A DNA stretch of 64,000 bases. Origin: a virus (taxonomy: Duplodnaviria; Caudoviricetes). Under the pieces are notes generated by a model, which worked only from the letters and a program-made list of their open reading frames with translations, did no database searches and was not told the DNA's origin. The DNA is taken from positions 5,955 to 69,954 of IMG/VR virus record IMGVR_UViG_3300032030_000067, one strand, 5' to 3'. This document shows, piece after piece, positions 1 through 64,000 of the stretch (positions within the stretch are counted from its first letter, which is position 1; each line of letters opens with the position of its first letter). Both the position numbers and the translations under genes were made by a program.

Positions 1-3000
1 TGCAAACACTTATAGACACATATTCAAATATTTCTGATAATATTGTAGGTGCAATGCAACAATCTGTTGCAGATAAATTTGGAGAAGGCATTTCAAAAAT
101 GAACACTGCCGATTTGTCTAAAGCAATATCTTCCATATTACGCGCAATGACTGGTGAAGATGTGAAAACAGACAATACGCATTTAAAAGATGCTATTGAA
201 AGTGTAAGGTCTTCATTGGATGAATATCGCACAATCAAGTCTGAAGATGAAAGATTGTTCAATATGTTAAGAACAAGAGGCATAAAAAGAGGTGTTGCGA
301 TAACAGAACCTTCGCTTGTAAATGAAATGCAAGAAAGATATGGAGAACTTGAGAAGGAATATACCACTGCCGAAAACAATCTTGCGGAAATTCTGAAGAA
401 TCCGGATTCCACTGAAGAACAAAAACTTGAGGCTCTTGCAAAACTGAATTCTATAAAATCAGAAATGAGCGAATATTCCAATGAAGAGGATTTGACAAAA
501 CAGGATGCTACAAAGCAGATTGCAGAGATGAACAAGCAAATGCTTGAACTTATCAAAAAGGCTTATGACAAGGCAGAAAAAGTGTCAAAAAAGACGCAAT
601 CTATTATAGCTAAGCTGTCAAATATAAATCATGAAAATATCGAGGACAAATCCGTCATGATATCAAATGTAATATCCGAACTTGAGCAGTTGCGTGATTC
701 ACAAAAGACTTATGATGACGCCTCAAGAATAAGCGAGATTATAGACATTTTAAGAGATGCAAAAAGAGTTGCTGATGATATAGTGTCGGTTGATAATGTA
801 AGTTCGTCATTAAAGGCAAATAAATCAAAAGGACAATATGTTTGGGAATCACTTAAGAATAGTGATAATGAACTACTGAGATTCATGTCCGAAGTGAAGT
901 ATGGAAGCCAGCTTGATTTAACATATCTTGAAATGGCTCAAACACAAATTGACATATTAAGGGAAAAGAACGAGCAGCTTGAAAATCAGATAAATAATAT
1001 AGGAAAGAAAAGTGTTCGTAATATACAGAAGAAATATGCAAGACTTATTGCCAAACCAGATGCCATTAGTGATGATCAGATACAGTTCTTTATTGACAAA
1101 TATAACGAACTTATTAGCGAGATAGATAATTCGAAAGACAGTATCAAGAATTCACATAATATGATTCTTATCAAGCAAGACCTTATGAATAAGAAGGCCA
1201 AACTTGAAAGCAAGCTTAATGGCAATACTACTGTATCTTCAAACAGAATTTCCTCTTTGAATCCAAATGAATTTCTTAGTGAAAACAGTTCAAATGAAGG
1301 AGTCCCTGTATCTTCTCTTGGTCCGACATTATTAACTCAAGAAGAACTTGAAAGTAATGCAAGGGCATTACGTAAATTGAATGAGAAGAAAGGTATAGTA
1401 TATCCTGATTCGCAAACACAGACAACGGAAGAAAAACCCTCTGATAATTCAAGAATGGAAACTCTTGTAAGGGATATTCTTGCAAGACATTCAGAGCGTG
1501 CGTTGGGAGATTTGATGATAGAGTATTTTGACAAAAAGGAATATTCACAGGAGGAGGTTATGAATGCCTTTACGGCTGTAAATATATTCAAACAATATGG
1601 CATTCTTGATATTGTTCCTAAAAAACAGGGTGGTACTATAGGTCAAGCAATAGACTTGATATTCAACAAAATAGACGTTGCTGTTCTTAAAGACAAAAAC
1701 CTGCCGTTCATAAAATATCTTAAGGCTGTTCTTGATGTTTATGGATTTGGGAATGAATCAAACCTTCTTTCAGCAATGATTTATTCTGAAAATTACCTTG
1801 ATGATAAGAAAACAGAGCATAGTGAAACAGATACTGGTGTAGTTGTAGATACATTAGGAGAAGGCGAGAATCCTGTAGAAGACAAAGGAAGAGTGGAAAA
1901 AGTTCCAACGAGAGAATCTCAAGTTGATGAACTGAAAAGTGACAATAATCCAGACATATTCCAAATGCCTTATGCTATAAAAAATGTCGATGGGACTTAT
2001 TCTTATGCAAGTAGAATACAGAGTGGTGACAAGTCTGCGATAGACAAAAAGGCCTTTGACGCATTATATAATCCGAGCAGAATAAAGAAGGCTTATTTGA
2101 GGGGATTTGTCGGTTCTTTAGAGGAAAACCAAGATGTATTCAAGAAATATCTGGATTATCTTACTAGCCTTCATGTTCCTGCTGAATTGTCCAAAAAGGG
2201 CAAAGAAACAACATTTCTTAGAAACAGACTGCAAAAAGATAATTTGCTTGACTATAACACTAACGAGGAGTCTTTAAGAAAGATTTGGGAAAATAGGAAT
2301 TCCATTTTGTCGGATTCTCCGATTCCAATATATGCAGAATTGAAAGGCGAATCAGAACCTGTTGTAATAGGCTTTATTGCGACATCAGATTATTATAATG
2401 AAAGCAATGTTTCAGCATTGAAGGGAAATGAGGAACAACAAAAGATTATTGCAAGCCTGAACAAATTTTCAAATGATGTCCGCATATTGCTTTCATCATA
2501 TAATGATATTGAACTTAAACTTGGTGAAAGACCCGTTGTTCCTCAAGATATAAACTATCTTGAAATAAATGATACTGATTTCAGTAATGGCGAATTAGTA
2601 CAACTTGGAGATAATTATGAGGAACTTGCTTATATTACAAATGGTATAAATATAAGAACAAAGCGAATAGGATCTATTCATGGTAATTTCATTGACAGTG
2701 TTATGTTTTCCGGCATATACAAAATAAAGGAAGAACTTGTGAATGGAAAATCCGTATATATTCCGTATAAGTTGTTTGTAAATGGCAACACTGTTTTTGC
2801 AGACGGCAAACTTCTTAATGTCGGACCTATCTATATGCCAAATGATTTCAAGCTTGAAGAAAAGGCGCCAGAGATATTCCAGCATTTCAGAAACAATATT
2901 GTTGACTATGTGTTTAAGAATTTCCTTAATAAGATGCATAAGGCATATATGAACGCAAACACATCTGAAAGGAAGAGTCTTAAAAATGACATAAGGACAT

Positions 3001-6000
3001 TTCTTGAAAAATATAAGGATTTGTTGTTTATTGACAATATAGAAAATGCGAGTGCAAATGTAATAAATCTTATAAGTTCACAGACATATACTGATTTTAA
3101 TTGTAAGCTTGATACGGAATTCAAGGCTGAACAGCCAAGAGCATGGCTTGTTGATTTTTCATCTGATGAGTATAAGAAGCAGGTAAATGATGGTGTCAAC
3201 TATTGTGTATTCCATTATAACAAAACTAAAAACAATGAACTTAATTTCTTTCTTGGAATACAAGATGAGAATATAAAAAGAAGAAGAGAAAACGGAGAGA
3301 ATGTTCATGACACAAGAAATATTGTCAACACATCTGTTTTGAATACGGTTGAAGATTATACCAATCTGTTTGAATTCATAAGAGACAAGTTCAATAATAA
3401 TGGAGATGCCCAGAAAATTGCCGTAATGTTCAAGGACTATCGCGGTAATACATCTTTGGACAAACCAAATGATTTTACCAAAAAAGTATTTTCAGATGAG
3501 ACAATTGTAAGAGACCTTAATATGTTGAAAGACGGCAAGGTTCTTGTCAATGAGAATGTTGAGAACGCAAAGACTTTCGCACAATGGTTTTCGGAAAACG
3601 CCAAAGAAACTGTAGGCCTTATAGATGTTGAGATGGATGAAGAACTCAAACATGCACCATATCAAGGCAAGACAATATTTGTTGAAGAGAATTACGAATA
3701 TGGCATAGGCCAAAAATCCATTGTAAAACCTGTTGAAATAAAAAAGGAATCTGTTCCCGAACAGTCGAAAAAAACGAATAGTATTGAGATTCCTGCCGCT
3801 CATAGCATAAGGAAAGGTAGAAGTCTTAATATTCCGACAAGAATAATTATTAGTAAAAGAAGAACAAGTCTTAATGAAAATATAAGTGACGAAAGCATTG
3901 TTTCTGGTATGACGCTTTCAGAACAAAGGGAATTTTGCAAATCATTATTTGCCGAAGTTATTGAGAACAATGAGAATGGAATTCTGAAGAAAATAAAAAA
4001 CAAGGAGATTTCTCATAACGCAATAGTTAGAGAGGCATATAATCTTCTTAAGAATGCATTTGAGTTTAACGGCATATTCAATTCTATAATTGACAAGGCA
4101 GAGTATTATATTAACGAATCACAGGCTCTTGTTGATATATATGAAGGTAAGGAGAAATCATCCAATGATTCTGTTTATATTGAAACTTATAAAAAATACC
4201 AAAATGTTTTCAATAAAGAAAATGGATATGAAAAAGAGTACAATTCACACAAGATCAATATAGAAGATAATAAAAATGCTTTAAGCAATCTTGAATCAAT
4301 GCAGCAGGAATGTCTTGAAAAACTATTTCATATTCCTTCAATGCAGGATGATAAGTTCTGGGTTGGCACTTTCATTGAATATGTGAATTCTCTTAACAAA
4401 GGCAACATAAGCATAGATGAGGTTTCAGAAGAACAGATGCAGAAGGAACAGGATAAAACAACGGCTTCTGATTTTGATTATGAAACCGAAAGTTTTGAAA
4501 AAGAGCCTGTCGGAGATTTTAGTTTTTATCTTAAATCAATATTAAGCGATATTCCAAAGACACAGCGGGATGAAAACGGAGATATAATATCAGTATGGCA
4601 GAATCAGAATGAATTATTGCAAGAAGGGATTGACGAATATGAGGATGTAAACAAAATCATAAGAATTTTAGGCAATGTGATTGTGAATTCACAATGTGAC
4701 TGGAATGATGTGTTGAGGAATCTTGTCGAACTTGCCAATGATGATTCCTACGAATATACAGATATATGCAAAATGCTTTATTTTAAGCTTTCTGATGACA
4801 ATATAATGCCAGATCAGTATAAAAAGGAGATAATGTCCAAAATGTCCCTATCGTATCACGATATGATGTATATTAAATCAACATACGACAAAAACGGAGA
4901 TATTGTCCTTTCATTGAATAATGTTTCTGACAACAAGAAATACGCGCAAGAGCTTTCAAAAATTAAAGAACATCTTAAATCAAACAAAAATATTATCAAG
5001 AACGGAAAGTTCAATAGAGAATTTCTTGTTGAGAATATTGTAAATCTTGATGCATTTATTGATAAGTTTGAAAAAGGGCAGCAATATTCTGTTTCGGAAG
5101 CGAAAAAGTCAATGTCAAATCTATTTGGTGTAAGTTTCTCAACAAATACGATAAAGGCAAACATGGAAAATCTTAAGAGAATAAATGATTCATTAAGAAC
5201 TTTCGTAAAGAATACTGACAACAATAATGAATGGGATCATATACTCGGATGGGATGGAAGCACTTCAAGAATATATGAGATTGCAGATTTGAATTCTGCA
5301 ATCAAGGAACTTGTCATATTTGAATGTAATGAAAGTGGTAATACAATAGAAAAGACAGAAACTATTGCCGGCAAGAAAATAATGACCACATATCAAAGAC
5401 CATTGCGCGAAAAGCAGTTTAAGGATATGCAAGACAAAACTGGATTTTATGATGTGATAATGTCAATATTCAGAACAAATGACAATGGGAATTACTATTA
5501 CAGGTATTTCCAACTTGACAATATTGATGTTATGCCTTTAAAAACCGGGTTGAGTTCATTATCTATGCTTGATATGTTTGGCAAACGTTCATCCCGTATG
5601 GTTGAAATGCCTGATTCAGACCAGACTGTAGCTGAATGTATTCTCAATCAGGAGACGCTTGGTACTGTTTCAGAAAACAAAGAACATAAACTTGTAGGTT
5701 TTACAGGAAATTATGTTGAAAGTTTCAAGACAAGAACGGGATACCAGTTTTCATATACTGTATCTGACAAGAACAGACTTCCATGGATTAGAATGCAGAA
5801 ATATGTTATTCCTGTAACATCATATAAAGGGAAAACAAATACTGAATTCTATACTATTGACTTCTCAAAGATGCTTCCGTTTGTAACAAAACAATTACTT
5901 GACAATGAGCTGCTTACAATAGAAAATGATTTAAAATGCGATTTGACAAATAATATTGGGAAGCACTTGATATTGTCAATGCCTGAACTTAATAATATTG

Positions 6001-9000
6001 TTATTGAGTTTGACGGTAAAAAAAGGACACTTGAAAGTCTTCTTTCATCATGCAATGGCGCAGATGAGGAATATATTAATCGTGCTTTTGATTCGTTAAG
6101 ACAGCAATATGATGATATGTTCCGTCAGGCAAGGCCTATTGTATTGTCGGTAATAGAACAAGAGGTTGCAAAACTTGTCTTGAACAAAGGGACTGCCAGA
6201 GGCGTTGAAAACGGCATAAGGATATTCAATGTGGATGGGAGCATACCTGATGATATAAAGAAGGGTATGTTACACTCCTCGTGGCATGATGCTGGTATTT
6301 TTGACTATAATGACGAACACGAAGATTATTCTGCAACACCTAAATATTACAAAAAAGACTATGACAAATATGTTATAGACAAGGCTGCTGACAATAAAAA
6401 AGCTTCAGGATATGGCATATTCAATGTGATATATTCAGCCTATGATATGGTTGTCAACACCTTGCTTTCTTCTGGAATGATGCAAAACTGCTTCTATTCC
6501 CCACTTACGAGATTTGCAAAAGTAAACAGACAAACTGTTGGCAAGCTTATGGAGATTGAGACAAGAATGTTTGATGAAGCAGGTAATGTGAACAGCCTTG
6601 TTGCAAAGGAGAAACTTGATTTGATAAAGAGAATATCCAAAAAGGCATCAAAGAATCTCAACAAGAGAATGGGTGGTATTGACGGTAGTGGAAGAATGCT
6701 TGATTTCAGTAATATCACACACTACAATGATAAGATGTGGGGAGGCGAAAACCACAATGAATATCTTTATCTGTGTGTTGGTGAAACTGTTTCTCCGTCT
6801 GCAATATATGAAAATATATTAAGACAGCAATATCCTAACAATGATGAACTTGATGAACTTATCAGACAATCGAAAGACGAATCTCTTACACAATCCGAAA
6901 GAGCTGATGCCTTAAACATTATCAAGTCAAAATATCCCAAGGCAAATTCATATCTTAACATTGACAGTACGGATGGTGCAGAATGGATTTCTTGGAGGGA
7001 ATGTATTGATATACAACTTGCCCACGCTGATATTTCAGATGAAACAAGGAAAAGGCTTGAATATATGTATGACAAGTTCTCACAGGGTATATTTGATGAT
7101 GATGATGCGCAATATCTGTTGAAGGTTATGGATAAAAACCTTATGAATATAGCGTTCAATCCTGACAAGCCTATGTATTGCGGTGTAATGCCAGTATATG
7201 ATAAAGACGGCAATATAAAGACTACACAAATGACCTATGTAAAATCTGCAAGTATTCCGTTACTTCCGCAGTTCACGAGAAACACGCCTATAGACTATAT
7301 CAGGAAAGCTGTTGAGTTTTTCGAACAAAGCCAGAGAAAGAATGTAAGGTTGAGTTTTGACAGTGGCATAAAGGTTGGCAATATGTCATCTGACAAGATT
7401 TTGTCTTTTGACGATCTTGTTGATATAGGCAAACAGATAAGCGAGGATGGTGAACTTTCTATCTATAAGGAAATAGGCAATGGTGTTTCAAGCGATATGA
7501 ACACAAGTCATGCTATTGTTCTTCAAACAACAGATAACAAGAAGATTGATATCTTTAATTCAATTTTATACAGATTGAAAATGTCTTCAATAAATGCGGA
7601 TAGGAAATATTTCCATATACAAATGGAGACGGAATCACACAGGGAAGAGATTGTGTTAAGGAAAGAGGATTACGGATATGATAATTTTGTTGACTATTTC
7701 ACTAATACAAAAGGTTTTATTGTTTCAAAGAGAGATGTTCTTGATCTTCGCGGCAGACTTAGAAGACTTGGTATATATGATAAGCTTACCGTTGCAGAAC
7801 AAGATATGCTTGCGTTAAGAGATATGGATATTGACCATGTTCTTGACAAAGACCAAAGGGAGATGTTTGACAAGTTCATTGAAAGTGACAGACTGAACAA
7901 ACTGTATCACGAGATGAAGATGGACGATATTGGCAGGATTCTTGACAATGGTCAGACTTATGTCGTAGAATCAACCCAGTTGGACCATGTTCTTGAATCC
8001 GCTGGCATAAACAATGAGACAAGAAGAATCTTTGAGATACCGCAAAGACAACTTGACAAAGCTATTGAAGATGGTATTATTTCAGAATCTGATATTACCG
8101 ATGGAAAAGTTGACGGAAAAAAATTTGAGGCAATAAGGTTTAATATGACTCAAAAAAGAGTTATTCGTGAAGAAACCGATTTTCTCAACGAACTTGGTAT
8201 AGAGTCTGTTGATGATATGAACCTTAAGAATCAGAATTTCATACGCAACCTGTCAAAGATGATAGCAGAAGAGCTTCTTTCGAGAGGATATTCGACCAAT
8301 ATGGTTGAGCAAATGGGTCTGGTTGAGACAAGCAACAATGGGAATATGCAGTTTAAGATACCTCCGTTCCTTCATGCAAGTTCAGAGAAAATATCAGTTC
8401 TTATCTCGGCGTTGATAAGGAACAGGATATCAAAGAACAGACTTCCTGGCAATGCCCTATACACTGCATCAAATGAAGGGTTTGTCAAACTTAAAGGTGC
8501 TGACCATACATTTGATTCAAGAAGTGTTGTATGGATAGACAAGGAGGCTGCAAAAAGAGGAACTCTCGGTGCTGTTGTGGAAAATGGCGAATTGAAACTC
8601 GCAGAGGTGGCAATAGCCCCGCAGTTCAATTATCGTGATGAAAGAGGTGTCTTACGTAAAATAGACCTTTACAGCGTAGATAAAAAGACTGGTAAGTCAA
8701 TATATCTTGTAAATGAAAAAGGCGAGTCCCTGTACATAAAAGACGGCAAGATAATATCCGATTATGAAAACATATTCCTCAACGAATCAATGTTTGACGA
8801 GGAGATGATAAAGATGATGACATTCCGTATTCCTTTGTCTGGTCATCAGTCCGCGTGTGCTGTAAAAATAGTTGCATTCCTTCCTCCCGCAATGGGAGAT
8901 ATGATAATTGTTCCCAAAGAACATCTGAAGCAATTGGGTGAGGACTTTGATATTGACAAACGTTTCTGTTATATCAAAAACTATATGGTTGACAAGGACA

Positions 9001-12000
9001 ATAAAGTAAGAGTCCTCACAAAAGATTTTGTTGACAGGAAAATAAGGGAGAGCAACGAATATAAAAGGCTGTATAAAATGGTCAATGACGATATTTTCAA
9101 TGGCAATGGTGCAGTAGAGGATATTGATACGTTTATATGGAATGAAGGAATGTATTATGATAAAGGTGCAAGTCTTTATAGATATTTGTCATTTGTAAAA
9201 GACAGGCTTGAGAGAAAACTTGACGAGAATGATACTATATCAATGTATCAGTCTGTATTTGAAAATCCTGATATTACAATACAAAAACAGATTTCAAAAG
9301 TGCTTAATTTTGACGTGCTTGAAGAGACAAGAGATGAAGTTATTGATAAAAAAGATACAGGTGCTGATGATAGTTTTATAACTCCATACAGTACTTCATA
9401 CCAAAAAGAATTGAGACTTGGCAATGCCAATGCGAAGAAGGGTGTTGGTGTCTGGTCTTCCGCGCTTGTCGTTTCTGGACTTATACAGAAAAGGAATGTT
9501 GAACTTGAAAAAGTCGGTTATTTGGGTACAATATCGCCTGTGCTTTTAAGATTTGACGGTAATACATTTGACGGCTCGTTAAGCAGAACAACAACACTTG
9601 ACCAGCAAAACACAAAGACAGATGTTATTTCCGCACAGCAGAATGCCAATGTTGATAATGCCAAGGCGGATGTTGTTTCATTGTCAAACCAGAACAGTGT
9701 CACATTCAATTTTTACACGTTCATGGCACAAATGGGATTCAATAAGACATCAATGGTAGAGACCGTAAATGGAGAAAAGAAGCAGCTTGACCTTGCATAT
9801 CTTGTTGCGCTACAGCCTTCTGTTCTTAAATATACAAGACTGAAACAGGCGAACCAGTCAATTATAGGAAGGAAGCGTTCCGAGAAGTCCATTCTCTTTG
9901 ATGTGCTTTCTGATTATGGAATGTCAGAAGATAATGTACGGAAAATAATGAATGGTGTTTCTGTCAATGGCCTTAATTTTGACGGTGTTATGTTTGATGT
10001 TGGAAGCACCTATTTTGACGGGATTACAGGACAATATCTTTATGACACATTGAATAAAGAGTATGATTCTTCTGAAAAACAGCTGAAAACTTTTGTATTC
10101 TTCTATAATATCATGAAATACGGAGGATTTCTGCAACAATATTCCAAACTGTTGAATGTAACATCACAGGGTATAGGCAACACATATTTTGATGTTCTTG
10201 AACATGTTGAAGCTCTTAATAGTCTTGGTTCACAAAAAACGTTTAAGGGACTTGGTGATCTTATAGGGAAGTTCTACAAATTGGATGATGACAATATACC
10301 GGATAATGCAATGTATATTGACGGTTGTAATTATGCGATTGTTCCTACAACAAACGAAGGTGTTGTATTATTACACACATTATCTATGACATCGAAAATG
10401 TTCAACTCCATTTATAATATAGGCAGTAGTAAGGTTAGCAGTATTTATAGTGATTTGAACACTTTTGCAAGGGCTGCATATCTTCCTTCAAATGAACTTG
10501 ATCAGATAAACAAGGATATATCAAGAGCTATCAAACAATATGTCTATAAATTATTGGGAGACGAGAATATAAAGGCTATATGCAATACGAAAGGATTGTT
10601 TGACGGAACGTTGGAGGAAGAGACAGACAGGCTTTTGAATCCTTCGTTCAACAGATATGCATTGAATAGGAATTCCGACTATCTTGCAGCCATTGACAGA
10701 TTTAACAATGATGTGAAAGAGGATAAGGTTATAAGCGATGAGAAAGTTAGTCTCGGATATATAATCAACTTTCTGTCTGATGCCAATCATCCTTTAATGG
10801 AGAGCAACAGGTTCTTGAACGCATTGTCTGTAACAAAGGACGGGGCGCTTATGTTCAAACCCAACGCGAATGAAATTGCGAACAAAGACTATCACAGGCA
10901 TTTCTTTGATTTGTATAATAATACAGATGTGATTACTGTGAATGGCAATGATATTGTTGTAAATGGTGAAAAACTCACTTATCGTGCATTGGCACAGGAT
11001 TTGGCAACCTATGCCTATCTTTGTCACGATGAGAATGGTATTCTTAACTTAAGGGAATATATCCCAATCGAATATCTTGACCTTTGTGGTGTTCCGACAA
11101 TGTTAAGGCACATTTCTGACAATATGGACACATATATTTCAAATGGCAATTTCATATCACAGTTCCAGTTGAGCTATCCTGAAATCATAAGAAATGTAAA
11201 TATAACAAGAGATAATGATAAGTATATTGCCACAGAAGGTAGTGTTAGCGATTTTGACAATGTCAAGAGTTTCACAATCAATTATTCTGCAGTTGATGTT
11301 GCATCATCTGAAGCTGAGGCTTTTGCAATTGCTGTTGACCAATTGGACATAGCAGATCCGAGATATGTTGAATATGTCAAGCCTCTTGAATATGTTAAAA
11401 TCAGAGGAAAAAAGAATGAAAACATTTTCAAGTATAATCCTGATACAATGACTTACAACAGGGTTTATAAGGAAACCAATTTCGGTGCAAACGAACTTAA
11501 TCCTTATGAGAACGGTCTTATTGTTTCCACACAGACTATAGTTGAACCTTCAAATGTTGACTGGGTTAGCACAAATGACAAGGACAAAATCTATGAGCTT
11601 GTAAATACGCATATTGACCATGACAATAATATGACAAAATTTATACTTCCAGTTCTTGATATGATGAGAGGAAACGACAATTATGAACTTAATATTATTG
11701 TTGACAATACGAAAATAGACTTTAACACTGAAACAGAGATAAAAGACGGTAAGCTTGTAACCACAATACGCATAAATTCAAATTACATCAATTCAGACAC
11801 ATTGATGGAAGAACTTATGCACATGGTTCAGCAACAAGAGATTGCGCGTGTGTTTGTCATTGAAACAATTGACGGTGTGTCAAATGTTGTTGGCTACAAG
11901 AATCCTTCAGACAAGGGATATTTCGGAAAGAGCTATGACCTGTTCCTTGAATTCTCAACATGGTGGCAGACAAACGGACAGCGTTTCTCGCAAAGGCACA

Positions 12001-13328
12001 AAGCGTTGATAAATCAGTTTGCCTATGACAAGCAGATAGTCGCTGACGCCAATAATTTCTTTGAATTCATGGCTGCAGGAGCTTCACTTAATCCGGTATT
12101 TGACGAAGCGCTGAGAGAATTTGAAATTGACAGGAACAAACAAAAGAAGAGTTCAATCAAACAGATTATAATGTCTATGAAGAATGCCATAAAGGCTTTC
12201 ATAAACAAGCTGTTTAAAGGGACAAAATCTAATGTTACACGCACGATTGTCGGAGAAACTATAGATTATATTGACAACAAATTCTTTGACGGCCAGATGT
12301 CAGATTTACAAAAGTCTGAAAATATTCTATTAAAGGGCTTGAAGGATATTATGTCCGATATGAACAAGCGTGCAAAGATGGATGCGATTGTAAATTCCAT
12401 AGAGAGAATTAAGAATGAGAATAAGGATATTATGGATGAAAACCATAATTATACAAAAGACGGAAGGACTAATTTTGTATCTTCGAGTTCTCTATTTGAT
12501 TTCTTATATAAAATTGGAGTAAAAGGTCAAAACGCAAAACAGGCTGCATCAAGTGGAAATATTGAAAGCAATACAAGTCTCAGAAGGGGCAACATGTATG
12601 ATGCAATGTTGCGTGATATGTTCAAGTCAATGATGAACAAGGATTTCAATTATGATAATGAATTGTCAAAATTCAGGTCTGACATTGACAAATACAATGC
12701 TATGCTTGACAAGAATGTTGATAAGGAATATTTCATCGATGAAAATGTAATAGAGTATATGTTCAGAAGCGTATATGATATAACTCACGATATGAACGGT
12801 GATTTGAATGGCTATTTTATATCTGATGAAGTAAGAATGGTTTCTGACGCTGAAATAATGCTTAATGACATTGACACAAAGATGAGCCTTGCCGGCACTC
12901 CAGACTTGATATTTGTTTCCAATGACGGACAGATTCATATTATAGATTTCAAGAATACAATCAGAGACCAGATAGGCAATGATTATGTTGATGGACAAAG
13001 ACTTACTACAAACAGATTGCAGAACACATATCCTTTCCAACTGAAGGGCTATGGCATAATGCTTAAGGAAGCTCTTGGTCTTAACGATGAGTTCAAATTG
13101 AACTATCATATTATGGAGATAAACGGCAATAATGTTCTCACCACTTTCAATATGAATGATAATGTTGAAAGAATTCCAGTAAGAATAGACGGCAACAAGA
13201 TTGTGTTCTCAATCCCTTCACCGAATTATCTTGACAGAATTGAAATGACCGAATTTGATTTTGAACAAAACGGATCTGTGGTTGAAAGTACAACCCGACA
13301 AGATAAATCATTTCCTAATTTATGCTAA
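1..13328 (+). CDS. Giant virion RNA polymerase protein (crAss-type), 5'-truncated by the window; C-terminal zincin-like and PD-(D/E)xK nuclease-like domains
   Basis: Frame is open from base 3, so Met54 is probably internal; more than 4400 aa. Catalytic GEDFDIDK motif (DFDID at 8943-8957) is preceded by FRIP..GHQS. EELMH motif at 11808-11822. AGTPDL...IIDFKN...QLKGY near the C-terminus. Confidence 0.9.
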   Translation, partial: QTLIDTYSNISDNIVGAMQQSVADKFGEGISKMNTADLSKAISSILRAMTGEDVKTDNTHLKDAIESVRSSLDEYRTIKSEDERLFNMLRTRGIKRGVAITEPSLVNEMQERYGELEKEYTTAENNLAEILKNPDSTEEQKLEALAKLNSIKSEMSEYSNEEDLTKQDATKQIAEMNKQMLELIKKAYDKAEKVSKKTQSIIAKLSNINHENIEDKSVMISNVISELEQLRDSQKTYDDASRISEIIDILRDAKRVADDIVSVDNVSSSLKANKSKGQYVWESLKNSDNELLRFMSEVKYGSQLDLTYLEMAQTQIDILREKNEQLENQINNIGKKSVRNIQKKYARLIAKPDAISDDQIQFFIDKYNELISEIDNSKDSIKNSHNMILIKQDLMNKKAKLESKLNGNTTVSSNRISSLNPNEFLSENSSNEGVPVSSLGPTLLTQEELESNARALRKLNEKKGIVYPDSQTQTTEEKPSDNSRMETLVRDILARHSERALGDLMIEYFDKKEYSQEEVMNAFTAVNIFKQYGILDIVPKKQGGTIGQAIDLIFNKIDVAVLKDKNLPFIKYLKAVLDVYGFGNESNLLSAMIYSENYLDDKKTEHSETDTGVVVDTLGEGENPVEDKGRVEKVPTRESQVDELKSDNNPDIFQMPYAIKNVDGTYSYASRIQSGDKSAIDKKAFDALYNPSRIKKAYLRGFVGSLEENQDVFKKYLDYLTSLHVPAELSKKGKETTFLRNRLQKDNLLDYNTNEESLRKIWENRNSILSDSPIPIYAELKGESEPVVIGFIATSDYYNESNVSALKGNEEQQKIIASLNKFSNDVRILLSSYNDIELKLGERPVVPQDINYLEINDTDFSNGELVQLGDNYEELAYITNGINIRTKRIGSIHGNFIDSVMFSGIYKIKEELVNGKSVYIPYKLFVNGNTVFADGKLLNVGPIYMPNDFKLEEKAPEIFQHFRNNIVDYVFKNFLNKMHKAYMNANTSERKSLKNDIRTFLEKYKDLLFIDNIENASANVINLISSQTYTDFNCKLDTEFKAEQPRAWLVDFSSDEYKKQVNDGVNYCVFHYNKTKNNELNFFLGIQDENIKRRRENGENVHDTRNIVNTSVLNTVEDYTNLFEFIRDKFNNNGDAQKIAVMFKDYRGNTSLDKPNDFTKKVFSDETIVRDLNMLKDGKVLVNENVENAKTFAQWFSENAKETVGLIDVEMDEELKHAPYQGKTIFVEENYEYGIGQKSIVKPVEIKKESVPEQSKKTNSIEIPAAHSIRKGRSLNIPTRIIISKRRTSLNENISDESIVSGMTLSEQREFCKSLFAEVIENNENGILKKIKNKEISHNAIVREAYNLLKNAFEFNGIFNSIIDKAEYYINESQALVDIYEGKEKSSNDSVYIETYKKYQNVFNKENGYEKEYNSHKINIEDNKNALSNLESMQQECLEKLFHIPSMQDDKFWVGTFIEYVNSLNKGNISIDEVSEEQMQKEQDKTTASDFDYETESFEKEPVGDFSFYLKSILSDIPKTQRDENGDIISVWQNQNELLQEGIDEYEDVNKIIRILGNVIVNSQCDWNDVLRNLVELANDDSYEYTDICKMLYFKLSDDNIMPDQYKKEIMSKMSLSYHDMMYIKSTYDKNGDIVLSLNNVSDNKKYAQELSKIKEHLKSNKNIIKNGKFNREFLVENIVNLDAFIDKFEKGQQYSVSEAKKSMSNLFGVSFSTNTIKANMENLKRINDSLRTFVKNTDNNNEWDHILGWDGSTSRIYEIADLNSAIKELVIFECNESGNTIEKTETIAGKKIMTTYQRPLREKQFKDMQDKTGFYDVIMSIFRTNDNGNYYYRYFQLDNIDVMPLKTGLSSLSMLDMFGKRSSRMVEMPDSDQTVAECILNQETLGTVSENKEHKLVGFTGNYVESFKTRTGYQFSYTVSDKNRLPWIRMQKYVIPVTSYKGKTNTEFYTIDFSKMLPFVTKQLLDNELLTIENDLKCDLTNNIGKHLILSMPELNNIVIEFDGKKRTLESLLSSCNGADEEYINRAFDSLRQQYDDMFRQARPIVLSVIEQEVAKLVLNKGTARGVENGIRIFNVDGSIPDDIKKGMLHSSWHDAGIFDYNDEHEDYSATPKYYKKDYDKYVIDKAADNKKASGYGIFNVIYSAYDMVVNTLLSSGMMQNCFYSPLTRFAKVNRQTVGKLMEIETRMFDEAGNVNSLVAKEKLDLIKRISKKASKNLNKRMGGIDGSGRMLDFSNITHYNDKMWGGENHNEYLYLCVGETVSPSAIYENILRQQYPNNDELDELIRQSKDESLTQSERADALNIIKSKYPKANSYLNIDSTDGAEWISWRECIDIQLAHADISDETRKRLEYMYDKFSQGIFDDDDAQYLLKVMDKNLMNIAFNPDKPMYCGVMPVYDKDGNIKTTQMTYVKSASIPLLPQFTRNTPIDYIRKAVEFFEQSQRKNVRLSFDSGIKVGNMSSDKILSFDDLVDIGKQISEDGELSIYKEIGNGVSSDMNTSHAIVLQTTDNKKIDIFNSILYRLKMSSINADRKYFHIQMETESHREEIVLRKEDYGYDNFVDYFTNTKGFIVSKRDVLDLRGRLRRLGIYDKLTVAEQDMLALRDMDIDHVLDKDQREMFDKFIESDRLNKLYHEMKMDDIGRILDNGQTYVVESTQLDHVLESAGINNETRRIFEIPQRQLDKAIEDGIISESDITDGKVDGKKFEAIRFNMTQKRVIREETDFLNELGIESVDDMNLKNQNFIRNLSKMIAEELLSRGYSTNMVEQMGLVETSNNGNMQFKIPPFLHASSEKISVLISALIRNRISKNRLPGNALYTASNEGFVKLKGADHTFDSRSVVWIDKEAAKRGTLGAVVENGELKLAEVAIAPQFNYRDERGVLRKIDLYSVDKKTGKSIYLVNEKGESLYIKDGKIISDYENIFLNESMFDEEMIKMMTFRIPLSGHQSACAVKIVAFLPPAMGDMIIVPKEHLKQLGEDFDIDKRFCYIKNYMVDKDNKVRVLTKDFVDRKIRESNEYKRLYKMVNDDIFNGNGAVEDIDTFIWNEGMYYDKGASLYRYLSFVKDRLERKLDENDTISMYQSVFENPDITIQKQISKVLNFDVLEETRDEVIDKKDTGADDSFITPYSTSYQKELRLGNANAKKGVGVWSSALVVSGLIQKRNVELEKVGYLGTISPVLLRFDGNTFDGSLSRTTTLDQQNTKTDVISAQQNANVDNAKADVVSLSNQNSVTFNFYTFMAQMGFNKTSMVETVNGEKKQLDLAYLVALQPSVLKYTRLKQANQSIIGRKRSEKSILFDVLSDYGMSEDNVRKIMNGVSVNGLNFDGVMFDVGSTYFDGITGQYLYDTLNKEYDSSEKQLKTFVFFYNIMKYGGFLQQYSKLLNVTSQGIGNTYFDVLEHVEALNSLGSQKTFKGLGDLIGKFYKLDDDNIPDNAMYIDGCNYAIVPTTNEGVVLLHTLSMTSKMFNSIYNIGSSKVSSIYSDLNTFARAAYLPSNELDQINKDISRAIKQYVYKLLGDENIKAICNTKGLFDGTLEEETDRLLNPSFNRYALNRNSDYLAAIDRFNNDVKEDKVISDEKVSLGYIINFLSDANHPLMESNRFLNALSVTKDGALMFKPNANEIANKDYHRHFFDLYNNTDVITVNGNDIVVNGEKLTYRALAQDLATYAYLCHDENGILNLREYIPIEYLDLCGVPTMLRHISDNMDTYISNGNFISQFQLSYPEIIRNVNITRDNDKYIATEGSVSDFDNVKSFTINYSAVDVASSEAEAFAIAVDQLDIADPRYVEYVKPLEYVKIRGKKNENIFKYNPDTMTYNRVYKETNFGANELNPYENGLIVSTQTIVEPSNVDWVSTNDKDKIYELVNTHIDHDNNMTKFILPVLDMMRGNDNYELNIIVDNTKIDFNTETEIKDGKLVTTIRINSNYINSDTLMEELMHMVQQQEIARVFVIETIDGVSNVVGYKNPSDKGYFGKSYDLFLEFSTWWQTNGQRFSQRHKALINQFAYDKQIVADANNFFEFMAAGASLNPVFDEALREFEIDRNKQKKSSIKQIIMSMKNAIKAFINKLFKGTKSNVTRTIVGETIDYIDNKFFDGQMSDLQKSENILLKGLKDIMSDMNKRAKMDAIVNSIERIKNENKDIMDENHNYTKDGRTNFVSSSSLFDFLYKIGVKGQNAKQAASSGNIESNTSLRRGNMYDAMLRDMFKSMMNKDFNYDNELSKFRSDIDKYNAMLDKNVDKEYFIDENVIEYMFRSVYDITHDMNGDLNGYFISDEVRMVSDAEIMLNDIDTKMSLAGTPDLIFVSNDGQIHIIDFKNTIRDQIGNDYVDGQRLTTNRLQNTYPFQLKGYGIMLKEALGLNDEFKLNYHIMEINGNNVLTTFNMNDNVERIPVRIDGNKIVFSIPSPNYLDRIEMTEFDFEQNGSVVESTTRQDKSFPNLC

Positions 13329-13335
13329 TTTTTGA

Positions 13336-13343
13336 TATATTTG
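13336..13343 (+). promoter_or_regulatory. Bacteroidota-type -7 promoter element (TATATTTG)
   Basis: Matches TAnnTTTG in the short gap before ATG 13366; no clear -33 TTTG. Confidence 0.5.
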
Positions 13344-13365
13344 CAACAATTAAATACAGACAAAA

Positions 13366-16300
13366 ATGAAATGTGTAGTTAACAGAAAATCAGTTCTTGA
13401 CAAGTGTTTCGAAATAGCAAATAATACTGATAATGTAGGTACTTTTAGTGAAGAGAATAATGATATTTATCAAGAACATTCCCAACAAAGCGGAATGAAT
13501 TTCAAGAGGGATTCTAGAATTGAGAGTCTTATATATAATAGAGATACCGAAGAAAGCAGTTATGAAAAAGAGCTTGACATAAAAGACGCAATAAATATAG
13601 TGTCATCAAATTCAGAATATAATGCTGTAATAAGTCTTTTAAAAGAACTTTCCCAAACACAAAAATCCAAATATCTTGAAGGTTTGAAAATTATTGTTGA
13701 TTCGAAACATTATGGCAAGAAAAGAGCTTATTATGATGCATCAACACAAACCATACATATAGACGGGTTTGCACAGTACAAGAACGGAGATTGTTCTTCT
13801 GTTCTTTTACATGAAATTATGCATCATCTTACTGTAGAGCGCTTGAAATATGACACTGAAACGAGAAACAATCTTCAGAACATATTAGATGAATACAATA
13901 AGAAATTCCCATCCATTACATATTTGAAAGAACATGCCTTGGAAGAATTTGTCGCTGATATATGGTCTGATGAAACCACTATCAATAATTTGAAAAACAT
14001 TGAAACAAAAGACAAGTCTTTATGGAATAAGATATTGGATTTCTTTAAGAATATTATTAGCGGTATTTTCAAAAATTCTAAGGATACTTTATTCCAAGAC
14101 GCATCTGTTGAATTGGCAAATCTTCTTACAGCAGATTTTGATGAAATCTCAACACTACGCGAAAATAAAGTGTCCAATCCGATATTTTATGAAAATCAGA
14201 ACACTATAAATGACGATACAATTCATTCGACAAATGCAGATGCGTCAAATGCCATTGAGAACAGAATCAACAGGACATTCCCCGTACAACCCTCAATTGT
14301 CAAACGTATAGATGACAATACGATAAGGATAGGGGATACAACAAAGGTTGAAGAAGTTTATAAGGTCAATGATTCTGCAAAACAGTCTGACACAAGAATA
14401 ATATCTCATTCTGTAAGAACAGCGGAAGAAAATCTTTCTCCCAATTACAGTCAGTCAAATGTTGATTATATAAATGATTTGAAAAGGTCATTTATGGGTG
14501 AGTCAATGAGGCTTTCTCTTGCACTTGACACATTCTATTCAAACATTGATCTTAACAGGCTCACACCAAAACAGATTAAAGAATTGGAGGGTGAATATAA
14601 TCTTCTTTCAAAGACAAAGAGTGACATTGATGAAGTCCTTTCCACACTTGCAACAAACAAAAATGAAGATGAAAAAATAATACAGGATGCTGAGGATATT
14701 CTTGTAATGGCTGAACGAATCAAGAATTATCTTTTCCCCGGTATAGGCAGAGGAGAACCAAAGACCATATTGAACTATCGTGGAGATGCAAGTATTTCAA
14801 GTATAATGGACACTGTTTTCCAATATGCCAAGGCGTATTACAGTTCTGAATTGTATAATAGTGTAATATCGGAAAAACTGCCAGACAGTCTTTCTGAACA
14901 AATTAACAATCAGAAATCCAGATTCGCCATTCTTGAAAAAGAATATGAGGATTATAAGAATATCAAGGCTAAAAATCTTATAGTAAGCAATCCTAATACC
15001 AGAAAATATAATTCATTGAGAAATATTGTTGGAGACGAAAAAGCATTTCAAGAAATGTTCTCAACGAAAGGCAAAAGTGATATAAGCGCATTTGAAAAGA
15101 TATTTTATGCTATAGACAACAACTGGTCTGACGATACCGCAATAAAACAGTTTTTAGGCAAAATTCAAGAAGGGATAGAGCTTGAACAGAACACAGAATA
15201 TTTCAACGACAGGAAAAAACTTGTGGATCTTCTTAAAAGAATGAAGGAGATAGGTGTGAATCTTGAACGCAAGGAGACTTTCAGTTGGTTTTTTGAAAAG
15301 TTCAAGAATGGTCAGGAGACTGGAAGGTTTATCAATTGCTTTACTCCAGAATTTGAAGTGTATCTTGACTATTATTCAAAACAGAGGCCTAATTTTTCCG
15401 AAGGTATTTCACAAAGGAACAATGCAAGACAATATCAGAAACTACAGACATTTCATGACAGTTTTAATGTTATAAATATAATGGTTCTTCCTGAATTTTC
15501 AGAAGGCACAATGGAATTTGAACAGCTTGATGCGCTTTCCGGAGGTTATTTAAGGCTTCACAAGGATGATTTCTTCAAAACCGATATGGAATATCAAGGC
15601 AAACTTAAAAAGCTGTTAGGACTGCAATATGACCGCATAATAAACGCTTATCGTGACATATTGAACAGAACATTTATTGATTTCAACATTGCAGCAAATG
15701 AGTATATAGAGGAACAAAAACAGGACAGTGGAACTATTATAGATTTTGACAAGGCTATGACAGTTGTTCTCAACAAGAACGCGAACAGGAATTTTTACAA
15801 GATGATTTTCAATCTTAATGAGATTCAGAACGGAAAGCCTATAGATTCCTATCTTTCTTCAAATGAGAACAACCTGTATTATAACTATAATATGGTTCCT
15901 GTAATTCCAAAGGCTGACAAAACGGAATTTTACAATCAAGACTTTAGAGAGCATTTTTCCGCAGATTCAGAACATGCAGACTTGATGAAGGACTTCTATG
16001 ACACTATGGTTGATATTTATGGGAATAAAATTGGTGTCACGTTCTATAATGATGTCAACAACACCCAATATGCAAAACTTGCAGAAGATTGGGTTGACAC
16101 ATCAATGGAACTTGTTGGAAGGGCAAAATTCGGCCAGTTAGGCAAACATTTTGCAACAACATTCAAGGGTTCGTTTTTTCAACGACAATTTATAGAATCC
16201 GACAAACAGCGTGTCATGCTTAATTATCTTGACGAACCATTGAAAATGTTCGGTAAGACAATGGATATGCTTGACACTGCAAGCGACAAAGCCCTTATAG

Positions 16301-19104
16301 CCCTTATAAAGAAATATGACATACAGGGTGTATATGATGAAGCAAACAACAAATTCCTTGATGATGTGCAGATAATAAAGCATATAATAGCACACAAAAT
16401 AACACAAAGGGATTTTTCAGAAAACTTTTTCAAATCAACGGCAAATCTTCTTGAACTGCGAGCAAAACAAATTACTCGCGAAAGATGCTATAACATAGCG
16501 CAAACCCTGTTTGACTATTATAAAACCAACAATCCAAACAGAACAAAAGGTATAGAGCAATTCAGATCGCATATAAACAGAGCCTATGTTGGAATGCCCA
16601 AAACGGAAAACCCCAATATGAATGCTTTTCTTTCAAAAGAGAACATTCAAAAATGGATTGATATGTCAAATAGGGGAAAACCAAGTTTTATGAGAAAGGC
16701 TATAAGCAAGATTGCAAAAGTTTTACTTACAAGAGAAGAACCTTCAAAGAAAGAACTTAATGAAGTTCTTGGTCTTCTTTCATTAAACAAAGAGGGAGAT
16801 CGAGATTCATTCACCTTCAAATTTGACGGTAATACTTATCTGTATGACGGAGAAAAAAACATGTGCTTTGAAAAGATAGGGAAAAGCATAGACTATAACA
16901 GGATTGATGAAGACAGGTTTTTTGAAAAATTACAGAAATACTATGAATCATTCGCTGCGGAAAGTACGGAATATGTGACTATGACCAGTATAATGGATGG
17001 ATTACTGAATTTCCTTCCATTCAAGTTTATGGCTGGTATCCCTTTTAAAACCGGTATATTCAATAGGGCTGAAGGTGGCATAGCAAACTCAGAGATGGAT
17101 GTTGTTGGTGAGTTTTGGGAGCCTGGAGATTTTGTCAATGCACAAAAGGCACTTCCGTGGATTGAAATCTCAAAATTCCTCACAAGTGACGGTAAAATAC
17201 AATTGTTAAACAATAAAGCCGTAGCACCAAACAAATGGCTTGAAAAGCTCCTGATATTGAAATATATTGCCGATAGAGGCGGTATTATGCAGGATATGAC
17301 CAATGTGTTTGACAGATCTTTGGAAGGTTCAAGAAAAACGGATATTAAGAATGTTTTCAATCTTTATAACGTGTCAATCAATGTTCCGGAATATAGGAAT
17401 CAGATTATTCCTGTTGGTGCCATGTTGATGAGTCAGAAAGTAAAACTTCTTGATGGTTCTGAAATTACCGTTTGTGACAAGAAAATGAATTTCAACTTTC
17501 TTAAGGTTGATTTTGAAAAGGGTGAAATTGTATTGAAGGATGAATATAAGAACGAACCTGGCTGTCAGGAATGGATTACGTTTGCCACGACAAGACAGGA
17601 AAAAGTAGGTCTTATTAACGAAACAGTGACCACAGATGTTTTTGAGTTTGTTTATAAGGCAAAAACCGCTATTCACACTATACACGGCGATTATCGTGAG
17701 TTGTTCAAGAAACTGTATTCACAATACAGACTTGGCGCTGCAATGATGTTTCTTAAAGGATGGTGGCCCGCAAAAGCGAAAAGAGCTTTCAATTCAGGTA
17801 AAAATGTTAGAATGATATCAAATGACGGTACTGGCATCTCGAAAACCGCACCCGGAAAATATTATACTGCAGCGACTAAAGGTGGTGTTTTAACCAATCT
17901 TGCAACAATTACAACGCCGTGGTTGCATACTTCCAGAGGTGCAGTGTCCGCATTGCTTTCTTATGCCATATTGCCCGCAACTGCAGTTGTCAATCTTGGA
18001 TATACGCTTTATCAGAAACACAAGAACGGATATGAAATATCTCAGATGACCAAGGTTGACAGCCAGTATCTTAAAGCGTTGCTTATGGAAACAGCATTGC
18101 TTGTTCCAAGACTGTTGCAGAACACTGTATTACTAAGATATACTGGTTTTAATCCCACCAAATTCATACATGACCATATTTTTAAAGACAAAGCGCTCCT
18201 TAAAGAACTTGGGGAAGGAGACATTTCAGTTGGCGAAAGACACGCTGGCAATATTCACGCATTGGCAAGAGAAACTGCCTTTATGTTATACACTTTTGCG
18301 ATAGGATATCTTGCTTATGCTTTGTTATGGGATCCTGATGATGATGATGATGACAATAGGAGACAGTTTTTGTATTTCATAGCGAACAATCTTGGCAGAA
18401 TTTCAAACACATTGTCATCTTTTGTATCATTCGCACAGAATGTTCAAGAGAATTATAGCGTTGACGAGCTTCCTATTTGGGATATCATCCAATCTGTTCA
18501 GAAAATACACAAGTATAGGACAGAAAACAATATCAAGATGAGAAACAAATATCTAATGAAGATATTGCCAATACCAAGAGTTCTTCCACAGGATTTTCTG
18601 CCCTATGCACAATATGATTTCTATAAAGAGGCAATGTACAATAAAGACATGAAAGACTATATTACAGGAGGTGAACAAGGTGCGGAATCATATTATTCGC
18701 AAATTTACAGAGCTGCTCTTAAAGAGGCTATTTTAGAGGCATACGAGGATGAAAAGCTGTCAGATGAATTCAGGGAGCAACTTGACAGAAAACTATTGTC
18801 TCCTGAAGAAATAGCTGCTGGTAAAACTTGTTATGACTTGAAACAAAAAGGTCTTACTTCGCATTATAAATCAAAAATAAAAGACGCGATCGGGAAAATA
18901 GTTCCTAACAAGAAAAAATTAAAGGCCGGCACATATCAGGAGGCTATTGAAAAACTATATAAGTATTACAAACAAAATGAAGATTGGATAGGAGATGTTC
19001 CACAAATGGAATTAAGAACTCCTGAAAGGCTTGTTTCAAAGATTTCCGGTAAATATCAGGAATTTGATGAAGAAGATTATGATGAATTTGAATCAGACTA
19101 TTAA
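13366..19104 (+). CDS. Large virion (ejection/cargo) protein with N-terminal zincin metallopeptidase-like domain
   Basis: 1912 aa, next to the RNAP gene. HEIMH at 13810-13824 plus a downstream EEFVAD. C-terminal hydrophobic helices are followed by WDPDDDDDD. Confidence 0.75.
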   Translation: MKCVVNRKSVLDKCFEIANNTDNVGTFSEENNDIYQEHSQQSGMNFKRDSRIESLIYNRDTEESSYEKELDIKDAINIVSSNSEYNAVISLLKELSQTQKSKYLEGLKIIVDSKHYGKKRAYYDASTQTIHIDGFAQYKNGDCSSVLLHEIMHHLTVERLKYDTETRNNLQNILDEYNKKFPSITYLKEHALEEFVADIWSDETTINNLKNIETKDKSLWNKILDFFKNIISGIFKNSKDTLFQDASVELANLLTADFDEISTLRENKVSNPIFYENQNTINDDTIHSTNADASNAIENRINRTFPVQPSIVKRIDDNTIRIGDTTKVEEVYKVNDSAKQSDTRIISHSVRTAEENLSPNYSQSNVDYINDLKRSFMGESMRLSLALDTFYSNIDLNRLTPKQIKELEGEYNLLSKTKSDIDEVLSTLATNKNEDEKIIQDAEDILVMAERIKNYLFPGIGRGEPKTILNYRGDASISSIMDTVFQYAKAYYSSELYNSVISEKLPDSLSEQINNQKSRFAILEKEYEDYKNIKAKNLIVSNPNTRKYNSLRNIVGDEKAFQEMFSTKGKSDISAFEKIFYAIDNNWSDDTAIKQFLGKIQEGIELEQNTEYFNDRKKLVDLLKRMKEIGVNLERKETFSWFFEKFKNGQETGRFINCFTPEFEVYLDYYSKQRPNFSEGISQRNNARQYQKLQTFHDSFNVINIMVLPEFSEGTMEFEQLDALSGGYLRLHKDDFFKTDMEYQGKLKKLLGLQYDRIINAYRDILNRTFIDFNIAANEYIEEQKQDSGTIIDFDKAMTVVLNKNANRNFYKMIFNLNEIQNGKPIDSYLSSNENNLYYNYNMVPVIPKADKTEFYNQDFREHFSADSEHADLMKDFYDTMVDIYGNKIGVTFYNDVNNTQYAKLAEDWVDTSMELVGRAKFGQLGKHFATTFKGSFFQRQFIESDKQRVMLNYLDEPLKMFGKTMDMLDTASDKALIALIKKYDIQGVYDEANNKFLDDVQIIKHIIAHKITQRDFSENFFKSTANLLELRAKQITRERCYNIAQTLFDYYKTNNPNRTKGIEQFRSHINRAYVGMPKTENPNMNAFLSKENIQKWIDMSNRGKPSFMRKAISKIAKVLLTREEPSKKELNEVLGLLSLNKEGDRDSFTFKFDGNTYLYDGEKNMCFEKIGKSIDYNRIDEDRFFEKLQKYYESFAAESTEYVTMTSIMDGLLNFLPFKFMAGIPFKTGIFNRAEGGIANSEMDVVGEFWEPGDFVNAQKALPWIEISKFLTSDGKIQLLNNKAVAPNKWLEKLLILKYIADRGGIMQDMTNVFDRSLEGSRKTDIKNVFNLYNVSINVPEYRNQIIPVGAMLMSQKVKLLDGSEITVCDKKMNFNFLKVDFEKGEIVLKDEYKNEPGCQEWITFATTRQEKVGLINETVTTDVFEFVYKAKTAIHTIHGDYRELFKKLYSQYRLGAAMMFLKGWWPAKAKRAFNSGKNVRMISNDGTGISKTAPGKYYTAATKGGVLTNLATITTPWLHTSRGAVSALLSYAILPATAVVNLGYTLYQKHKNGYEISQMTKVDSQYLKALLMETALLVPRLLQNTVLLRYTGFNPTKFIHDHIFKDKALLKELGEGDISVGERHAGNIHALARETAFMLYTFAIGYLAYALLWDPDDDDDDNRRQFLYFIANNLGRISNTLSSFVSFAQNVQENYSVDELPIWDIIQSVQKIHKYRTENNIKMRNKYLMKILPIPRVLPQDFLPYAQYDFYKEAMYNKDMKDYITGGEQGAESYYSQIYRAALKEAILEAYEDEKLSDEFREQLDRKLLSPEEIAAGKTCYDLKQKGLTSHYKSKIKDAIGKIVPNKKKLKAGTYQEAIEKLYKYYKQNEDWIGDVPQMELRTPERLVSKISGKYQEFDEEDYDEFESDY

Positions 19105-19106
19105 AA

Positions 19107-19136
19107 GAAGAAGCCTCCAATTAGGAGGCTTTCTTC
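19107..19136. terminator. Probable bidirectional intrinsic terminator between convergent modules
   Basis: Hairpin GAAGAAGCCTCC-AATTA-GGAGGCTTTCTTC between the stops at 19104 (+) and 19140 (-). Confidence 0.8.
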
Positions 19137-19139
19137 ATC

Positions 19140-19418
19140 TTATTTTTTAATAAGTTTGAACGCTTGGTTTATTTTCAGAAACGATTCAAGTTCCATACTC
19201 ATTTCAAAGCCTGTGGCTATCATAAGTTTGTCATTTTCCTTGTAAATTTCCCCTTTCAGGCCTTTTTCTCCTATAAGATTCACCAATGCGTGAATAATGT
19301 CAAAAGAAGGGGCAATAATGATATTGTCCTTCTCATTTGCATTCTCCATTGTGAGAAGTTCGACTTTAGGTTGTTCTAATTTTTGTGTTGTTCCTGGATT
19401 TTCTTTTTTCTTTGCCAT
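19140..19418 (-). CDS. Hypothetical protein
   Basis: 92-aa ORF, last gene of the minus-strand operon. Confidence 0.7.
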   Translation of the reverse strand: MAKKKENPGTTQKLEQPKVELLTMENANEKDNIIIAPSFDIIHALVNLIGEKGLKGEIYKENDKLMIATGFEMSMELESFLKINQAFKLIKK

Positions 19419-19421
19419 AGT

Positions 19422-19922
19422 TTAAATATTTAATGTTTCTTCTGCAAAAATAGGAGTTTTTTCTTTTTTAATATTGAGAAAAACATCCAAAATGTCATTG
19501 TATTTGTAATTAAGTTTTCTTGACTTGAAATAATGAAAGTCTTGTGGATTGTATAATTTGTATATTCCATCGAGCATTTTGTCTATCGCATCTTCATATT
19601 CGTCAGGAAATTTGATTGCAATCACTAGTCTTTTTGGAGATTTTGTCTTTTTTTCAACATCAAAAATATACATTCCCTTAAAACTTTCGTGTTGTTCTAT
19701 TGATTTTAACACAAACGACAATGTTTCAAAATCAGAATGTTTTACATTTGAAAGAACATACAGACATTGTGTGTCAGGTTCAAATTCTGCGTCATTGCAA
19801 AACGCACCTTGTATTTCAAGTTTGTTTAGCTGTTTTGAAAATTCCTCCCCATACTTGTATAGCATGGGAAAGAGATATTTCAATGTTTTGTTGTTTATTT
19901 TTCTTTCATCTTTTATTTTCAT
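19422..19922 (-). CDS. Hypothetical protein
   Basis: 166-aa ORF coupled to the upstream nuclease gene (4-nt overlap). Confidence 0.7.
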   Translation of the reverse strand: MKIKDERKINNKTLKYLFPMLYKYGEEFSKQLNKLEIQGAFCNDAEFEPDTQCLYVLSNVKHSDFETLSFVLKSIEQHESFKGMYIFDVEKKTKSPKRLVIAIKFPDEYEDAIDKMLDGIYKLYNPQDFHYFKSRKLNYKYNDILDVFLNIKKEKTPIFAEETLNI

Positions 19923-20986
19923 CGTATTTCGTTCCAGTTAAGTAATTTCATTTCTGTATTGTTTGCGAATCCCTTATCAATATAGTTTATGTATTTACAT
20001 ATCAATTGGTCATAACCTTCTGTTCTCCAATATAGTTTTTGGGGTTCTCCGCCTTTGCTAAATAATACATGCTCTGTAGGTACAGAATAACCGTGTTTCC
20101 CTCTTATAAGAATATCATCATCACATTTTATCAGAATTGGCTCTGTATGATTAGGGATAGTTGATGCAACAAGAAAGAAGCACTCTATTTCAAAGTTAGA
20201 TTCCCAATATGCGAGTTCTTCAAGACCTGTTATTCCATTGTCTTGCAATAGCATTCTTGCGTTTTGTTGTACAAGCTCCTTATACCATGCCATTTGAATG
20301 TCATAGCGGTATTTTCGCAGAGATTCTGGAAATTCCATAGTTGCGCCTGATGTGGTTTTCAAATCTATGATTTGGAACTTGTGGTTCTCCATGTCAACAA
20401 GAAGCATGTCAAGAAGCCCCTTTATGTCAATGCCGTAATAATTTCCATATAACGGTTTTTGGATATACTGCGCTTTGTCCTCAAAGAACATACTGTGACC
20501 TCTCATAAAAGTAGAGAGTTCCATTGTTATGACTTGTGCTCTTGTGAGCATATCCTCGCTAATTATTGTCAGGCCTTCTGAGACTTTAAGTTCTTGCAGA
20601 TATGCAAGTCCGTCCTTTGTGATTTTGTTCAACAATGTGTCAGATTTGTATGTCGGATAATAGTTATGGTCATTGGCTATGGACAGCAACAGCCCTGTAT
20701 GATAGAAATCAGTGGGTTCTCCGTCATTTTGCTTTATGCAATTGTAATATTCGGTCACAATATTTTTCATAGTGTCTGAGGGTTGTTTTATTGTTGACAC
20801 ATAGAACTCATTGTTGAACTCTTCGGGTGTGAGGAACAGGCAGTCCACGAGAGATCCGAGTTTCAGTGATTCTGTTTCCTCTTTGTCCTCTTTGAGAAAT
20901 TCCCAAGGCCTGTAGCCAATGAGTTTTTTCAGTTTGCTTTGGTTAAGTGCAGGATTGTCCCTGTATTCTTTTACTTCTTTATTCAT
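19919..20986 (-). CDS. PD-(D/E)xK exonuclease (RecE/exonuclease VIII-like)
   Basis: LNQSKLK, LGSLVDC, KGLLD, IIDLKTT and YDIQMAWY motifs. Confidence 0.85.
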   Translation of the reverse strand: MNKEVKEYRDNPALNQSKLKKLIGYRPWEFLKEDKEETESLKLGSLVDCLFLTPEEFNNEFYVSTIKQPSDTMKNIVTEYYNCIKQNDGEPTDFYHTGLLLSIANDHNYYPTYKSDTLLNKITKDGLAYLQELKVSEGLTIISEDMLTRAQVITMELSTFMRGHSMFFEDKAQYIQKPLYGNYYGIDIKGLLDMLLVDMENHKFQIIDLKTTSGATMEFPESLRKYRYDIQMAWYKELVQQNARMLLQDNGITGLEELAYWESNFEIECFFLVASTIPNHTEPILIKCDDDILIRGKHGYSVPTEHVLFSKGGEPQKLYWRTEGYDQLICKYINYIDKGFANNTEMKLLNWNEIR

Positions 20987-21192
20987 TGTTTTTTCGGTTT
21001 GATAATAATGTCCAATTCTGTGATTTTCGTATGATAAAATCTAATTTCTGTAATAGCGGACAGATTTGATTCGTTACATTCATTCAAGAAACTTTTGGCA
21101 GCTTCCATCGCTTTTTCCAGTGTTTCATAATGTCCTATAATAGCATGTTCCCCTTCTTTAAGGATAGGTTTTATGTAATAGTATTCGTTCAT
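20983..21192 (-). CDS. Hypothetical protein
   Basis: 69-aa ORF in operon. Confidence 0.6.
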   Translation of the reverse strand: MNEYYYIKPILKEGEHAIIGHYETLEKAMEAAKSFLNECNESNLSAITEIRFYHTKITELDIIIKPKKQ

Positions 21193-21195
21193 AGC

Positions 21196-21516
21196 TTATT
21201 CGATTCTTTTTCCTAATTCAATTATAAACACTTTTTCTTTTTCCGGTGCTCCCCATTTTGGATTTCCGAAGCCATATAGAATATCAACTATTTCAAACAT
21301 CATTGTTTTTTTTGTGTAGCCATAATAAAACAAAACATGGGTGTAATTTTTCACATTGCATGACTGATAACCGTTTCGATAACTAAATAACACATAGTCT
21401 GTATTCAGAAATATCTTGCACCAGTATTTTTTATCTTCTCGGTATTCTTCAGGTTTTTCGCCTGAATAAATCATGTTATACCATTCTTTTTTAAGATGTA
21501 AGTGTAATATTTTCAT
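21196..21516 (-). CDS. ASCH/PUA-like domain protein
   Basis: LHLHLKKEWYNMIYSGEKPEEYRE (GxKxxExR) and GNPKWGA motifs. Confidence 0.75.
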   Translation of the reverse strand: MKILHLHLKKEWYNMIYSGEKPEEYREDKKYWCKIFLNTDYVLFSYRNGYQSCNVKNYTHVLFYYGYTKKTMMFEIVDILYGFGNPKWGAPEKEKVFIIELGKRIE

Positions 21517-21522
21517 AATTGT

Positions 21523-21702
21523 CTAGATTACAGTTCGTGCTTCATTTACATACTTTTCTGTGTGTATGATATTCCACCATAAATCATCTGTTTTAGCATC
21601 ATCAGCGTCAAGACTGTCACCAAGTTTCTTTAATTCCTGTTCTGTTTCTTCTAATTCTGCAAGAATATCATTATATCTGTTTTTTACTTGTTCTTTTGTC
21701 AT
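21523..21702 (-). CDS. Hypothetical protein
   Basis: Short coiled-coil ORF; start adjusted to MTKEQ, just after the upstream stop. Confidence 0.55.
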   Translation of the reverse strand: MTKEQVKNRYNDILAELEETEQELKKLGDSLDADDAKTDDLWWNIIHTEKYVNEARTVI

Positions 21703-21703
21703 T

Positions 21704-22126
21704 TTACACTTCCTCCGTTGGATTAAAAATAAGTTTGACATCTATGTTATGTCGCCATAGCATAAGTTTTTTCTTGATAGGAAAGTCCTTTGGCATGAAC
21801 TTTCTGTAAGACTCGAAATCCTTTGCTGACTTCACATCCTCAACAACAAGTTCGCCGTTTTTCACATACGAGAAATCTGCGGTGTAAGTTGCTGCAAGCT
21901 GTTTTGTTCTTGTAGCCTTTTTTTCGCCGTTTTTAGTCTGTTTCACGATAGTTTCACGTATGGCTGGTATAATTTCCCATTTAGGCTGTAACGTAAGCTC
22001 AGAAATAAGATTCTGACTTTGGCAGTCAAGAAGGAAGAGGTATCTCGCTGCTTCCTTCTTGCTGTCAAAAATAATACCGTTACACTCGAATTTCGTGTTC
22101 TTGTATTTATTCCTCGTCTGTTTCAT
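21704..22126 (-). CDS. DUF1064-like PD-(D/E)xK endonuclease
   Basis: NKYKN...FDSKKEA.RY...LQPK...YTADFSY...VVEDVK. Confidence 0.8.
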   Translation of the reverse strand: MKQTRNKYKNTKFECNGIIFDSKKEAARYLFLLDCQSQNLISELTLQPKWEIIPAIRETIVKQTKNGEKKATRTKQLAATYTADFSYVKNGELVVEDVKSAKDFESYRKFMPKDFPIKKKLMLWRHNIDVKLIFNPTEEV

Positions 22127-22254
22127 AATTTATTATTTGTATGAGTTGTTCCAATTCCTCGTGTGTTGAATTGTCAATAACTTCCTTTATGGAAGTGCAA
22201 GTCTTGCCCAAATACGGCATATTGTATTCATCGACATAAAGTCCTACCCAAAAT

Positions 22255-22485
22255 TTAGTCTTCATAAGCTCCGTTAAATTCTATTTTATAATCAGATTCA
22301 TTATCAGAATATTCTTCATCAACAAGACTTGTGCCAACAAAATATCTCTCATTTCCAAAATCCTGTGATTCCAATATTTTATTGATTGTTTTTTCAGCAT
22401 CCTGTTTTGATTCTGCTTCAATGATATAATCCCATTGTCTTGTTGTCTTTATTGGCTCGAATATTGAGAAATTGTAACTTTTCAT
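22255..22485 (-). CDS. Hypothetical protein
   Basis: 76-aa acidic ORF in operon. Confidence 0.6.
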   Translation of the reverse strand: MKSYNFSIFEPIKTTRQWDYIIEAESKQDAEKTINKILESQDFGNERYFVGTSLVDEEYSDNESDYKIEFNGAYED

Positions 22486-22733
22486 CTTCTTGATTGTTTA
22501 AATTCTTTTTTAAGCTGTTCATATTCTTCTTCATAGCAATACTTGTGTGCAAAAGACTTCACATGGCATCTTGTAGTGTTGGACTGCAAGTTGTAGATAT
22601 GCAGTGTGTCTGTTATTTCTGCGACAAGTGTCCCATAGGAGAATAGTTTTACAGATTCATCATCTTCCACTATTTTCGCTTTGCCATAAAATGATTTTCT
22701 GCCATTATAAGGCTGTAGTTCTTCTATTTTCAT
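22482..22733 (-). CDS. Hypothetical phage protein
   Basis: 83 aa; KSFYGKA...LFSYGTLVA...SNTTRCHVKSF pattern typical of small phage proteins. Confidence 0.65.
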   Translation of the reverse strand: MKIEELQPYNGRKSFYGKAKIVEDDESVKLFSYGTLVAEITDTLHIYNLQSNTTRCHVKSFAHKYCYEEEYEQLKKEFKQSRR

Positions 22734-22744
22734 AATGTGTCATT

Positions 22745-23383
22745 TTAAATTGTTGTCCATACGAAAGTGAATAATTGTGTGAGGCATACAACCTCCATAA
22801 AGAAAATCCAAGACTTGTTGTCAACATCCGTGGAATAGTCCTTGTTGTAAGTTCCCTCAACATTGATTCCTATGATGATGAAAGTTACATAGGACAGAAC
22901 AACACTCGGAATGGCAATCTTGTTTACAATGCAGATATATGCCGTACACAAGCCTATTGTAACTAATGAAGCAACATAGTGGATTGGTTTTGCCCAGCCG
23001 TTCTTAAGAAAGTTTGAAGGCTTGAATTTCTCAATAAGGTCTTTCCAGAATTCTTTCCAAGACTTTTTCACTGATTTTAGATTCCCTCTTGTTATGCTCT
23101 CGTCTTTTACGACAGGGGCTTTATAGCAGCAGGAAACTCCAATCATAAGTACAGACACCATAACAACAATAGGCATCCATATAAGGTTCTTCGGTGCTAT
23201 TGTGTACCAATAGATACCCATAGGTGCTGCGGTAAGGGTACACCATGCAGAGAATAGCCAGTTCCACTTCTTTGGAAGCAGATAATAGGTTTCACTTAAT
23301 GATACAGGCACATCGTACTTGAATGTCACGAAAAAGATGTATGCAAAGCAACATACGATTGAAATAATTGGTAATGCGATCAT
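22745..23383 (-). CDS. Multi-pass membrane protein
   Basis: About 6 hydrophobic segments; PVSLSETYY motif. Confidence 0.7.
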   Translation of the reverse strand: MIALPIISIVCCFAYIFFVTFKYDVPVSLSETYYLLPKKWNWLFSAWCTLTAAPMGIYWYTIAPKNLIWMPIVVMVSVLMIGVSCCYKAPVVKDESITRGNLKSVKKSWKEFWKDLIEKFKPSNFLKNGWAKPIHYVASLVTIGLCTAYICIVNKIAIPSVVLSYVTFIIIGINVEGTYNKDYSTDVDNKSWIFFMEVVCLTQLFTFVWTTI

Positions 23384-23385
23384 AA

Positions 23386-24267
23386 TTATTGTTCGTTAAA
23401 AATATTTGTCATGATATTGTTTTTAATACACTCGTTTTTGATTTTTTCACATAATATCACCATATCAGGATGAGGTTTACCTGTCTTTCCAAATAATCTT
23501 AAATCAAAGAAATGTTTCCAATCTGATTCAAATCCAGTCATAATAAGTTCTGATTTGGTACATAAAGGTAATACTTCCCTTGCTTGCTGTGCAGTATAAC
23601 CTTGTTTAATAAGGTCTGTGTAGTAAAATTCTGCCCTACTGCATATTTCTAAAAAAGTGTCATCGCCATAATTGTTTGGTTCTCTATTTCTATCTACCCA
23701 TGCAGGTAATATAAAAGTTAACTCATTATCAAACTTATTTTTACTGTAATTACAGTATCTCGTTGACTCATTGGCAAATGAAAATACCCTATGTCTTAAT
23801 AATTCTCTTACTATACCTATGGAGGTAACTAATTTAAAGGCATACCTTCTTTCATGATAAAACGTTTTTAATAAATATTCATCCATGTCTTCTAAGCAAT
23901 GATGTTCAAAAAGTATTCTATAATTAGAAGTAACATAAACATTATGTCCATCATCCCCTGTCATCATTTTGGTTTGACGAACAATATGATTATATGGTTG
24001 TGATTCATATTTATAGCGAAATGCTAAAAATATATTTTTATCATTAGGAAACCATTTGTCTTTAAAGGTTAAATAAACAGTACCATGTTCAAGCATAGCA
24101 AGATGTCCAGATGAAATCATCTTGTCAACAAATTCCTTGGCAGAATTGTCTGTTATTTTATCTTCAGATTTGTAACAGATTCTTCCGGCTCTTTCTATTT
24201 GTTTATATATACCTTGTAAGCCATCTTCTTGCGATATAAATTCCGCACTACTCTCTATTAGTTTCAT
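23386..24267 (-). CDS. thyX: FAD-dependent thymidylate synthase
   Basis: RELLRHRVFSFANESTRY signature; GHLAMLEH; AREVLP; HPDM. Confidence 0.92.
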   Translation of the reverse strand: MKLIESSAEFISQEDGLQGIYKQIERAGRICYKSEDKITDNSAKEFVDKMISSGHLAMLEHGTVYLTFKDKWFPNDKNIFLAFRYKYESQPYNHIVRQTKMMTGDDGHNVYVTSNYRILFEHHCLEDMDEYLLKTFYHERRYAFKLVTSIGIVRELLRHRVFSFANESTRYCNYSKNKFDNELTFILPAWVDRNREPNNYGDDTFLEICSRAEFYYTDLIKQGYTAQQAREVLPLCTKSELIMTGFESDWKHFFDLRLFGKTGKPHPDMVILCEKIKNECIKNNIMTNIFNEQ

Positions 24268-24502
24268 TTTCTATTGCGTTTTGAATTGCTGTTTCCAAGC
24301 GCTGGATTTCTCTTTGGAGATACCATTCCGCTTTTCTCAAATCAGTGAGTTCGTCGTCCTTAAATCCTGCTCTGCACAGATATTTTACTACATTCCCCTT
24401 ATTGAAGTTCAGTTCCTGATCCTCAATGAAGTCTATTACTTCTATTTTCCCTGTGTTGTAATAATTGGGATGGTCAACTGTTGTTTCTTTATTCTTCGTC
24501 AT
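24248..24502 (-). CDS. DUF3310 family protein
   Basis: VDHPNYY...IEVIDFI...GNVVKYLCRAG.K...DLRKAEWYL. Confidence 0.85.
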   Translation of the reverse strand: MTKNKETTVDHPNYYNTGKIEVIDFIEDQELNFNKGNVVKYLCRAGFKDDELTDLRKAEWYLQREIQRLETAIQNAIENETNRE

Positions 24503-24743
24503 AAGTTATAAGTTTAACGTTTTCAACTTTTTGTATAATAAACCTGTCTTGCGGTTCATAGTTCTTTATTTCCACATAGTATCCGTGAATCGTGTCTATA
24601 TACCTTTCCGCCTCTTCAAGCGTGAAGCTTCTGCCCTCGTCAACCCATTTGTAATAAGGTCCCTTTTTGCTTCTTCTTTTTCTCCTATACAGCCTTGAGA
24701 CAGTATAAAACGGAGTTGTACATATTTCTTCAGTCTTTTTCAT
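24489..24743 (-). CDS. Hypothetical protein
   Basis: 84-aa ORF in operon. Confidence 0.55.
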   Translation of the reverse strand: MKKTEEICTTPFYTVSRLYRRKRRSKKGPYYKWVDEGRSFTLEEAERYIDTIHGYYVEIKNYEPQDRFIIQKVENVKLITYDEE

Positions 24744-24917
24744 GGTTATCTTCTTTTGAATCCAACTTCCTGTTTGTTATCATCGTGAGCCTCGCAAGCA
24801 TAGATATCCCTTGGATAAGTTGACACCACATCTTCCGAAACTATCTTGATTCCGAAAAAATACACTGTTCTTGTCCAATGGATTCTATTCTTGCGGTATT
24901 CGTATCTGTACAATCTT

Positions 24918-25913
24918 TTAATCATTCAATTTTGTTTTTAGAAATTTGTTGAGTAAATCGTAATTCGTTGTTTTTACCAAATCTGATGAATCCTTTATCC
25001 CTTTTTCAAACAGAACCTCGGGCAGATGTATTGCCTTTGTATTTCCGTTGAATTTGGATATTCTCTTTGCTATGTCCTCTCCAGCTCTTATTCCCGTAGC
25101 ATCATTGTCAAACAGCACTTTGATCTTGTTAAATCTTATTACAAGACTTTCAAGAATATCATTTGACGGACACATTCCCTCGTTTTGGAACCACACGCAG
25201 TTATAGCCCAAATTCCGTATAACCCTGCAATCCTTGTATGACTTTGTAATAATCAGAAAATAACCTGTTTCTGGAATATTTCCAATATTGCCTATGTCAT
25301 TCGCATTGCAGTTGGTGAACCATTTGTCCTGTTTGTTGTACGGCTGATATATCTTCTTGTGTCCGCTTTCAAATTCCGTATAGGCGAAACCTATCTTTTC
25401 AATCTGGAAGGAATAGTTCTTCTTGCCATTATCTATCATAACTGCCTTCAACGGTATAACCCCGTCTGATTTTAGCTGTTTTAAGGTTATTCCATATTGA
25501 AGCCAGTATAATTCCTCATCCCTACCCCAATCTTTCGGCAGAATGCTTATTTTCGTGTTTTTAAGGCGCTTCTTGGAATTGCTTCCCTTGCAGTTAATGA
25601 CACTTGAACAGCACGAATAGCCTTTCTCAACATTGTTGTAGATATGGTCATATACCATCTTGTGAGGTATGGCATACACTCTCTCGTATAACTGAAAGCA
25701 GGTGTAGTGCGAAGGATAGCTTGCAAAATCAACGAAAAACAGCATATCGTTCCACCAAGAGAAATAGCATCCGGGTTTTCTGTCTGTCCTCAACGGAGAA
25801 CAGTATTTCCTGTCAAGGCTTATCTCATCCTTCAGGATATAGCCGAAAATCTCCTCCTGTGTGAATTTCTCAAGCACCTGCTTTTCAGTAACTATGGAAT
25901 AATAGTCAAACAT
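24918..25913 (-). CDS. DNA primase (TOPRIM), crAss-type
   Basis: SPLRTDRKPGC N-terminus; ITKSYKD, LFDND and KDSSD TOPRIM motifs; start moved to the ATG downstream of a terminator hairpin. Confidence 0.85.
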   Translation of the reverse strand: MFDYYSIVTEKQVLEKFTQEEIFGYILKDEISLDRKYCSPLRTDRKPGCYFSWWNDMLFFVDFASYPSHYTCFQLYERVYAIPHKMVYDHIYNNVEKGYSCCSSVINCKGSNSKKRLKNTKISILPKDWGRDEELYWLQYGITLKQLKSDGVIPLKAVMIDNGKKNYSFQIEKIGFAYTEFESGHKKIYQPYNKQDKWFTNCNANDIGNIGNIPETGYFLIITKSYKDCRVIRNLGYNCVWFQNEGMCPSNDILESLVIRFNKIKVLFDNDATGIRAGEDIAKRISKFNGNTKAIHLPEVLFEKGIKDSSDLVKTTNYDLLNKFLKTKLND

Positions 25914-25925
25914 AATGTCTTGTTT

Positions 25926-25954
25926 AAAAAGGGAGCCACAATCCTGTGACTCCC
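25926..25954 (-). terminator. Intrinsic terminator after the SSB-like gene
   Basis: Minus strand GGGAGTCACA-GGAT-TGTGGCTCCC-TTTTT. Confidence 0.75.
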
Positions 25955-25976
25955 CAAACAATTATGAAAAGAAGAA

Positions 25977-26780
25977 TTACAACAAATCACTCAAGTCCAT
26001 ACCCGAGTTCTCGTTGCTTGAGGAATTGTCAGTTACCCACGAAATGTCTGTGGAATTAGTAGTTGTAGTTGTCTCTTCTGGAACTTCAACCTTACTGGCG
26101 TTCTTTTCCCACCAAGGAGCAAAGTTGCCTCTACAGAACGGATGGATTTTGTCAGTCTTAACATCATTCTCATATAGAAAATATTTGAGGTGATGTTTCT
26201 CAACTCTTTCCTCACGATAGTCACCTTCTTGATGCTTTACAACATAATGTCCCATATTGGCATTGGGGATTTCAAGGAATGACTTCCCTTCATATAATCT
26301 TGAAGAATATTGCAAGAACAAATCCAATTCAATGTTCTTGAAATCAGCCTTGTTGATAATCGAAATTATGATATTTGCATAATCTTTGAAAGAGCGAGGT
26401 CTGTTTTTGTTAATTGCATCTTGAATTTTAACTGCATCGTAGTAACATTCCGCAAGGTCAAGCATTGTTCTACATGCTTTTTTTACATCTTTTGCATAAA
26501 GTTCTTCAAATTTTGGATCTGTTGCTGGAACTTCAATGCCTCTATTATATTGTTTTTCTTTATTCGGTTCAAACACATAAAGTTTCTTGAAAGATTTTTC
26601 ATCTTCATCTTCCTTGTGTCCGAATGCGAACATAACCTTCATGGAAGATTTGTCAGTCTTTTCGTGAAGCTCGGCTTTCTTGAGATAAACACCCGTGTTA
26701 AGACCGAATTGCCAATTACCACCATCATTAGGTGTGATTTCCTCTTGGGCTGTGTAGCCCCATAAATTTGTTTGTTCCAT
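25977..26780 (-). CDS. Putative single-stranded DNA-binding protein
   Basis: Lies between the AAA ATPase and primase, as in crAss-like phages; acidic tail ending DLSDLL. Confidence 0.55.
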   Translation of the reverse strand: MEQTNLWGYTAQEEITPNDGGNWQFGLNTGVYLKKAELHEKTDKSSMKVMFAFGHKEDEDEKSFKKLYVFEPNKEKQYNRGIEVPATDPKFEELYAKDVKKACRTMLDLAECYYDAVKIQDAINKNRPRSFKDYANIIISIINKADFKNIELDLFLQYSSRLYEGKSFLEIPNANMGHYVVKHQEGDYREERVEKHHLKYFLYENDVKTDKIHPFCRGNFAPWWEKNASKVEVPEETTTTTNSTDISWVTDNSSSNENSGMDLSDLL

Positions 26781-26793
26781 AATTTTTTAGTTT

Positions 26794-27219
26794 TTAGTTG
26801 TAATATTCTTCTATTTTCTTTACAATAGCTCCCAAATCATTGGGCATATACAGGTCAGGCAGCATTCCTACAGGACTCTTTGCGGGATATTCTCCGTCAT
26901 TGTTGGTCACAAGAACATGCTCAACCTTCTTGGTGTTCTCATCAACGTATATCTTGCCGAAAAGCACAATTTCAAATTTGCCTTCCGGTGTGATATAGGC
27001 ATCCACCATATTGCCAGTTGTCTTGTACTTGTATGAAATGGAATCACCGTTCTTATCCTTGTATTCCTCATAGTGAGCCATACAGATGATGTTCTTGTTT
27101 TCAGGAACCTTGTCAATGGCATCAAAAATCAAGCCCATGTTATAGCCAATTGCCTTTGGTGTGTCCCAGCCTCCCTTAAGAGCGTTTCTCATATAATAGT
27201 TCTGTGAAATATAGTTCAT
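26794..27219 (-). CDS. AAA_24/Sak4-like ATPase, exon 2
   Basis: MNYISQNYYM...ICMAHYEE...TPEGKFEIVLF...PAKSP.GM; continues exon 1 directly after Walker B. Confidence 0.85.
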   Translation of the reverse strand: MNYISQNYYMRNALKGGWDTPKAIGYNMGLIFDAIDKVPENKNIICMAHYEEYKDKNGDSISYKYKTTGNMVDAYITPEGKFEIVLFGKIYVDENTKKVEHVLVTNNDGEYPAKSPVGMLPDLYMPNDLGAIVKKIEEYYN

Positions 27220-27468
27220 CATTTTGTTATCATAGTAATGTTTATTTACTATTTCTGTAATTTATTTATTATGTTTACAGTTCAGACTATCTCTTCAATT
27301 ACCACTAAATATTGGTATATATAGGTAATTGTTCCGCACTCTTGGTAGTTCATTCTCCTCAACACCACTTGGTAGGAGAGTATCTACTAGTCGTTGATCC
27401 TTCAATGTATTTCTACAAAGCTTGGATTAGGGTTGCCATCATAAATGGTTTTCCCAGATTCACGGAAT

Positions 27469-28239
27469 TTAAAGACGACTAGAACTAATCTTATATATCA
27501 TATCTGATGTAAGATATGGTAATATCAAATTTTCAAAAGCAGATACAGACTTATATCTTAAATATAAAGTTTTGTCCTTTTTCACTAAAAATTCCAAATT
27601 GAATTTTTGTCTTAAGAACTCAACAAATTCATAAAGATTATCTGTCTCAAAACATTGTAAATTAAGATTATATGAATTTTGATTTTTACATCCATCATCC
27701 ATATATAAATATGACAAAGATCTTGCTGTAAAATGTTCTTTTAAAAAATCAACAGGAATTATTTTTATTCCTTTAGGATAAAATATGTTCCTATATTTAA
27801 TCAAACACTTACAATTATGACTTCTTGCATATAAAACAGGTTGTATGTTACATTGTTTCCCTTTTATTATAGCGGTTTTATAATATTGTCTTTCTATTAT
27901 AGAAGCCATTAAAGGTCTAAGAATATTAAATTTATGTTTAGCATAAATTTCTTGTTTTTTACAATGACTAAAAGTTAAACACGGATAATTACATCCATCA
28001 TGCGTATACCCTATATAAGAATCTCCCAACAAAGTTCCAATTAGAACTTCTTCTTGATATTTGTTTAAACTTATAGTTTCTAACACGGGAGATAATTTTA
28101 ATATGATATTTCTTGCATAAGTTATTGTACTCAACGGTTTTTTAAGATGCTTGGCTATTTTAACATCATTATAACCCAAAGAATACAAGATTTGTAATCG
28201 TCCTAAATTTAGTTTGCTTTTTCTTACTTTTCTTTTCAT
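27469..28239 (-). CDS. LAGLIDADG homing endonuclease (double motif) with N-terminal HTH
   Basis: LIGTLLGDSYI and LSYLYMDDG motifs; AT-rich; lies inside the intron. Confidence 0.88.
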   Translation of the reverse strand: MKRKVRKSKLNLGRLQILYSLGYNDVKIAKHLKKPLSTITYARNIILKLSPVLETISLNKYQEEVLIGTLLGDSYIGYTHDGCNYPCLTFSHCKKQEIYAKHKFNILRPLMASIIERQYYKTAIIKGKQCNIQPVLYARSHNCKCLIKYRNIFYPKGIKIIPVDFLKEHFTARSLSYLYMDDGCKNQNSYNLNLQCFETDNLYEFVEFLRQKFNLEFLVKKDKTLYLRYKSVSAFENLILPYLTSDMIYKISSSRL

Positions 28240-28259
28240 ATTAAACTAATTTTAGTATG

Positions 28260-28267
28260 CAAAGATA
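28260..28267 (-). promoter_or_regulatory. Intron-internal Bacteroidota-type -7 promoter (TATCTTTG) for the endonuclease
   Basis: TATCTTTGCA about 20 nt upstream of ATG 28239. Confidence 0.65.
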
Positions 28268-28310
28268 GTAAAAATATTTGATATTTATAAACTTTTATTA
28301 GTTTTTGTTA

Positions 28311-28586
28311 ATCGTCAAGCACGATATTCTTATAGGGTGCATTGCACAATGCTGTAATCATTGTTGCGATAGTTTTTGCATCATCAGTGATAAGCCTGTT
28401 ACCTACACCAGGTTTCTCAAACTTGGTGTATAACTTGCTGCTTCCCTTGAAAGGCAGAGGCTTGTTTACTGCACTAATTACAAAAGTTTCTTTGGGGTCA
28501 AGTCCTTCTATATTCAGTTCTTCCGACTTTCCAATAGAAGTTGATTTGCCGAACCCCGATTTTGCTAAAATTAGAATCTTGCTCAT
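28311..28586 (-). CDS. AAA_24/Sak4-like ATPase, exon 1
   Basis: Walker A AKSGFGKST; Walker B IVLDD ends exactly at the intron. Confidence 0.85.
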
Positions 28587-28590
28587 TTTA

Positions 28591-29727
28591 TTATCTTTTT
28601 AATGTTTTTGCGTATTCGTAAACTTTGTTCAATTTGTCCTTTTCGTCAAGACGCGGCATTTCATTGAAATAGTCGCTTTCACCTTGGAAGAACAGTGGTA
28701 GTTTCACATTGGCCCTGTCATCCCTCTGCTTGAGAAGTGACAGGCTTCTGTAGTGGTCTTTTAAAATCGTAATATCATAACCGTTATGCTCGGTTATATC
28801 GTATCTGTTAGGTGCAAATATGCCAAAAGCAACAGTAGCTTCCCTTTGTGTTGTTGTACAATCTGCAAGAGCATCAAGCGAAGGTTCGAGTTTCTCCTCT
28901 ATTGAAGAACCGGATGAAGTGTACTTCTGTTCTTCTTTCTTTGAGTTCTGCTGCTGTACAATCACAGGAATACATCCGAAAAGGTTCTTTAATGCGAGAA
29001 GATACTCTGTTGACAGTTTGTATATGCTCTGTGTGAGATTCAATGCACCTTCTGTCTTTATTAAAGAAATATGGTCAACCATAATAATGACATAGTGTCT
29101 CGGATGATTGAATCTGAAACCAGCAATATCCTTGAACCAGTCACCTTTGCTGTTGAGCATATCGTCCATCATCTCATCAGTGAAAGACTCCCCTTTATGA
29201 TTGTAGAATCTTCCGTGCTTATAGCAGAAATCTCTTGCGGCCTTGTATATGCCAAAAGGATTGCTTTCTCTTCCTCCAAACACATGAATATGCTCTTTCC
29301 ATTCGTTGAACTCATTTTCAAGCGAAGGAAGAAGTTCATATACATTGTCCTGAATCTGCTCACCTATTGACCTTAACTGCCTGTAGCTTGACACTATGTT
29401 GTACTTGTTCTTTATCATTCTTGAGAGTTCGGTGGAATAGATTTTATCTTCACCTTCCTCCAAAGGCCAATAGAGAATGTCCAGCTTTATGTCAAGTTCG
29501 GGATGTGATTTCACATACACATAGGGATCGTTGATAAACAGCGTTCTTGCAAGTTTTGATTTTGCAGAACCGCTATTACCTGTTATAAGATAGTATTCGC
29601 CCTTGATAATTCCGGGAAGAATTGGTTTCAGCCTTGACAAGTGCTGGAACGGAATACAGTTCTTATACCCCTGTATGCTGTTCTGCCTGTTTTCGGTAAT
29701 CTGCTTGTAGAGTTCATTAAATGTCAT
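28591..29727 (-). CDS. DnaB-like replicative helicase
   Basis: Walker A GNSGSAKS, Walker B IMVDHISL, VIVQQQ, LKQRD. Confidence 0.85.
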   Translation of the reverse strand: MTFNELYKQITENRQNSIQGYKNCIPFQHLSRLKPILPGIIKGEYYLITGNSGSAKSKLARTLFINDPYVYVKSHPELDIKLDILYWPLEEGEDKIYSTELSRMIKNKYNIVSSYRQLRSIGEQIQDNVYELLPSLENEFNEWKEHIHVFGGRESNPFGIYKAARDFCYKHGRFYNHKGESFTDEMMDDMLNSKGDWFKDIAGFRFNHPRHYVIIMVDHISLIKTEGALNLTQSIYKLSTEYLLALKNLFGCIPVIVQQQNSKKEEQKYTSSGSSIEEKLEPSLDALADCTTTQREATVAFGIFAPNRYDITEHNGYDITILKDHYRSLSLLKQRDDRANVKLPLFFQGESDYFNEMPRLDEKDKLNKVYEYAKTLKR

Positions 29728-30260
29728 AATATATCCATTAGTGAGTTAGAGTTGCTTGCTGCATTAGGTTTGTTCTTCAGCATTTCAAGATAGGTTATAA
29801 TCTCATAGCCGTTATCCCTGTCCCAAAGGAACTTGTGCGACTTTTTGCAATATTGTTCCTTGCCCTGCCTTTTAAGGCTTGCAAGATAAATGTCAGTTGC
29901 TTTAAGCACATCGTCAGTTGACACATCCTTATACTCCTGCTGTAATTTTGAATAGTTCTTTATTACAGACTGCTTGTCACCCCTTCTTTCAGGATTGACT
30001 TTGGCGAACTTGTCCATATATTCCTTAACCCATGCGTCACTTGTAGAAGTTCCGAACAAAGGCACTGTAAGGAAATATTTTTTCTCTTGGAAATCATATC
30101 GTATGAAATTCAGTTGTGACAAAGTTTTAATCATGGAATCATTGAATATCTGATTGTTATATTCAATATTGTAGTAGAGAATAAGGAGTACGGTAAGTGC
30201 TTCGTTCCTGTTGATTCCATAATCATCAAGAACGTCAGTCAGTTCTTTATTGAATTCCAT
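29724..30260 (-). CDS. Hypothetical protein, possible replication initiator or helicase loader
   Basis: 178 aa, translationally coupled upstream of the helicase; function inferred from position only. Confidence 0.5.
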   Translation of the reverse strand: MEFNKELTDVLDDYGINRNEALTVLLILYYNIEYNNQIFNDSMIKTLSQLNFIRYDFQEKKYFLTVPLFGTSTSDAWVKEYMDKFAKVNPERRGDKQSVIKNYSKLQQEYKDVSTDDVLKATDIYLASLKRQGKEQYCKKSHKFLWDRDNGYEIITYLEMLKNKPNAASNSNSLMDIL

Positions 30261-30264
30261 AACT

Positions 30265-30720
30265 TTATCTGCTAATGATGTGACAATAGTTGTTTATTAC
30301 CACTCCAACTTTGGAAGTGACTTTCAGTTTGTTTCTCACTGCGGAAATAAGTCCGTTAGTGGTGTATTCCTTTCTCTTTGACTTGAAATTGTCATACAGG
30401 ATGTCTCTTTTGGGATAGTTGACAATCAGATACCTGTCCTCAATCTTCTCGCTGTATTCGTCAATATATGCGAAAATGTCATTTGCGGTTCTGTTGGGTA
30501 CGACAATTGTCTTTTCCCAATGCCAGAACAGAAATCCTCTCTGTACGGTTTTTTCAACCATTCTTGGAATAGGTTTCTTATTAAGCAGGTCAAACAGTTT
30601 CTCGCCTTTGAAAGGCTCGTTTCTGTACTCGTAGGGTGAAGTGCCTGACAAATCAATTACGCAGGCTTGCATTGGCTCTTTTTGAGCGGCCATCATCTCT
30701 TTGAAACTTTCTAATTTCAT
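30265..30720 (-). CDS. Hypothetical protein
   Basis: 151-aa ORF in operon. Confidence 0.65.
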   Translation of the reverse strand: MKLESFKEMMAAQKEPMQACVIDLSGTSPYEYRNEPFKGEKLFDLLNKKPIPRMVEKTVQRGFLFWHWEKTIVVPNRTANDIFAYIDEYSEKIEDRYLIVNYPKRDILYDNFKSKRKEYTTNGLISAVRNKLKVTSKVGVVINNYCHIISR

Positions 30721-30731
30721 GCTTTTAGGTT

Positions 30732-31055
30732 TTAAAATGGTAAATACTCGGAGAACTCCTTCTCAACCAGTTTGGCTATACGGTCAATCATGTCAACCCT
30801 CAACAGACCTTTCGCTCTTTGGGGTTCCTTCTCTTGCAGTTGCTTCAAAACTTCCTTTCCTTTGTCGGTAGTTGTGAGCTTAACATATTGTTCTTCAGTT
30901 ACATTGATTGAGTTTAGGAGTGCTTCTTTTGCGTCTGCTAATTTACGAATTATTTTGTTATGATAATCCTCTAAATACAAATTATTGTGGTCCATAATTG
31001 TTTTTTTGGGAAAAGTCCGCCCAACAAGTATCAGACGGACTTTATATTGTCCCAT
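30732..31055 (-). CDS. Hypothetical protein
   Basis: 107-aa ORF ending YLPF. Confidence 0.6.
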   Translation of the reverse strand: MGQYKVRLILVGRTFPKKTIMDHNNLYLEDYHNKIIRKLADAKEALLNSINVTEEQYVKLTTTDKGKEVLKQLQEKEPQRAKGLLRVDMIDRIAKLVEKEFSEYLPF

Positions 31056-31057
31056 AA

Positions 31058-31918
31058 TTATCCTATTATTTGATGTACATAATTGTTTAATGCGATGTGC
31101 TGTTCAAGCATATTGGGAATTTGCATCTTGTCAGGCTTGTATAAGTTGGTCACAACATTATACAAGTCCCACATTGAAATCTCGTCCTTTTCTGTCTGCT
31201 TGATAAGCATGTCTTCCGCAAAGTCTGAAATCTGTGAAATGTTCAACGGATACATATCATTGATATGGATTTCCTTGTTTCTGCTGTACTTTGCCACAGC
31301 AAGAGTCATAAAGCTACCTATAGTTGCCAAAACTTGCTGAGGTGTCAGAATATAGTCCTTCATGCGTTCGATATATCTTTGGTCTTCAACAATGGTTTGT
31401 GTAAGACCTTGCATATACTCGTCAAACTTCCTTACAATATCAAACACATTAGTTCCTCTCTCTGTCGAAAGTACACGTTCTGGTCTTAAGATACACTGGT
31501 TATGGCAGATTTTCACCATAGGACCGTATGCAATCTGAATTGCGTCTTGGTGAAATGCCACAACAACATTGGTCGTAAGTTCGTCATTGTCAAAGTCACC
31601 AACATTGATGTCTGCATAAACTCGTCTAAGAACATGTGCTTCCACGGATTTCTCTCCGTACTTGTTCTCAATTTCAGGGTTGATTACAACACCGGGATTG
31701 CGTTTGTCCCGATTCTGTGCTGCGAAGATTTCGTTAATCTGGTGCTGGTAGTTGTACTTTTCGAGAATCTCATTCACTGCATCAATCACTTCATAATGGT
31801 ACATGCCACGAAGAGGTTTGCCAAGAACATCATTTTCCTTGTATGTTCTTTTCAAGGTGTCAATGTCCATTGTGATTGTTGAATTGTTCTCAAAATCAAA
31901 TGCTTTTACTTGTTCCAT
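31058..31918 (-). CDS. DUF932-like protein
   Basis: 286 aa; VKICHNQCI and C-terminal WDLYNVVT motifs. Confidence 0.6.
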   Translation of the reverse strand: MEQVKAFDFENNSTITMDIDTLKRTYKENDVLGKPLRGMYHYEVIDAVNEILEKYNYQHQINEIFAAQNRDKRNPGVVINPEIENKYGEKSVEAHVLRRVYADINVGDFDNDELTTNVVVAFHQDAIQIAYGPMVKICHNQCILRPERVLSTERGTNVFDIVRKFDEYMQGLTQTIVEDQRYIERMKDYILTPQQVLATIGSFMTLAVAKYSRNKEIHINDMYPLNISQISDFAEDMLIKQTEKDEISMWDLYNVVTNLYKPDKMQIPNMLEQHIALNNYVHQIIG

Positions 31919-31938
31919 AATTGCTTAAATTTAAATGT

Positions 31939-32130
31939 TTATAAATCCTGTTTCTTAGGTTTGAAAATGATGTCAAGATAAGTTCCCGATATGTTGGTTT
32001 CAATTTGAGGCTCTGCTATTATATCTTGCAATTCGTTTTGCTGCGAATCAAGATTTATGATGAAACTAACTTCTGCATTATCGGGATAGAAATCCAAATT
32101 CAGAAAATATTTCAATTCTTTTACTGTCAT
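31939..32130 (-). CDS. Hypothetical protein
   Basis: MTVKELK-type small phage ORF. Confidence 0.55.
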   Translation of the reverse strand: MTVKELKYFLNLDFYPDNAEVSFIINLDSQQNELQDIIAEPQIETNISGTYLDIIFKPKKQDL

Positions 32131-32138
32131 TTTTTAAT

Positions 32139-32396
32139 TTACATTAGGTCGTCATAAAATATTTCAAATCCTGTTTTTACTCTGTCATTATATCCTTCAG
32201 AATTCAGTTTGTCGTAAGTATCTTTTATGAAATTCTCCCATTGCTTGTCCTTCCATTTAGCCATCTTCATAATATGTTTAAACTCATCACAGCTATCAGA
32301 AAGTGTTTTATTGCAACATTCTCGTGCTGTGCAAATATTACAATGACAAATTTGTTTTGCTCTTTCTTTGTTTGTCATAACTTTTTTTTCTTTCAT
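32139..32396 (-). CDS. Small Cys-rich protein, MAxWKD paralog family
   Basis: MTNKERAKQIC...MAKWKDKQ. Confidence 0.6.
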   Translation of the reverse strand: MKEKKVMTNKERAKQICHCNICTARECCNKTLSDSCDEFKHIMKMAKWKDKQWENFIKDTYDKLNSEGYNDRVKTGFEIFYDDLM

Positions 32397-32629
32397 ATCC
32401 CTAATTTTTTAATAAAATCCTTCAACTTTCTCACAAGCAGCTGGCAATGTTCTTGATCTGCCATCTCTATTGCTTCACAGAGATAGCCTTTTAATTCTCT
32501 ATCCTTAAATTCTGCTATCTCCATAATATCTTTGAATGTGGCACAATCCTTATGACAGTTTATATCCCTATGTACATAGTTACAAGTGTATGTACAAATC
32601 TTTTTTGCTACTTCTTCGTTATTTGTCAT
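32393..32629 (-). CDS. Small Cys-rich protein, MAxWKD paralog family
   Basis: MTNNEEVAKKIC...IAEFKDRE. Confidence 0.6.
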   Translation of the reverse strand: MTNNEEVAKKICTYTCNYVHRDINCHKDCATFKDIMEIAEFKDRELKGYLCEAIEMADQEHCQLLVRKLKDFIKKLGI

Positions 32630-32631
32630 AG

Positions 32632-32991
32632 TTAAATAATATCTAAATAAATATATTCGGGATTAGAGAAATTCTGCGGTACATGTTCTGGAATATAAAG
32701 CATTTCCTCAAGAATCCTTATGATATCCTTGGTTGTGCAATCCTTGAATATCTTTTCATCAGGCTTGAATCTGTCAGAAAGCTCGTTTATAATCTTGTAA
32801 ACTGTATCGCGAGAAATTTCAATCTCCTTGTAGTATTCTCCATATTCGTCCTTGAAATGTTCATAATCAAGCTCGTCAGGACACATTTCATAGAGCATAT
32901 CCAAAAAAGCATAAACATCCATATTGAAGAACAGATGATGAATGCTATACTCTATAATGGATTTACTCCTCTGTTTCAGTACTATACCCAT
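32632..32991 (-). CDS. Hypothetical protein
   Basis: 119-aa ORF in operon. Confidence 0.6.
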   Translation of the reverse strand: MGIVLKQRSKSIIEYSIHHLFFNMDVYAFLDMLYEMCPDELDYEHFKDEYGEYYKEIEISRDTVYKIINELSDRFKPDEKIFKDCTTKDIIRILEEMLYIPEHVPQNFSNPEYIYLDII

Positions 32992-33472
32992 TTTTGTATT
33001 GTCTTAAATGTTCAACAAATAATTCTCTCAAATTGTCACAGAGCTTGTCAAAGTCCTGTAACATATTAACTTCGTCTTTTAGCATATCTCTTGACCAATC
33101 TTCATAGTAATAAGGATCGTCAGAGTTGTAGGTTTTTCCCGGATATACATTGCCGTCTGGTTCAACAAAACAAAGCACAAGATAACCGTCATTTTTTCCG
33201 TTTTGCATTACATCGACATTGTATTTGTCTTGAAATTCGTCTATATACTTTTCACTTGCATCATACCAGAAATCAGGCATTGCAAACTCTTCTTCATAGA
33301 ATTTCCAAATAATGTCTTTCACATCTTCAGGTATGTCGAGGTTGTGTATTTTCACATTATTGGCATAGGAAGTTGTTCCATTCCATGAATTCATGGTGTA
33401 ATAGCGGAAATGCGATGTCAGAAATTCAATCATTTCCGATTTGCTGTTGTGATTAACTTTCTTGTAATACAT
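32963..33472 (-). CDS. Hypothetical phage protein
   Basis: 169 aa, acidic; HFRYYTMNSWN..SYANNVKI motif. Confidence 0.7.
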   Translation of the reverse strand: MYYKKVNHNSKSEMIEFLTSHFRYYTMNSWNGTTSYANNVKIHNLDIPEDVKDIIWKFYEEEFAMPDFWYDASEKYIDEFQDKYNVDVMQNGKNDGYLVLCFVEPDGNVYPGKTYNSDDPYYYEDWSRDMLKDEVNMLQDFDKLCDNLRELFVEHLRQYKNGYSTETEE

Positions 33473-33635
33473 TTTTCTTATAAATTACTCCTTCTTGCAA
33501 AAGCATTATTTGTTGAATTTCATTTATATTATAATAGATACCATATACTCTAACTGCTTCGCAAATATCTTTTGCGATGATTATTTTTCCATCAATATTA
33601 TAAATATTTATAGTTATTATATCTTCGCTTTTCAT
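33453..33635 (-). CDS. Hypothetical protein
   Basis: 60-aa ORF in operon. Confidence 0.45.
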   Translation of the reverse strand: MKSEDIITINIYNIDGKIIIAKDICEAVRVYGIYYNINEIQQIMLLQEGVIYKKNVLQES

Positions 33636-33639
33636 AAGA

Positions 33640-33807
33640 TTAATAGTTTAGGGTTTCATCTTCATCATAATCGTCTGTTTCATCATCCTCGTCATTCCAA
33701 ATTGAGTCACAAACCATCCAGTTGCCGTTAAAATCATCCACACCGCAGGCAGAGAGACCTTCCCTCTGCCATTGGTTAAAGGATTTGTCATTATCATAGT
33801 AATCCAT
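33640..33807 (-). CDS. Small acidic hypothetical protein (not in ORF track)
   Basis: 55-aa ORF MDYYDNDK...DEDDETDDYDEDETLNY filling the operon gap. Confidence 0.5.
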   Translation of the reverse strand: MDYYDNDKSFNQWQREGLSACGVDDFNGNWMVCDSIWNDEDDETDDYDEDETLNY

Positions 33808-34067
33808 TATTTTTCTTCTTTATAAGCGTTTTCAAATCTTTCCAGTAATTTTTCTTTTGTGGTGATAAGATAAACTTCGCCGTTACAATTGAAGAACAGC
33901 ATAATTTCTTCGTTCTTCTTAACGTTTCTTATAATTTCATCAATTTCATCTCTTACAGAACTATGACAACTTTGTGTCATATAGGATAAGTACATTTGCA
34001 TATTGAGTAAGACCATATTTGTCGTTGAACATTATTTTTTTCATTGTTACTTCTCCTGATTACTACT

Positions 34068-34640
34068 TTAATTGTTTAAAAAGAAAGATTTAACTCTCAA
34101 TATACTATTGACATATAACCAATTAAAACGCAACTTCCACCTGTATTTGATTCTCTTTAATACTCGTTTAATATCATCCAGCAAATCTTCTCTGTAACAT
34201 TGTCGAGACCACTTATCAAATCTGACACTTCTTACGGCATATTTGAAAGCCTCTTGGTATGTTCCAAAACTTGTATTTTCATACATCAATTCTCCTGTTG
34301 TGGTTGTGTTAGGCCAACCAATCTCCTTGCATAACTCCTCTCTTATTTTTCCATCATCATAGATATAGACTGGTTTTGTGTACTCTGAAAAATCATCTTC
34401 TTGTTTGACAATGCGTTTGAGTTTTTCCGGATCATTGTCAAACTCCTTCATATACCTTTTGATATTGTCATTTGATCTGCCGTCATCACGCCTAACTAAG
34501 TAACCATCCATATCAATGACAATAATGTCGTGAATGTATGGCGAACCAATACAGATAACCTTTCCACCATACTTTTTCTCATTGTAAACAGCAACAATGT
34601 GTTCAATTTTGTATTCTTTTTGTAATGCTAAAAAGCCCAT
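34068..34640 (-). CDS. Hypothetical protein
   Basis: 190-aa ORF; CIGSPYIHDII and GWPNTT motifs. Confidence 0.7.
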   Translation of the reverse strand: MGFLALQKEYKIEHIVAVYNEKKYGGKVICIGSPYIHDIIVIDMDGYLVRRDDGRSNDNIKRYMKEFDNDPEKLKRIVKQEDDFSEYTKPVYIYDDGKIREELCKEIGWPNTTTTGELMYENTSFGTYQEAFKYAVRSVRFDKWSRQCYREDLLDDIKRVLKRIKYRWKLRFNWLYVNSILRVKSFFLNN

Positions 34641-34659
34641 AATTTATTTCTCCGTACTT

Positions 34660-35079
34660 TTAATTAAAATTATACATTCCTTCGGGTGCTTCTAGAGCAA
34701 GACCTTTTTCAATCAGACCTCTGTAATCAAAATGGTGCTGATTAAGCCAATCTATAAACTCTTGTACTTCGTCAATATCAACAGAATAACCAATCTCAAT
34801 ACTAAATCTGTTTTTATCAAAAATATCAGCGAAATCCCAACAAAATCTTTCTTCTAAATCTTTATATTCCTCCTCTGTCATACTTGACATTGGACGGAGA
34901 TAGGGTAATATTTCAATCCTATCAAATCTAAAGGCATCTATATGGTCAATCCATAGATTGGTGTCAAGTTCCCCGTCCTGAAACCCCTCATATCCTTGAT
35001 TGAAGACTTGTATTCTCGGATAATACGGTTCTCTTGCACAAAGGTCTATCAGTAATAGTCTCTTTTCTTCTTGTGTCAT
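34660..35079 (-). CDS. Hypothetical protein, paralog of 35721-36086
   Basis: DLCAR.PY...PYLRPMSSMTEEE...DWLN..HFDYRGLI..GLAL.APEGMY. Confidence 0.75.
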   Translation of the reverse strand: MTQEEKRLLLIDLCAREPYYPRIQVFNQGYEGFQDGELDTNLWIDHIDAFRFDRIEILPYLRPMSSMTEEEYKDLEERFCWDFADIFDKNRFSIEIGYSVDIDEVQEFIDWLNQHHFDYRGLIEKGLALEAPEGMYNFN

Positions 35080-35086
35080 ATCTAAA

Positions 35087-35467
35087 TCAAATTAAATTTG
35101 TTAAACAATATTTAATATCCGCTTCACAGGCTTGTTCATATGTCTTTGATGTTTCATTGGTGTATTTTTCATATCCAAAAAGGTTAAATGATTTATAGAC
35201 TTGGCAGCACCAATGTGTCGCTCTTTCTTCTTTATTAGCTCTCCATGGATAAGCGATAATGTGTAAATCATATATTTCCCTCAACCACTTCATAGCCATT
35301 TGAAGAGTAGGTCTGCTGTAACGGTTTTCTACTTCATTATGGTTAAATTTTAACTGAGTATATGCAACAGAACCAGTTTTTGTATAATACATATCACATC
35401 CCAAATCAAACCCCTTCTTTTTCAGTAGTTTTGATATTTTAAAACTTACATAGTCTTCTGTAATCAT
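35087..35467 (-). CDS. Hypothetical phage protein
   Basis: EDYVSF..SKLLK.KGFD...PTLQMAMKWLRE motif. Confidence 0.7.
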   Translation of the reverse strand: MITEDYVSFKISKLLKKKGFDLGCDMYYTKTGSVAYTQLKFNHNEVENRYSRPTLQMAMKWLREIYDLHIIAYPWRANKEERATHWCCQVYKSFNLFGYEKYTNETSKTYEQACEADIKYCLTNLI

Positions 35468-35492
35468 ATTTTAATCTCTTTTTATTATGTTT

Positions 35493-35678
35493 TTAATAAT
35501 TTCTTGCATCATCATTTAAGCAGGACTCATGGAAAATAGTAACTGTTCCATCAGTATTTTGCAACATTTGTATGAATACATTGGATAATACCCAACCATT
35601 TTCAATCCATTGGTTGAGAATATTTTCAACGTCACTGGGACGGCATTTAGTTTGTATGATTTTTATCTTGTCTTTCAT
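35493..35678 (-). CDS. Hypothetical protein
   Basis: 61-aa ORF. Confidence 0.5.
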   Translation of the reverse strand: MKDKIKIIQTKCRPSDVENILNQWIENGWVLSNVFIQMLQNTDGTVTIFHESCLNDDARNY

Positions 35679-35720
35679 AGTATGATGTTTTATTATCTTG
35701 ACTTTTTGTAGATTGTTTTC

Positions 35721-36086
35721 TTAATCATTATACATTCCTTCAGGAGCTGGGAGTGCAAGTCCCATTGGGATTAAACCCCGGAAGTCAAAGCGATTAGCAT
35801 TAAGCCAATCAAACATTTTACTTTCATTGTCTAATGTCAACATATCCGTAATTACTATAGGGCATATTTTAACGCAATGAAATTGAACAAATTCTTTTTG
35901 TTCTTCCTCCGTCATACTCTCCATTGGGCGGAGGTATGGTTTGCAATCATTAATGTACGGATGATAATTGGCTGTATATATAACAGGTCCATCATCCAAT
36001 TTGTTTCTTCCGTCTTCGACAAAAACTCCATAAGGCAACCTCGCACAGAGGTCTTGTAATAAAAGTTCTTTTTCTTCTTTATTCAT
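35721..36086 (-). CDS. Hypothetical protein, paralog of 34660-35079
   Basis: Same motif set as 34660-35079; start set at MNKEEKE. Confidence 0.75.
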   Translation of the reverse strand: MNKEEKELLLQDLCARLPYGVFVEDGRNKLDDGPVIYTANYHPYINDCKPYLRPMESMTEEEQKEFVQFHCVKICPIVITDMLTLDNESKMFDWLNANRFDFRGLIPMGLALPAPEGMYND

Positions 36087-36090
36087 AATC

Positions 36091-36360
36091 TTATCTTTTA
36101 ATTGTATCATACAAGCCATCTTTATTTCTCTTTTCTAACATTACGCCTATTGAACCATAATATTTATATGACCATTTATCTAATAGGTAATATAGAATAT
36201 ATGCTAATATTTTACTATTTGTTGCAATCTGACCATCTAAAGGTATTGCAGCAGATGATATATATTCAAACTTTCTTGAAACAATTATATATTTTCTTTC
36301 TTGTAATTTTGGCATTTCAAGACCTAAATATAAATTCTTGTATTTTTTTTCTTGTGTCAT
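36091..36360 (-). CDS. Hypothetical protein
   Basis: 89-aa ORF. Confidence 0.5.
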   Translation of the reverse strand: MTQEKKYKNLYLGLEMPKLQERKYIIVSRKFEYISSAAIPLDGQIATNSKILAYILYYLLDKWSYKYYGSIGVMLEKRNKDGLYDTIKR

Positions 36361-36372
36361 AATTATTTGGTT

Positions 36373-36642
36373 TTATCTAATTTTTATAGTATCTCCAACT
36401 TGATATAGTGTGTCTGTATAGATATAACAGCTTGCCTTAAAACGAGTGTTAAATTCTTGACCTACAGTAACACGATATTTTTTATTTTTGCCATAAACAA
36501 ATTCAGAGCTTTTTACTTCTACACTTGTAACTATACCAAAATCATTGACGTGTTGTCTAAAACAACAGCAACACATTATTATCAATGTTATTGCGATACA
36601 AACTGTAACAAAAAATTCTTTTACCTTTTCTTTATCTTTCAT
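36373..36642 (-). CDS. Small membrane-anchored protein
   Basis: N-terminal hydrophobic helix followed by a Cys cluster; ends YQVGDTIKI. Confidence 0.6.
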   Translation of the reverse strand: MKDKEKVKEFFVTVCIAITLIIMCCCCFRQHVNDFGIVTSVEVKSSEFVYGKNKKYRVTVGQEFNTRFKASCYIYTDTLYQVGDTIKIR

Positions 36643-36662
36643 AGTTTTAATTTATTCTTCTT

Positions 36663-36911
36663 TTAATATTTCGCTATAGGCTTCATTGCCCAAGTCGCGT
36701 CCCATGCGGGCGCGTGGATTGAAACGTTACCTTCACTGTCAAACAGACCTGTGAACTGGCAGACGGTTTCAGGGTCAACACAATACACGTTGTAGCTGTG
36801 AGGCACCTCTTCTGGAAAGATAAGGCACTCGTCTGTAACGCATAACAAGTTCCCAATTAACCATTCGCTAGTATGTTCTCTTTTACCTTTGAATTTTATT
36901 GCCCGTTTCAT
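36663..36911 (-). pseudogene. YopX-family gene truncated by a CRISPR repeat
   Basis: IKFKGK...W..GNL...VDPETVCQFTGLFD is typical of YopX. The expected G.EI.EGDI continuation is replaced by VSIHAPAWDAT, the translated repeat. Confidence 0.7.
36694..36725 (+). CRISPR. Solitary type I-C-like CRISPR repeat
   Basis: 32 nt GTCGCGTCCCATGCGGGCGCGTGGATTGAAAC with a 7-bp hairpin and an ATTGAAAC 3' handle; no second copy seen nearby. Confidence 0.85.
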
Positions 36912-37260
36912 TTTTTACAATTATTTCTGCATTATTTGAACGTATTGATTCAATTTCTTTTTTTGAGTCTCTATATTTCTGAACAGCCTCAATATAACTG
37001 CTTTCCACATTTTGTGTGTGTTTAGTTAAGCGATTGTTAATTAATTGTTGTGTTTCATCACATTGTAAATCAAACACTAGAATTAAAGAACGATCTTCCC
37101 ATATTTCTTTCTCTTTATCATAGGTAAAATTGAAATATTGTATTGCATCATTAGCAAGAATTTTATTGCTGCATGCTTCTGTAATTCTTAATTCAATAAT
37201 TCTACCATTTAAAGTTATCGCCCAAGCTGGACAAAATAAATTCTTTGGGTGTCTTTCCAT
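36883..37260 (-). CDS. Hypothetical protein
   Basis: Start set at MERHPK, after the upstream stop. Confidence 0.55.
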   Translation of the reverse strand: MERHPKNLFCPAWAITLNGRIIELRITEACSNKILANDAIQYFNFTYDKEKEIWEDRSLILVFDLQCDETQQLINNRLTKHTQNVESSYIEAVQKYRDSKKEIESIRSNNAEIIVKNETGNKIQR

Positions 37261-37264
37261 AGTC

Positions 37265-37516
37265 TTATTCCTCCATTGCCTTTTTAAATGCTTCAATATC
37301 TTTGTTTTTAAATGCAAAACAATAAAACGCACCATTAACTTTTACGTTATCATTAAGCCATTTACATGCTTTTTCAATCATCTGCTTATCCTTCCATTTA
37401 GCCATCTCAAGTGCGCCGTATTCAACACTATGGTAATCATGTGGAAAATCACTTAAAATCTGTGACTCTTCTGCAATTTGTTTTGCTTTTTCTTTATTTG
37501 ATATAATTTTATTCAT
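37265..37516 (-). CDS. Small protein, MAxWKD paralog family
   Basis: SNKEKAKQI...MAKWKDKQMIEKACKWL...FKKAMEE. Confidence 0.65.
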   Translation of the reverse strand: MNKIISNKEKAKQIAEESQILSDFPHDYHSVEYGALEMAKWKDKQMIEKACKWLNDNVKVNGAFYCFAFKNKDIEAFKKAMEE

Positions 37517-37712
37517 ATTTCAAAGTTATATTATTTCTTTCTGCGTAACTAACACATTCATCTTTACTTCCTTCAAAAATCCGAGTATTTGTTAACGCCT
37601 TAAAACCGTTATTAAAAGTTAAATAGTACCCGTAAGGAGTGTCCGCTATACAATATTTGCGTTCTGGATGTTGCGGTAAATTTAAATAACAAGGTCTTTG
37701 GTCAATATTCAT
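37509..37712 (-). CDS. Hypothetical protein
   Basis: 67-aa ORF. Confidence 0.55.
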   Translation of the reverse strand: MNIDQRPCYLNLPQHPERKYCIADTPYGYYLTFNNGFKALTNTRIFEGSKDECVSYAERNNITLKYE

Positions 37713-37714
37713 AA

Positions 37715-37936
37715 CTATTCCTCCATTGCTTTATGAAATTCTTTAATATCGAATTCCGTATAAAAATCATAATATTTAAAATAATCAGATAACCAAGCAT
37801 ATACTTTTTCAATAGCAAACTCAACACCTTTTTCAAATGCGAGTCGTTCTGCATATTGTGCCATTTCAGTTTGAAAAAATGGACCTTTGTCCCACAATTC
37901 ATGCTGACATTTAAATATTGCTTCTTCTTTTGTCAT
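37715..37936 (-). CDS. Small protein related to 37265-37516
   Basis: IEKVYAWL...FHKAMEE. Confidence 0.6.
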   Translation of the reverse strand: MTKEEAIFKCQHELWDKGPFFQTEMAQYAERLAFEKGVEFAIEKVYAWLSDYFKYYDFYTEFDIKEFHKAMEE

Positions 37937-37938
37937 AA

Positions 37939-38208
37939 TTATTCCTCCTTATTTATTTCCAAAAATGTATCAATCTGATGACCGAAATCACATTGCAAGC
38001 CATCGGCGAAAAAACCTCTTTTGTTCAACCACAATGTGTATTTCAGGAGGATGTCTCTGATTTGGTAGTCCTTCCATTCAGCCATCTCTTTTAGGTGTAT
38101 AAATTCTACACAACCTTCAGCAACGGATAAACTGCCACCACATTCATGGCAATCTTACCTGTTGCATCCTCCACCAATGATTTCTTGTGCTTTTTCTTCG
38201 TTTGTCAT
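37939..38208 (-). pseudogene. MAxWKD-family gene with in-frame TAA at codon 18
   Basis: MTNEEKAQEIIGGGCNR*DCHECGG...EMAEWKD...KEE*; internal stop at 38155-38157. Confidence 0.65.
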
Positions 38209-38420
38209 TTTTCAATTTTTATTAATGTTTCACAAACAATAACATTAGTTAAATGTTGACACGCAACTTTCTCAAGAGCAATCTTATAGTGTTCAAAGTC
38301 TTTTACTTCTTCTCTAAGATATTCTAATTTTTTTTCCGCATCTTCTTTATCATTATATATGCCTTCAGATTGCAAGCTATAACTAAGTTTTGGCTCATAA
38401 ACAACTACTCTGTAATTCAT
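38205..38420 (-). CDS. Hypothetical protein
   Basis: 71-aa coupled ORF. Confidence 0.55.
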   Translation of the reverse strand: MNYRVVVYEPKLSYSLQSEGIYNDKEDAEKKLEYLREEVKDFEHYKIALEKVACQHLTNVIVCETLIKIEK

Positions 38421-38599
38421 AACTTTATAAAATTATATTCCAAATTAAACCATGGATAACCAGATACCTCACTGCGTTCATTAAGAAATTCTTGAACACC
38501 TTCTATATCATTGTCAGAAAACACCTTTCTGTCAACTTTATAAAGAGGTCTGCCACCTCTTGAACTGTCAACGTTATAACTACGTTCTATTATTATCAT
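38417..38599 (-). CDS. Hypothetical protein
   Basis: 60-aa coupled ORF. Confidence 0.55.
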   Translation of the reverse strand: MIIIERSYNVDSSRGGRPLYKVDRKVFSDNDIEGVQEFLNERSEVSGYPWFNLEYNFIKL

Positions 38600-38778
38600 T
38601 TCTCTACAAATTTAAGTTTGTCAATGATTTTCATTTCTTTGATAACCTGTTCGATTGTAATATCACCACTATTATGATAGCGATACACTTTCGCACAATC
38701 GGCAATACTGTCTAACCAATAAGTAAGCTGACTGCGGTATTTACGATTGTACAAATCCATTTTTTCTATTCTTTTCAT
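38596..38778 (-). CDS. Hypothetical protein
   Basis: 60-aa coupled ORF. Confidence 0.55.
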   Translation of the reverse strand: MKRIEKMDLYNRKYRSQLTYWLDSIADCAKVYRYHNSGDITIEQVIKEMKIIDKLKFVEK

Positions 38779-38780
38779 AA

Positions 38781-38969
38781 CTATTCTTCTTTAATAAATT
38801 TACTGAACAGATTATAAAAGTTAGCATATGAATTGCACACTTTTATCTGTTCCAATCTTGTCAGTTCATTAAAATCTGCTTTTTTCTTGCCTATTTTGAA
38901 TTCACAACCCGCAAGATCATCTCCAATTGATATGATAACTTTTATATCTCTTACTTTTTCATTTTTCAT
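38781..38969 (-). CDS. Hypothetical protein
   Basis: 62-aa ORF. Confidence 0.55.
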   Translation of the reverse strand: MKNEKVRDIKVIISIGDDLAGCEFKIGKKKADFNELTRLEQIKVCNSYANFYNLFSKFIKEE

Positions 38970-39234
38970 AGTTTTATAACCTTACCATTACTTAAAAATA
39001 TTTTCGCATAGAAATCACCTTTTTCGTTGATTCCCATCATATATCTTTTGTAATTCTTAACTTCGGCAAGTTTCTCAAATAATTGTCTTGATTTTTCTTG
39101 CCGTGCTTTCTCTCTTTGTATTTTAGTCATCTCTGTTCTCGATTATAGTATTCATAAAATTTATGCAGACTTCCAAAGCCTGTAAAAGCCTTGTGTCTGC
39201 ATTTGCCTTAATAGCATCCCGTAATTTCTGCAAT

Positions 39235-39399
39235 TCAAGAATTGCTTCTTTTATCCCCATAGTGTTGTTTGACTAAATAAATTAAATCCTTTAGTTCAGC
39301 CTCCATAAGATGATGTCTTATGCAAGTTGTTTTCCATGCCCGTTCAATGAGTTTGACGAGTTCTTTCCTTGACATGTTTTCTATTTTGGAATCTTTCAT
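39235..39399 (-). CDS. Hypothetical protein
   Basis: Start reset to MKDSKIE; the longer track ORF runs through a putative ncRNA. Confidence 0.5.
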   Translation of the reverse strand: MKDSKIENMSRKELVKLIERAWKTTCIRHHLMEAELKDLIYLVKQHYGDKRSNS

Positions 39400-39402
39400 A
39401 AA

Positions 39403-39519
39403 CAAAAAAGGAACGCCGGTGATAAACAAACAAACAATTAAATAACAAAAATATACACCCCTTATAAACGAAAAATATGAAATGAAGTAAATAAACACTA
39501 ACCTATACCCGGCGTTCCT
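39403..39519 (-). ncRNA. Putative small RNA with 11-bp terminal stem and U-rich loop
   Basis: AGGAACGCCGG (39409-39419) and CCGGCGTTCCT (39509-39519) form the stem; a U-tract follows on the minus strand; TATATTTG promoter at 39525-39532. Confidence 0.6.
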
Positions 39520-39533
39520 GTGTGCAAATATAG

Positions 39534-40721
39534 TTAAAATTTATAACTCTCGACCATATTTATTATTTTTTCGTGATAAGGTGTTGTTTTATTCATAAGT
39601 CCTCTTGACTGTAGGACTTTCTTATGCCTTAATCCGAGTTCTATAGTTTCAAGTCTTTCACCTTTCCCGTTTTTTGCGGACAATAATAATGAAGTTTTCA
39701 CATTGTAGTATTTCGCGGAATACACGCAATGGTGCATTGTCGTGCCTTCCTCAAGGACTTCATCTATTGTCATCAGCGGTCTGATGGTAATATCATCTGA
39801 TTTTATGACCACATTCGCATATTTCAGCATTCTTTGGTCATAGTCTCGATGTTTCTCCATCTCATTTTTCTCTTTGATTAATTCAAGCTTATAATTGAAC
39901 TTGTCATGGGATTTTCTCAGATCTGTATAACATACATATTTGGAATTTCTGATGTCATATCCGAGCTCCTCAGCCATTTTGATTGTGTCAAGCCATAATT
40001 GTCCATTTTCAATCTTATAGCCGTTCTTATGGGCTATAAATAGCTGTTTCGCGCGTGATGGAGGAAACATAAACTCACCGTATCTCATAAAAGGACTTGC
40101 ATAACCTATTTTAAGTGCGGTTTCAAACAGGTTGTTTTTCGGAAGAAGAATCATCTCCTGAATTATTGAACATCCGTTCATCATCCTTAATCCAAGTTGC
40201 TTGAACCTGTCTGTGATGTCACGCGACTTTTTGTAAGTTACATAACCTTCATGGTCATAGGTGAAAGAGTAATATGATTGTGCATAATTTCTCTTGACTG
40301 TGAACTCGGAGTCCACACAAAAATCATCAAAGGTCATAGGTCTTCTCCTTTTCCCTATAATAAGTCTGTGTCCATAACCGTCAAAGAAATTTCTGTAAAC
40401 CTCATACATACAATATGTTTCAGGAAATTTTGATTTTCTATGAACATGAATGTAGAAAGTTCTGACAACTTGTATGTCGCCATGCTTCTCAAAAACATTG
40501 TAGGCATACATCTTTTGATGTCTCCGTTCTTCTACAGTTTTCCCATGAATATGGCATTTGAACTTGTAATCAAGAAGAGAACCGCATTTAGAACAATAAT
40601 ATTTCCCACGATTCCTTAATCTCATAGGTTCTAAACCGTCATGTCCGTACTTCTCTTTGGAAGGACAAAGTGTCTTGAATTCTATTCCAAGACACTTTTC
40701 TTTAAATTCCTTGTTTGTCAT
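39534..40721 (-). CDS. PcfJ-like protein
   Basis: EEGTTMHHCVYS...RLETIEL...VLQSRGLMN. Confidence 0.85.
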   Translation of the reverse strand: MTNKEFKEKCLGIEFKTLCPSKEKYGHDGLEPMRLRNRGKYYCSKCGSLLDYKFKCHIHGKTVEERRHQKMYAYNVFEKHGDIQVVRTFYIHVHRKSKFPETYCMYEVYRNFFDGYGHRLIIGKRRRPMTFDDFCVDSEFTVKRNYAQSYYSFTYDHEGYVTYKKSRDITDRFKQLGLRMMNGCSIIQEMILLPKNNLFETALKIGYASPFMRYGEFMFPPSRAKQLFIAHKNGYKIENGQLWLDTIKMAEELGYDIRNSKYVCYTDLRKSHDKFNYKLELIKEKNEMEKHRDYDQRMLKYANVVIKSDDITIRPLMTIDEVLEEGTTMHHCVYSAKYYNVKTSLLLSAKNGKGERLETIELGLRHKKVLQSRGLMNKTTPYHEKIINMVESYKF

Positions 40722-40722
40722 A

Positions 40723-41181
40723 TTAGAATAAGTCTAACTGGTTCTGTTCCACCAATGGTTTGTCAGTTGTTGTATTATTTGCAACAGGTTTAGAAACAGG
40801 TTTGGAGGCAGGTTTCTTTCTCATGGAGTCCATCTGCTCTTTTACAAGACGTTCTATTGCTTCTTTTCTGGCTTCCTCACGTTCTTCTGTAGTTAATTCA
40901 ACTTTGTGGTTAACTACAATATTTAATCCGCTTAAATCCTCTATTTTACCTAAAGCTTCATTAGGCTCGTCATAATAGTGGACAGCCATAGAATATATTT
41001 CATCATCAGTGAAACCCTCACAACCGGATTTCTTCACTGTTGACAAAATATATTTACAGCATCCTTCAATTGATTTATCAGGATGTTTGTTTTCAATGAC
41101 ATCAATACGAGACTTTATATAAGCCTCAATTGTGTCTTGAAATGTTTTAGTGCATTTCCCTTCTTTATTTTGCTTTTCCAT
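40723..41181 (-). CDS. PcfK-like protein
   Basis: KSIEGCCKYI...GFTDDEIYSMAVHYYDE...QLDLF; adjacent to PcfJ. Confidence 0.85.
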   Translation of the reverse strand: MEKQNKEGKCTKTFQDTIEAYIKSRIDVIENKHPDKSIEGCCKYILSTVKKSGCEGFTDDEIYSMAVHYYDEPNEALGKIEDLSGLNIVVNHKVELTTEEREEARKEAIERLVKEQMDSMRKKPASKPVSKPVANNTTTDKPLVEQNQLDLF

Positions 41182-41509
41182 TTTTCAACTTTTTTTCAAT
41201 GTCATTAATTTCTTGTTTGAGCTGTTCTTTTTTATCTTTTAAATACTGAACGCGTAATGCATCTGCAATGGGAAGCATGATTTTATATTGTTCTAAGGCA
41301 AATTCTCTCAATTTGTCTTTGTCAATAAGATTGGCAAAGAAACTATTGCAAACAATATTGCCTTCTTTACCAAGACAAACCCTAGTATTGTTTTCAAAGT
41401 CTATATTCAGCCACTCCAGATTATTATCTTCTTTTTCAATCATTTTTACTTTTTGATTGAATAACTCTTTAAAGAGTTCTGTTGCCAATTTTTCAATTTT
41501 TTCATTCAT
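41165..41509 (-). CDS. Hypothetical protein
   Basis: 114-aa ORF. Confidence 0.6.
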   Translation of the reverse strand: MNEKIEKLATELFKELFNQKVKMIEKEDNNLEWLNIDFENNTRVCLGKEGNIVCNSFFANLIDKDKLREFALEQYKIMLPIADALRVQYLKDKKEQLKQEINDIEKKLKNGKAK

Positions 41510-42053
41510 GATTTAAGGTGTTAAATAAATTATCAAGAAAGGTGTTCATAAAACGATACGCTTTAGTCACATCAATAGTGAAATCCTCATTCAGACAGTT
41601 TACTTTGATATGACTTTCAAATTGAGTCATCCGCTCAAGGATGTTCTTAATCTTCACATTGTCCTTGGCGAACATTTTGTTCCATAAGCCATTGCCTGTT
41701 AGTAATAAATATCTCACTACCAGACCTTTGGCAGACAGGTCAATACAATCATAGGACAGCTTTGTAACCAGTTCTGAATAGAATGAATTATAGATTGAGT
41801 CCAATGACCATTCAATACTATCTGCATTATCTATGGCTATTTGGTTAATCTCACTGAATTCTTCTTTGCCTAATAACCTTGAAAAGCTTTTGTCAAAGTC
41901 ATTGAAGGCTTCAAACACTATAAGTTTTTCAGCCCTGTTTTTGCCTTTTACAAGGTCAAGGTTGGCAAATTCATTAAACTTGTCACGAGCAAGCCTTACA
42001 CATACCATAATGAGGTGCAAGGCTTGCTTTTTAGTAATTTGCATGACTAACAC
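41502..42053 (-). CDS. Hypothetical protein
   Basis: 183-aa ORF. Confidence 0.65.
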   Translation of the reverse strand: MLVMQITKKQALHLIMVCVRLARDKFNEFANLDLVKGKNRAEKLIVFEAFNDFDKSFSRLLGKEEFSEINQIAIDNADSIEWSLDSIYNSFYSELVTKLSYDCIDLSAKGLVVRYLLLTGNGLWNKMFAKDNVKIKNILERMTQFESHIKVNCLNEDFTIDVTKAYRFMNTFLDNLFNTLNHE

Positions 42054-42295
42054 AATACGGGTTGACCAAGGAATACATCCTTGACATCACTATAGATATA
42101 AATCTTACCGGTAGAAGAGATTTCAATGGGTCTTTTGCGCAAATTGCGCATTTCCTCCTTGATTTCTTCCTCAACTCTCCTTCTGCGGATTTCAAGAGCG
42201 CCTAAATGGTTTTCTTTGTCCATCTCCAAGACAGTTTTGTGGATTTGGGAAGATGATACTTCCATTTTCTTAACTTTGATTCTTTTTCTTTTCAT
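42047..42295 (-). CDS. Hypothetical basic protein
   Basis: 82-aa ORF with A-rich leader. Confidence 0.55.
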   Translation of the reverse strand: MKRKRIKVKKMEVSSSQIHKTVLEMDKENHLGALEIRRRRVEEEIKEEMRNLRKRPIEISSTGKIYIYSDVKDVFLGQPVLC

Positions 42296-42628
42296 AATTG
42301 TTTGTTTTAAAAGGTTAATAATGCTTTATAATCTATAGCAAGCTATATGTACGCCTGTTAGTTGTTCGAATAAATACATGATGTTGATAAACATAGGAAG
42401 ATTTTCCTCCTGAATATCTATTACTTCTATATTCTCTTTGTATTGTAACTGAAATTTCATTCCTTACTAATATTTAATTATATGAAATTGTGTTTCTGAA
42501 TAATCATTTATCTTTTCCAATAAAAGATTCATAGTCTTTCTAGATGGTCTTGAACCTTCCCATTTATAAGTAAATCTTTCATTTACTATTTCTCCGGAAC
42601 TTAACCAAGAATACCATTTATTGGCATT

Positions 42629-42814
42629 CTATCCAGCAAACATTATAACAGTTTTCTTTTTTTCATCTTTAGAAACAAATTTGATATTTAATCTATAACA
42701 ATCAGATTTAAATTCATCAATCCTATAATTTTCTAAAATAAAAAATAATGTTTTATCCAAAATCCTATCTATAGGATTCAAAAAACTTGTTAAAAACGAA
42801 ATTTTTCTTTTCAT
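42629..42814 (-). CDS. Hypothetical protein
   Basis: 61-aa AT-rich ORF downstream of the tRNA. Confidence 0.45.
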   Translation of the reverse strand: MKRKISFLTSFLNPIDRILDKTLFFILENYRIDEFKSDCYRLNIKFVSKDEKKKTVIMFAG

Positions 42815-42850
42815 AACTATTGATTTTAAATTAATTTAGGCTATATATAA

Positions 42851-42925
42851 TGGTACCCCTGGGTTGAATCAAACAACCATCTGAAGTGTAGGAAACTTCC
42901 GTTCTATTCGTTGAACTACAGGGGC
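42851..42925 (-). tRNA. tRNA-Arg(CCU) with encoded CCA
   Basis: Cloverleaf GCCCCTG-TA-GTTC-AACGAATA-GAAC-G-GAAGT-TTCCTAC-ACTTC-AGAT-GGTTG-TTTGATT-CAACC-CAGGGGT-A-CCA. Confidence 0.85.
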
Positions 42926-42929
42926 AAAA

Positions 42930-43036
42930 ATGTTGTTGTCATGATTTTACATGAATCTTCGGCATAACAACCTGCCAACCATTTGGCGTTCTTTAACGTT
43001 GTACTTTCCAATGTTTTATTTAAACTACAACAACAT
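42930..43036 (-). ncRNA. Putative structured RNA closed by a 10-bp terminal stem
   Basis: ATGTTGTTGT (42930-42939) and ACAACAACAT (43027-43036), between the tRNAs. Confidence 0.4.
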
Positions 43037-43038
43037 AA

Positions 43039-43103
43039 AGGAACGGCAAAAAACTCAATAACCCTTTTATGGCAAAATAAAGTAATATGACCTTGCCGTT
43101 CCT
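43039..43103 (-). ncRNA. Putative small RNA with 11-bp terminal stem and U-rich loop
   Basis: AGGAACGGCAA and TTGCCGTTCCT; shares the AGGAACG start with the 39.4-kb element. Confidence 0.55.
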
Positions 43104-43108
43104 AATAG

Positions 43109-43183
43109 TGGTTCCACTTGGGCTCGAACCAAGGACCTACTGATTATGAGTCAGTTGCTACTAACCAACTGAGCTATGGAACC
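43109..43183 (-). tRNA. tRNA with CAU anticodon (probably Ile2, possibly Met)
   Basis: GGTTCCATAGCTCAGTTGGTTAGTAGCAACTGA-CTCATAA-TCAGTAGGTCCTTGGTTCGAGCCCAAGTGGAACCA. Confidence 0.9.
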
Positions 43184-43186
43184 ATT

Positions 43187-43269
43187 TGGGGAGTCCGCCT
43201 CTCCCCATACCAAACAATTAACAATAAACCCTTTTTATGGAAAGAACGCCACCGGCGGATAATGGCGTT
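43187..43269 (-). ncRNA. Putative two-hairpin RNA with complementary loops, leading the tRNA operon
   Basis: Hairpins at 43187-43207 and 43245-43269; loop segments TCCGCC and GGCGGA are complementary. Confidence 0.5.
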
Positions 43270-43270
43270 G

Positions 43271-43278
43271 CAAAGATA
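43271..43278 (-). promoter_or_regulatory. Bacteroidota-type -7 promoter (TATCTTTG) for the ncRNA/tRNA cluster
   Basis: TAGTATCTTTGCAAC on the minus strand, immediately before the cluster. Confidence 0.7.
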
Positions 43279-43283
43279 CTAAA

Positions 43284-43490
43284 TTAATCATCATCATTAT
43301 CATGATACGGATTGTAATCTTCCGCATCAAAAATATCAGCAGCCCTAAGAACTTTATACCTTACATGATATATATTACAAATTCTTGGCTTATCAAATAT
43401 TCCCCATTCTACAGCACATTCCGCAATATCATCAAATGTTATCTTACAATCTTCTTTTTCCCATTCTATCTTGAATTCTTCTTTAGTCAT
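43284..43490 (-). CDS. Hypothetical acidic protein
   Basis: 68-aa ORF. Confidence 0.6.
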   Translation of the reverse strand: MTKEEFKIEWEKEDCKITFDDIAECAVEWGIFDKPRICNIYHVRYKVLRAADIFDAEDYNPYHDNDDD

Positions 43491-43959
43491 CTTGTCTCCT
43501 TTCCACCCACCATAAGAAATTGGTCACACTCGGCAACCATTTCTCATATATCGAATATTTTTGATTCAACGAATCCTTCATATCCTGTTCGGCACTTACA
43601 TAGGCAGCCCATTCACGATGGATTTCGTAAAATAGAGCAGAATCACAATCTACGATAATATATTCTCCATACCATTTGTCCATTTCACACCAATGTGCGA
43701 GATTATCGTAGTCATATCTGTCAGGATCATTGTATTCGATGAAATAACTTTCCGACAGCACCATATCTTCTATGCAATCAAAGTTAAATGAACTTTTCTT
43801 GTGACAATATACGACAGAATCAATACTGTCTGTTTCACGAACAGTCCTGTTATCTTGCGGTTTTCTTTCACATCCAAACGAGCAGAAAACCACGGAACCT
43901 AATGCCAATACGCCAATCGTAATGATTATGGCAATCCAAATTTTATCACTTTTCTTCAT
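43483..43959 (-). CDS. Membrane-anchored or lipoprotein-like protein
   Basis: MKK followed by a hydrophobic helix and Cys; acidic soluble domain. Confidence 0.65.
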   Translation of the reverse strand: MKKSDKIWIAIIITIGVLALGSVVFCSFGCERKPQDNRTVRETDSIDSVVYCHKKSSFNFDCIEDMVLSESYFIEYNDPDRYDYDNLAHWCEMDKWYGEYIIVDCDSALFYEIHREWAAYVSAEQDMKDSLNQKYSIYEKWLPSVTNFLWWVERRQDD

Positions 43960-44220
43960 TTTTTCATTTGTTTAAATCAATAATCACACTTAACTTATTT
44001 TTAGACATTCTCCCGCTATATATTTCTCGGAACAACTTACTACCCCACTTATTATTTATCTCCTCACAAACAAGCTAAAAATGGCCTTATTTGATGTATC
44101 CCGTAATCTCCTCTCCACTCAAGAAAGCAAATTCACGGAATTTTGCCCGAAATTTATTTTTTTTTTTTTTTTTTGGACGAAGGTCACAGAGGATTTTTCC
44201 TTTCTTTGCTTACGTTTATT

Positions 44221-44440
44221 ATTAGATAGTCTTATAATATGAACGTAGTGAATATTATTAGAGTATCTTATAATAAACTATGTTTCTTTTAATGGAAATA
44301 TGATATAAGTATATATACGAGATATTATGAACGTAGTGAATAATATAGAGTAAATATATACTTATACCTATTATCTATTATGAACGTAGTGAATAATAGT
44401 ATATAAATATAATTAATACATATACGCGTGCGCGCGCGCG
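44221..44440. repeat. Three TATGAACGTAGTGAATA hairpin repeats in an AT-rich region, plus an alternating purine-pyrimidine tract; origin- or promoter-like
   Basis: GAACGTAGTGA at 44241, 44329 and 44382, each centred in an inverted repeat; (RY)n tract at 44416-44440. Confidence 0.7.
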
Positions 44441-44760
44441 ATCTTAATATAGTATATATACTAAGGGGATTTTTGTGTATTTGCATTTCGGCAATTCCCC
44501 TTTTTGGTAAAAATGTGATGACCGCAGTGCTACACTTGAGATACTTTATCTCAAATAACTTACACTTCTAATTCTTCAGAATATAGAGTATAAATTATAA
44601 TCTTATATCGTACGCGTTGTATCACGCACCTAACGCACATTGCGTATTAAACTGTCCGAATGCAGACAGCATTTTCTGTTGGCACCACGGCCACCACATT
44701 TGTTTCTTATTCACAGAATTCCGTATAACATTCCCCACATTTATTTTTATTAGGGAAAAG

Positions 44761-44784
44761 GACCAGCGCTGTTACACGCTGGTC
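44761..44784 (-). terminator. Probable intrinsic terminator
   Basis: GACCAGCG-N8-CGCTGGTC, followed by CTTTT on the minus strand, downstream of the stop at 44795. Confidence 0.6.
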
Positions 44785-44794
44785 ACTTGTGGCA

Positions 44795-45526
44795 TTAGTC
44801 CAAATCTACGGACACTCTTTCCGCTTTTTGTTCTAACACGCTTTCCGCAATACCCTCTGCGACACTCGGTTTTTCGAGTTCTTTGGATTTTGCAGTCCAC
44901 ACTCTGTGTTCTGCTCTTTCTGACAGCACCTGCCAAGCCCTGAAAATAGGCATTTCGTTGGCACCAGCCTTGTCTTTTGCGCCAAGAACTCTGGTCTTTC
45001 CAGTGGTATAGTCCTTAACAACAGTTTCTCCGCTTGCGGTCTTTACCTGTTGGAATTTCATACCATTGCCGCTTTCATCGAAATAAGACATGACAAACTG
45101 GATATAACCTGTTCCGCAAACCTCACAATCCGGGTCTGCACTTGCTGCGTCAGCCAGTTCTTCGAGAGAATAGAAAGACGCATTTTCGCTCGGGGAAAGA
45201 ATTCCGTTCGTGCTAATACATTCGTCTTTCGAGCAGACTTTCATCTTGCCGTTCTCCATAACTGCGAAAAGTCCAAAAGTCTGGAACAGGTCTGCCCGAA
45301 GCAGCTCGAAACTCATAAATGTGAATACCACATTTTCCATCTCGAAACTTCTTTCACTTGCAATGCCGTTTCTTCTCATAACATTGCTCTCACCCAGAAC
45401 TCTCGCCATTTTGTTGCGTACAACATACGAATAGTACCTTACGCCGTCTTTTTCTGAAATGAAAAATGTGCAATTCGGGTGGTTTGCACTTGCACTTGTC
45501 TTGCCGAATACTAAATTTGCAATCAT
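44795..45526 (-). CDS. Hypothetical early protein
   Basis: 243-aa ORF with A-rich leader and its own terminator. Confidence 0.7.
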   Translation of the reverse strand: MIANLVFGKTSASANHPNCTFFISEKDGVRYYSYVVRNKMARVLGESNVMRRNGIASERSFEMENVVFTFMSFELLRADLFQTFGLFAVMENGKMKVCSKDECISTNGILSPSENASFYSLEELADAASADPDCEVCGTGYIQFVMSYFDESGNGMKFQQVKTASGETVVKDYTTGKTRVLGAKDKAGANEMPIFRAWQVLSERAEHRVWTAKSKELEKPSVAEGIAESVLEQKAERVSVDLD

Positions 45527-45645
45527 AATAATAGAATTTAAAGTTAATAAAATAAATTAAACGAACAGAACTTCCTCTGCTCTCTCTCGGTTATCCTGGA
45601 AATTTTCCATGCCCTAGTTCCCGTTTTGGGTAAAAGAAAAAACCA

Positions 45646-45984
45646 CTACTTTGTTGTAGTGGTCTTTCCTTTGTATTCCTTGCCCAATTTCTTGCAGATG
45701 TCTGCAGAGATTTCAGGTCCGAGATAGCTTCGATATTCCTTTCCTGTCTTTGCAGACACGCGTACCACAAAGCAACTGCCTGTGCCTGCGCTCATAAGAA
45801 TAGGATAGGTCTTGCCTTTAGAGTCTTGCCAGTTGTAGCCCGTATTTATGGGTTCTGCAGATACTCTTGTCGAAATGCTCACACTCTTGTAAGTGTTGCC
45901 TTCAACCTTGTACGCCGTTTCTTGTGCTTGTGCGCCAATTAAAATACAAACCAGCGCGATTAATGTTAACATTACTCTTTTCAT
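45646..45984 (-). CDS. Secreted or periplasmic hypothetical protein
   Basis: Sec-type signal peptide MKRVMLTLIALVCILIGAQA|Q. Confidence 0.7.
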   Translation of the reverse strand: MKRVMLTLIALVCILIGAQAQETAYKVEGNTYKSVSISTRVSAEPINTGYNWQDSKGKTYPILMSAGTGSCFVVRVSAKTGKEYRSYLGPEISADICKKLGKEYKGKTTTTK

Positions 45985-46084
45985 AACTTCTATGTTTTGA
46001 TGATTAAAGTTTACAACAGTGGACTCCCCACTGCCTCCCTGCTATCCAATTGATTTCCCCTGTCCTCGTGCTCGTTTCTTTCGT

Positions 46085-46222
46085 GTCTCTGTTTTTCCGC
46101 GCCCGAAAATTTTTTTCCCGAACACTTCGACCAGGGGGGGGACTCCGAAAAAAAATTTTCACCCGCCGCCCCGGCGGGAGGGTATTCCACGCACTCTCTA
46201 TGACTATACATTTTTTCCGCGC
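46085..46222. other. GC-rich divergence point, candidate genome end or packaging site
   Basis: G8 run (46134-46141) flanked by a 12-bp inverted repeat (46105-46116 and 46149-46160); TTTTTCCGCGC occurs twice; strand-switch point. Confidence 0.45.
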
Positions 46223-46299
46223 ATTCTCAACAACTCTGTAATTTTGATGAGATTTGGGATGGTTTCATAATGTTTCTGAAAAAAAGTTTTGTGATTGTG

Positions 46300-46330
46300 T
46301 TTGGGATTCAGAAAAAAATGTATATCTTTG
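46300..46330 (+). promoter_or_regulatory. Bacteroidota sigma-A promoter for the packaging/structural module
   Basis: TTTG-N19-TATCTTTG consensus. Confidence 0.75.
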
Positions 46331-46357
46331 CGGGGATTAAAAAATTTTTATTGCGAT

Positions 46358-46684
46358 ATGGATATAGTAAAGACATTTGTATGTGACGGCAAGGGATATT
46401 ACGAGAGGCATTTGCGGATCATGAATGCTATGTTACCTGTGATGATGACTGAGAAGGAGATAGAGTTTTTGGGTTGCTGGATGTATTTTGGTGGTGGGGA
46501 GATGGATGAGAGGATAAAGGGGTTGGTCAAGGAATGCATGGGTTTGAGTGCGAGCGGGTTTTCAAATTACATGAGCGGTTTGAGGAAGAAGGGATTTGTG
46601 AGGGGTGATGAGATATGGAGGAGATTGCTGATAGATTCTGACGAGCAGAGGTACGGCATAAGGATAATCAGGGAGGAGGAGTAG
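46358..46684 (+). CDS. Hypothetical protein, possibly winged-helix DNA-binding
   Basis: Start moved to the ATG after the promoter; MGLSASGFSNYMSGLRKKGFV resembles an HTH. Confidence 0.6.
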   Translation: MDIVKTFVCDGKGYYERHLRIMNAMLPVMMTEKEIEFLGCWMYFGGGEMDERIKGLVKECMGLSASGFSNYMSGLRKKGFVRGDEIWRRLLIDSDEQRYGIRIIREEE

Positions 46685-46685
46685 T

Positions 46686-47165
46686 ATGGACAGTGGCATA
46701 AGGGAGTTTTGTGACGAGCACGGTTACAGCGAGAAGGAGGTTAGTGACATACTGGAGAGTTACTTCAGGATGGTGAGGTGGTGTATAAGTGTTGGAAGCA
46801 GGGAGTTCAAGATCAAGCGTGTGGGTGGTTTCGAGTATATCAACGCTGATGTGATGTTGAAGCATATTAAGAGGTTGCGCAGGAAGATAGAGTACGAGCG
46901 TGAGATTGACTATGATGAGTTGCTGGAGTATGTTGAGAAGGCCAAGGAGAGGCGTGATATCAGGAGGGAGAAGTGCAAGAGGAGTCTGAAGGAGCTGTTT
47001 GCTGCGAGGGGCATGGAGTTTGACGAGGGCATTTATGACGGCACGTCCGGTGAGAACAGTTTCAAGGCTCGCGGGAAGTACAGGATTGAGGAGAGGAAGA
47101 GGCGAAAGAACGATTATAAGAAGACAAGGACAAGTTTAAAAAAGGAAAGAGATGAGAATAAGTGA
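46686..47165 (+). CDS. Possible HU/IHF-like DNA-binding protein
   Basis: N-terminal helices followed by FKIKRVGGF; basic tail. Confidence 0.45.
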   Translation: MDSGIREFCDEHGYSEKEVSDILESYFRMVRWCISVGSREFKIKRVGGFEYINADVMLKHIKRLRRKIEYEREIDYDELLEYVEKAKERRDIRREKCKRSLKELFAARGMEFDEGIYDGTSGENSFKARGKYRIEERKRRKNDYKKTRTSLKKERDENK

Positions 47166-47487
47166 CATTTTTTATTTTGTACAGGGAAATGTGAGGTATT
47201 TCCTTGTTAAGTGCTTCGGGGAGTCCGTATTGCGGGCTCACATAGGGGAGCAGGTTATGATGAGGTTTGCGAATGCTGACCGCGAGTGTTTGTATGGCGG
47301 TGCCTGTAAGATATGCGGTTGCCACATGCCCGCGCTGCTGTATGCTGACAAGAGTTGTGACAAGCCGTGCTATCCGCCTATGATGGGCAAGAGGGAGTGG
47401 ATTGAGTTCAAGATGTACGGTGGTAATGACGAATGGATATTAAGGGGGATGAAACTTAGGAAAGTTGACAAAATATACGAGATATGA
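47152..47487 (+). CDS. Cys-rich hypothetical protein
   Basis: CLYGGACKICGC...CDKPCYP. Confidence 0.65.
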   Translation: MRISDIFYFVQGNVRYFLVKCFGESVLRAHIGEQVMMRFANADRECLYGGACKICGCHMPALLYADKSCDKPCYPPMMGKREWIEFKMYGGNDEWILRGMKLRKVDKIYEI

Positions 47488-47780
47488 GCGCGTTTGTAAG
47501 CAATTTGGTGGTGCTTGGCAAGGTTGTCATGGGACAGGTTCTTGCCGGGCGTTTTGACCTTACGGAAGAGGGTTTGAAGAAAGGAATAAGGAAAATAGAC
47601 ACAGGATGCACTTGCGGAGGCAAGAGCAGAATTTCTGTGGCTAAGGATAACAAAGGTTTTTCGTTCAGGAGTGTGCCTTCAAGGAAGGACGCGGGGAAGA
47701 AGGGTGTTGTGAGGAACATAGTTGTTGAGATGAACGACAGGACAAGGGTTATTGTGGGATTCAAATACGATTTGGCATGA
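47484..47780 (+). CDS. Hypothetical protein
   Basis: 98-aa coupled ORF with GCTC. Confidence 0.6.
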   Translation: MSAFVSNLVVLGKVVMGQVLAGRFDLTEEGLKKGIRKIDTGCTCGGKSRISVAKDNKGFSFRSVPSRKDAGKKGVVRNIVVEMNDRTRVIVGFKYDLA

Positions 47781-48331
47781 GTTTTTTGTTTAGCATAGAG
47801 AACAATGTGTGCAAGCCCAAGGAGGAGGTTCTTCTGATAGAGCCTTTCAGGACTATATGGGAAAAGAGCAAGGACAAGAGTGAGGCGATAAGGCATTTCA
47901 CTGTTATAGAGCTATATACGAGCAAGTTGAAGAGCAATCCGTATAGCGGCTATGATGATGTGACAAGGATAAGGAAGCTCACCGCTGAGCAGTATGGTGT
48001 GGAGATGGACTATGACTCGCTTCCAAAGTTGGTTAAGGACGGGATAGTGAAATTGAACGAGATACAGGAGGAGGGAAGTCCTACATATACATATTACTTG
48101 AGCCAGTTGAGGGCTGTGGAGAAGCTGAAGGAGTTTTTCCTCAACTTTGACCTGAACGAGAGGAACGAGAAGGGCATGCTGATATACAAGCCCAAGGAGA
48201 TAACTTCCGCGCTTGCTGACGCGGACAAGATAACACAGAATCTGACAACATTGAGGGACAAGATAGACCAGGAACTGTTTTCCGTTGCAAGAAGCAAGGG
48301 AGGCAGGGAGGCCAACAGGTATGAGGTATGA
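47777..48331 (+). CDS. Protein upstream of terL, candidate terminase small subunit
   Basis: 184 aa, overlaps the terL start; function inferred from position. Confidence 0.5.
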   Translation: MSFLFSIENNVCKPKEEVLLIEPFRTIWEKSKDKSEAIRHFTVIELYTSKLKSNPYSGYDDVTRIRKLTAEQYGVEMDYDSLPKLVKDGIVKLNEIQEEGSPTYTYYLSQLRAVEKLKEFFLNFDLNERNEKGMLIYKPKEITSALADADKITQNLTTLRDKIDQELFSVARSKGGREANRYEV

Positions 48332-50484
48332 TAAGGGGAGACAACGGACACTGGTATGACACGGCGGTATTCCGCGAAGAAGCATTGAAATACAGGGCTA
48401 ACGGATACTATTGTGACCACCCCAAGGGCACTTTGGAGTACAACAACTACTGGGACGAGCAGTTGAGAAGGTGCAAGGAAGGGTATATGTATGATGGCCA
48501 GAAGATAACAGGTCATCATTACTTTTATCTTAACTTCTGTAATATCAATATGATAGATGTGTTAGAAAACAATGATGGTGCGGGTACTGTCAAGGAGAGC
48601 AACTTCCCTGACTTTTGGGACTGGGACTACGAGTATTTCTGGTGGCTTGACATAGCGAGGTTCGGTGTGATAGGGAAGTACGCACAGGCGAGGGAGCTTC
48701 TGACAGATGAGGAGATAAGCCTCATTGAGAATAGGGAATACACGGAAGAGGAGTTATTGTCTCTGAAGAAAGATGTTGTCTATAACAGGCTAAAACTGCG
48801 CTTGAGGACACACGACGAGTGGCTTGACGGAGGACACCACATGATAATAGCGAAGTCAAGGCGTAAGGGTTTCTCATATAAGAACACCGCGTTGTGCGTG
48901 AACACATACAACACCGTAAGGAACTCGCAGTGCCTGATAGGTGTCATTGACAAGAAGTATTCTGACGAGGATATGCGTATGATAGGCACATATCTTGATG
49001 TGATAAACGACAATACGGCATGGGGCAAGAGGAGGGAGGTCAAGGACAGGTCTGACTGGAAAAGGGCTTCCTACATAGAGATGAACGCGGAGGGAAAGAC
49101 CGTTGAGAAAGGCTACAAGAGCGAGATAAGGACTGTGAGCTTTCAGGACAACCCTGAGGCTGCCAATGGTAAGTCTCCGTACTACATGCTTTTTGAGGAG
49201 GCTGGTATCTTCAACAACCTCAAGAAGTCATGGGATGCCACGGTTCCTGCATTGAAGGCTGGCAAATATGTTGTGGGACAGGCGATTATATTTGGTACTG
49301 GTGGTGTGATTTCAGACAATAACGGAGAGTTTTCCGATATGTTCTACGATCCTATGACCTATAACATGATGCCTTTCCAGAACGTGTGGGATGAGGGTTG
49401 CTCGGGAGACTGGTGCGGGTTCTTCTTTTCCGCCACATACAATCTTGAAGGTTTCTATGACAGACAGGGCAACTCTGACATGGAAGGTTCTCTTGACTGG
49501 CTCAATAAGGAGAGAAAGAGGCTCTTGGAGAATGCGAGGACAATAGAGGCGTATAACGGTTTTGTAATACAGTTCCCGATATGTCCGAAGGAGTCCTTCA
49601 AGACAAGCGGAAGGAACATATTCAACATACCCTCGCTTGAAACGCAGTTGAGCAAGGTAAGGGCTGAAAAGCTGATGCTCAAGAAAGGCACTTGCGTGAA
49701 ACTTGAATACACGGATGATGGCAAGAAGGTAAAGGCAAAACCGATATTGAGCGGCAATGCAAATCCGATATTGGAGTACAGGCCGAAGAATTCATCGCTT
49801 GTAGGATGTCCTATCATATACGAGTACCCTGTGAACGACCCTCCTTTCGGACTTTACAAGATAGGATATGACCCTTACGCGCAGGAACATGCTACAACTG
49901 ATTCATTATCAGCGATATTCGTGTATAAGGGAATATTGAGGGGCAATTCTACGAGGAACATCATAGTTGCGGAGTATGTGGGAAGGCCTGAGACTGCAGA
50001 TCAGAGTGATGAGATAGCATTGAAACTTGCGATACTCTACAATACTGCGGTAATGTTCGAGAACAACGTGAACCACACACAGGCTTATTTCAGCAGAAAG
50101 CACCAGTTGAACAGGTTGTGCCTGCAGCCTGACAGGGTTATCAGCAAGAACATAAAGGGCAGCAAGGTTGCTCGTAAGTTCGGCTGTCATCTTGACGGGA
50201 AGATGAAGACCGCAGGTGAGGAGTATCTTAAGGAATACCTTATGTCGGTGATAGACTATGATGAGAATGGTGATGAGGTTACGGCTGTGGACTACATATA
50301 CAGTATAGGGCTTCTTGAAGAACTGATAAAATACTACAGGGACGGGAACTTTGACCGTGTGTGCGCATTGTTCCAGATAATGTTCCAGTTGCAGGACGAG
50401 GAGCTCGAGCACGAGTTTACGACAAACAGGACAAACAACAGGATAGAGGAATTAAGGAAATTGGAATTATTTAAAAGAGCTTAA
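48328..50484 (+). CDS. terL: Terminase large subunit
   Basis: KSRRKGFSY (Walker A), LFEEAG (Walker B), IFGTGG, IGYDPY nuclease motif, GNFDRV. Confidence 0.92.
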   Translation: MIRGDNGHWYDTAVFREEALKYRANGYYCDHPKGTLEYNNYWDEQLRRCKEGYMYDGQKITGHHYFYLNFCNINMIDVLENNDGAGTVKESNFPDFWDWDYEYFWWLDIARFGVIGKYAQARELLTDEEISLIENREYTEEELLSLKKDVVYNRLKLRLRTHDEWLDGGHHMIIAKSRRKGFSYKNTALCVNTYNTVRNSQCLIGVIDKKYSDEDMRMIGTYLDVINDNTAWGKRREVKDRSDWKRASYIEMNAEGKTVEKGYKSEIRTVSFQDNPEAANGKSPYYMLFEEAGIFNNLKKSWDATVPALKAGKYVVGQAIIFGTGGVISDNNGEFSDMFYDPMTYNMMPFQNVWDEGCSGDWCGFFFSATYNLEGFYDRQGNSDMEGSLDWLNKERKRLLENARTIEAYNGFVIQFPICPKESFKTSGRNIFNIPSLETQLSKVRAEKLMLKKGTCVKLEYTDDGKKVKAKPILSGNANPILEYRPKNSSLVGCPIIYEYPVNDPPFGLYKIGYDPYAQEHATTDSLSAIFVYKGILRGNSTRNIIVAEYVGRPETADQSDEIALKLAILYNTAVMFENNVNHTQAYFSRKHQLNRLCLQPDRVISKNIKGSKVARKFGCHLDGKMKTAGEEYLKEYLMSVIDYDENGDEVTAVDYIYSIGLLEELIKYYRDGNFDRVCALFQIMFQLQDEELEHEFTTNRTNNRIEELRKLELFKRA

Positions 50485-50486
50485 AA

Positions 50487-53030
50487 ATGGAAGACAGACA
50501 AGGTTATCTGGTAGGTCAGCGACTTACCGAGCGTCAGAAGCGGGCTGACGGAAAGAAATGGTTCAAGGAGAACATAGACCGCACAAGGATGGAGTTTGAC
50601 GGAAGGTTCTACCCTTCTGAATTCAACGAGGACACTTTCGGAAGATTCGAGGGTGACTACAGATATAGGGACATGAAGATAAACTATGACCTGTATGACG
50701 GAAAGATTCAGAGAGAGGACTTCAAGTATATCTATGCTCCGTACGGCGGTGATATGGAACAGCCCGTTGATTTCACGAACAAGGACATCATAGGAAAGAG
50801 GATAAACGCCATTGACGGTATGGAAAGGCAAAGGCAGTTCTCTTTCCGTGTGAACGCCATAAATCCCGAGGCTTCTACAAGAAGGGAGGACGAAGAGTTC
50901 AATATGATAAGGGAGTTCGTGATACAGCAGATTATGAAACCCATTGAGGAGGAGGAAAGGCAGAAAGCTGAACAGCAGATGGGACAGGCCCAAATGCAGT
51001 TGCAGCAGTTACAGGCAAGCGGTGCTTCGCAAGAGGAGATACAACAGGCACAGCAGCAGATGCAGCAAGCCCAGCAGCAGTTGGAACAGCAGGTTCAGCA
51101 ACAGGTTGAGGCAAGGACTCCGGAACAGGTGAAACTCTATATGAAAAGGGAACATCAGGACCCTGCAGATGTGCTTGGTTCGCAGATATTGCAGTATGTA
51201 AGGCATGATCAGGATGTGAAGGAGAAGTGGAATCTCATAAACAAGGACTTCTGTTGTGTCGGCAGAGCCATAGGCTATGTTGGGGAAAGATACAAAAAGA
51301 CTGTATTTGAGAGAGTCAATCCTCTGACTTTCAGATTTTCAAGAAGCGGAAGCTCACATTACATTGAAGATGGGGAATGGTGTTCATATGAAAGATATCT
51401 CACTCCGAGCGAAGTTACTATGGAGTTTGGTGATGAGCTTTCGGACAAGGACATGAAAGATCTTCTCAACGGAGTGAGAGGGGCTTCTGACACAGACTAT
51501 TACTACAGGGGCTATGAAAAGAGGGATTCCTATGTTGACGGAGGTATAAGGTGCATACACGCTCAATGGAAGGATTCCAAGAAGATAGGGTTCCTTACAT
51601 ACACTGATGAGAGTGGGGAGGAGCAGATGACCATAGTGAGCGACGAGTACAAGATGAATCCAGAGGCAGGTGACATAAATATTGAATGGGAATGGGTTGC
51701 CTGTGTCTATGAGGGCTACAAGCTTGGTGCTGACAAATATGTTAAAATGAGGGAAGTTCCCGGTCAGTTTGATGATATAAACAACTTGAACAATCGTGAG
51801 AAGTGCAAACTGTCCTATGTTGGAGTATGGGTTGACGCCTCGCTTATTGACAGAATGAGATACTATCAGTTCCTGTACAGTATTATATGGTACAGAATTG
51901 AAATGCTTATGGCCAAGGATAAGGGCAAGTCTGTAGGTATGAACATAGATATGGTTGACGACAATATGGGCTTGCAGAAGTTCTTGGAATATGCGGAGAA
52001 TGTGGGTATATTCTTCTTCAGTGGAAACACGAAGGACGGTGACAAGGCAAGCCCTATGAACATAGGCGAGTCAATCAAGGAGGTTGACAGGGGCATGGGT
52101 TCTGACATCAAGCAGTATATGGACTTGGCCGAATACATAGACATAAAGTGCGGCGAGTGTGTAGGCATTAACCAGCAGATTCTCGGTAATGTACAGCAGA
52201 ATGAGGCTGTGACAAACGCACAGATGGCTGTGACTAACGGTGCTACGGTTCTTGAACATCATTTCAGTATGTTCAACCATTTCAAACAGAGAACATTACA
52301 GGCTATGATAGAATGTGCGAAGGATGTGTTCATGAAATATCAGCCCGAGGTTATGCAATATGTTCTTGACGATTTCACTGTTGAGTTGCTGAAGCCTGAC
52401 TATGATTTGCTTGACCAGTCAACCTACGGCATTGTGATAGACAATTCCGTCAAGTCAAACCAGATACTTGACACTGTTGTGCAGCTGATACAGCCCGCAA
52501 TGCAGAACCAGAAGATAGAGTTGAGCGATGTTGTCAAGGTTCTCAAGGCGGAGAGCGTGCAAGAGGCTGAGGAGATTCTTCTCAAGGCGGAGGATGATAG
52601 GAAAGCCTACGAGCAACAAATGCAGCAGCAACAGGCACAGAACGAACAGGAGGCTCAGAGACAGAAACTTGAAGCGCAAATGCAACTTGTACAGGCACAG
52701 AACCAAGCCAAGATGGAGCAGATAAAACTGCAAGGGGAGTATGATTTGAGGCTCAAGGAGATGGATTTGCAGAGACAGACACTGCTTGCATTGGGATTCA
52801 GCGACCAGAAAGACCTCAACGAGAACAAGGTTCCCGATGTGTATGAGTACATGAAGATGATGTTGGAGCAGTACAAGTCAAACCAGAAGGACAGGGAGCT
52901 TGACCAGAAGGAGAGGAAGCAGCGTCTTGACGAGGAATCCTTGGCTCACAAGAAGGATTTTGACGACAAAAAGCTCCAACTTGAGAAGGAAAAGATTCAG
53001 AAAATGGCTCAAAAATCGAAAAATTCATAA
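50487..53030 (+). CDS. Portal protein
   Basis: 847 aa directly after terL; INYDLYDG motif; coiled-coil C-terminus; crAss gene order. Confidence 0.85.
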   Translation: MEDRQGYLVGQRLTERQKRADGKKWFKENIDRTRMEFDGRFYPSEFNEDTFGRFEGDYRYRDMKINYDLYDGKIQREDFKYIYAPYGGDMEQPVDFTNKDIIGKRINAIDGMERQRQFSFRVNAINPEASTRREDEEFNMIREFVIQQIMKPIEEEERQKAEQQMGQAQMQLQQLQASGASQEEIQQAQQQMQQAQQQLEQQVQQQVEARTPEQVKLYMKREHQDPADVLGSQILQYVRHDQDVKEKWNLINKDFCCVGRAIGYVGERYKKTVFERVNPLTFRFSRSGSSHYIEDGEWCSYERYLTPSEVTMEFGDELSDKDMKDLLNGVRGASDTDYYYRGYEKRDSYVDGGIRCIHAQWKDSKKIGFLTYTDESGEEQMTIVSDEYKMNPEAGDINIEWEWVACVYEGYKLGADKYVKMREVPGQFDDINNLNNREKCKLSYVGVWVDASLIDRMRYYQFLYSIIWYRIEMLMAKDKGKSVGMNIDMVDDNMGLQKFLEYAENVGIFFFSGNTKDGDKASPMNIGESIKEVDRGMGSDIKQYMDLAEYIDIKCGECVGINQQILGNVQQNEAVTNAQMAVTNGATVLEHHFSMFNHFKQRTLQAMIECAKDVFMKYQPEVMQYVLDDFTVELLKPDYDLLDQSTYGIVIDNSVKSNQILDTVVQLIQPAMQNQKIELSDVVKVLKAESVQEAEEILLKAEDDRKAYEQQMQQQQAQNEQEAQRQKLEAQMQLVQAQNQAKMEQIKLQGEYDLRLKEMDLQRQTLLALGFSDQKDLNENKVPDVYEYMKMMLEQYKSNQKDRELDQKERKQRLDEESLAHKKDFDDKKLQLEKEKIQKMAQKSKNS

Positions 53031-53151
53031 CAAAAATGAATGGCGCTCGTGGAAAAAAAACGCGTTTGGTGCCATATTATATTCAAAAACGGATTTCATA
53101 AAAAACATTAAAATTCAAATCAAAGATTAATTTAATTTAAATTTGCAACGT

Positions 53152-54210
53152 ATGGAAAACAATGTAGAAACTTTGGACAAGTTTGAGTTTGAAACTCAGG
53201 AAGGAATCAATGACTGGTTTGAGGACACTTCTAAGGCTGAAAACAAGCCCGCAGAGGAGCCCAAACAGCAGCCTGCGGACACTGGTGAAGGCACAACGGA
53301 GAAAGCATCGCAGGCCGAAGAAAAACCGCAAGAGGAGACTCCTACAGAGGATTCGTACTACACGGACCTGTACAGGAACTTTCGGGAATTGGGTGTGGTT
53401 GAAGAGGACTATAACCTTCCCGAAGGCAATCTTACCAGCGAGGACCTTTTAAGCATTCTCAACGAGGAGAAGAAAAGAGGTGCGCAAAAGTATTATGAGG
53501 AGAACATCTGGAGCAAGATAGCCGACGACAAGGATGCTGCTGATTTCATCAAGTACAAGATGCAAGGTGGAAAGACCAGCGAGTTCTTCAAACTTTACGG
53601 GAAACAGGCTGAATTTGACTTTGAGGGTGACATTACCAATGAGAGATACCAGGATGCTGTAATCAGGAAATATCTCACGGAACATGACGGCATGACACAG
53701 GAAGAGGTTGAGGAGCAGCTTGAAATGCTTGAGACAAGCGGTAAGAAAGAGAAGTATGCCAAGAGATACCATGAGATGATGCTCCGTGACTTTGACACGC
53801 AGAAGTCATTGCTTCAGAAACAGAAGGAGATTGAGGAGCAGAAACGTCAGGAGGCATACAAACAGTGGAATGACACGGTTATCAACGAGATCAACTCCAC
53901 ACAGGATATCTATGGAATGAAACTCGACAAGAAGCGCAGGGAAAGCCTGTACAAGGAACTGACACAGCCTCTTGAACTGCAGGATGGGAGTATAACAACA
54001 CCTTTGTACTACAGGCTTAACAATGTGCTTGCAGATCCTAAGAAGATGCTCGTACTTGCAGACCTTCTTATGAACGACCTTAACATTGACAAGTACAAGG
54101 CGGGAGTAAAGACACAGGTGGCAAAGGAAATCAGAAGGGATTTGCAGTTTAACAGAACCTCATCAAAAAAACAGTCTGGCAATGAACAAGAGACGGACTG
54201 GTTCGATTAA
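53152..54210 (+). CDS. Putative scaffold or head assembly protein
   Basis: Acidic coiled-coil protein between portal and MCP; ATG start chosen over TTG 53143. Confidence 0.6.
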   Translation: MENNVETLDKFEFETQEGINDWFEDTSKAENKPAEEPKQQPADTGEGTTEKASQAEEKPQEETPTEDSYYTDLYRNFRELGVVEEDYNLPEGNLTSEDLLSILNEEKKRGAQKYYEENIWSKIADDKDAADFIKYKMQGGKTSEFFKLYGKQAEFDFEGDITNERYQDAVIRKYLTEHDGMTQEEVEEQLEMLETSGKKEKYAKRYHEMMLRDFDTQKSLLQKQKEIEEQKRQEAYKQWNDTVINEINSTQDIYGMKLDKKRRESLYKELTQPLELQDGSITTPLYYRLNNVLADPKKMLVLADLLMNDLNIDKYKAGVKTQVAKEIRRDLQFNRTSSKKQSGNEQETDWFD

Positions 54211-54242
54211 AAATAATATTGTTAAACACAAATTAAAGTAAG

Positions 54243-55676
54243 ATGAAACTTAATATTGACGCGACAAAACTTATGCCCATGTCAGGAAGCATGACAAATC
54301 TGAACCATCTTGGGTCCGCTTTGTTTGCCAAACCTGAAATGTTTGAGGGCGTATTAGACCAACTTTTTATTACGCAGACACTTTCCGTGCATCCTTTCCT
54401 CAATATGAGCGTAGGTCACGAAAAGATCGTTGAATCCAACGAATGGGAATACAAGGTTCGCGGTGCGAAGACCAGACCCCTTATCCTTCTTGAGACGGTT
54501 AGCGGTACTGGCGCATACGGTCAGATTCTTGAAATGAAATTCGACGAGGAGTTCTGGATGGAAGGTGATGTGATCACTGCTGGTGACCAATTCCACGATA
54601 CGCAGTGCCGTATCATGAAGAACCCCTACAGAAGCGGCAATGGCTGGATTTATGAGGCACAGCTTGTTTCAAAAGACCAAACCCAAACTATTGACGCAAG
54701 ATTCTTGCAGGCAGGCACCCCTTGGGCAAAACTGTATTCAACCTACGGTGAGGCTGCTGATAAGGGCGGTTCAAGCGCATTCCCCGGTTCGCTGGCTTTG
54801 AAAGGCCATCTGGGCAAACTGCGTAAGACATACAAGATCACTGACTATGCTGCAGAACAGAAAATCATCGCCATGCGTCTGAAAGACGAGACTGGCAAGT
54901 CCTATGACAGATGGATTCCCTTTGCAGAGGCAGAGGCTGCTAGCAAGTTCAAGGATGAGAAAGAGATTGCATGCTGGTTCAACCATGACGGTTATCTGAT
55001 GCAGGACAACGGCTATCCCGTTGATTCATTCCCTGGCATTATCGCACAAATCCGTGAGAATGGCTGGAAAATGCCCTACACCACTTTGAGCGCAAAGATG
55101 ATTGAATCGTTCGTACAGGATATTTTCTTCGGCAGAAGGGAACCTGTTTTCGGCAAGAGAGAACTCGTTGCTTTCACTGGTAGTGAAGGTTTGATGAAGT
55201 TCAACAAGCTGTTGCAGAGCGAATATGGTAAGAACGGCTGGATGATTGCAAATCCTGATTTCAATCCCGCACAGAAGACCAGCTCTCCGCAACACCCGAA
55301 TGCCTACTCATACGGTTATCAGTTTACTGAATACAAGATGGGCAATGGCGGTCATATCAAACTGGTTTACAATCCGTTGTTTGACTCAATGGAATACAAC
55401 CTTGACCTTGATCCTGTTACCAAGAGACCAAAGGCTTCCTCAATGTTCGTGTTTTTCGATGTTGAAAGCAACAATGGTCTTGGCAACAATGTCCAACTGG
55501 TTGTTAAGAGAAACGGTTACAAGCACGGTTATCACCAAGGTCTTGTTGGTCCTACCGGCCCTGCACAAGGCGGTATGATTGCACACCCCGGTGAATACTA
55601 TTCAGCTGAGTTTTCAAGTGAGTTCGGTATTCAAATCATAGACCCGACCCGTACAGGTCTGATCTATATGCAATAA
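54243..55676 (+). CDS. Major capsid protein
   Basis: 477 aa; position; strongly biased codon usage; followed by a terminator. Confidence 0.85.
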   Translation: MKLNIDATKLMPMSGSMTNLNHLGSALFAKPEMFEGVLDQLFITQTLSVHPFLNMSVGHEKIVESNEWEYKVRGAKTRPLILLETVSGTGAYGQILEMKFDEEFWMEGDVITAGDQFHDTQCRIMKNPYRSGNGWIYEAQLVSKDQTQTIDARFLQAGTPWAKLYSTYGEAADKGGSSAFPGSLALKGHLGKLRKTYKITDYAAEQKIIAMRLKDETGKSYDRWIPFAEAEAASKFKDEKEIACWFNHDGYLMQDNGYPVDSFPGIIAQIRENGWKMPYTTLSAKMIESFVQDIFFGRREPVFGKRELVAFTGSEGLMKFNKLLQSEYGKNGWMIANPDFNPAQKTSSPQHPNAYSYGYQFTEYKMGNGGHIKLVYNPLFDSMEYNLDLDPVTKRPKASSMFVFFDVESNNGLGNNVQLVVKRNGYKHGYHQGLVGPTGPAQGGMIAHPGEYYSAEFSSEFGIQIIDPTRTGLIYMQ

Positions 55677-55693
55677 AAATTAAATTAATTTTC

Positions 55694-55728
55694 AAGGGGA
55701 GAGGGCAAGTCTCCCTCTTCTCTTTTTT
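55694..55728 (+). terminator. Intrinsic terminator after MCP
   Basis: AAGGGGAGAGGG-CAAGTCT-CCCTCTTCTCTTTTTT. Confidence 0.8.
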
Positions 55729-55749
55729 ATAATATAAAATATCACAGAA

Positions 55750-56556
55750 ATGGAAAATTATATTATTGAGGTAAGACCACTTGAGAAGAAGAGGTGGCAC
55801 GGCAAGACGCAGAAGGAATTCCCTTCCGCACCAATGATTGTTGAATGTTATGTCAATCTTGAGAACAGGAAATGGGAGACAGGATTGACGGAAGAGGACA
55901 GAAAGAGATTGCAGAAAATTACAGGATTGGACTTGCACGAGCATTTCATTCCTGACGAGGAGCATCCTTTCTATTCCACGGACAACGGACATGTGAAGCT
56001 CGACTATGACAGGACAAACTATTTTGACATGCGCAGACCCATTGACGAGATTCATGTAAAGATGCTTATGGCAAGTCCTCTTGTGGCCAACTCGCAGTCC
56101 GATTGGGATGAGGGCAAGTGTCCGCAAGCCCAGTTCGTTATTTACGATTCGCGCGAGGAGGTTGAGAAGAAGGCTGAAAAGAGCAAGAAAAGAACGCAGA
56201 TTTACAATCTGTGGTCAAAGATGGACACAACCACAAAGAAACAGGTTGTACAGATTCTGCTCAACCAGAGCATGAAGAACCAGTCTGATGACTATATTGA
56301 CTCCAAGATGGAGGATATCATGTCCACACAGGGCTTTGACAAGGTTCTTGAAGTGTTCAATCAGAGCAAGGCTGACAACTATATGCACTCCCTGATTATC
56401 GACGCTGTTGACAAGAACATCATGCAGTTGAGAGGAGGTGTTTACTATTATATGGATGAGGCTATGGGCGGAATCCATGACACCATGAGATTCTTGCAGG
56501 ATGTGAAGAACAACGCCATTAAGGGACAGATTATTGACAAACTGAATTTGAAATAG
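55750..56556 (+). CDS. Conserved crAss-like protein downstream of MCP
   Basis: 268 aa; position in the head module. Confidence 0.65.
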   Translation: MENYIIEVRPLEKKRWHGKTQKEFPSAPMIVECYVNLENRKWETGLTEEDRKRLQKITGLDLHEHFIPDEEHPFYSTDNGHVKLDYDRTNYFDMRRPIDEIHVKMLMASPLVANSQSDWDEGKCPQAQFVIYDSREEVEKKAEKSKKRTQIYNLWSKMDTTTKKQVVQILLNQSMKNQSDDYIDSKMEDIMSTQGFDKVLEVFNQSKADNYMHSLIIDAVDKNIMQLRGGVYYYMDEAMGGIHDTMRFLQDVKNNAIKGQIIDKLNLK

Positions 56557-56558
56557 AG

Positions 56559-57323
56559 ATGAATATAAAGGAAATGCATTATGACTTCAAGCAGAAGATA
56601 AACAGGGCTGATTCGCAGTCCTACAAGAATCTTCGCGCACCTGAGATTGACTGGTATCTTAACGAGGCACAGTTGGTCTTTGTGAAGTCCATAATGTATC
56701 CCAGACAGAAATATTCTTTGGAGATAACTCCGAGACATATTGATGACCTTAACACATTGGTCTTAAGAAGCAGACCGATGGTTCCCACACCAATCTACGG
56801 GGAGAACAGGTACTTTGTGCCTCTTGTCCCCGACAGAGGTGTGTTTGACTTTATGTACTTCATTGCTGGAGAGGCTAAGGTTCACAACGAAAAATGCAAT
56901 CTTGCAGAGGACACTCCTGATTACAAGATGGCAAGGCTTTTCAGCAGGAAGCACATAGACCTTCACGAGAGGAATGTTTTCTATAACAGTTCCTATGAGT
57001 GGAGGGAAATTAGTGTGGAATTTGAGAAAATACCTGGTGATTTGGCTTACAACATGATACTCTTCACTGACGGTGATTTCGCGAACAAGGGCAGTTTTAT
57101 TATTGATGAGGTTTTTATTGACTACCTGAAGCGACCGAGAGTGCTGTACTATGGTGGGTATAACATGATGAGCGGCAGAACGCCTGAACACCCGCAGGAC
57201 TGCGAGTTGCCCGAACACGTACACAGTGAGGTGGTTGACATAGCGGTGTTGCTGGCTACAGGTGCAATGCAGTTGCCTGATTATCAGACCAAGTTCGAGA
57301 AAATAAAATTAAATAACAATTAA
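56559..57323 (+). CDS. Head-tail adaptor (ring) protein
   Basis: EIDWYLNEAQ...DYLKRP...CELPEHVHSEVVDIAV pattern. Confidence 0.7.
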   Translation: MNIKEMHYDFKQKINRADSQSYKNLRAPEIDWYLNEAQLVFVKSIMYPRQKYSLEITPRHIDDLNTLVLRSRPMVPTPIYGENRYFVPLVPDRGVFDFMYFIAGEAKVHNEKCNLAEDTPDYKMARLFSRKHIDLHERNVFYNSSYEWREISVEFEKIPGDLAYNMILFTDGDFANKGSFIIDEVFIDYLKRPRVLYYGGYNMMSGRTPEHPQDCELPEHVHSEVVDIAVLLATGAMQLPDYQTKFEKIKLNNN

Positions 57324-57334
57324 AATTAAAGACA

Positions 57335-58675
57335 ATGATTACAAAACCTGTATCAAAAATTTTCAATGTCGAAGGTATTGATAGCACAAGTGGCAATGTA
57401 TTTGATTTGTCAAAATTGGCAAAAAGACATCTCGCTATTCTTGATAAGGATATGAAGGGTGCAAATTTATCTGCTGCAATGGATGCTACCAAACAATATG
57501 ACATTTATTACAAAGATGAAACTGGTTATGTTCACAAACAACCCGGAAGCAAACACTTGATGAAAAGTGATATTTTCAATGTAAATCTTAAAAATATCGC
57601 TGCAGGAGAAGAATTTGTAGCTATTATTAAGGATTACAAATATTGCTGCGATGGTGAATATGGTTTCCGTTTTGTAGTTCATAACGATGAAATGGACAAA
57701 TTGTTCTGGCCTAACGGTTATTATGAAACCTATATGGTTCCTATTGATGAATGCTGCGCTGCTTGCGGTGGTACGAATACAGAAGATGACAATGTTATCA
57801 CTGTAGGTCTTTATAATGCCATTAAAGCAAATGAGGATTCTTGGTTGGAACCTTCAATTGTTGTTACTGAACAAGGTGCAGACAATCCGACATATACAAC
57901 TGGAATGGTTGTTGAATCCTCTGATATTAGTGCAATTGAAACTGAACGTGGCAAAACAGGTCTGTTGATTAAAATCAAAAATGCTGAAGCATGGCCTTAT
58001 GCACAATACAACTTTAAATATACTCATATTCGTTCATCGAAGTTTGAGGTTGGCAAGATTGCAAGTGCAAAATGCAGTGTGAATGTCGTTTCAAATACCG
58101 ATAAAACATTCAGTATCTCTTATACTCCGTTAAAGAAAGAAGAAACTGGAGTAACATTAAGCGCAAGTGATAACAATGCTACTTTTACTGCAACGACGGC
58201 TTCTGATTATGCTGCATCTGGCGTATTATATATCGAAAACAAAAGATATAACTATACGAAATCTTCTTCTACAATTACAGTAACAGGAGGAGCAGCACTT
58301 GCTGGATCACAAGATATTTATATTTATGGTTCTGCTGTAAGTGTTAACAGATTTGAACTTCCGCAGACTTCTGGTTATGACTTGAAACAAGTCGAATATC
58401 AGCTGATGGGTTATCGTGAGAATATGAGTCCTTATCGTTTGTCAGATGTAACTATGACCGAATTTGGTTATAAATATTCATTTGATGATGATACTGATTA
58501 TCATGTTCTTACAGTAAGCTATGAGAAACAATCTGATGCTGCAACTGTTCACATGCCTTATCCTATGTCAATTGTATTTGCATTTTCAAATACTTATGCA
58601 ACACAGAAGGGTAATGTTGCAACGTTCTTTGGTGTTTCTGATGCAACAAAAGACGCAAACATCAACTTAAAATAG
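57335..58675 (+). CDS. Structural protein (auxiliary capsid or fibre-like)
   Basis: 446 aa, with a Thr/Ser/Ala-rich beta-type insert. Confidence 0.55.
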   Translation: MITKPVSKIFNVEGIDSTSGNVFDLSKLAKRHLAILDKDMKGANLSAAMDATKQYDIYYKDETGYVHKQPGSKHLMKSDIFNVNLKNIAAGEEFVAIIKDYKYCCDGEYGFRFVVHNDEMDKLFWPNGYYETYMVPIDECCAACGGTNTEDDNVITVGLYNAIKANEDSWLEPSIVVTEQGADNPTYTTGMVVESSDISAIETERGKTGLLIKIKNAEAWPYAQYNFKYTHIRSSKFEVGKIASAKCSVNVVSNTDKTFSISYTPLKKEETGVTLSASDNNATFTATTASDYAASGVLYIENKRYNYTKSSSTITVTGGAALAGSQDIYIYGSAVSVNRFELPQTSGYDLKQVEYQLMGYRENMSPYRLSDVTMTEFGYKYSFDDDTDYHVLTVSYEKQSDAATVHMPYPMSIVFAFSNTYATQKGNVATFFGVSDATKDANINLK

Positions 58676-58744
58676 TATGAATCAGTATAATGGTAGTGTG
58701 GTCAATCCACGCTACCATTGTGCTTATTCGGAAAGGAGGAGACA

Positions 58745-59263
58745 ATGGCTAACACTTTAACTGTTGCTGACGAGCTTTTCATAAAGAACCTGATGTGTGA
58801 CATCACGAAAGTCCTCTGTGAGTGTGAATGTGATTGCAAGGACAAAGAGTGCAGTATCTTCGAAAGATTGTTTATTGCCAATAAGACAATGTATGACAAA
58901 GTAGATGACGGTAATGAAAGCACACCAACCATTTTTGATTTTAACGCATTTGAGGGCAGTCCTTCATGTCTTGACTGGGAAACATTGCCAGAGCGTATAA
59001 ACAACGGCTATGAGGCTAAAAACAAGTTCTACGACCCTTCAAAGAAAAAGATTCTCTCAAGGTTCTATTATTGGGTTCACAAATATCTTTGGGGACAAAG
59101 TTTGAATCCAGATGGGGAACATTATAATGCGGATTCCTGGAATTTGTCATACAACGATTCAGATACGGAAGAAACTACAAGTACCCTTTCCTTAGGCGAA
59201 TATCTTCTCGGTCAGAATGTTGAATATATTATGACAAACTGCATTGACGAATGCTGTAGATAA
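58745..59263 (+). CDS. Cys-rich hypothetical structural protein
   Basis: CECECDC; ATG start at MANTL. Confidence 0.55.
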   Translation: MANTLTVADELFIKNLMCDITKVLCECECDCKDKECSIFERLFIANKTMYDKVDDGNESTPTIFDFNAFEGSPSCLDWETLPERINNGYEAKNKFYDPSKKKILSRFYYWVHKYLWGQSLNPDGEHYNADSWNLSYNDSDTEETTSTLSLGEYLLGQNVEYIMTNCIDECCR

Positions 59264-59281
59264 TAAAAGGAGGGATGTGAG

Positions 59282-59803
59282 ATGGAGGAACTTCTCTTAT
59301 CAATCACTAGGATATTGAGCGTCAATGCTATAAGGCTAAAGACACTGCTTTCTACATCTCTCGGATGGTTTACATTTCTAACAACTTCACTGATTGCACT
59401 CATGGCTCCCTATCAGAATATCTACATCGCTATACTGGCAATAGTCCTTGTTGACACCATCTGCGCATTGCTTGTTGTTAGAAAGACAAAGCGCAAGATA
59501 ACTTCCGCGAAATTTTCCGATATGTTTATTAAGGTGATAACATATTGCGGATTCATGCTTTTGATACAATACCTAGAAAGAGCCATTGGTGAAGAATGGT
59601 TTATAGGACTTAGACTTGGCTCTGCATTTGTATGTGTCACAGAACTTTGGAGTATTTTCGGAAATATGACCATACTTAAGCCTAATTTTCCTATATTTGC
59701 GGTTATGAAGAAATTCCTCTTGGGAGAGATTGCCAACAAGCTGCATTGCGAGGAAGGAGAGGTTGAGGAAATATTAAACAACAGTAAAACCAAGAAAAAA
59801 TGA
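59282..59803 (+). CDS. Putative holin
   Basis: 3-4 transmembrane helices; ITSAKF...ELWSIFGN motif of the phage holin 4 type. Confidence 0.7.
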   Translation: MEELLLSITRILSVNAIRLKTLLSTSLGWFTFLTTSLIALMAPYQNIYIAILAIVLVDTICALLVVRKTKRKITSAKFSDMFIKVITYCGFMLLIQYLERAIGEEWFIGLRLGSAFVCVTELWSIFGNMTILKPNFPIFAVMKKFLLGEIANKLHCEEGEVEEILNNSKTKKK

Positions 59804-60162
59804 GTTTCAGATTCAGAAGGGGTGACACAGCCTCTGTTACATTGAAGTTCAACAAAGACATATCTGACAAAGACGTTAGAATTGCTATATTTGATGCAAA
59901 GAGGAATAAGATATATCAAGCTGATAATCCACATGATGATACAACAGATGCAAGAAAGGGAAATGTCGTTATCTTTGACATAGGATACGATGTGACAAAA
60001 GATATGATGGGCTTGTATTTTCTTGACATATTGTTAAAGAAGGATGCTGAACACACATATTCCTATGTGAGTTCGGGAAACAAGCCTATAGAAATGTTCT
60101 TTGAAGAATCGCTTATAGCACAAACACTTGGAAATGACACCACTGGAAATAACAATAACTAA
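59800..60162 (+). CDS. Hypothetical tail-associated protein (BppU N-terminal-like)
   Basis: FRRGDT start; beta-rich. Confidence 0.5.
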   Translation: MSFRFRRGDTASVTLKFNKDISDKDVRIAIFDAKRNKIYQADNPHDDTTDARKGNVVIFDIGYDVTKDMMGLYFLDILLKKDAEHTYSYVSSGNKPIEMFFEESLIAQTLGNDTTGNNNN

Positions 60163-60565
60163 TGATTTTAAAGCACAGGTAATCATAGAGCGCAAGCAAG
60201 TTGAGATTGTTGAAGGCATTCTGAACAATGAAAAGATCATTGTGGAGGTACATATAACAATGCCTGAACTTGAATCAGTTCTATGTCTTGACGCAAAGCG
60301 CATGTTCAAGACAGAAGTTATTTTCAGTGGTGGCGTAAACTATGAATACCATTATGGAGAAGGTGATTATCACCGAAAAGAAAACTTTTCAAACAAGAAT
60401 AATATTATTATAAGAAATATTCCTAAAGGAGCCTCAGTGACGATTACAGATGAAAATAACACACAAGTTGTTGGGAAAGTTACATATTTGGAAATTCATG
60501 AAAAAGACTATACAATACAAATAGAATTTAATCAGATAATTTCAGGCACAATATATTTAAACTAA
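60128..60565 (+). CDS. Hypothetical tail-associated protein
   Basis: 145 aa ending ISGTIYLN; real start is probably ATG 60134. Confidence 0.5.
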   Translation: MEMTPLEITITNDFKAQVIIERKQVEIVEGILNNEKIIVEVHITMPELESVLCLDAKRMFKTEVIFSGGVNYEYHYGEGDYHRKENFSNKNNIIIRNIPKGASVTITDENNTQVVGKVTYLEIHEKDYTIQIEFNQIISGTIYLN

Positions 60566-60571
60566 AAAAGA

Positions 60572-62116
60572 ATGTCAGCACCGAATAAAACTATAAAACA
60601 ATATGTGAACACTGATTTCAATCAGAATCAGTTGATTCATCCTGTAATTGACAATGACGCAAATAAGGCTGATAATACTGGTATTGCAGGGCAGATGTAT
60701 TTTGATACAGGGAATGGAAGCCTGTATTTTCATGACGGTAATGGATGGCAACAAATTGGGACTTCGTCAGGAGGTGAAGTCAATGTAATTGAACATGTTG
60801 ATTATTGGAACCTCCCTGCTGATCCCGGTATGTCTAGCGGATCTTGGCAACATATTCCAACATTAAATAAGAATGCCAGTTTATGGTTTGAGAATGGCTC
60901 TGCCACATTAGCCAGTTGGTCAGTGGTAACAAAAGAAGGCAGATCTGCATTGTCAATACAATGGGATTTACGCTATAATTCAACGCATTTTACAACTGCT
61001 AATGATGAACTTACATTGAATGAAGTTCCATGGTCTTTAGTGACCGGCAAACCTACTATCCCGACAGTAACGTGGCGTCCTATAAAGATGAATGGAACAC
61101 AGATACTCGCCAATAATGTTTCAACTGCATTGGATTTGGTTGCTGGTGGAGGTATAACGCTTACCAATAGTAACGGAGCTGTTACTATTGCTTCTACTGT
61201 TGCAAATCCCATGAATTTTAAAGGGACTGTAAATGGTTCGTATCCTTTAAATCCTGTTGTTGGTGACACATATAAAGCCATTGGTGATTCTGATGGTGTT
61301 ACTCCTACATATAAGATTGGAGATACTGTTATTTATTCTTCATCAGGATGGGTTGTTATTCCTTCAGGTGATGAACCAAGCGGAACTGTTACAAGTGTTG
61401 CTATGACAGTACCAACAGGATTGAGTGTCAGCGGTTCTCCCATAACATCTAGTGGAACATTGGCTGTAACATTAGCTAGTGGGTATGAAATACCAACTAC
61501 CGCGCACGTGAAGAATTTTGGCAAGATAACCGCAGGGAGTAATTCATCAAGTACTGGTGCAGGGACTGCAAACACATCATCATGTAGTGCTGATGCCTAT
61601 AATGACACTTTAACTATAAGTCCGGGCAACAAATGGATAACAACTGGCACATCTGATACTTCAAATAATGATACATTATATATCAACCATGCATTGTCTG
61701 GAATTACAGCCGGGGAATATAATCATATTAACGTTGATGCTGCAGGACACATTATATCAGGTTATAACCTTGATGTTCCGGTTATCTGTACTTATATTAA
61801 CAGTGCTGCTATCGCGCCAGTTAATGGAGTGGCAACTATTGAATTTGGACTGCATACTTTTGATGCACAAATGCCTGATTACAATGGAAGTACTTCTTCT
61901 CTTACTCCGTATTATAATAATGCTGTTTTTAATGTGTATGAGAAAAGAGTAGAAAATACTAAAACATATTGGGATAAAATAGAATGTGCTATTGAAGTCT
62001 ATGATACTTCTCCTGATAGTGCTACAGCAAGTTTCTATTTTAATACCACAACAAATATTACTGCGGGTTCAATTAAAATTGTAGTTAATGCACCACTAAC
62101 ACAAAATTATGTATAA
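60572..62116 (+). CDS. Tail fibre or spike protein
   Basis: G/S/T-rich; GQMYFDT, WSLVTGKPTIP, GTVTSVAMTVPTGLSVSGSPITSSGTLAVT and INVDAAGHI fibre motifs. Confidence 0.75.
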   Translation: MSAPNKTIKQYVNTDFNQNQLIHPVIDNDANKADNTGIAGQMYFDTGNGSLYFHDGNGWQQIGTSSGGEVNVIEHVDYWNLPADPGMSSGSWQHIPTLNKNASLWFENGSATLASWSVVTKEGRSALSIQWDLRYNSTHFTTANDELTLNEVPWSLVTGKPTIPTVTWRPIKMNGTQILANNVSTALDLVAGGGITLTNSNGAVTIASTVANPMNFKGTVNGSYPLNPVVGDTYKAIGDSDGVTPTYKIGDTVIYSSSGWVVIPSGDEPSGTVTSVAMTVPTGLSVSGSPITSSGTLAVTLASGYEIPTTAHVKNFGKITAGSNSSSTGAGTANTSSCSADAYNDTLTISPGNKWITTGTSDTSNNDTLYINHALSGITAGEYNHINVDAAGHIISGYNLDVPVICTYINSAAIAPVNGVATIEFGLHTFDAQMPDYNGSTSSLTPYYNNAVFNVYEKRVENTKTYWDKIECAIEVYDTSPDSATASFYFNTTTNITAGSIKIVVNAPLTQNYV

Positions 62117-62190
62117 TCTTTTTTCGTAATTTTGCAGTTGTGATTTGCTTCCAAATTTTATAATTTGTGTCAAACAACTAAAAACAGGCA

Positions 62191-63078
62191 ATGGATACAA
62201 AGAGATATGATTTATCAATCGACAATACGCTGGGGAGTAGCAATGCTTCCCATGTTGTTATTCCATCACAGAAGGCAATAAAGGAGTATGTGGATAACAA
62301 AATAAATGACTCAACTATCTCTATCACACAAGGTGGAATAACAAAAGGCAGTTTCACCTTGAACCAGTCATCGGCACAAACAATAGCACTTGATGCTGGC
62401 GGAGGAAATACAATTATTTATGTTGATACTATATGTTATGATCAACCATGTAGTGATATTTATTATTCTCTTGGACTATGTTTTGATATAAAAAACAATG
62501 TACTAAAAAAACATGAAAATAATAGTTGGGTTGTTGATTCTACAATATCTCATGATGCAATAATTTATTCAATAATTGAAAAAGCAGGATATTTATATAT
62601 ATATAATAATACAGAATTAATACCATTAAATAGAGGTGGAATGATTGTGAGGAATGGAACTGCCTCTTTTTTTAATTGTTATTTGCCATTATCAGACTCA
62701 TTTGTAACATTTGAATTTAACCAGGCTTCATTTTCCATTAATGCAACGACTATGTATTTTACAGGATTATTCACAAATAATACAAATGTATTTTATGAAC
62801 GCAGTATAGGCACATCGCATACAATATGTTTAAAAAACAACAAATCTACTGATATTGATATAACAATAGCAAATATAAATATGGGTAATTCTAGCGGATT
62901 TATAAGTAGTGGATTAGACTCTAATAATTCTTTTACAATTAAAGCAGGATCTAATGCGGAGATAAATGTTATATTTAAGGATAGCAATATTGCGGCTGGA
63001 ACAGGATTTGGCAATTATGGTCTTGCGTCAATTATAGTTAAAACGGATTTTGATAATAATATAGTAACAACATCATAA
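62191..63078 (+). CDS. Putative tail fibre protein
   Basis: PSQKAIKEYVD and KGSFTLNQS fibre motifs; AT-rich variable C-terminus. Confidence 0.6.
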   Translation: MDTKRYDLSIDNTLGSSNASHVVIPSQKAIKEYVDNKINDSTISITQGGITKGSFTLNQSSAQTIALDAGGGNTIIYVDTICYDQPCSDIYYSLGLCFDIKNNVLKKHENNSWVVDSTISHDAIIYSIIEKAGYLYIYNNTELIPLNRGGMIVRNGTASFFNCYLPLSDSFVTFEFNQASFSINATTMYFTGLFTNNTNVFYERSIGTSHTICLKNNKSTDIDITIANINMGNSSGFISSGLDSNNSFTIKAGSNAEINVIFKDSNIAAGTGFGNYGLASIIVKTDFDNNIVTTS

Positions 63079-63081
63079 CAA

Positions 63082-63975
63082 ATGTATATATATTTTGACA
63101 CAGATAAAAGAAAAGTTATCACTTGTTCAAAAGAAATAGTTGAATCTGAAAGATTTATAAAACTTAATCAAGAACAAGAACAGTATTTTAATAATCACAG
63201 AAGAGCATCATACGATGAGATATGGAACGCACGTGAGTATGTTCCGCCAACACCACCAATTCCTCCTGAGCCAACGATAGAAGAATTGCGTGAAAATGCC
63301 AAGAAAGAGATTAACTCTTATTCAAGAGAGACACTCGGCAAGTCAGTTGATGTTCTTGGATTCTGTGATGCGGTTGCAGGAACCATTTATTCAAAGTCAA
63401 GAGGCCTGGACGGAGTTTATAACGATAATGAAATCCTGTCAACAGCAGATGATTTCCTAACAATAGGCAAGTCATGCAGAGAATTGTGTGACAGTACTGT
63501 AGAAAATATAGAGTCTGCTCAGACTAAAGAAGCAATTGAAGGTATTGTTGAGTCAGCAAAATCTCAATTTGACGGGTTATTGGTGGTACAAGATGATTTG
63601 GCTAAGCACAAAAGAGATAAGATAAGGGAAATAGAGGTGTATGATGTGTCTGAGAATGTTAATGGGTTCTTTTTCAATGGTGTGCTTATGTGGCTTGACA
63701 AGGACACAAGAACTGGTTTAGTTAACACGTTGAACTCCGCTGTAATTATAGGTAGAGAACAGATAAACATATGGTTCTCTGGAATGTATATAACTCTAAG
63801 AATTGAAGAGGCAAGACAACTTTTAGCCGTTTTGGAGATATATGCCACGGACTGCTATAATGTTACTGCTCAACATAAAGTAACTGTCAATAATATGACA
63901 AGCATAGAAGATGTTGATGCTTTTGATGTGACAGCCGATTATCCACAAAGACCTAATTTTAATACACAAGCGTAG
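63082..63975 (+). CDS. DUF4376-like tail fibre assembly-associated protein
   Basis: KIREIEVYD.S..VNGF...WLDKDTR.GL...LEIYA.DCYNVTAQHK...YP. Confidence 0.7.
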   Translation: MYIYFDTDKRKVITCSKEIVESERFIKLNQEQEQYFNNHRRASYDEIWNAREYVPPTPPIPPEPTIEELRENAKKEINSYSRETLGKSVDVLGFCDAVAGTIYSKSRGLDGVYNDNEILSTADDFLTIGKSCRELCDSTVENIESAQTKEAIEGIVESAKSQFDGLLVVQDDLAKHKRDKIREIEVYDVSENVNGFFFNGVLMWLDKDTRTGLVNTLNSAVIIGREQINIWFSGMYITLRIEEARQLLAVLEIYATDCYNVTAQHKVTVNNMTSIEDVDAFDVTADYPQRPNFNTQA

Positions 63976-64000
63976 AATATGGATTTAGTTATGACGAAAG

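Follow-up and report, generated by a model that had tools for sequence, protein, structure and literature searches.

A solitary type I-C CRISPR repeat inside a disrupted yopX gene of a crAss-like phage, a possible scar of recombination with a host array

Phages escape from CRISPR immunity through the loss of the PAM at the targeted site or through the loss of a dispensable gene segment, and the usual escape mutant of either kind carries a point mutation or a simple deletion. Viral genomes may also contain solitary CRISPR repeats, which are currently read as RNA anti-CRISPRs (Racrs). As described in PMC10651486, a solitary repeat unit (SRU) is a single full viral repeat, without cas genes or a second repeat, that matches the subtype of the likely host; type I-C examples are known, and many SRUs function as Racrs. 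The SRUs described in that paper are intergenic and linked to a promoter or to acr genes. The word "recombination" occurs 0 times in the main text of PMC10651486 and in that of a 2024 review, and the origin of solitary repeats is thus not addressed there.

Two other described systems bring CRISPR repeats and phage sequence together. The viral mini-CRISPR arrays of inter-virus conflict (PMC6858448, PMC11656645, PMC8616872) place a host-identical repeat beside sequence that matches related viruses, with the spacer enclosed by two repeats, one of which may be truncated. Recombination of phage genomes with the spacers that target them has been credited to promiscuous phage recombinases (10.1101/2020.10.09.333658, citing Varble 2019 and Watson 2018). 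As described there, spacer-length homology suffices for these recombinases, phage DNA becomes linked to repeats, and whole CRISPR loci are transduced in the cited cases.

Here we describe a single type I-C repeat in a crAss-like phage from sheep gut. The window, that is, the whole stretch of 64,000 nucleotides that was analyzed, comprises bases 5955-69954 of a linear 69,954-bp IMG/VR record for which CheckV reports a completeness of 43%. The repeat resembles the SRUs in copy number, isolation and subtype, but it lies inside a broken gene, in antisense orientation and with no promoter seen. It resembles the repeats of mini-arrays in its identity to host repeats and in its phage-derived surroundings; the second repeat of a mini-array, full or truncated and one spacer length away, is absent. 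The products of spacer-protospacer recombination cited above are transduced CRISPR loci, whereas the present locus would be a viable phage that gained one repeat and lost a gene segment together with a PAM. Compared with the usual escape mutants, the lost sequence has been replaced with the host's own repeat. A solitary repeat is a known kind of element; its setting inside a broken yopX gene is unusual and informative. It is a clean case in that both junctions can be read in a protein-coding context and in that the geometry fits two PAM-flanked targets.

The repeat and its likely host

The phage was assigned to the Crassvirales from its major capsid protein, encoded at 54243-55676 (PF23898, E 1e-84, 285 bits). 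There are 121 relatives of this capsid protein among 50,697 phage records, all of them less than 60% identical, and those that name an organism or a host all point to Bacteroidota (Flavobacterium, Bacteroides, crAssphage, and Cellulophaga). The genes from about 19 kb to 46 kb are all found on the minus strand and form a 27-kb block. The coordinates of the features discussed below are collected in Table 1.

Table 1. Positions of the features of the phage locus and cas genes found beside the nearest genomic array
Feature	Position	Strand	Basis
Solitary type I-C CRISPR repeat	36694-36725	+ (crRNA sense, antisense to neighbouring genes)	array identity, single copy, fold
5' part of yopX, codons 1-62, ending ..GLFDSEGN	36726-36911	-	phrog_8684, phrog_98, own HMM, PF09643 homologues
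Present ORF, 82 aa (62 YopX residues and 20 residues through the repeat and an out-of-frame tail)	36663-36911	-	translation
Probable yopX 3' end, LGNEAYSEILKEE-stop, different frame	36652-36693	-	[VIL]GN motif near stop
Putative left protospacer (36661-36693, 33 nt) with TTC PAM (36658-36660)	36658-36693	+	geometry
Putative right protospacer, PAM position now the final AAC of the repeat	36726-36758	+	codon boundary and homologues
RecE-like exonuclease (PD-(D/E)XK)	19919-20986	-	PF12684 E 2.8e-10; phrog_412 exonuclease VIII E 7.3e-27
cas2 in G001	beside one-mismatch array		E 3.3e-19
Type I-C cas1 (cas1c) in G001	beside one-mismatch array		467 bits, cut-off 385
cas4 in G001	beside one-mismatch array		E 8.8e-36
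cas7/Csd2 in G001	beside one-mismatch array		299.6 bits, cut-off 182
cas8c/Csd1 in G001	beside one-mismatch array		299.5 bits

The repeat is 32 nt long, starts with GTCGCG, and ends with GGATTGAAAC. It occurs once in the window when up to 3 mismatches are allowed (none of 100 shuffled windows contained a match) and once in the whole virus record. A search for a degenerate second copy was negative both for the rest of the window, at up to 11 mismatches, and for the 300 nt around the repeat, where partial copies were included and up to 10 mismatches were allowed. No Cas5d gene was found in the virus record. The predicted fold is that of a type I-C repeat, with a stem of 7 bp, a loop of 5 nt, and a single-stranded 3' tail of 11 nt (-11.6 kcal/mol). 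In type I-C systems the 11-nt tail of the repeat becomes the 5' handle of the crRNA. The repeat scored below the Rfam thresholds for CRISPR-DR9 (17.0 bits vs 45) and DR10 (13.9 bits vs 39), which carries little weight since these models were built from other repeat types. With one full repeat, no neighbouring full or partial repeat, and no cas genes, the element is an SRU. SRUFinder, however, selects intergenic repeats, and the present one lies inside the 82-aa ORF of the disrupted yopX gene.

Arrays built from the identical 32-mer are present in the metagenome contigs L012 (44 copies), L015 (79), L016 (20), and L018 (5). One of the contigs with an exact-repeat array has the same sample prefix as L013, a contig that carries a fragment of the phage. 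Joints of the type repeat-spacer-repeat with the phage's repeat were found in contigs of four runs labelled sheep gut or gut, and arrays with the identical repeat occur in runs that contain the phage. In run X3 the repeat reached a summed depth of about 700-790, compared with about 17 for the phage. Species-representative genomes do not contain the exact repeat, and no other contig of IMG/VR was found to contain it in a scan from which the phage's own record may have been omitted.

The nearest version of the repeat in a genome differs by one mismatch, located in the loop, and belongs to G001, a metagenome-assembled genome labelled Bacteroidales bacterium. The array of G001 lies directly downstream of cas2-cas1c-cas4-cas7-cas8c, with all of these genes on the same strand as the repeats. 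The subtype is thereby confirmed, because the repeats beside these type I-C cas genes match that of the phage with a single mismatch, and the plus strand of the window is established as the crRNA-sense strand. The locus connects this rumen crAss-like phage with Bacteroidales that carry a type I-C system.

An earlier, sequence-only reading of this DNA had described a complete, solitary I-C-like repeat without an array or cas genes, which agrees with the single copy in the record and the identity to host arrays. It had also placed the crRNA-sense strand opposite to local transcription, as the minus-strand gene block bears out, and had proposed that a search for the repeat would identify the host; that search led to exact arrays in related samples and to the one-mismatch type I-C array of the Bacteroidales genome.

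The solitary repeat is present in the same context in two further metagenome contigs, L013 and L014. Their identity to the window is 99.6-99.7% over 2.3 and 3.5 kb, with zero differences between 35023 and 37497. To the right of 38208, L013 and L014 agree with each other and diverge from the window, so the repeat-bearing segment exists in at least two genome arrangements.

The disrupted yopX gene and its flanks

The gene to the right of the repeat was identified as the 5' part of yopX. The 82-aa ORF matches phrog_8684 (E 8.9e-13), with residues 1-61 aligned to positions 1-72 of the 164-position profile, and an HMM that we built from 12 homologues scores 65.3 bits over its positions 1-60 of 128. 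The 5' part also matches phrog_98 (E 5e-6), and its database homologues carry PF09643. No Pfam family matched the 82-aa ORF itself, which is not a full-length YopX protein (PF09643) and resembles such proteins in its N-terminal half alone. The homology ends at ..GLFDSEGN, exactly at the repeat and where the sequence-only reading had placed the cut in the gene. With our HMM, the C-terminal half of YopX was not found elsewhere in the window.

The piece to the left of the repeat is probably the C-terminus of the same gene. Our HMM gave no significant score for this piece; at 13 residues it is too short for an HMM, and for this reason a motif count was used. The motif [VIL]GN is found 3-20 residues before the stop codon in 9 of the 12 YopX homologues (for example, ..VIGNIFDNPELLQEESDE); of 3267 peptides from a six-frame translation of the window, just 22 have this feature. 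The count is suggestive, and it favors one gene that lacks its middle. The sequence-only reading had the repeat joining two truncated genes; the truncation stands, and the second gene is replaced by what is probably the 3' end of yopX itself. The YopX homologues have 40-73 residues between the two junction points, from which we infer that approximately 120-220 bp were replaced by 32 bp. The junctions are exact, with the whole repeat and no additional bases, and the 32-nt insert has put the 3' end of yopX out of frame.

The PAM of type I-C systems is 5'-TTC on the protospacer strand, and for the present host this motif is carried over from other I-C systems. As the sequence-only reading had stated, a TTC occurs exactly 33 nt before the repeat. 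The spacers of the exact-repeat arrays are 32-36 nt long and 33 nt is their modal length (78 of 147). In the minus-strand gene block, the chance of a TTC is 3.6% at exactly 33 nt and 17.4% at 32-36 nt. A second TTC at 36655-36657 lies 36 nt before the repeat. The left TTC is contained in a ..KEE-stop gene-boundary sequence that recurs in the phage and in many other contigs and that could explain the TTC by itself.

The right junction coincides with a codon boundary. The residue that follows this point is glutamate in 9 of the 12 homologues, including all eight database matches, and the phage uses GAA over GAG by 300:124. The codon lost here may have been GAA; on the plus strand this codon is TTC, and it would then have occupied the position of a PAM. 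Both flanks would fit protospacers in the same orientation, with the left one keeping its PAM and the PAM of the right one replaced by the last bases of the repeat. The right flank follows the repeat in the way that a spacer follows a repeat in an array. The suggestion that the lost codon was GAA had already been made in the sequence-only reading; the homologues and the codon usage now speak for it, and the TTC itself is deduced from them. That reading had called the PAM evidence weak, an assessment that we would revise upward in view of the modal spacer length, the conserved glutamate, and the survey described below.

The sequence-only reading had further proposed comparing both flanks with known spacers and the locus with related phages in which yopX is intact. 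The arrays that were fetched contain 933 spacers, of which 749 are unique; none of the unique spacers aligned to the phage over more than 20 nt or to either flank over more than 12 nt. A 19-nt spacer match with one mismatch, about 430 nt away, was rejected because its E of 0.001 per query amounts to about 0.7 expected over 749 queries. The 33-mers of both flanks, with up to 3 mismatches allowed, were absent from 401 genomes of the order to which the Bacteroidales genome belongs. No syntenic relative was found through the neighbouring 89-aa protein. The relatives found with YopX are 38-53% identical and none is syntenic, and a blastn search with 35700-37950 gave no match among the 50,697 phage records. 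One contig, L176, was retrieved with a codon-degenerate pattern of the right-junction peptide, and it is unrelated. In run X5, a relative follows the window over 36028-36602 and resumes at about 37368, but with only 29 letters on the far side it was set aside as too weak. The spacer comparison thus produced no match (749 unique spacers, 401 genomes). Since these searches also yielded no relative with an intact yopX, both the deleted segment and the right-junction TTC are deduced from homologues of 38-53% identity.

Solitary type I-C repeats in viral contigs

Type I-C repeats were collected from IMG/VR with two search patterns that do not overlap. With the first pattern 86 stretches were obtained, and 80 of these entered the analysis as loci. 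From these, 18 with multiple repeats, 8 with short flanks, 5 with a partial second repeat, and 7 duplicates were dropped, which left 42 unique solitary repeats. The 45 stretches obtained with the second pattern were reduced in the same manner (18 with multiple repeats, 1 with a short flank, 9 with a partial second repeat, and 3 duplicates) to 14 unique solitary repeats.

A TTC was found 32-36 nt upstream of 12 of the 42 repeats in the first set, against a background of 4.4, and of 6 of the 14 in the second, against 1.5. For the pooled set the corresponding values are 18 of 56 observed and 5.85 expected (binomial P 9e-6); the most frequent distance was 34 nt (7 of 56). When all 64 trinucleotides were compared upstream of the 56 repeats, TTC was the most enriched and TTT was second. 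The mirrored test downstream of the same repeats gave no signal, with GAA found 4 times vs 6.1 expected and TTC 2 times vs 3.6. A -10-like hexamer was located 3-18 nt upstream of 3 of the 18 TTC-positive repeats and of 14 of the 38 TTC-negative repeats; the TTC signal is therefore not that of a promoter -35 box. The enrichment also provides indirect support for TTC as the PAM of the present host. The same distance test was applied to type I-E repeats, where the 5 loci with 2 singletons are too few.

These results suggest that, among solitary type I-C repeats of viral contigs, approximately one in five to one in three are located at the PAM-distal end of a PAM-flanked segment of spacer length. 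Spacers in a host array are not preceded by a PAM; the PAM-bearing flank is therefore phage sequence to which the repeat was joined at a spacer boundary. We found no published account of a spacer-length PAM distance at solitary repeats.

Direct duplications of 9-34 nt between the two flanks were found at 7 of the 56 other solitary repeats and in 11 of 1088 control pairs. These duplications are unexplained by a double crossover over two spacers, and at least one other route of capture must therefore exist. The phage locus has no such duplication, and the longest word common to its flanks is 5 nt.

Origin of the repeat and alternative explanations

We consider the chances to be about even that the repeat derives from a host type I-C array and was brought into the phage by homologous recombination with a spacer-repeat-spacer unit. 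This is the best supported of the explanations considered, the right-hand PAM by inference and the left-hand PAM by a statistical pattern. Priming would tend to yield adjacent spacer pairs directed at the same strand. A Bacteroidales host would have held two adjacent spacers against the same strand of yopX, with targets about 120-220 bp apart. The phage would have recombined with the spacer-repeat-spacer unit, or have been repaired from it, either by a double crossover or in the repair of Cas3 damage with the array as the template. The RecE-like exonuclease is a possible helper of short-homology recombination and may have aided this exchange. The phage DNA between the two targets would have been swapped for the single intervening repeat, which would have broken yopX and changed the TTC of the right-hand target to AAC, the last bases of the repeat.

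The outcome would be an escape from the older, leader-distal spacer, with the newer, left-hand spacer still able to target the phage through its intact PAM. Such an escape would be partial, would cost a dispensable gene, and would pay only against hosts that have the older spacer alone. The repeat presumably has no function of its own today. The product of such a recombination remains targetable via the left protospacer, and this counts against the proposed origin. The sequence-only reading had put forward recombination with a host unit, deletion of the DNA in between, and loss of a PAM. The host-identical repeat, the agreement of the 33-nt distance with the modal spacer length, the glutamate of the homologues, and the survey have since been added in its favor, while a matching spacer and an intact ancestor were not found.

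We extend this explanation to other phages with somewhat less confidence, as a tentative proposal that falls a little below an even chance. According to this proposal, roughly one-fifth to one-third of the type I-C repeats that stand alone in phage genomes, including the one at 36694-36725, would be footprints of targeted DNA that recombined with, or was repaired from, a host array, rather than evolved anti-CRISPR genes, and each would mark the PAM-distal end of a protospacer that keeps its PAM. In the present phage a double event over two adjacent spacers would also have removed a dispensable segment and the PAM of the older target. If this is correct, a part of the catalogue of candidate Racrs consists of recombination scars. 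Solitary repeats would then mark the sites of actual phage targeting and provide host links without spacer matches, and the CRISPR array would act as a repair template that aids phage escape. Such scars could serve as raw material for later Racrs and for phage-borne guides.

A working Racr is the foremost alternative, although we regard it as improbable for this locus. A plus-strand small RNA would mimic the repeat of a crRNA and bind Cas5d and Cas7 in dead-end complexes, which is compatible with an origin by recombination. Solitary viral repeats are established as Racrs, including the validated type I-C RacrIC1 (PMC10651486). The repeat is 100% identical to those of host arrays, with hairpin and 3' tail kept; it persists in two genome arrangements, and the runs with the phage also contain abundant hosts that carry this repeat. 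The Racrs that have been described are, however, intergenic and either follow a promoter immediately or belong to an acr operon (PMC10651486), and the exact repeat has 0 matches in the text, possibly truncated, of 7 supplementary files of that paper. The phage repeat instead lies within a broken ORF and antisense to the 27-kb block of minus-strand genes.

The sequence-only reading had noted that no plus-strand promoter was seen, and additional scans led to the same result. Sites resembling sigma-70 promoters number 4 in 800 nt vs 3.3 expected, and none is adjacent to the repeat; the nearest one on the plus strand ends 111 nt upstream. No Bacteroidetes-type promoter motif was found nearby, no -10-like hexamer 3-18 nt upstream, and no terminator near the repeat. 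Among the contigs listed for RNA run X4, which are strandless, phage contigs occur on both sides of the repeat and none runs across it. As the promoters of crAss-like phages are poorly known, the promoter argument against a Racr is weak.

Slightly less probable again is a single contact between the phage and the array. The left protospacer would have paired with its spacer, or the integration of a spacer would have stalled, and the right junction would have been formed by template switching or illegitimate joining, such that the right flank was never targeted and no PAM was erased on purpose. The TTC enrichment of the survey, which is confined to the left flank, favors such an event, and the flank duplications at 7 of 56 other solitary repeats point to insertion or template switching. 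At the phage locus, the absence of a flank duplication argues against it, as does a right junction located exactly at the codon boundary before a conserved glutamate, for which we estimate a chance of about 3% with a random junction.

We think it very unlikely that the repeat serves as a phage-borne guide, in which a plus-strand transcript cut by Cas5d, composed of the 11-nt handle and yopX antisense sequence, would direct the host's Cascade at siblings with an intact yopX while the carrier is safe without the PAM. Such a guide would act in competition between phages, in the manner of the viral mini-arrays. A repeat directly before a phage sequence that lacks a PAM is the geometry required for such a guide. 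With no second repeat, full or partial, within 300 nt, the 3' hairpin of normal maturation would be missing; the sigma-70-like and Bacteroidetes-type scans yielded no promoter for a plus-strand transcript, and the searches for relatives yielded no intact-yopX phage as a target.

An artefact of assembly is just as improbable. In this case an assembly path would have led from the phage through a host spacer-repeat-spacer unit and back to the phage, skipping a real yopX segment; the far greater depth of the arrays relative to the phage in run X3 speaks for such a path. The same junction is nevertheless present in three separate assemblies, and an 8270-nt contig of run X3, which may be the source sample of the window, spans the site without a difference. 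The C-terminal half of yopX is missing from the rest of the window, and such an artefact would in turn presuppose a host array in which the two spacers are neighbours. The junction appears genuine as far as the contigs tell, and a chimeric path through a host spacer-repeat-spacer unit is unlikely.

The least probable explanations are an attachment site for integration into a host array and a Cracr-type regulator by which host cas genes would be repressed. Repeat-like sequences have been described as serving phages in either way (10.1101/2020.10.09.333658; 10.1101/2024.10.29.618823), the former for the streptococcal phage PhiAP1.1, which integrates into the CRISPR array of its host (10.1101/2020.10.09.333658), but no tyrosine integrase or serine recombinase was found in the 43%-complete virus record, and the best PAM-proximal match of the right flank in 16 kb of the cas locus of G001, a proxy host with a one-mismatch repeat, is 7 nt long as compared with the at least 9 nt taken to indicate a Cracr.

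Flank Duplications and Possible Classes of Solitary Repeats

Direct duplication of the flank, in which the sequence immediately to the left of the repeat is found again immediately to its right over 9–34 nt, was observed for 7 of the 56 unique solitary type I-C repeats collected from IMG/VR viral contigs and for 11 of 1088 control pairs. The IMG/VR loci with duplicated flanks are L065, L054, L062/L123, L083, L130, and L136. The order of elements in L065 is TTC, a 34-nt segment, the repeat, a single base, and an identical 34-nt segment, and L065 reads as a protospacer that is duplicated around the repeat. Among the same 56 loci, a −10-like hexamer was located just upstream of the repeat in 3 of the 18 with a TTC ending 32–36 nt upstream and in 14 of the 38 without it. 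The solitary I-C repeats may fall into two classes, recombination scars and promoter-driven RNA anti-CRISPRs.

The I-C repeat of the phage is also found in a single 71.5-kb metagenome contig (L010/L011/L017), where copies within the first 5.2 kb are separated by inserts of 1.2–1.5 kb. One insert encodes an AF2212-like protein together with a PIN-domain protein, and a different insert encodes a HicB-like antitoxin. These inserts look like toxin-antitoxin cassettes positioned between CRISPR repeats.

A Recurrent Gene-Boundary Sequence

The short sequence at 36613–36657, to the left of the solitary repeat of the phage, consists of the end of a small gene (..KEE-stop) and the start of the next (MKDKE..). 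It recurs within the phage at approximately 32349–32387 and at other gene boundaries. It is also common to many other contigs of the sequencing runs whose contigs match the phage, and this accounts for the peaks of depth and the loose ends at 36626 and 36671. The recurrent sequence may be a junction for the exchange of modules.

Other Features of the Window

The coordinates of additional features, including the small paralogous gene pairs that flank the solitary repeat, are listed below. To the right of 38208, the two metagenome relatives that carry the solitary repeat in the same context (L013 and L014) are arranged differently from the window. The G+C content is 45–47% in the plus-strand structural block (46001–56000), compared with 31–38% elsewhere in the window.

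Additional genes and open reading frames of the window
Feature	Position	Strand
Giant ORF, 4424 residues	54–13328	plus
Giant ORF, 1912 residues	13366–19104	plus
LAGLIDADG homing endonuclease gene, among replication genes	27469–28239	
Small paralogous gene pair flanking the solitary repeat	34660–35079 and 35721–36119	
Small paralogous gene pair flanking the solitary repeat	37265–37516 and 37715–37936	
Two tRNA genes	42854–42925 and 43109–43183	minus

What the first reader, a model, noticed from the sequence alone, without database searches (positions are those of the whole stretch)
39403..43278. Family of closed-stem small RNAs with loops antisense to start-codon-like sequences, interleaved with tRNAs
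Seen: non-coding elements sit on the early (minus) strand directly downstream of TAnnTTTG promoters (39525-39532 and 43271-43278). Elements 39409-39519 and 43039-43103 are each closed by a perfect 11-bp stem starting AGGAACG. Their loops are U-rich, and the complement reads like A-rich Bacteroidota translation starts: AACCCTTTT-ATG-GCAAAA, AAAGTAAT-ATG-ACC and CGAAAAAT-ATG-AAA. The element at 43187-43269 carries a near-identical AAACCCTTTTT-ATG-GAAAGA and shares CAAACAATTAA with the 39.4-kb element. Established: Bacteroidota mRNAs mostly lack Shine-Dalgarno sequences and use A-rich leaders. Inference: this could be a phage antisense sRNA system with a common scaffold and variable guides that silences host genes (for example defence genes) or phage late mRNAs, partly released by tRNA processing. 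One 12-nt loop segment (39433-39444) matches the leader of the 13366 gene (13345-13356), which may be chance in AT-rich DNA.
Basis: partly seen in the sequence, partly recalled or inferred. Interest (0 to 1): 0.85.

Follow-up and report, generated by a model that had tools for sequence, protein, structure and literature searches.

The report
End-clamped noncoding RNAs beside phage tRNAs
A sheep-gut crAss-like phage carries a few short gene-free stretches, around two tRNA genes and after one promoter, whose ends pair into tight stems; they are real and probably folded RNA pieces, but nothing shows that they are programmable antisense silencers.

Summary
The sequence facts hold. Two elements, E2 (43039-43103) and E3 (39409-39519), are closed by perfect 11-bp AGGAACG stems. 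The stems exceed chance: 0 of 20000 shuffles tile the tRNA spacer with two closed domains, and 7 of 20000 give an 11-bp stem in the E3 spacer. Both promoter boxes belong to an exact 10-mer, TATMTTTGCA, found four times, always intergenic and co-oriented.

The antisense reading is not supported. CAU is not enriched in the loops. Complementarity to 87 phage start regions does not exceed shuffles. The 12-nt match is chance (254 of 300 random windows have one). No Rfam family matches, including ribozymes. No diverged relative was retrievable, so covariation is untested. The host was not identified.

Best reading (0.45): structured leader and spacer RNAs of a tRNA operon, released by tRNA processing, plus a promoter-proximal clamped leader or short RNA ending in a U-tract. 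This resembles T4 RNAC/RNAD and the unexplained non-coding RNAs of crAss-like phage phi14:2. This scan has already reported similar structured non-coding stretches in other crAss-like and tRNA-bearing phages. Interest is modest.

The parts
43269..43278 (-). Host-type (Bacteroidota -7 box) promoter TATCTTTGCA of the tRNA operon
   Evidence: Exact TATMTTTGCA occurs 4 times in the window (13336+, 28258-, 39523-, 43269-), all intergenic and co-oriented with the next gene. With up to 1 mismatch there are 33 matches against 19.4 expected, and 0 of 100 shuffles reach 33. Function is inferred, not shown.
43187..43269 (-). E1: leader of the tRNA operon. Hairpin A is 43269-43263 / 43251-43245 (AACGCCA/UGGCGUU). 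Hairpin B is 43207-43201 / 43193-43187. The loops UCCGCC (43259-43254) and GGCGGA (43199-43194) are complementary.
   Evidence: MFE is -25.7 kcal/mol with z -1.21 (24 of 200 shuffles fold as well). The alternative closed form using the UCCGCC/GGCGGA pairing gives -22.9 kcal/mol. A 6-nt loop-loop complement arises in 465 of 200000 random loop pairs.
43108..43183 (-). tRNA with CAU anticodon (Met, or Ile2 if modified)
   Evidence: ARAGORN; Rfam RF00005 at 63.1 bits.
43039..43103 (-). E2: 65-nt domain closed by the perfect 11-bp stem AGGAACGGCAA/UUGCCGUUCCU. It starts 5 nt after the tRNA 3' end. Its loop carries UUGCCAUAAAAGGGUUAUUG, which is shared with E1.
   Evidence: (z -3.78, 0 of 200). E1-E2 local alignment scores 26 against 13.6 +/- 2.5, reached by 1 of 500 shuffles.
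42930..43036 (-). E2b: 107-nt domain closed by the perfect 10-bp stem AUGUUGUUGU/ACAACAACAU, with three inner hairpins. It ends 4 nt before tRNA-Arg.
   Evidence: (z -2.44, 3 of 200). Relaxed ARAGORN did not call it tRNA-like on the sense strand.
42851..42925 (-). tRNA-Arg(CCU)
   Evidence: ARAGORN; Rfam at 57.3 bits.
39523..39532 (-). Host-type promoter TATATTTGCA. It begins 1 nt after the stop codon of the PcfJ-like gene (39534-40721) and ends 3 nt before E3.
39409..39519 (-). E3: 111-nt element closed by the perfect 11-bp stem AGGAACGCCGG/CCGGCGUUCCU, with an 89-nt loop that is 57% U
   Evidence: z -2.90, 1 of 200; 7 of 20000.
39400..39408 (-). U-tract (UUUUUGUUU) directly after the E3 stem. 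The ATG of the next 54-aa ORF is at 39399-39397.
   Evidence: Other promoter-to-ATG leaders in this phage that I printed are much shorter, so this 120-nt leader stands out.
25914..25976 (-). Possible fourth relative: an intergenic spacer with CAUAAUUGUUUGG followed by a conventional hairpin and U5 terminator
   Evidence: It shares the enriched 10-mer TAATTGTTTG (5 matches against 0.73 expected, 0 of 100 shuffles reach 5). The relation to E1 was seen by eye only.

Best explanation
The elements are structured non-coding parts of two transcription units read by the host RNA polymerase on the minus strand of a crAss-like phage.

Unit 1 is a tRNA operon: promoter, E1 leader, tRNA(CAU), E2, E2b, tRNA-Arg(CCU). 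Its leader and its 182-nt spacer fold into domains whose 5' and 3' ends are clamped by G+C-rich pairing. Cleavage by RNase P at the tRNA 5' ends and 3' trimming at the tRNA 3' ends would therefore free them as nuclease-protected by-product RNAs.

Unit 2 is a promoter followed at once by E3. This is a roughly 120-nt RNA clamped end to end and finished by a U-tract 9 nt before the next gene. It would act as a leaky terminator, insulator or attenuating leader, or as a short RNA in its own right.

The elements are loosely paralogous modules. They share a GGAACG/AACGCC stem word, the CCAUAAAAGGGUU word and the UAAUUGUUUG word. They are not a scaffold carrying programmable guides.

What is shown: the sequence, the stems beyond chance, the promoter word, and the positions relative to the tRNAs. 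What is inferred: transcription, processing, stability, and any activity of the freed RNAs.
For: - All genes, both tRNAs and both promoter words in 19.9-46 kb lie on the minus strand.
- The stems are far beyond chance (0 of 20000 for the tiled spacer; 7 of 20000 for E3).
- The domains abut the tRNAs within 3-5 nt.
- E1 and E2 share a motif of about 30 nt in the same orientation (1 of 500 shuffles), which argues for a strand-specific role.
- In runs X2, X4, X5 and X8, contigs of other abundant organisms that share the tRNAs leave the window at or near the tRNA ends (loose ends at 43176-43184 and, in X2 only, 42926/42927). The flanking elements are therefore phage-specific.
- A goat-gut strain (X5) has a 217-nt contig over E2+E2b with 0 substitutions and one added base in a loop-side U-run. 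Its seven other listed pieces differ at 155 of 2091 positions.
- Strain variants break the region at 43282 and 42828, just outside promoter-E1...tRNA-Arg, so this block travels as a unit.
- A 593-nt contig from an RNA library (X4) spans 39186-39778 without differences, which fits read-through across E3.
- Precedent: abundant early non-coding RNAs of unknown function in crAss-like phage phi14:2 (10.1101/2020.03.07.982082, passages). T4 RNAC and RNAD are still of unknown function (PMC9697503, passages).
Against: - No transcript ends, strand or abundance could be seen. All laid runs are contigs, and RNA libraries can hold DNA.
- Folding does not choose a strand. The plus strand gives z -3.86, -4.65, -1.75 and -3.48, against -2.90, -3.78, -1.21 and -2.44 for the minus strand.
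- There is no covariation test. The only retrievable relative (L011) is identical across the elements.
- A sheep variant (X2) carries 25 substitutions in 42828-43146, so the block is not invariant, and I could not see which letters changed.
- E1 alone does not fold better than shuffles (24 of 200).
- The 43-89-nt loops are not what intrinsic terminators normally have, and the terminator scan did not list E2 or E3.
- The record is only about 43% of a genome by CheckV's estimate.
Confidence: 0.45

Rival explanations
1. One reading: trans-acting antisense small RNAs whose U-rich loops pair with A-rich, Shine-Dalgarno-less start regions of host or phage mRNAs and block translation.
For: - The loop complements do resemble start regions in composition. 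In-register matches of 7 nt or more occur at 40 of 870 element-by-true-start pairs against 441 of 17330 for internal ATGs (p 0.0005).
- The 10-mer shared by E1 and E3 is complementary to the leader and start of the 82-aa gene at 42295 (13 nt for E3).
- The 10-mer is enriched in the window (5 matches against 0.73 expected).
Against: - CAU is not enriched in any loop (166, 88, 50 and 318 of 500 shuffles reach the observed count).
- The longest complement to the 87 phage start regions is reached by 125, 193, 105 and 22 of 200 shuffles for E1, E2, E2b and E3.
- There is no excess at 9 nt or more (4 of 870 against 46 of 17330, p 0.22).
- The 12-nt match to the 13366 leader is chance level (254 of 300 random windows have such a match).
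- There is no sign of variable guides on a constant scaffold. E2 and E3 share only the stem, and E1 lacks it.
- Host targets are untested.
Confidence: 0.1
2. PeSL-like regulatory cassettes. These would be repeated promoter-plus-stem modules in a hyperplastic block of orphan genes. Their main effects would be at the DNA level, as homology points for cassette shuffling, and in transcription punctuation, not through a free RNA.
For: - The same promoter word plus an AACGCC-type stem occurs at two cassette borders.
- Strain variants have indels ending at 43282/43501 and 42320/42828, next to the module.
- PeSLs are described as small composite terminator/promoter sequences that mediate indels in T4-like phages (PMC4122927, abstract).
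Against: - Only two or three copies are present, whereas PeSLs are many per genome.
- The observed junctions lie outside the stems, not in them.
- E2 and E2b have no promoter and sit between tRNAs.
Confidence: 0.15
3. Invertons or other DNA-level inverted-repeat elements: invertible promoter segments flipped by a host invertase, a MITE or Correia-like mobile palindrome, or a protein-binding palindrome.
For: - The inverted repeats are perfect 11-bp words.
- The E3 interior holds a TAnnTTTG box (39446-39453).
- The arm CGTTCCT, with its T-rich flank, resembles the Bacteroides invertible-promoter repeats quoted as ARACGTTCGTN and GTTCGTTTAA (PMC8375218, passages).
- Both strands fold equally well.
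Against: - The segments are 43 and 89 bp between repeats, far shorter than the 183-186 bp quoted for Bacteroides intestinalis.
- No strand-changing joint was reported in 4 of 4 laid runs, although these are contigs only.
- No resolvase or integrase family match occurs in the 69,954-bp record.
- The sequence shows no target-site duplication at either element.
- No further copies occur in 2.9 million viral contigs or in the JGI metagenomes beyond a near-clone.
Confidence: 0.08
4. Decoy or sponge RNAs. The freed clamped RNAs would bind a host factor, such as a tRNA-directed defence nuclease or a single-strand RNA-binding translation factor, rather than mRNAs.
For: - They sit next to phage tRNAs.
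- The same phage carries a solitary type I-C-like CRISPR repeat (36694-36725), which hints at RNA-based counter-defence.
- Earlier notes of this scan describe tRNA-framed non-coding arrays in other phages.
Against: - There is no tRNA-like fold by relaxed ARAGORN.
- There is no Rfam match.
- No partner is known, and nothing was testable here.
Confidence: 0.08
5. For E3 only: the loop is coding. A GTG at 39498 opens an 87-aa frame that adds a hydrophobic 33-residue N-terminus to the 54-aa ORF, and the stem is incidental.
For: The frame 39235-39498 is open. T-rich codons give a membrane-like segment.
Against: - My own estimate is that an open frame of 33 codons in such T-rich sequence has a chance of roughly 0.1.
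- There are no homologues of the 87-aa form.
- An 11-bp stem beyond chance (7 of 20000) and the shared stem word with E2 are not explained.
Confidence: 0.05

Closest known systems
Phage T4 RNAC and RNAD (species 1 and 2 stable RNAs)
   Same: Small phage RNAs of unknown function (PMC9697503, passages). From memory, they lie in the T4 tRNA gene cluster and are cut out of the same precursors by tRNA-processing enzymes.
   Different: No sequence or fold relation was tested. E2, E2b and E3 are not tRNA-like by ARAGORN. The host is a Bacteroidota member, not E. coli.
Early long non-coding RNAs of crAss-like Cellulophaga phage phi14:2 (g004-g005 and g005-g006 junctions)
   Same: They are abundant non-coding transcripts of a crAss-like phage whose function is unknown (10.1101/2020.03.07.982082, passages).
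   Different: They are much longer (a gene-free stretch of about 1.7 kb), are not next to tRNAs, and show no shared closing-stem word. phi14:2 early transcripts had no common upstream motif, whereas E1 and E3 follow a host-type promoter word.
PeSL composite promoter/terminator cassettes of T4-like phages
   Same: They are short repeated promoter-plus-stem modules at the borders of variable orphan genes (PMC4122927, abstract; PMC2839356, search listing only).
   Different: Only two or three copies are seen here. The stems close 43-89-nt loops rather than forming small hairpins. Recombination at them is not shown.
tRNA-punctuated non-coding RNA arrays and structured non-coding stretches of other phages noted earlier in this scan
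   Same: They show the same layout idea: tRNAs interleaved with self-closed RNA domains, or hairpin-dense gene-free stretches in crAss-like phages.
   Different: Those are 0.6-2.4 kb arrays, whereas this is a 430-nt operon plus one 111-nt element. No sequence relation was found.
Bacteroides invertible promoters (Mpi-type invertons)
   Same: They are perfect short inverted repeats with a CGTTC core flanking a promoter-like box (PMC8375218, passages).
   Different: The segments here are 2-4 times shorter. No second orientation and no invertase gene were seen.

Membership tests
Trans-acting antisense sRNA against translation start regions | Seed complementarity to start regions above chance | tested here: not met
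   Tested on phage genes only (87 crude gene calls). The longest complement is reached by 125, 193, 105 and 22 of 200 shuffles. In-register matches of 9 nt or more occur at 4 of 870 true-start pairs against 46 of 17330 internal-ATG pairs, p 0.22. Host genes are not testable because the host is unknown.
Trans-acting antisense sRNA against translation start regions | Discrete small transcript with defined ends | not testable with these tools
   Only contigs could be laid. One RNA-library contig runs through E3 into both flanks.
Any described RNA family, including self-cleaving ribozymes, 6S, Y RNA and riboswitches (Rfam 15) | Covariance-model match | tested here: not met
   Only the two tRNAs reach gathering score. 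With E up to 10 on 4.1 kb, 471 nt and 181 nt, there is nothing credible in the elements.
tRNA or tRNA-like | Cloverleaf detectable by ARAGORN | tested here: not met
   At a 70% threshold, with and without introns, there are no sense-strand calls for E2, E2b or E3, only overlapping junk on the opposite strand.
Intrinsic terminator | G+C-rich hairpin with a short loop followed by a U-tract | tested here: inconclusive
   The U-tract is present after E3 (U6) and E2b (U5), but the loops are 43-89 nt. The scan (loop of 3-8) lists none of the closing stems.
PeSL-type promoter/terminator cassette | Repeated promoter plus stem at indel borders of variable genes | tested here: inconclusive
   The promoter word and stem are present at two sites. 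Strain indels end at 43282 and 42828, near but not in them.
Inverton | Both orientations present in a population | tested here: inconclusive
   No strand-changing joints were seen in 4 of 4 runs, but contigs drop rare variants.
Inverton | Cognate invertase | tested here: not met
   PF00239 and PF00589 find 0 matches in the 69,954-bp record. The record is about 43% complete, and a host enzyme is not excluded.
MITE or Correia-like mobile palindrome | Target-site duplication and many dispersed copies | tested here: not met
   The flanks are TATT/TTAT and ACAC/TTTT. There are two copies in the record. Pattern scans of viral contigs gave only coding or G+C-rich chance hits: 1 of 1, 7 of 7 and 5 of 5 loci.
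T4 RNAC/RNAD-like tRNA-cluster stable RNAs | Encoded inside a phage tRNA operon | tested here: met
   E1, E2 and E2b lie within 3-5 nt of the tRNA ends. E3 does not.
T4 RNAC/RNAD-like tRNA-cluster stable RNAs | Accumulates as a stable processed RNA | not testable with these tools
   This needs Northern blots or end-mapping.

The most novel reading that the evidence does not exclude
A crAss-like phage makes a small family of panhandle RNAs, with 5' and 3' ends clamped by a GGAACG-type stem. They would be produced from host-type promoters and by the tRNA-processing machinery. Their exposed U-rich loops would act in trans, either as antisense blockers of Shine-Dalgarno-less A-rich start regions or as sponges for a host factor that reads such leaders. 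This would be a phage route to translational takeover in Bacteroidota.
Probability: 0.1. Interest if true: 0.75.

Novelty: new variant of a known kind. Interest (0 to 1): 0.3.

Why it matters
RNA biology of crAss-like phages, among the most abundant gut viruses, is almost unexplored. Their known non-coding RNAs have no assigned function.

If these short clamped RNAs are stable and active, they would be a small, tractable entry point of 65-111 nt with clear mutational tests on the stems. They could address how such phages control their own early genes or their host's translation.

As it stands, the finding documents a real but lineage-restricted set of structured spacers. Its proposed function is untested.

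Tried and rejected
**Relatives**
- DNA search of GenBank phages with 6 kb around the locus found only tRNA-level or short hits.
- A protein-anchored search with the PcfJ-like gene gave 0 relatives among 16 candidate stretches.
- A terminase-anchored search gave 3 loci at 55-57% identity, with no tRNAs and a different upstream layout.
- An alignment-anchored search gave 80 loci of 26-34% PcfJ relatives, 0 of 80 with a GGAACG-closed stem.
- Pattern scans of viral contigs for E2-type and E3-type stems gave only chance hits. L004 lies in a G+C-rich coding region. L005, L006 and L008-L010 come from loci of 50-57% G+C. L007 lies inside a 224-aa ORF. L093 and L094 are G+C-rich. L095-L097 are one conserved stretch, which in L095 lies inside a 124-aa ORF.
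- The single metagenome scan returned only a near-clone, L011, which shows 3 substitutions between 39917 and 43893, none in the elements.
- The earlier-findings index held no look-alike.

**Host**
- An exact search of GTDB species genomes with the phage's I-C-like repeat gave 0 hits.
- The same search with the 3' 37 nt of tRNA-Arg gave 0 hits.
- The host therefore stays unknown, and host-target tests were not possible.

**Other negative tests**
- RNAduplex energies of whole elements against start regions were less favourable than against internal windows (means -14.8/-19.2, -13.0/-15.4, -12.2/-17.1 and -16.5/-17.2). I do not rely on this test because it ignores accessibility.
- Ribozyme, tRNA-like and tmRNA readings were rejected.
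- The phi14:2 non-coding regions were inspected and showed no similar closing stems or Rfam hits.
- The 87-aa GTG-start ORF over E3 has no homologues.

**Limits of the run data**
- RNA runs X4 and X8 showed no listed identical contig over 42305-43338. This is uninformative, because tRNA contigs of other organisms swamp that stretch and 248 pieces were not shown.

**Literature**
- Searches found no paper describing small RNAs of this kind in crAss-like phages. This covers the held library only.
- Supplementary files were not opened. Supplementary tables of the phi14:2 preprint may hold transcript coordinates that bear on the comparison.

Full report
**What the DNA is.** The window is 64 kb of a single 69,954-bp virus record. 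CheckV rates the record about 43% complete and linear. Terminase, portal and major head protein match crAss-type PHROGs. The head protein is 34% identical to those of Flavobacterium crAss-like phages. Near-identical DNA is held by sheep-gut runs, and parts of it by goat and bovine gut runs. Genes from about 19.9 to 46 kb are on the minus strand.

**Checking the observation.** Reading the minus strand together with ARAGORN gives this order:
- TATCTTTG (43278-43271)
- E1 (43269-43187)
- tRNA(CAU) (43183-43108)
- 5 nt
- E2 (43103-43039)
- 2 nt
- 4 nt
- tRNA-Arg(CCU) (42925-42851)

E3 (39519-39409) lies in the 134-nt spacer between a PcfJ-like gene (39534-40721; PF14284 on its relatives) and a 54-aa ORF that starts at 39399. 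The 11-bp stems, the quoted loop words, the shared TTAATTGTTTG and the 12-nt identity with 13345-13356 are all present.

**Is it more than chance?**
- A perfect 10-bp inverted repeat with a 20-200-nt loop is common in this AT-rich window (50 seed hits), so a stem alone proves little.
- AGGAACGSC occurs only at the four arms (4 against 0.26 expected).
- An 11-bp stem in the shuffled E3 spacer arises in 7 of 20000 trials.
- A shuffled tRNA spacer has at least one 10-bp stem in 347 of 20000 trials, two side by side in 1, and two that tile 90% of it in 0.
- Minus-strand folds have z -2.90 (E3), -3.78 (E2), -2.44 (E2b) and -1.21 (E1).
- The plus strand folds just as well (z -3.86, -4.65, -3.48, -1.75), so thermodynamics cannot name the strand.
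- TAnnTTTG is not enriched as such (87 against 78.8). Both boxes, however, belong to the exact word TATMTTTGCA. It occurs four times (13336+, 28258-, 39523-, 43269-), each time intergenic and pointing at the next gene. I accept them as likely host-RNA-polymerase promoters.

**Is it a family?** Partly.
- E2 and E3 share the outer 7 bp of the stem. The inner 4 bp differ, and the three changed pairs stay complementary (sequence).
- E1 lacks that stem but starts with AACGCCA...UGGCGUU, a short version of the same word.
- The two hairpin loops of E1 are complementary over 6 nt (465 of 200000 random loop pairs). The resulting closed form costs only 2.8 kcal/mol more than the MFE.
- E1 and E2 share a motif of about 30 nt in the same orientation (1 of 500 shuffles).
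- E1 and E3 share a 17-nt stretch (15 of 500).
- The E2 and E3 loops, and E2b with anything, are not alike (220 to 388 of 500).
- The 10-mer TAATTGTTTG is enriched (5 against 0.73 expected). Three copies lie on the minus strand just upstream of a 3' G+C-rich arm or terminator, in E1, E3 and the 25.9-kb spacer. Two copies are in the complementary sense inside CAAACAATTATG, at the start of the 82-aa gene at 42295 and inside the gene at 23669.

**Testing the antisense reading.**
- Only the E2 and E3 loops are U-rich (47% and 57% U). The E2b loop is 39% A.
- CAU counts are ordinary for the dinucleotide content (166, 88, 50 and 318 of 500 shuffles reach them).
- Against 87 crude phage gene starts (-30..+15), the longest perfect complements are 10, 9, 10 and 13 nt. 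They are reached by 125, 193, 105 and 22 of 200 shuffles.
- I also anchored each anti-ATG on real start codons and, as a control, on internal ATGs:

| Match length | True starts | Internal ATGs | p |
|---|---|---|---|
| 7 nt or more | 40 of 870 | 441 of 17330 | 0.0005 |
| 8 nt or more | 13 of 870 | 133 of 17330 | 0.023 |
| 9 nt or more | 4 of 870 | 46 of 17330 | 0.22 |

- So the complements look like start regions in composition, as any U-rich RNA with CAU would. No specific phage target stands out.
- Host targets could not be examined, because both exact searches of species genomes for host links gave 0 hits.

**Known families.**
- Rfam finds only the tRNAs at gathering score.
- It finds nothing credible in the elements at E up to 10, even on 471-nt and 181-nt slices. 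No ribozyme is seen here.
- Relaxed ARAGORN gives no sense-strand tRNA-like or tmRNA call.

**Relatives and conservation.**
- No diverged relative could be fetched.
A 70% PcfJ relative on a 10-kb contig (P0002) therefore stayed out of reach.
- The one metagenome hit (L011) is a near-clone.
- In goat run X5, a 217-nt contig over E2+E2b has no substitution and one extra base in a U-run beside the stem. The seven other listed X5 pieces differ at 155 of 2091 positions.
- In sheep run X2, a variant contig over 42828-43146 has 25 substitutions and no indel, but the letters were not shown.
- X5 joins 43282 to 43501, so the 68-aa gene is absent. The X2 variant joins 42320 to 42828. The promoter-to-tRNA-Arg block therefore behaves as a unit between variable orphan genes.
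- High-depth contigs of other organisms share the tRNAs and depart at or near the tRNA ends, so E1, E2 and E2b are not part of those loci.
- The DNA contig of X2 (39008-40404) and an RNA-library contig of X4 (39186-39778) both cross E3 unchanged. The latter fits read-through transcription but may be DNA.

**Most likely mechanism (0.45).**
- The host polymerase starts at the two TATMTTTGCA promoters.
- In the tRNA operon, the leader and the spacer fold into end-clamped domains. RNase P and 3' trimming of the tRNAs leave them as protected fragments. This is inferred from their position 3-5 nt from the tRNA ends.
- The closest analogues are T4 RNAC and RNAD. Their unknown function is stated in PMC9697503. 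Their location in the tRNA cluster is from my memory.
- E3 gives a 120-nt leader where the other leaders I printed are far shorter. Its first and last 11 nt pair, and U6 follows. It should therefore stop part of the transcripts, or hinder ribosome access to the ATG 9 nt downstream. An internal weaker TAnnTTTG box (39453-39446) would yield transcripts that lack the 5' arm and read on.
- What the freed RNAs do, if anything, is open.

**Rivals.** These are set out with odds in the Rival explanations section:
- the antisense model (0.10)
- PeSL-like shuffling cassettes (0.15; PMC4122927 abstract)
- invertons or other DNA-level palindromes (0.08)
- decoys (0.08)
- a coding reading of the E3 loop (0.05)

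For the inverton reading, the arm resembles the Bacteroides invertible-promoter repeats quoted in PMC8375218. Against it, the segments are 43 and 89 bp, no second orientation was seen, and no recombinase is present in the record.

**Novelty and verdict.**
- Abundant unexplained non-coding RNAs are already reported for a crAss-like phage (10.1101/2020.03.07.982082, passages).
- This scan has several earlier reports of structured non-coding stretches in crAss-like phages and of tRNA-framed RNA arrays.
- The present elements are a small, lineage-restricted variant of that theme.
- Interest 0.3.

Noticed in passing
An exact search of GTDB species genomes found 0 copies.
   Followed up: partly
window 23669, 25955, 39431, 42295, 43211: The 10-mer TAATTGTTTG is enriched (5 matches against 0.73 expected). 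Three copies lie just upstream of 3' G+C-rich arms or terminators on the transcribed strand. Two lie in the complementary sense within CAAACAATTATG.
   Followed up: partly
window 42320/42828 and 43282/43501: Strain variants in sheep (X2) and goat (X5) runs lack 507 nt (small ORFs below tRNA-Arg) and 218 nt (the 68-aa gene). The orphan genes around the tRNA block are therefore cassettes that come and go.
   Followed up: no
window 42851-42925: Contigs at depths of tens to over a thousand in all four laid runs match this tRNA-Arg stretch and differ from the phage copy at 42888 and 42908, which correspond to position 38 and the D-loop. The exact 3' 37 nt has 0 hits in GTDB species genomes.
   Followed up: partly
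window 13336, 28258, 39523, 43269 (exact); 46323, 53138, 59692 (one mismatch): The extended promoter word TATMTTTGCA, or near-copies of it, stands before genes of both the replication or orphan block and the structural block. This suggests wide use of the host polymerase.
   Followed up: partly
window 43960-44794 and 45527-45645: Several hundred bases are without ORFs. They include an A18 run near 44150 that is 4 bases shorter in the near-clone L011, and that clone diverges sharply from 43894 onward.
   Followed up: no
window 39235-39498 (-): The E3 loop is in frame with the downstream 54-aa ORF from a GTG. This gives a hydrophobic 33-residue extension. No homologues were found.
   Followed up: partly
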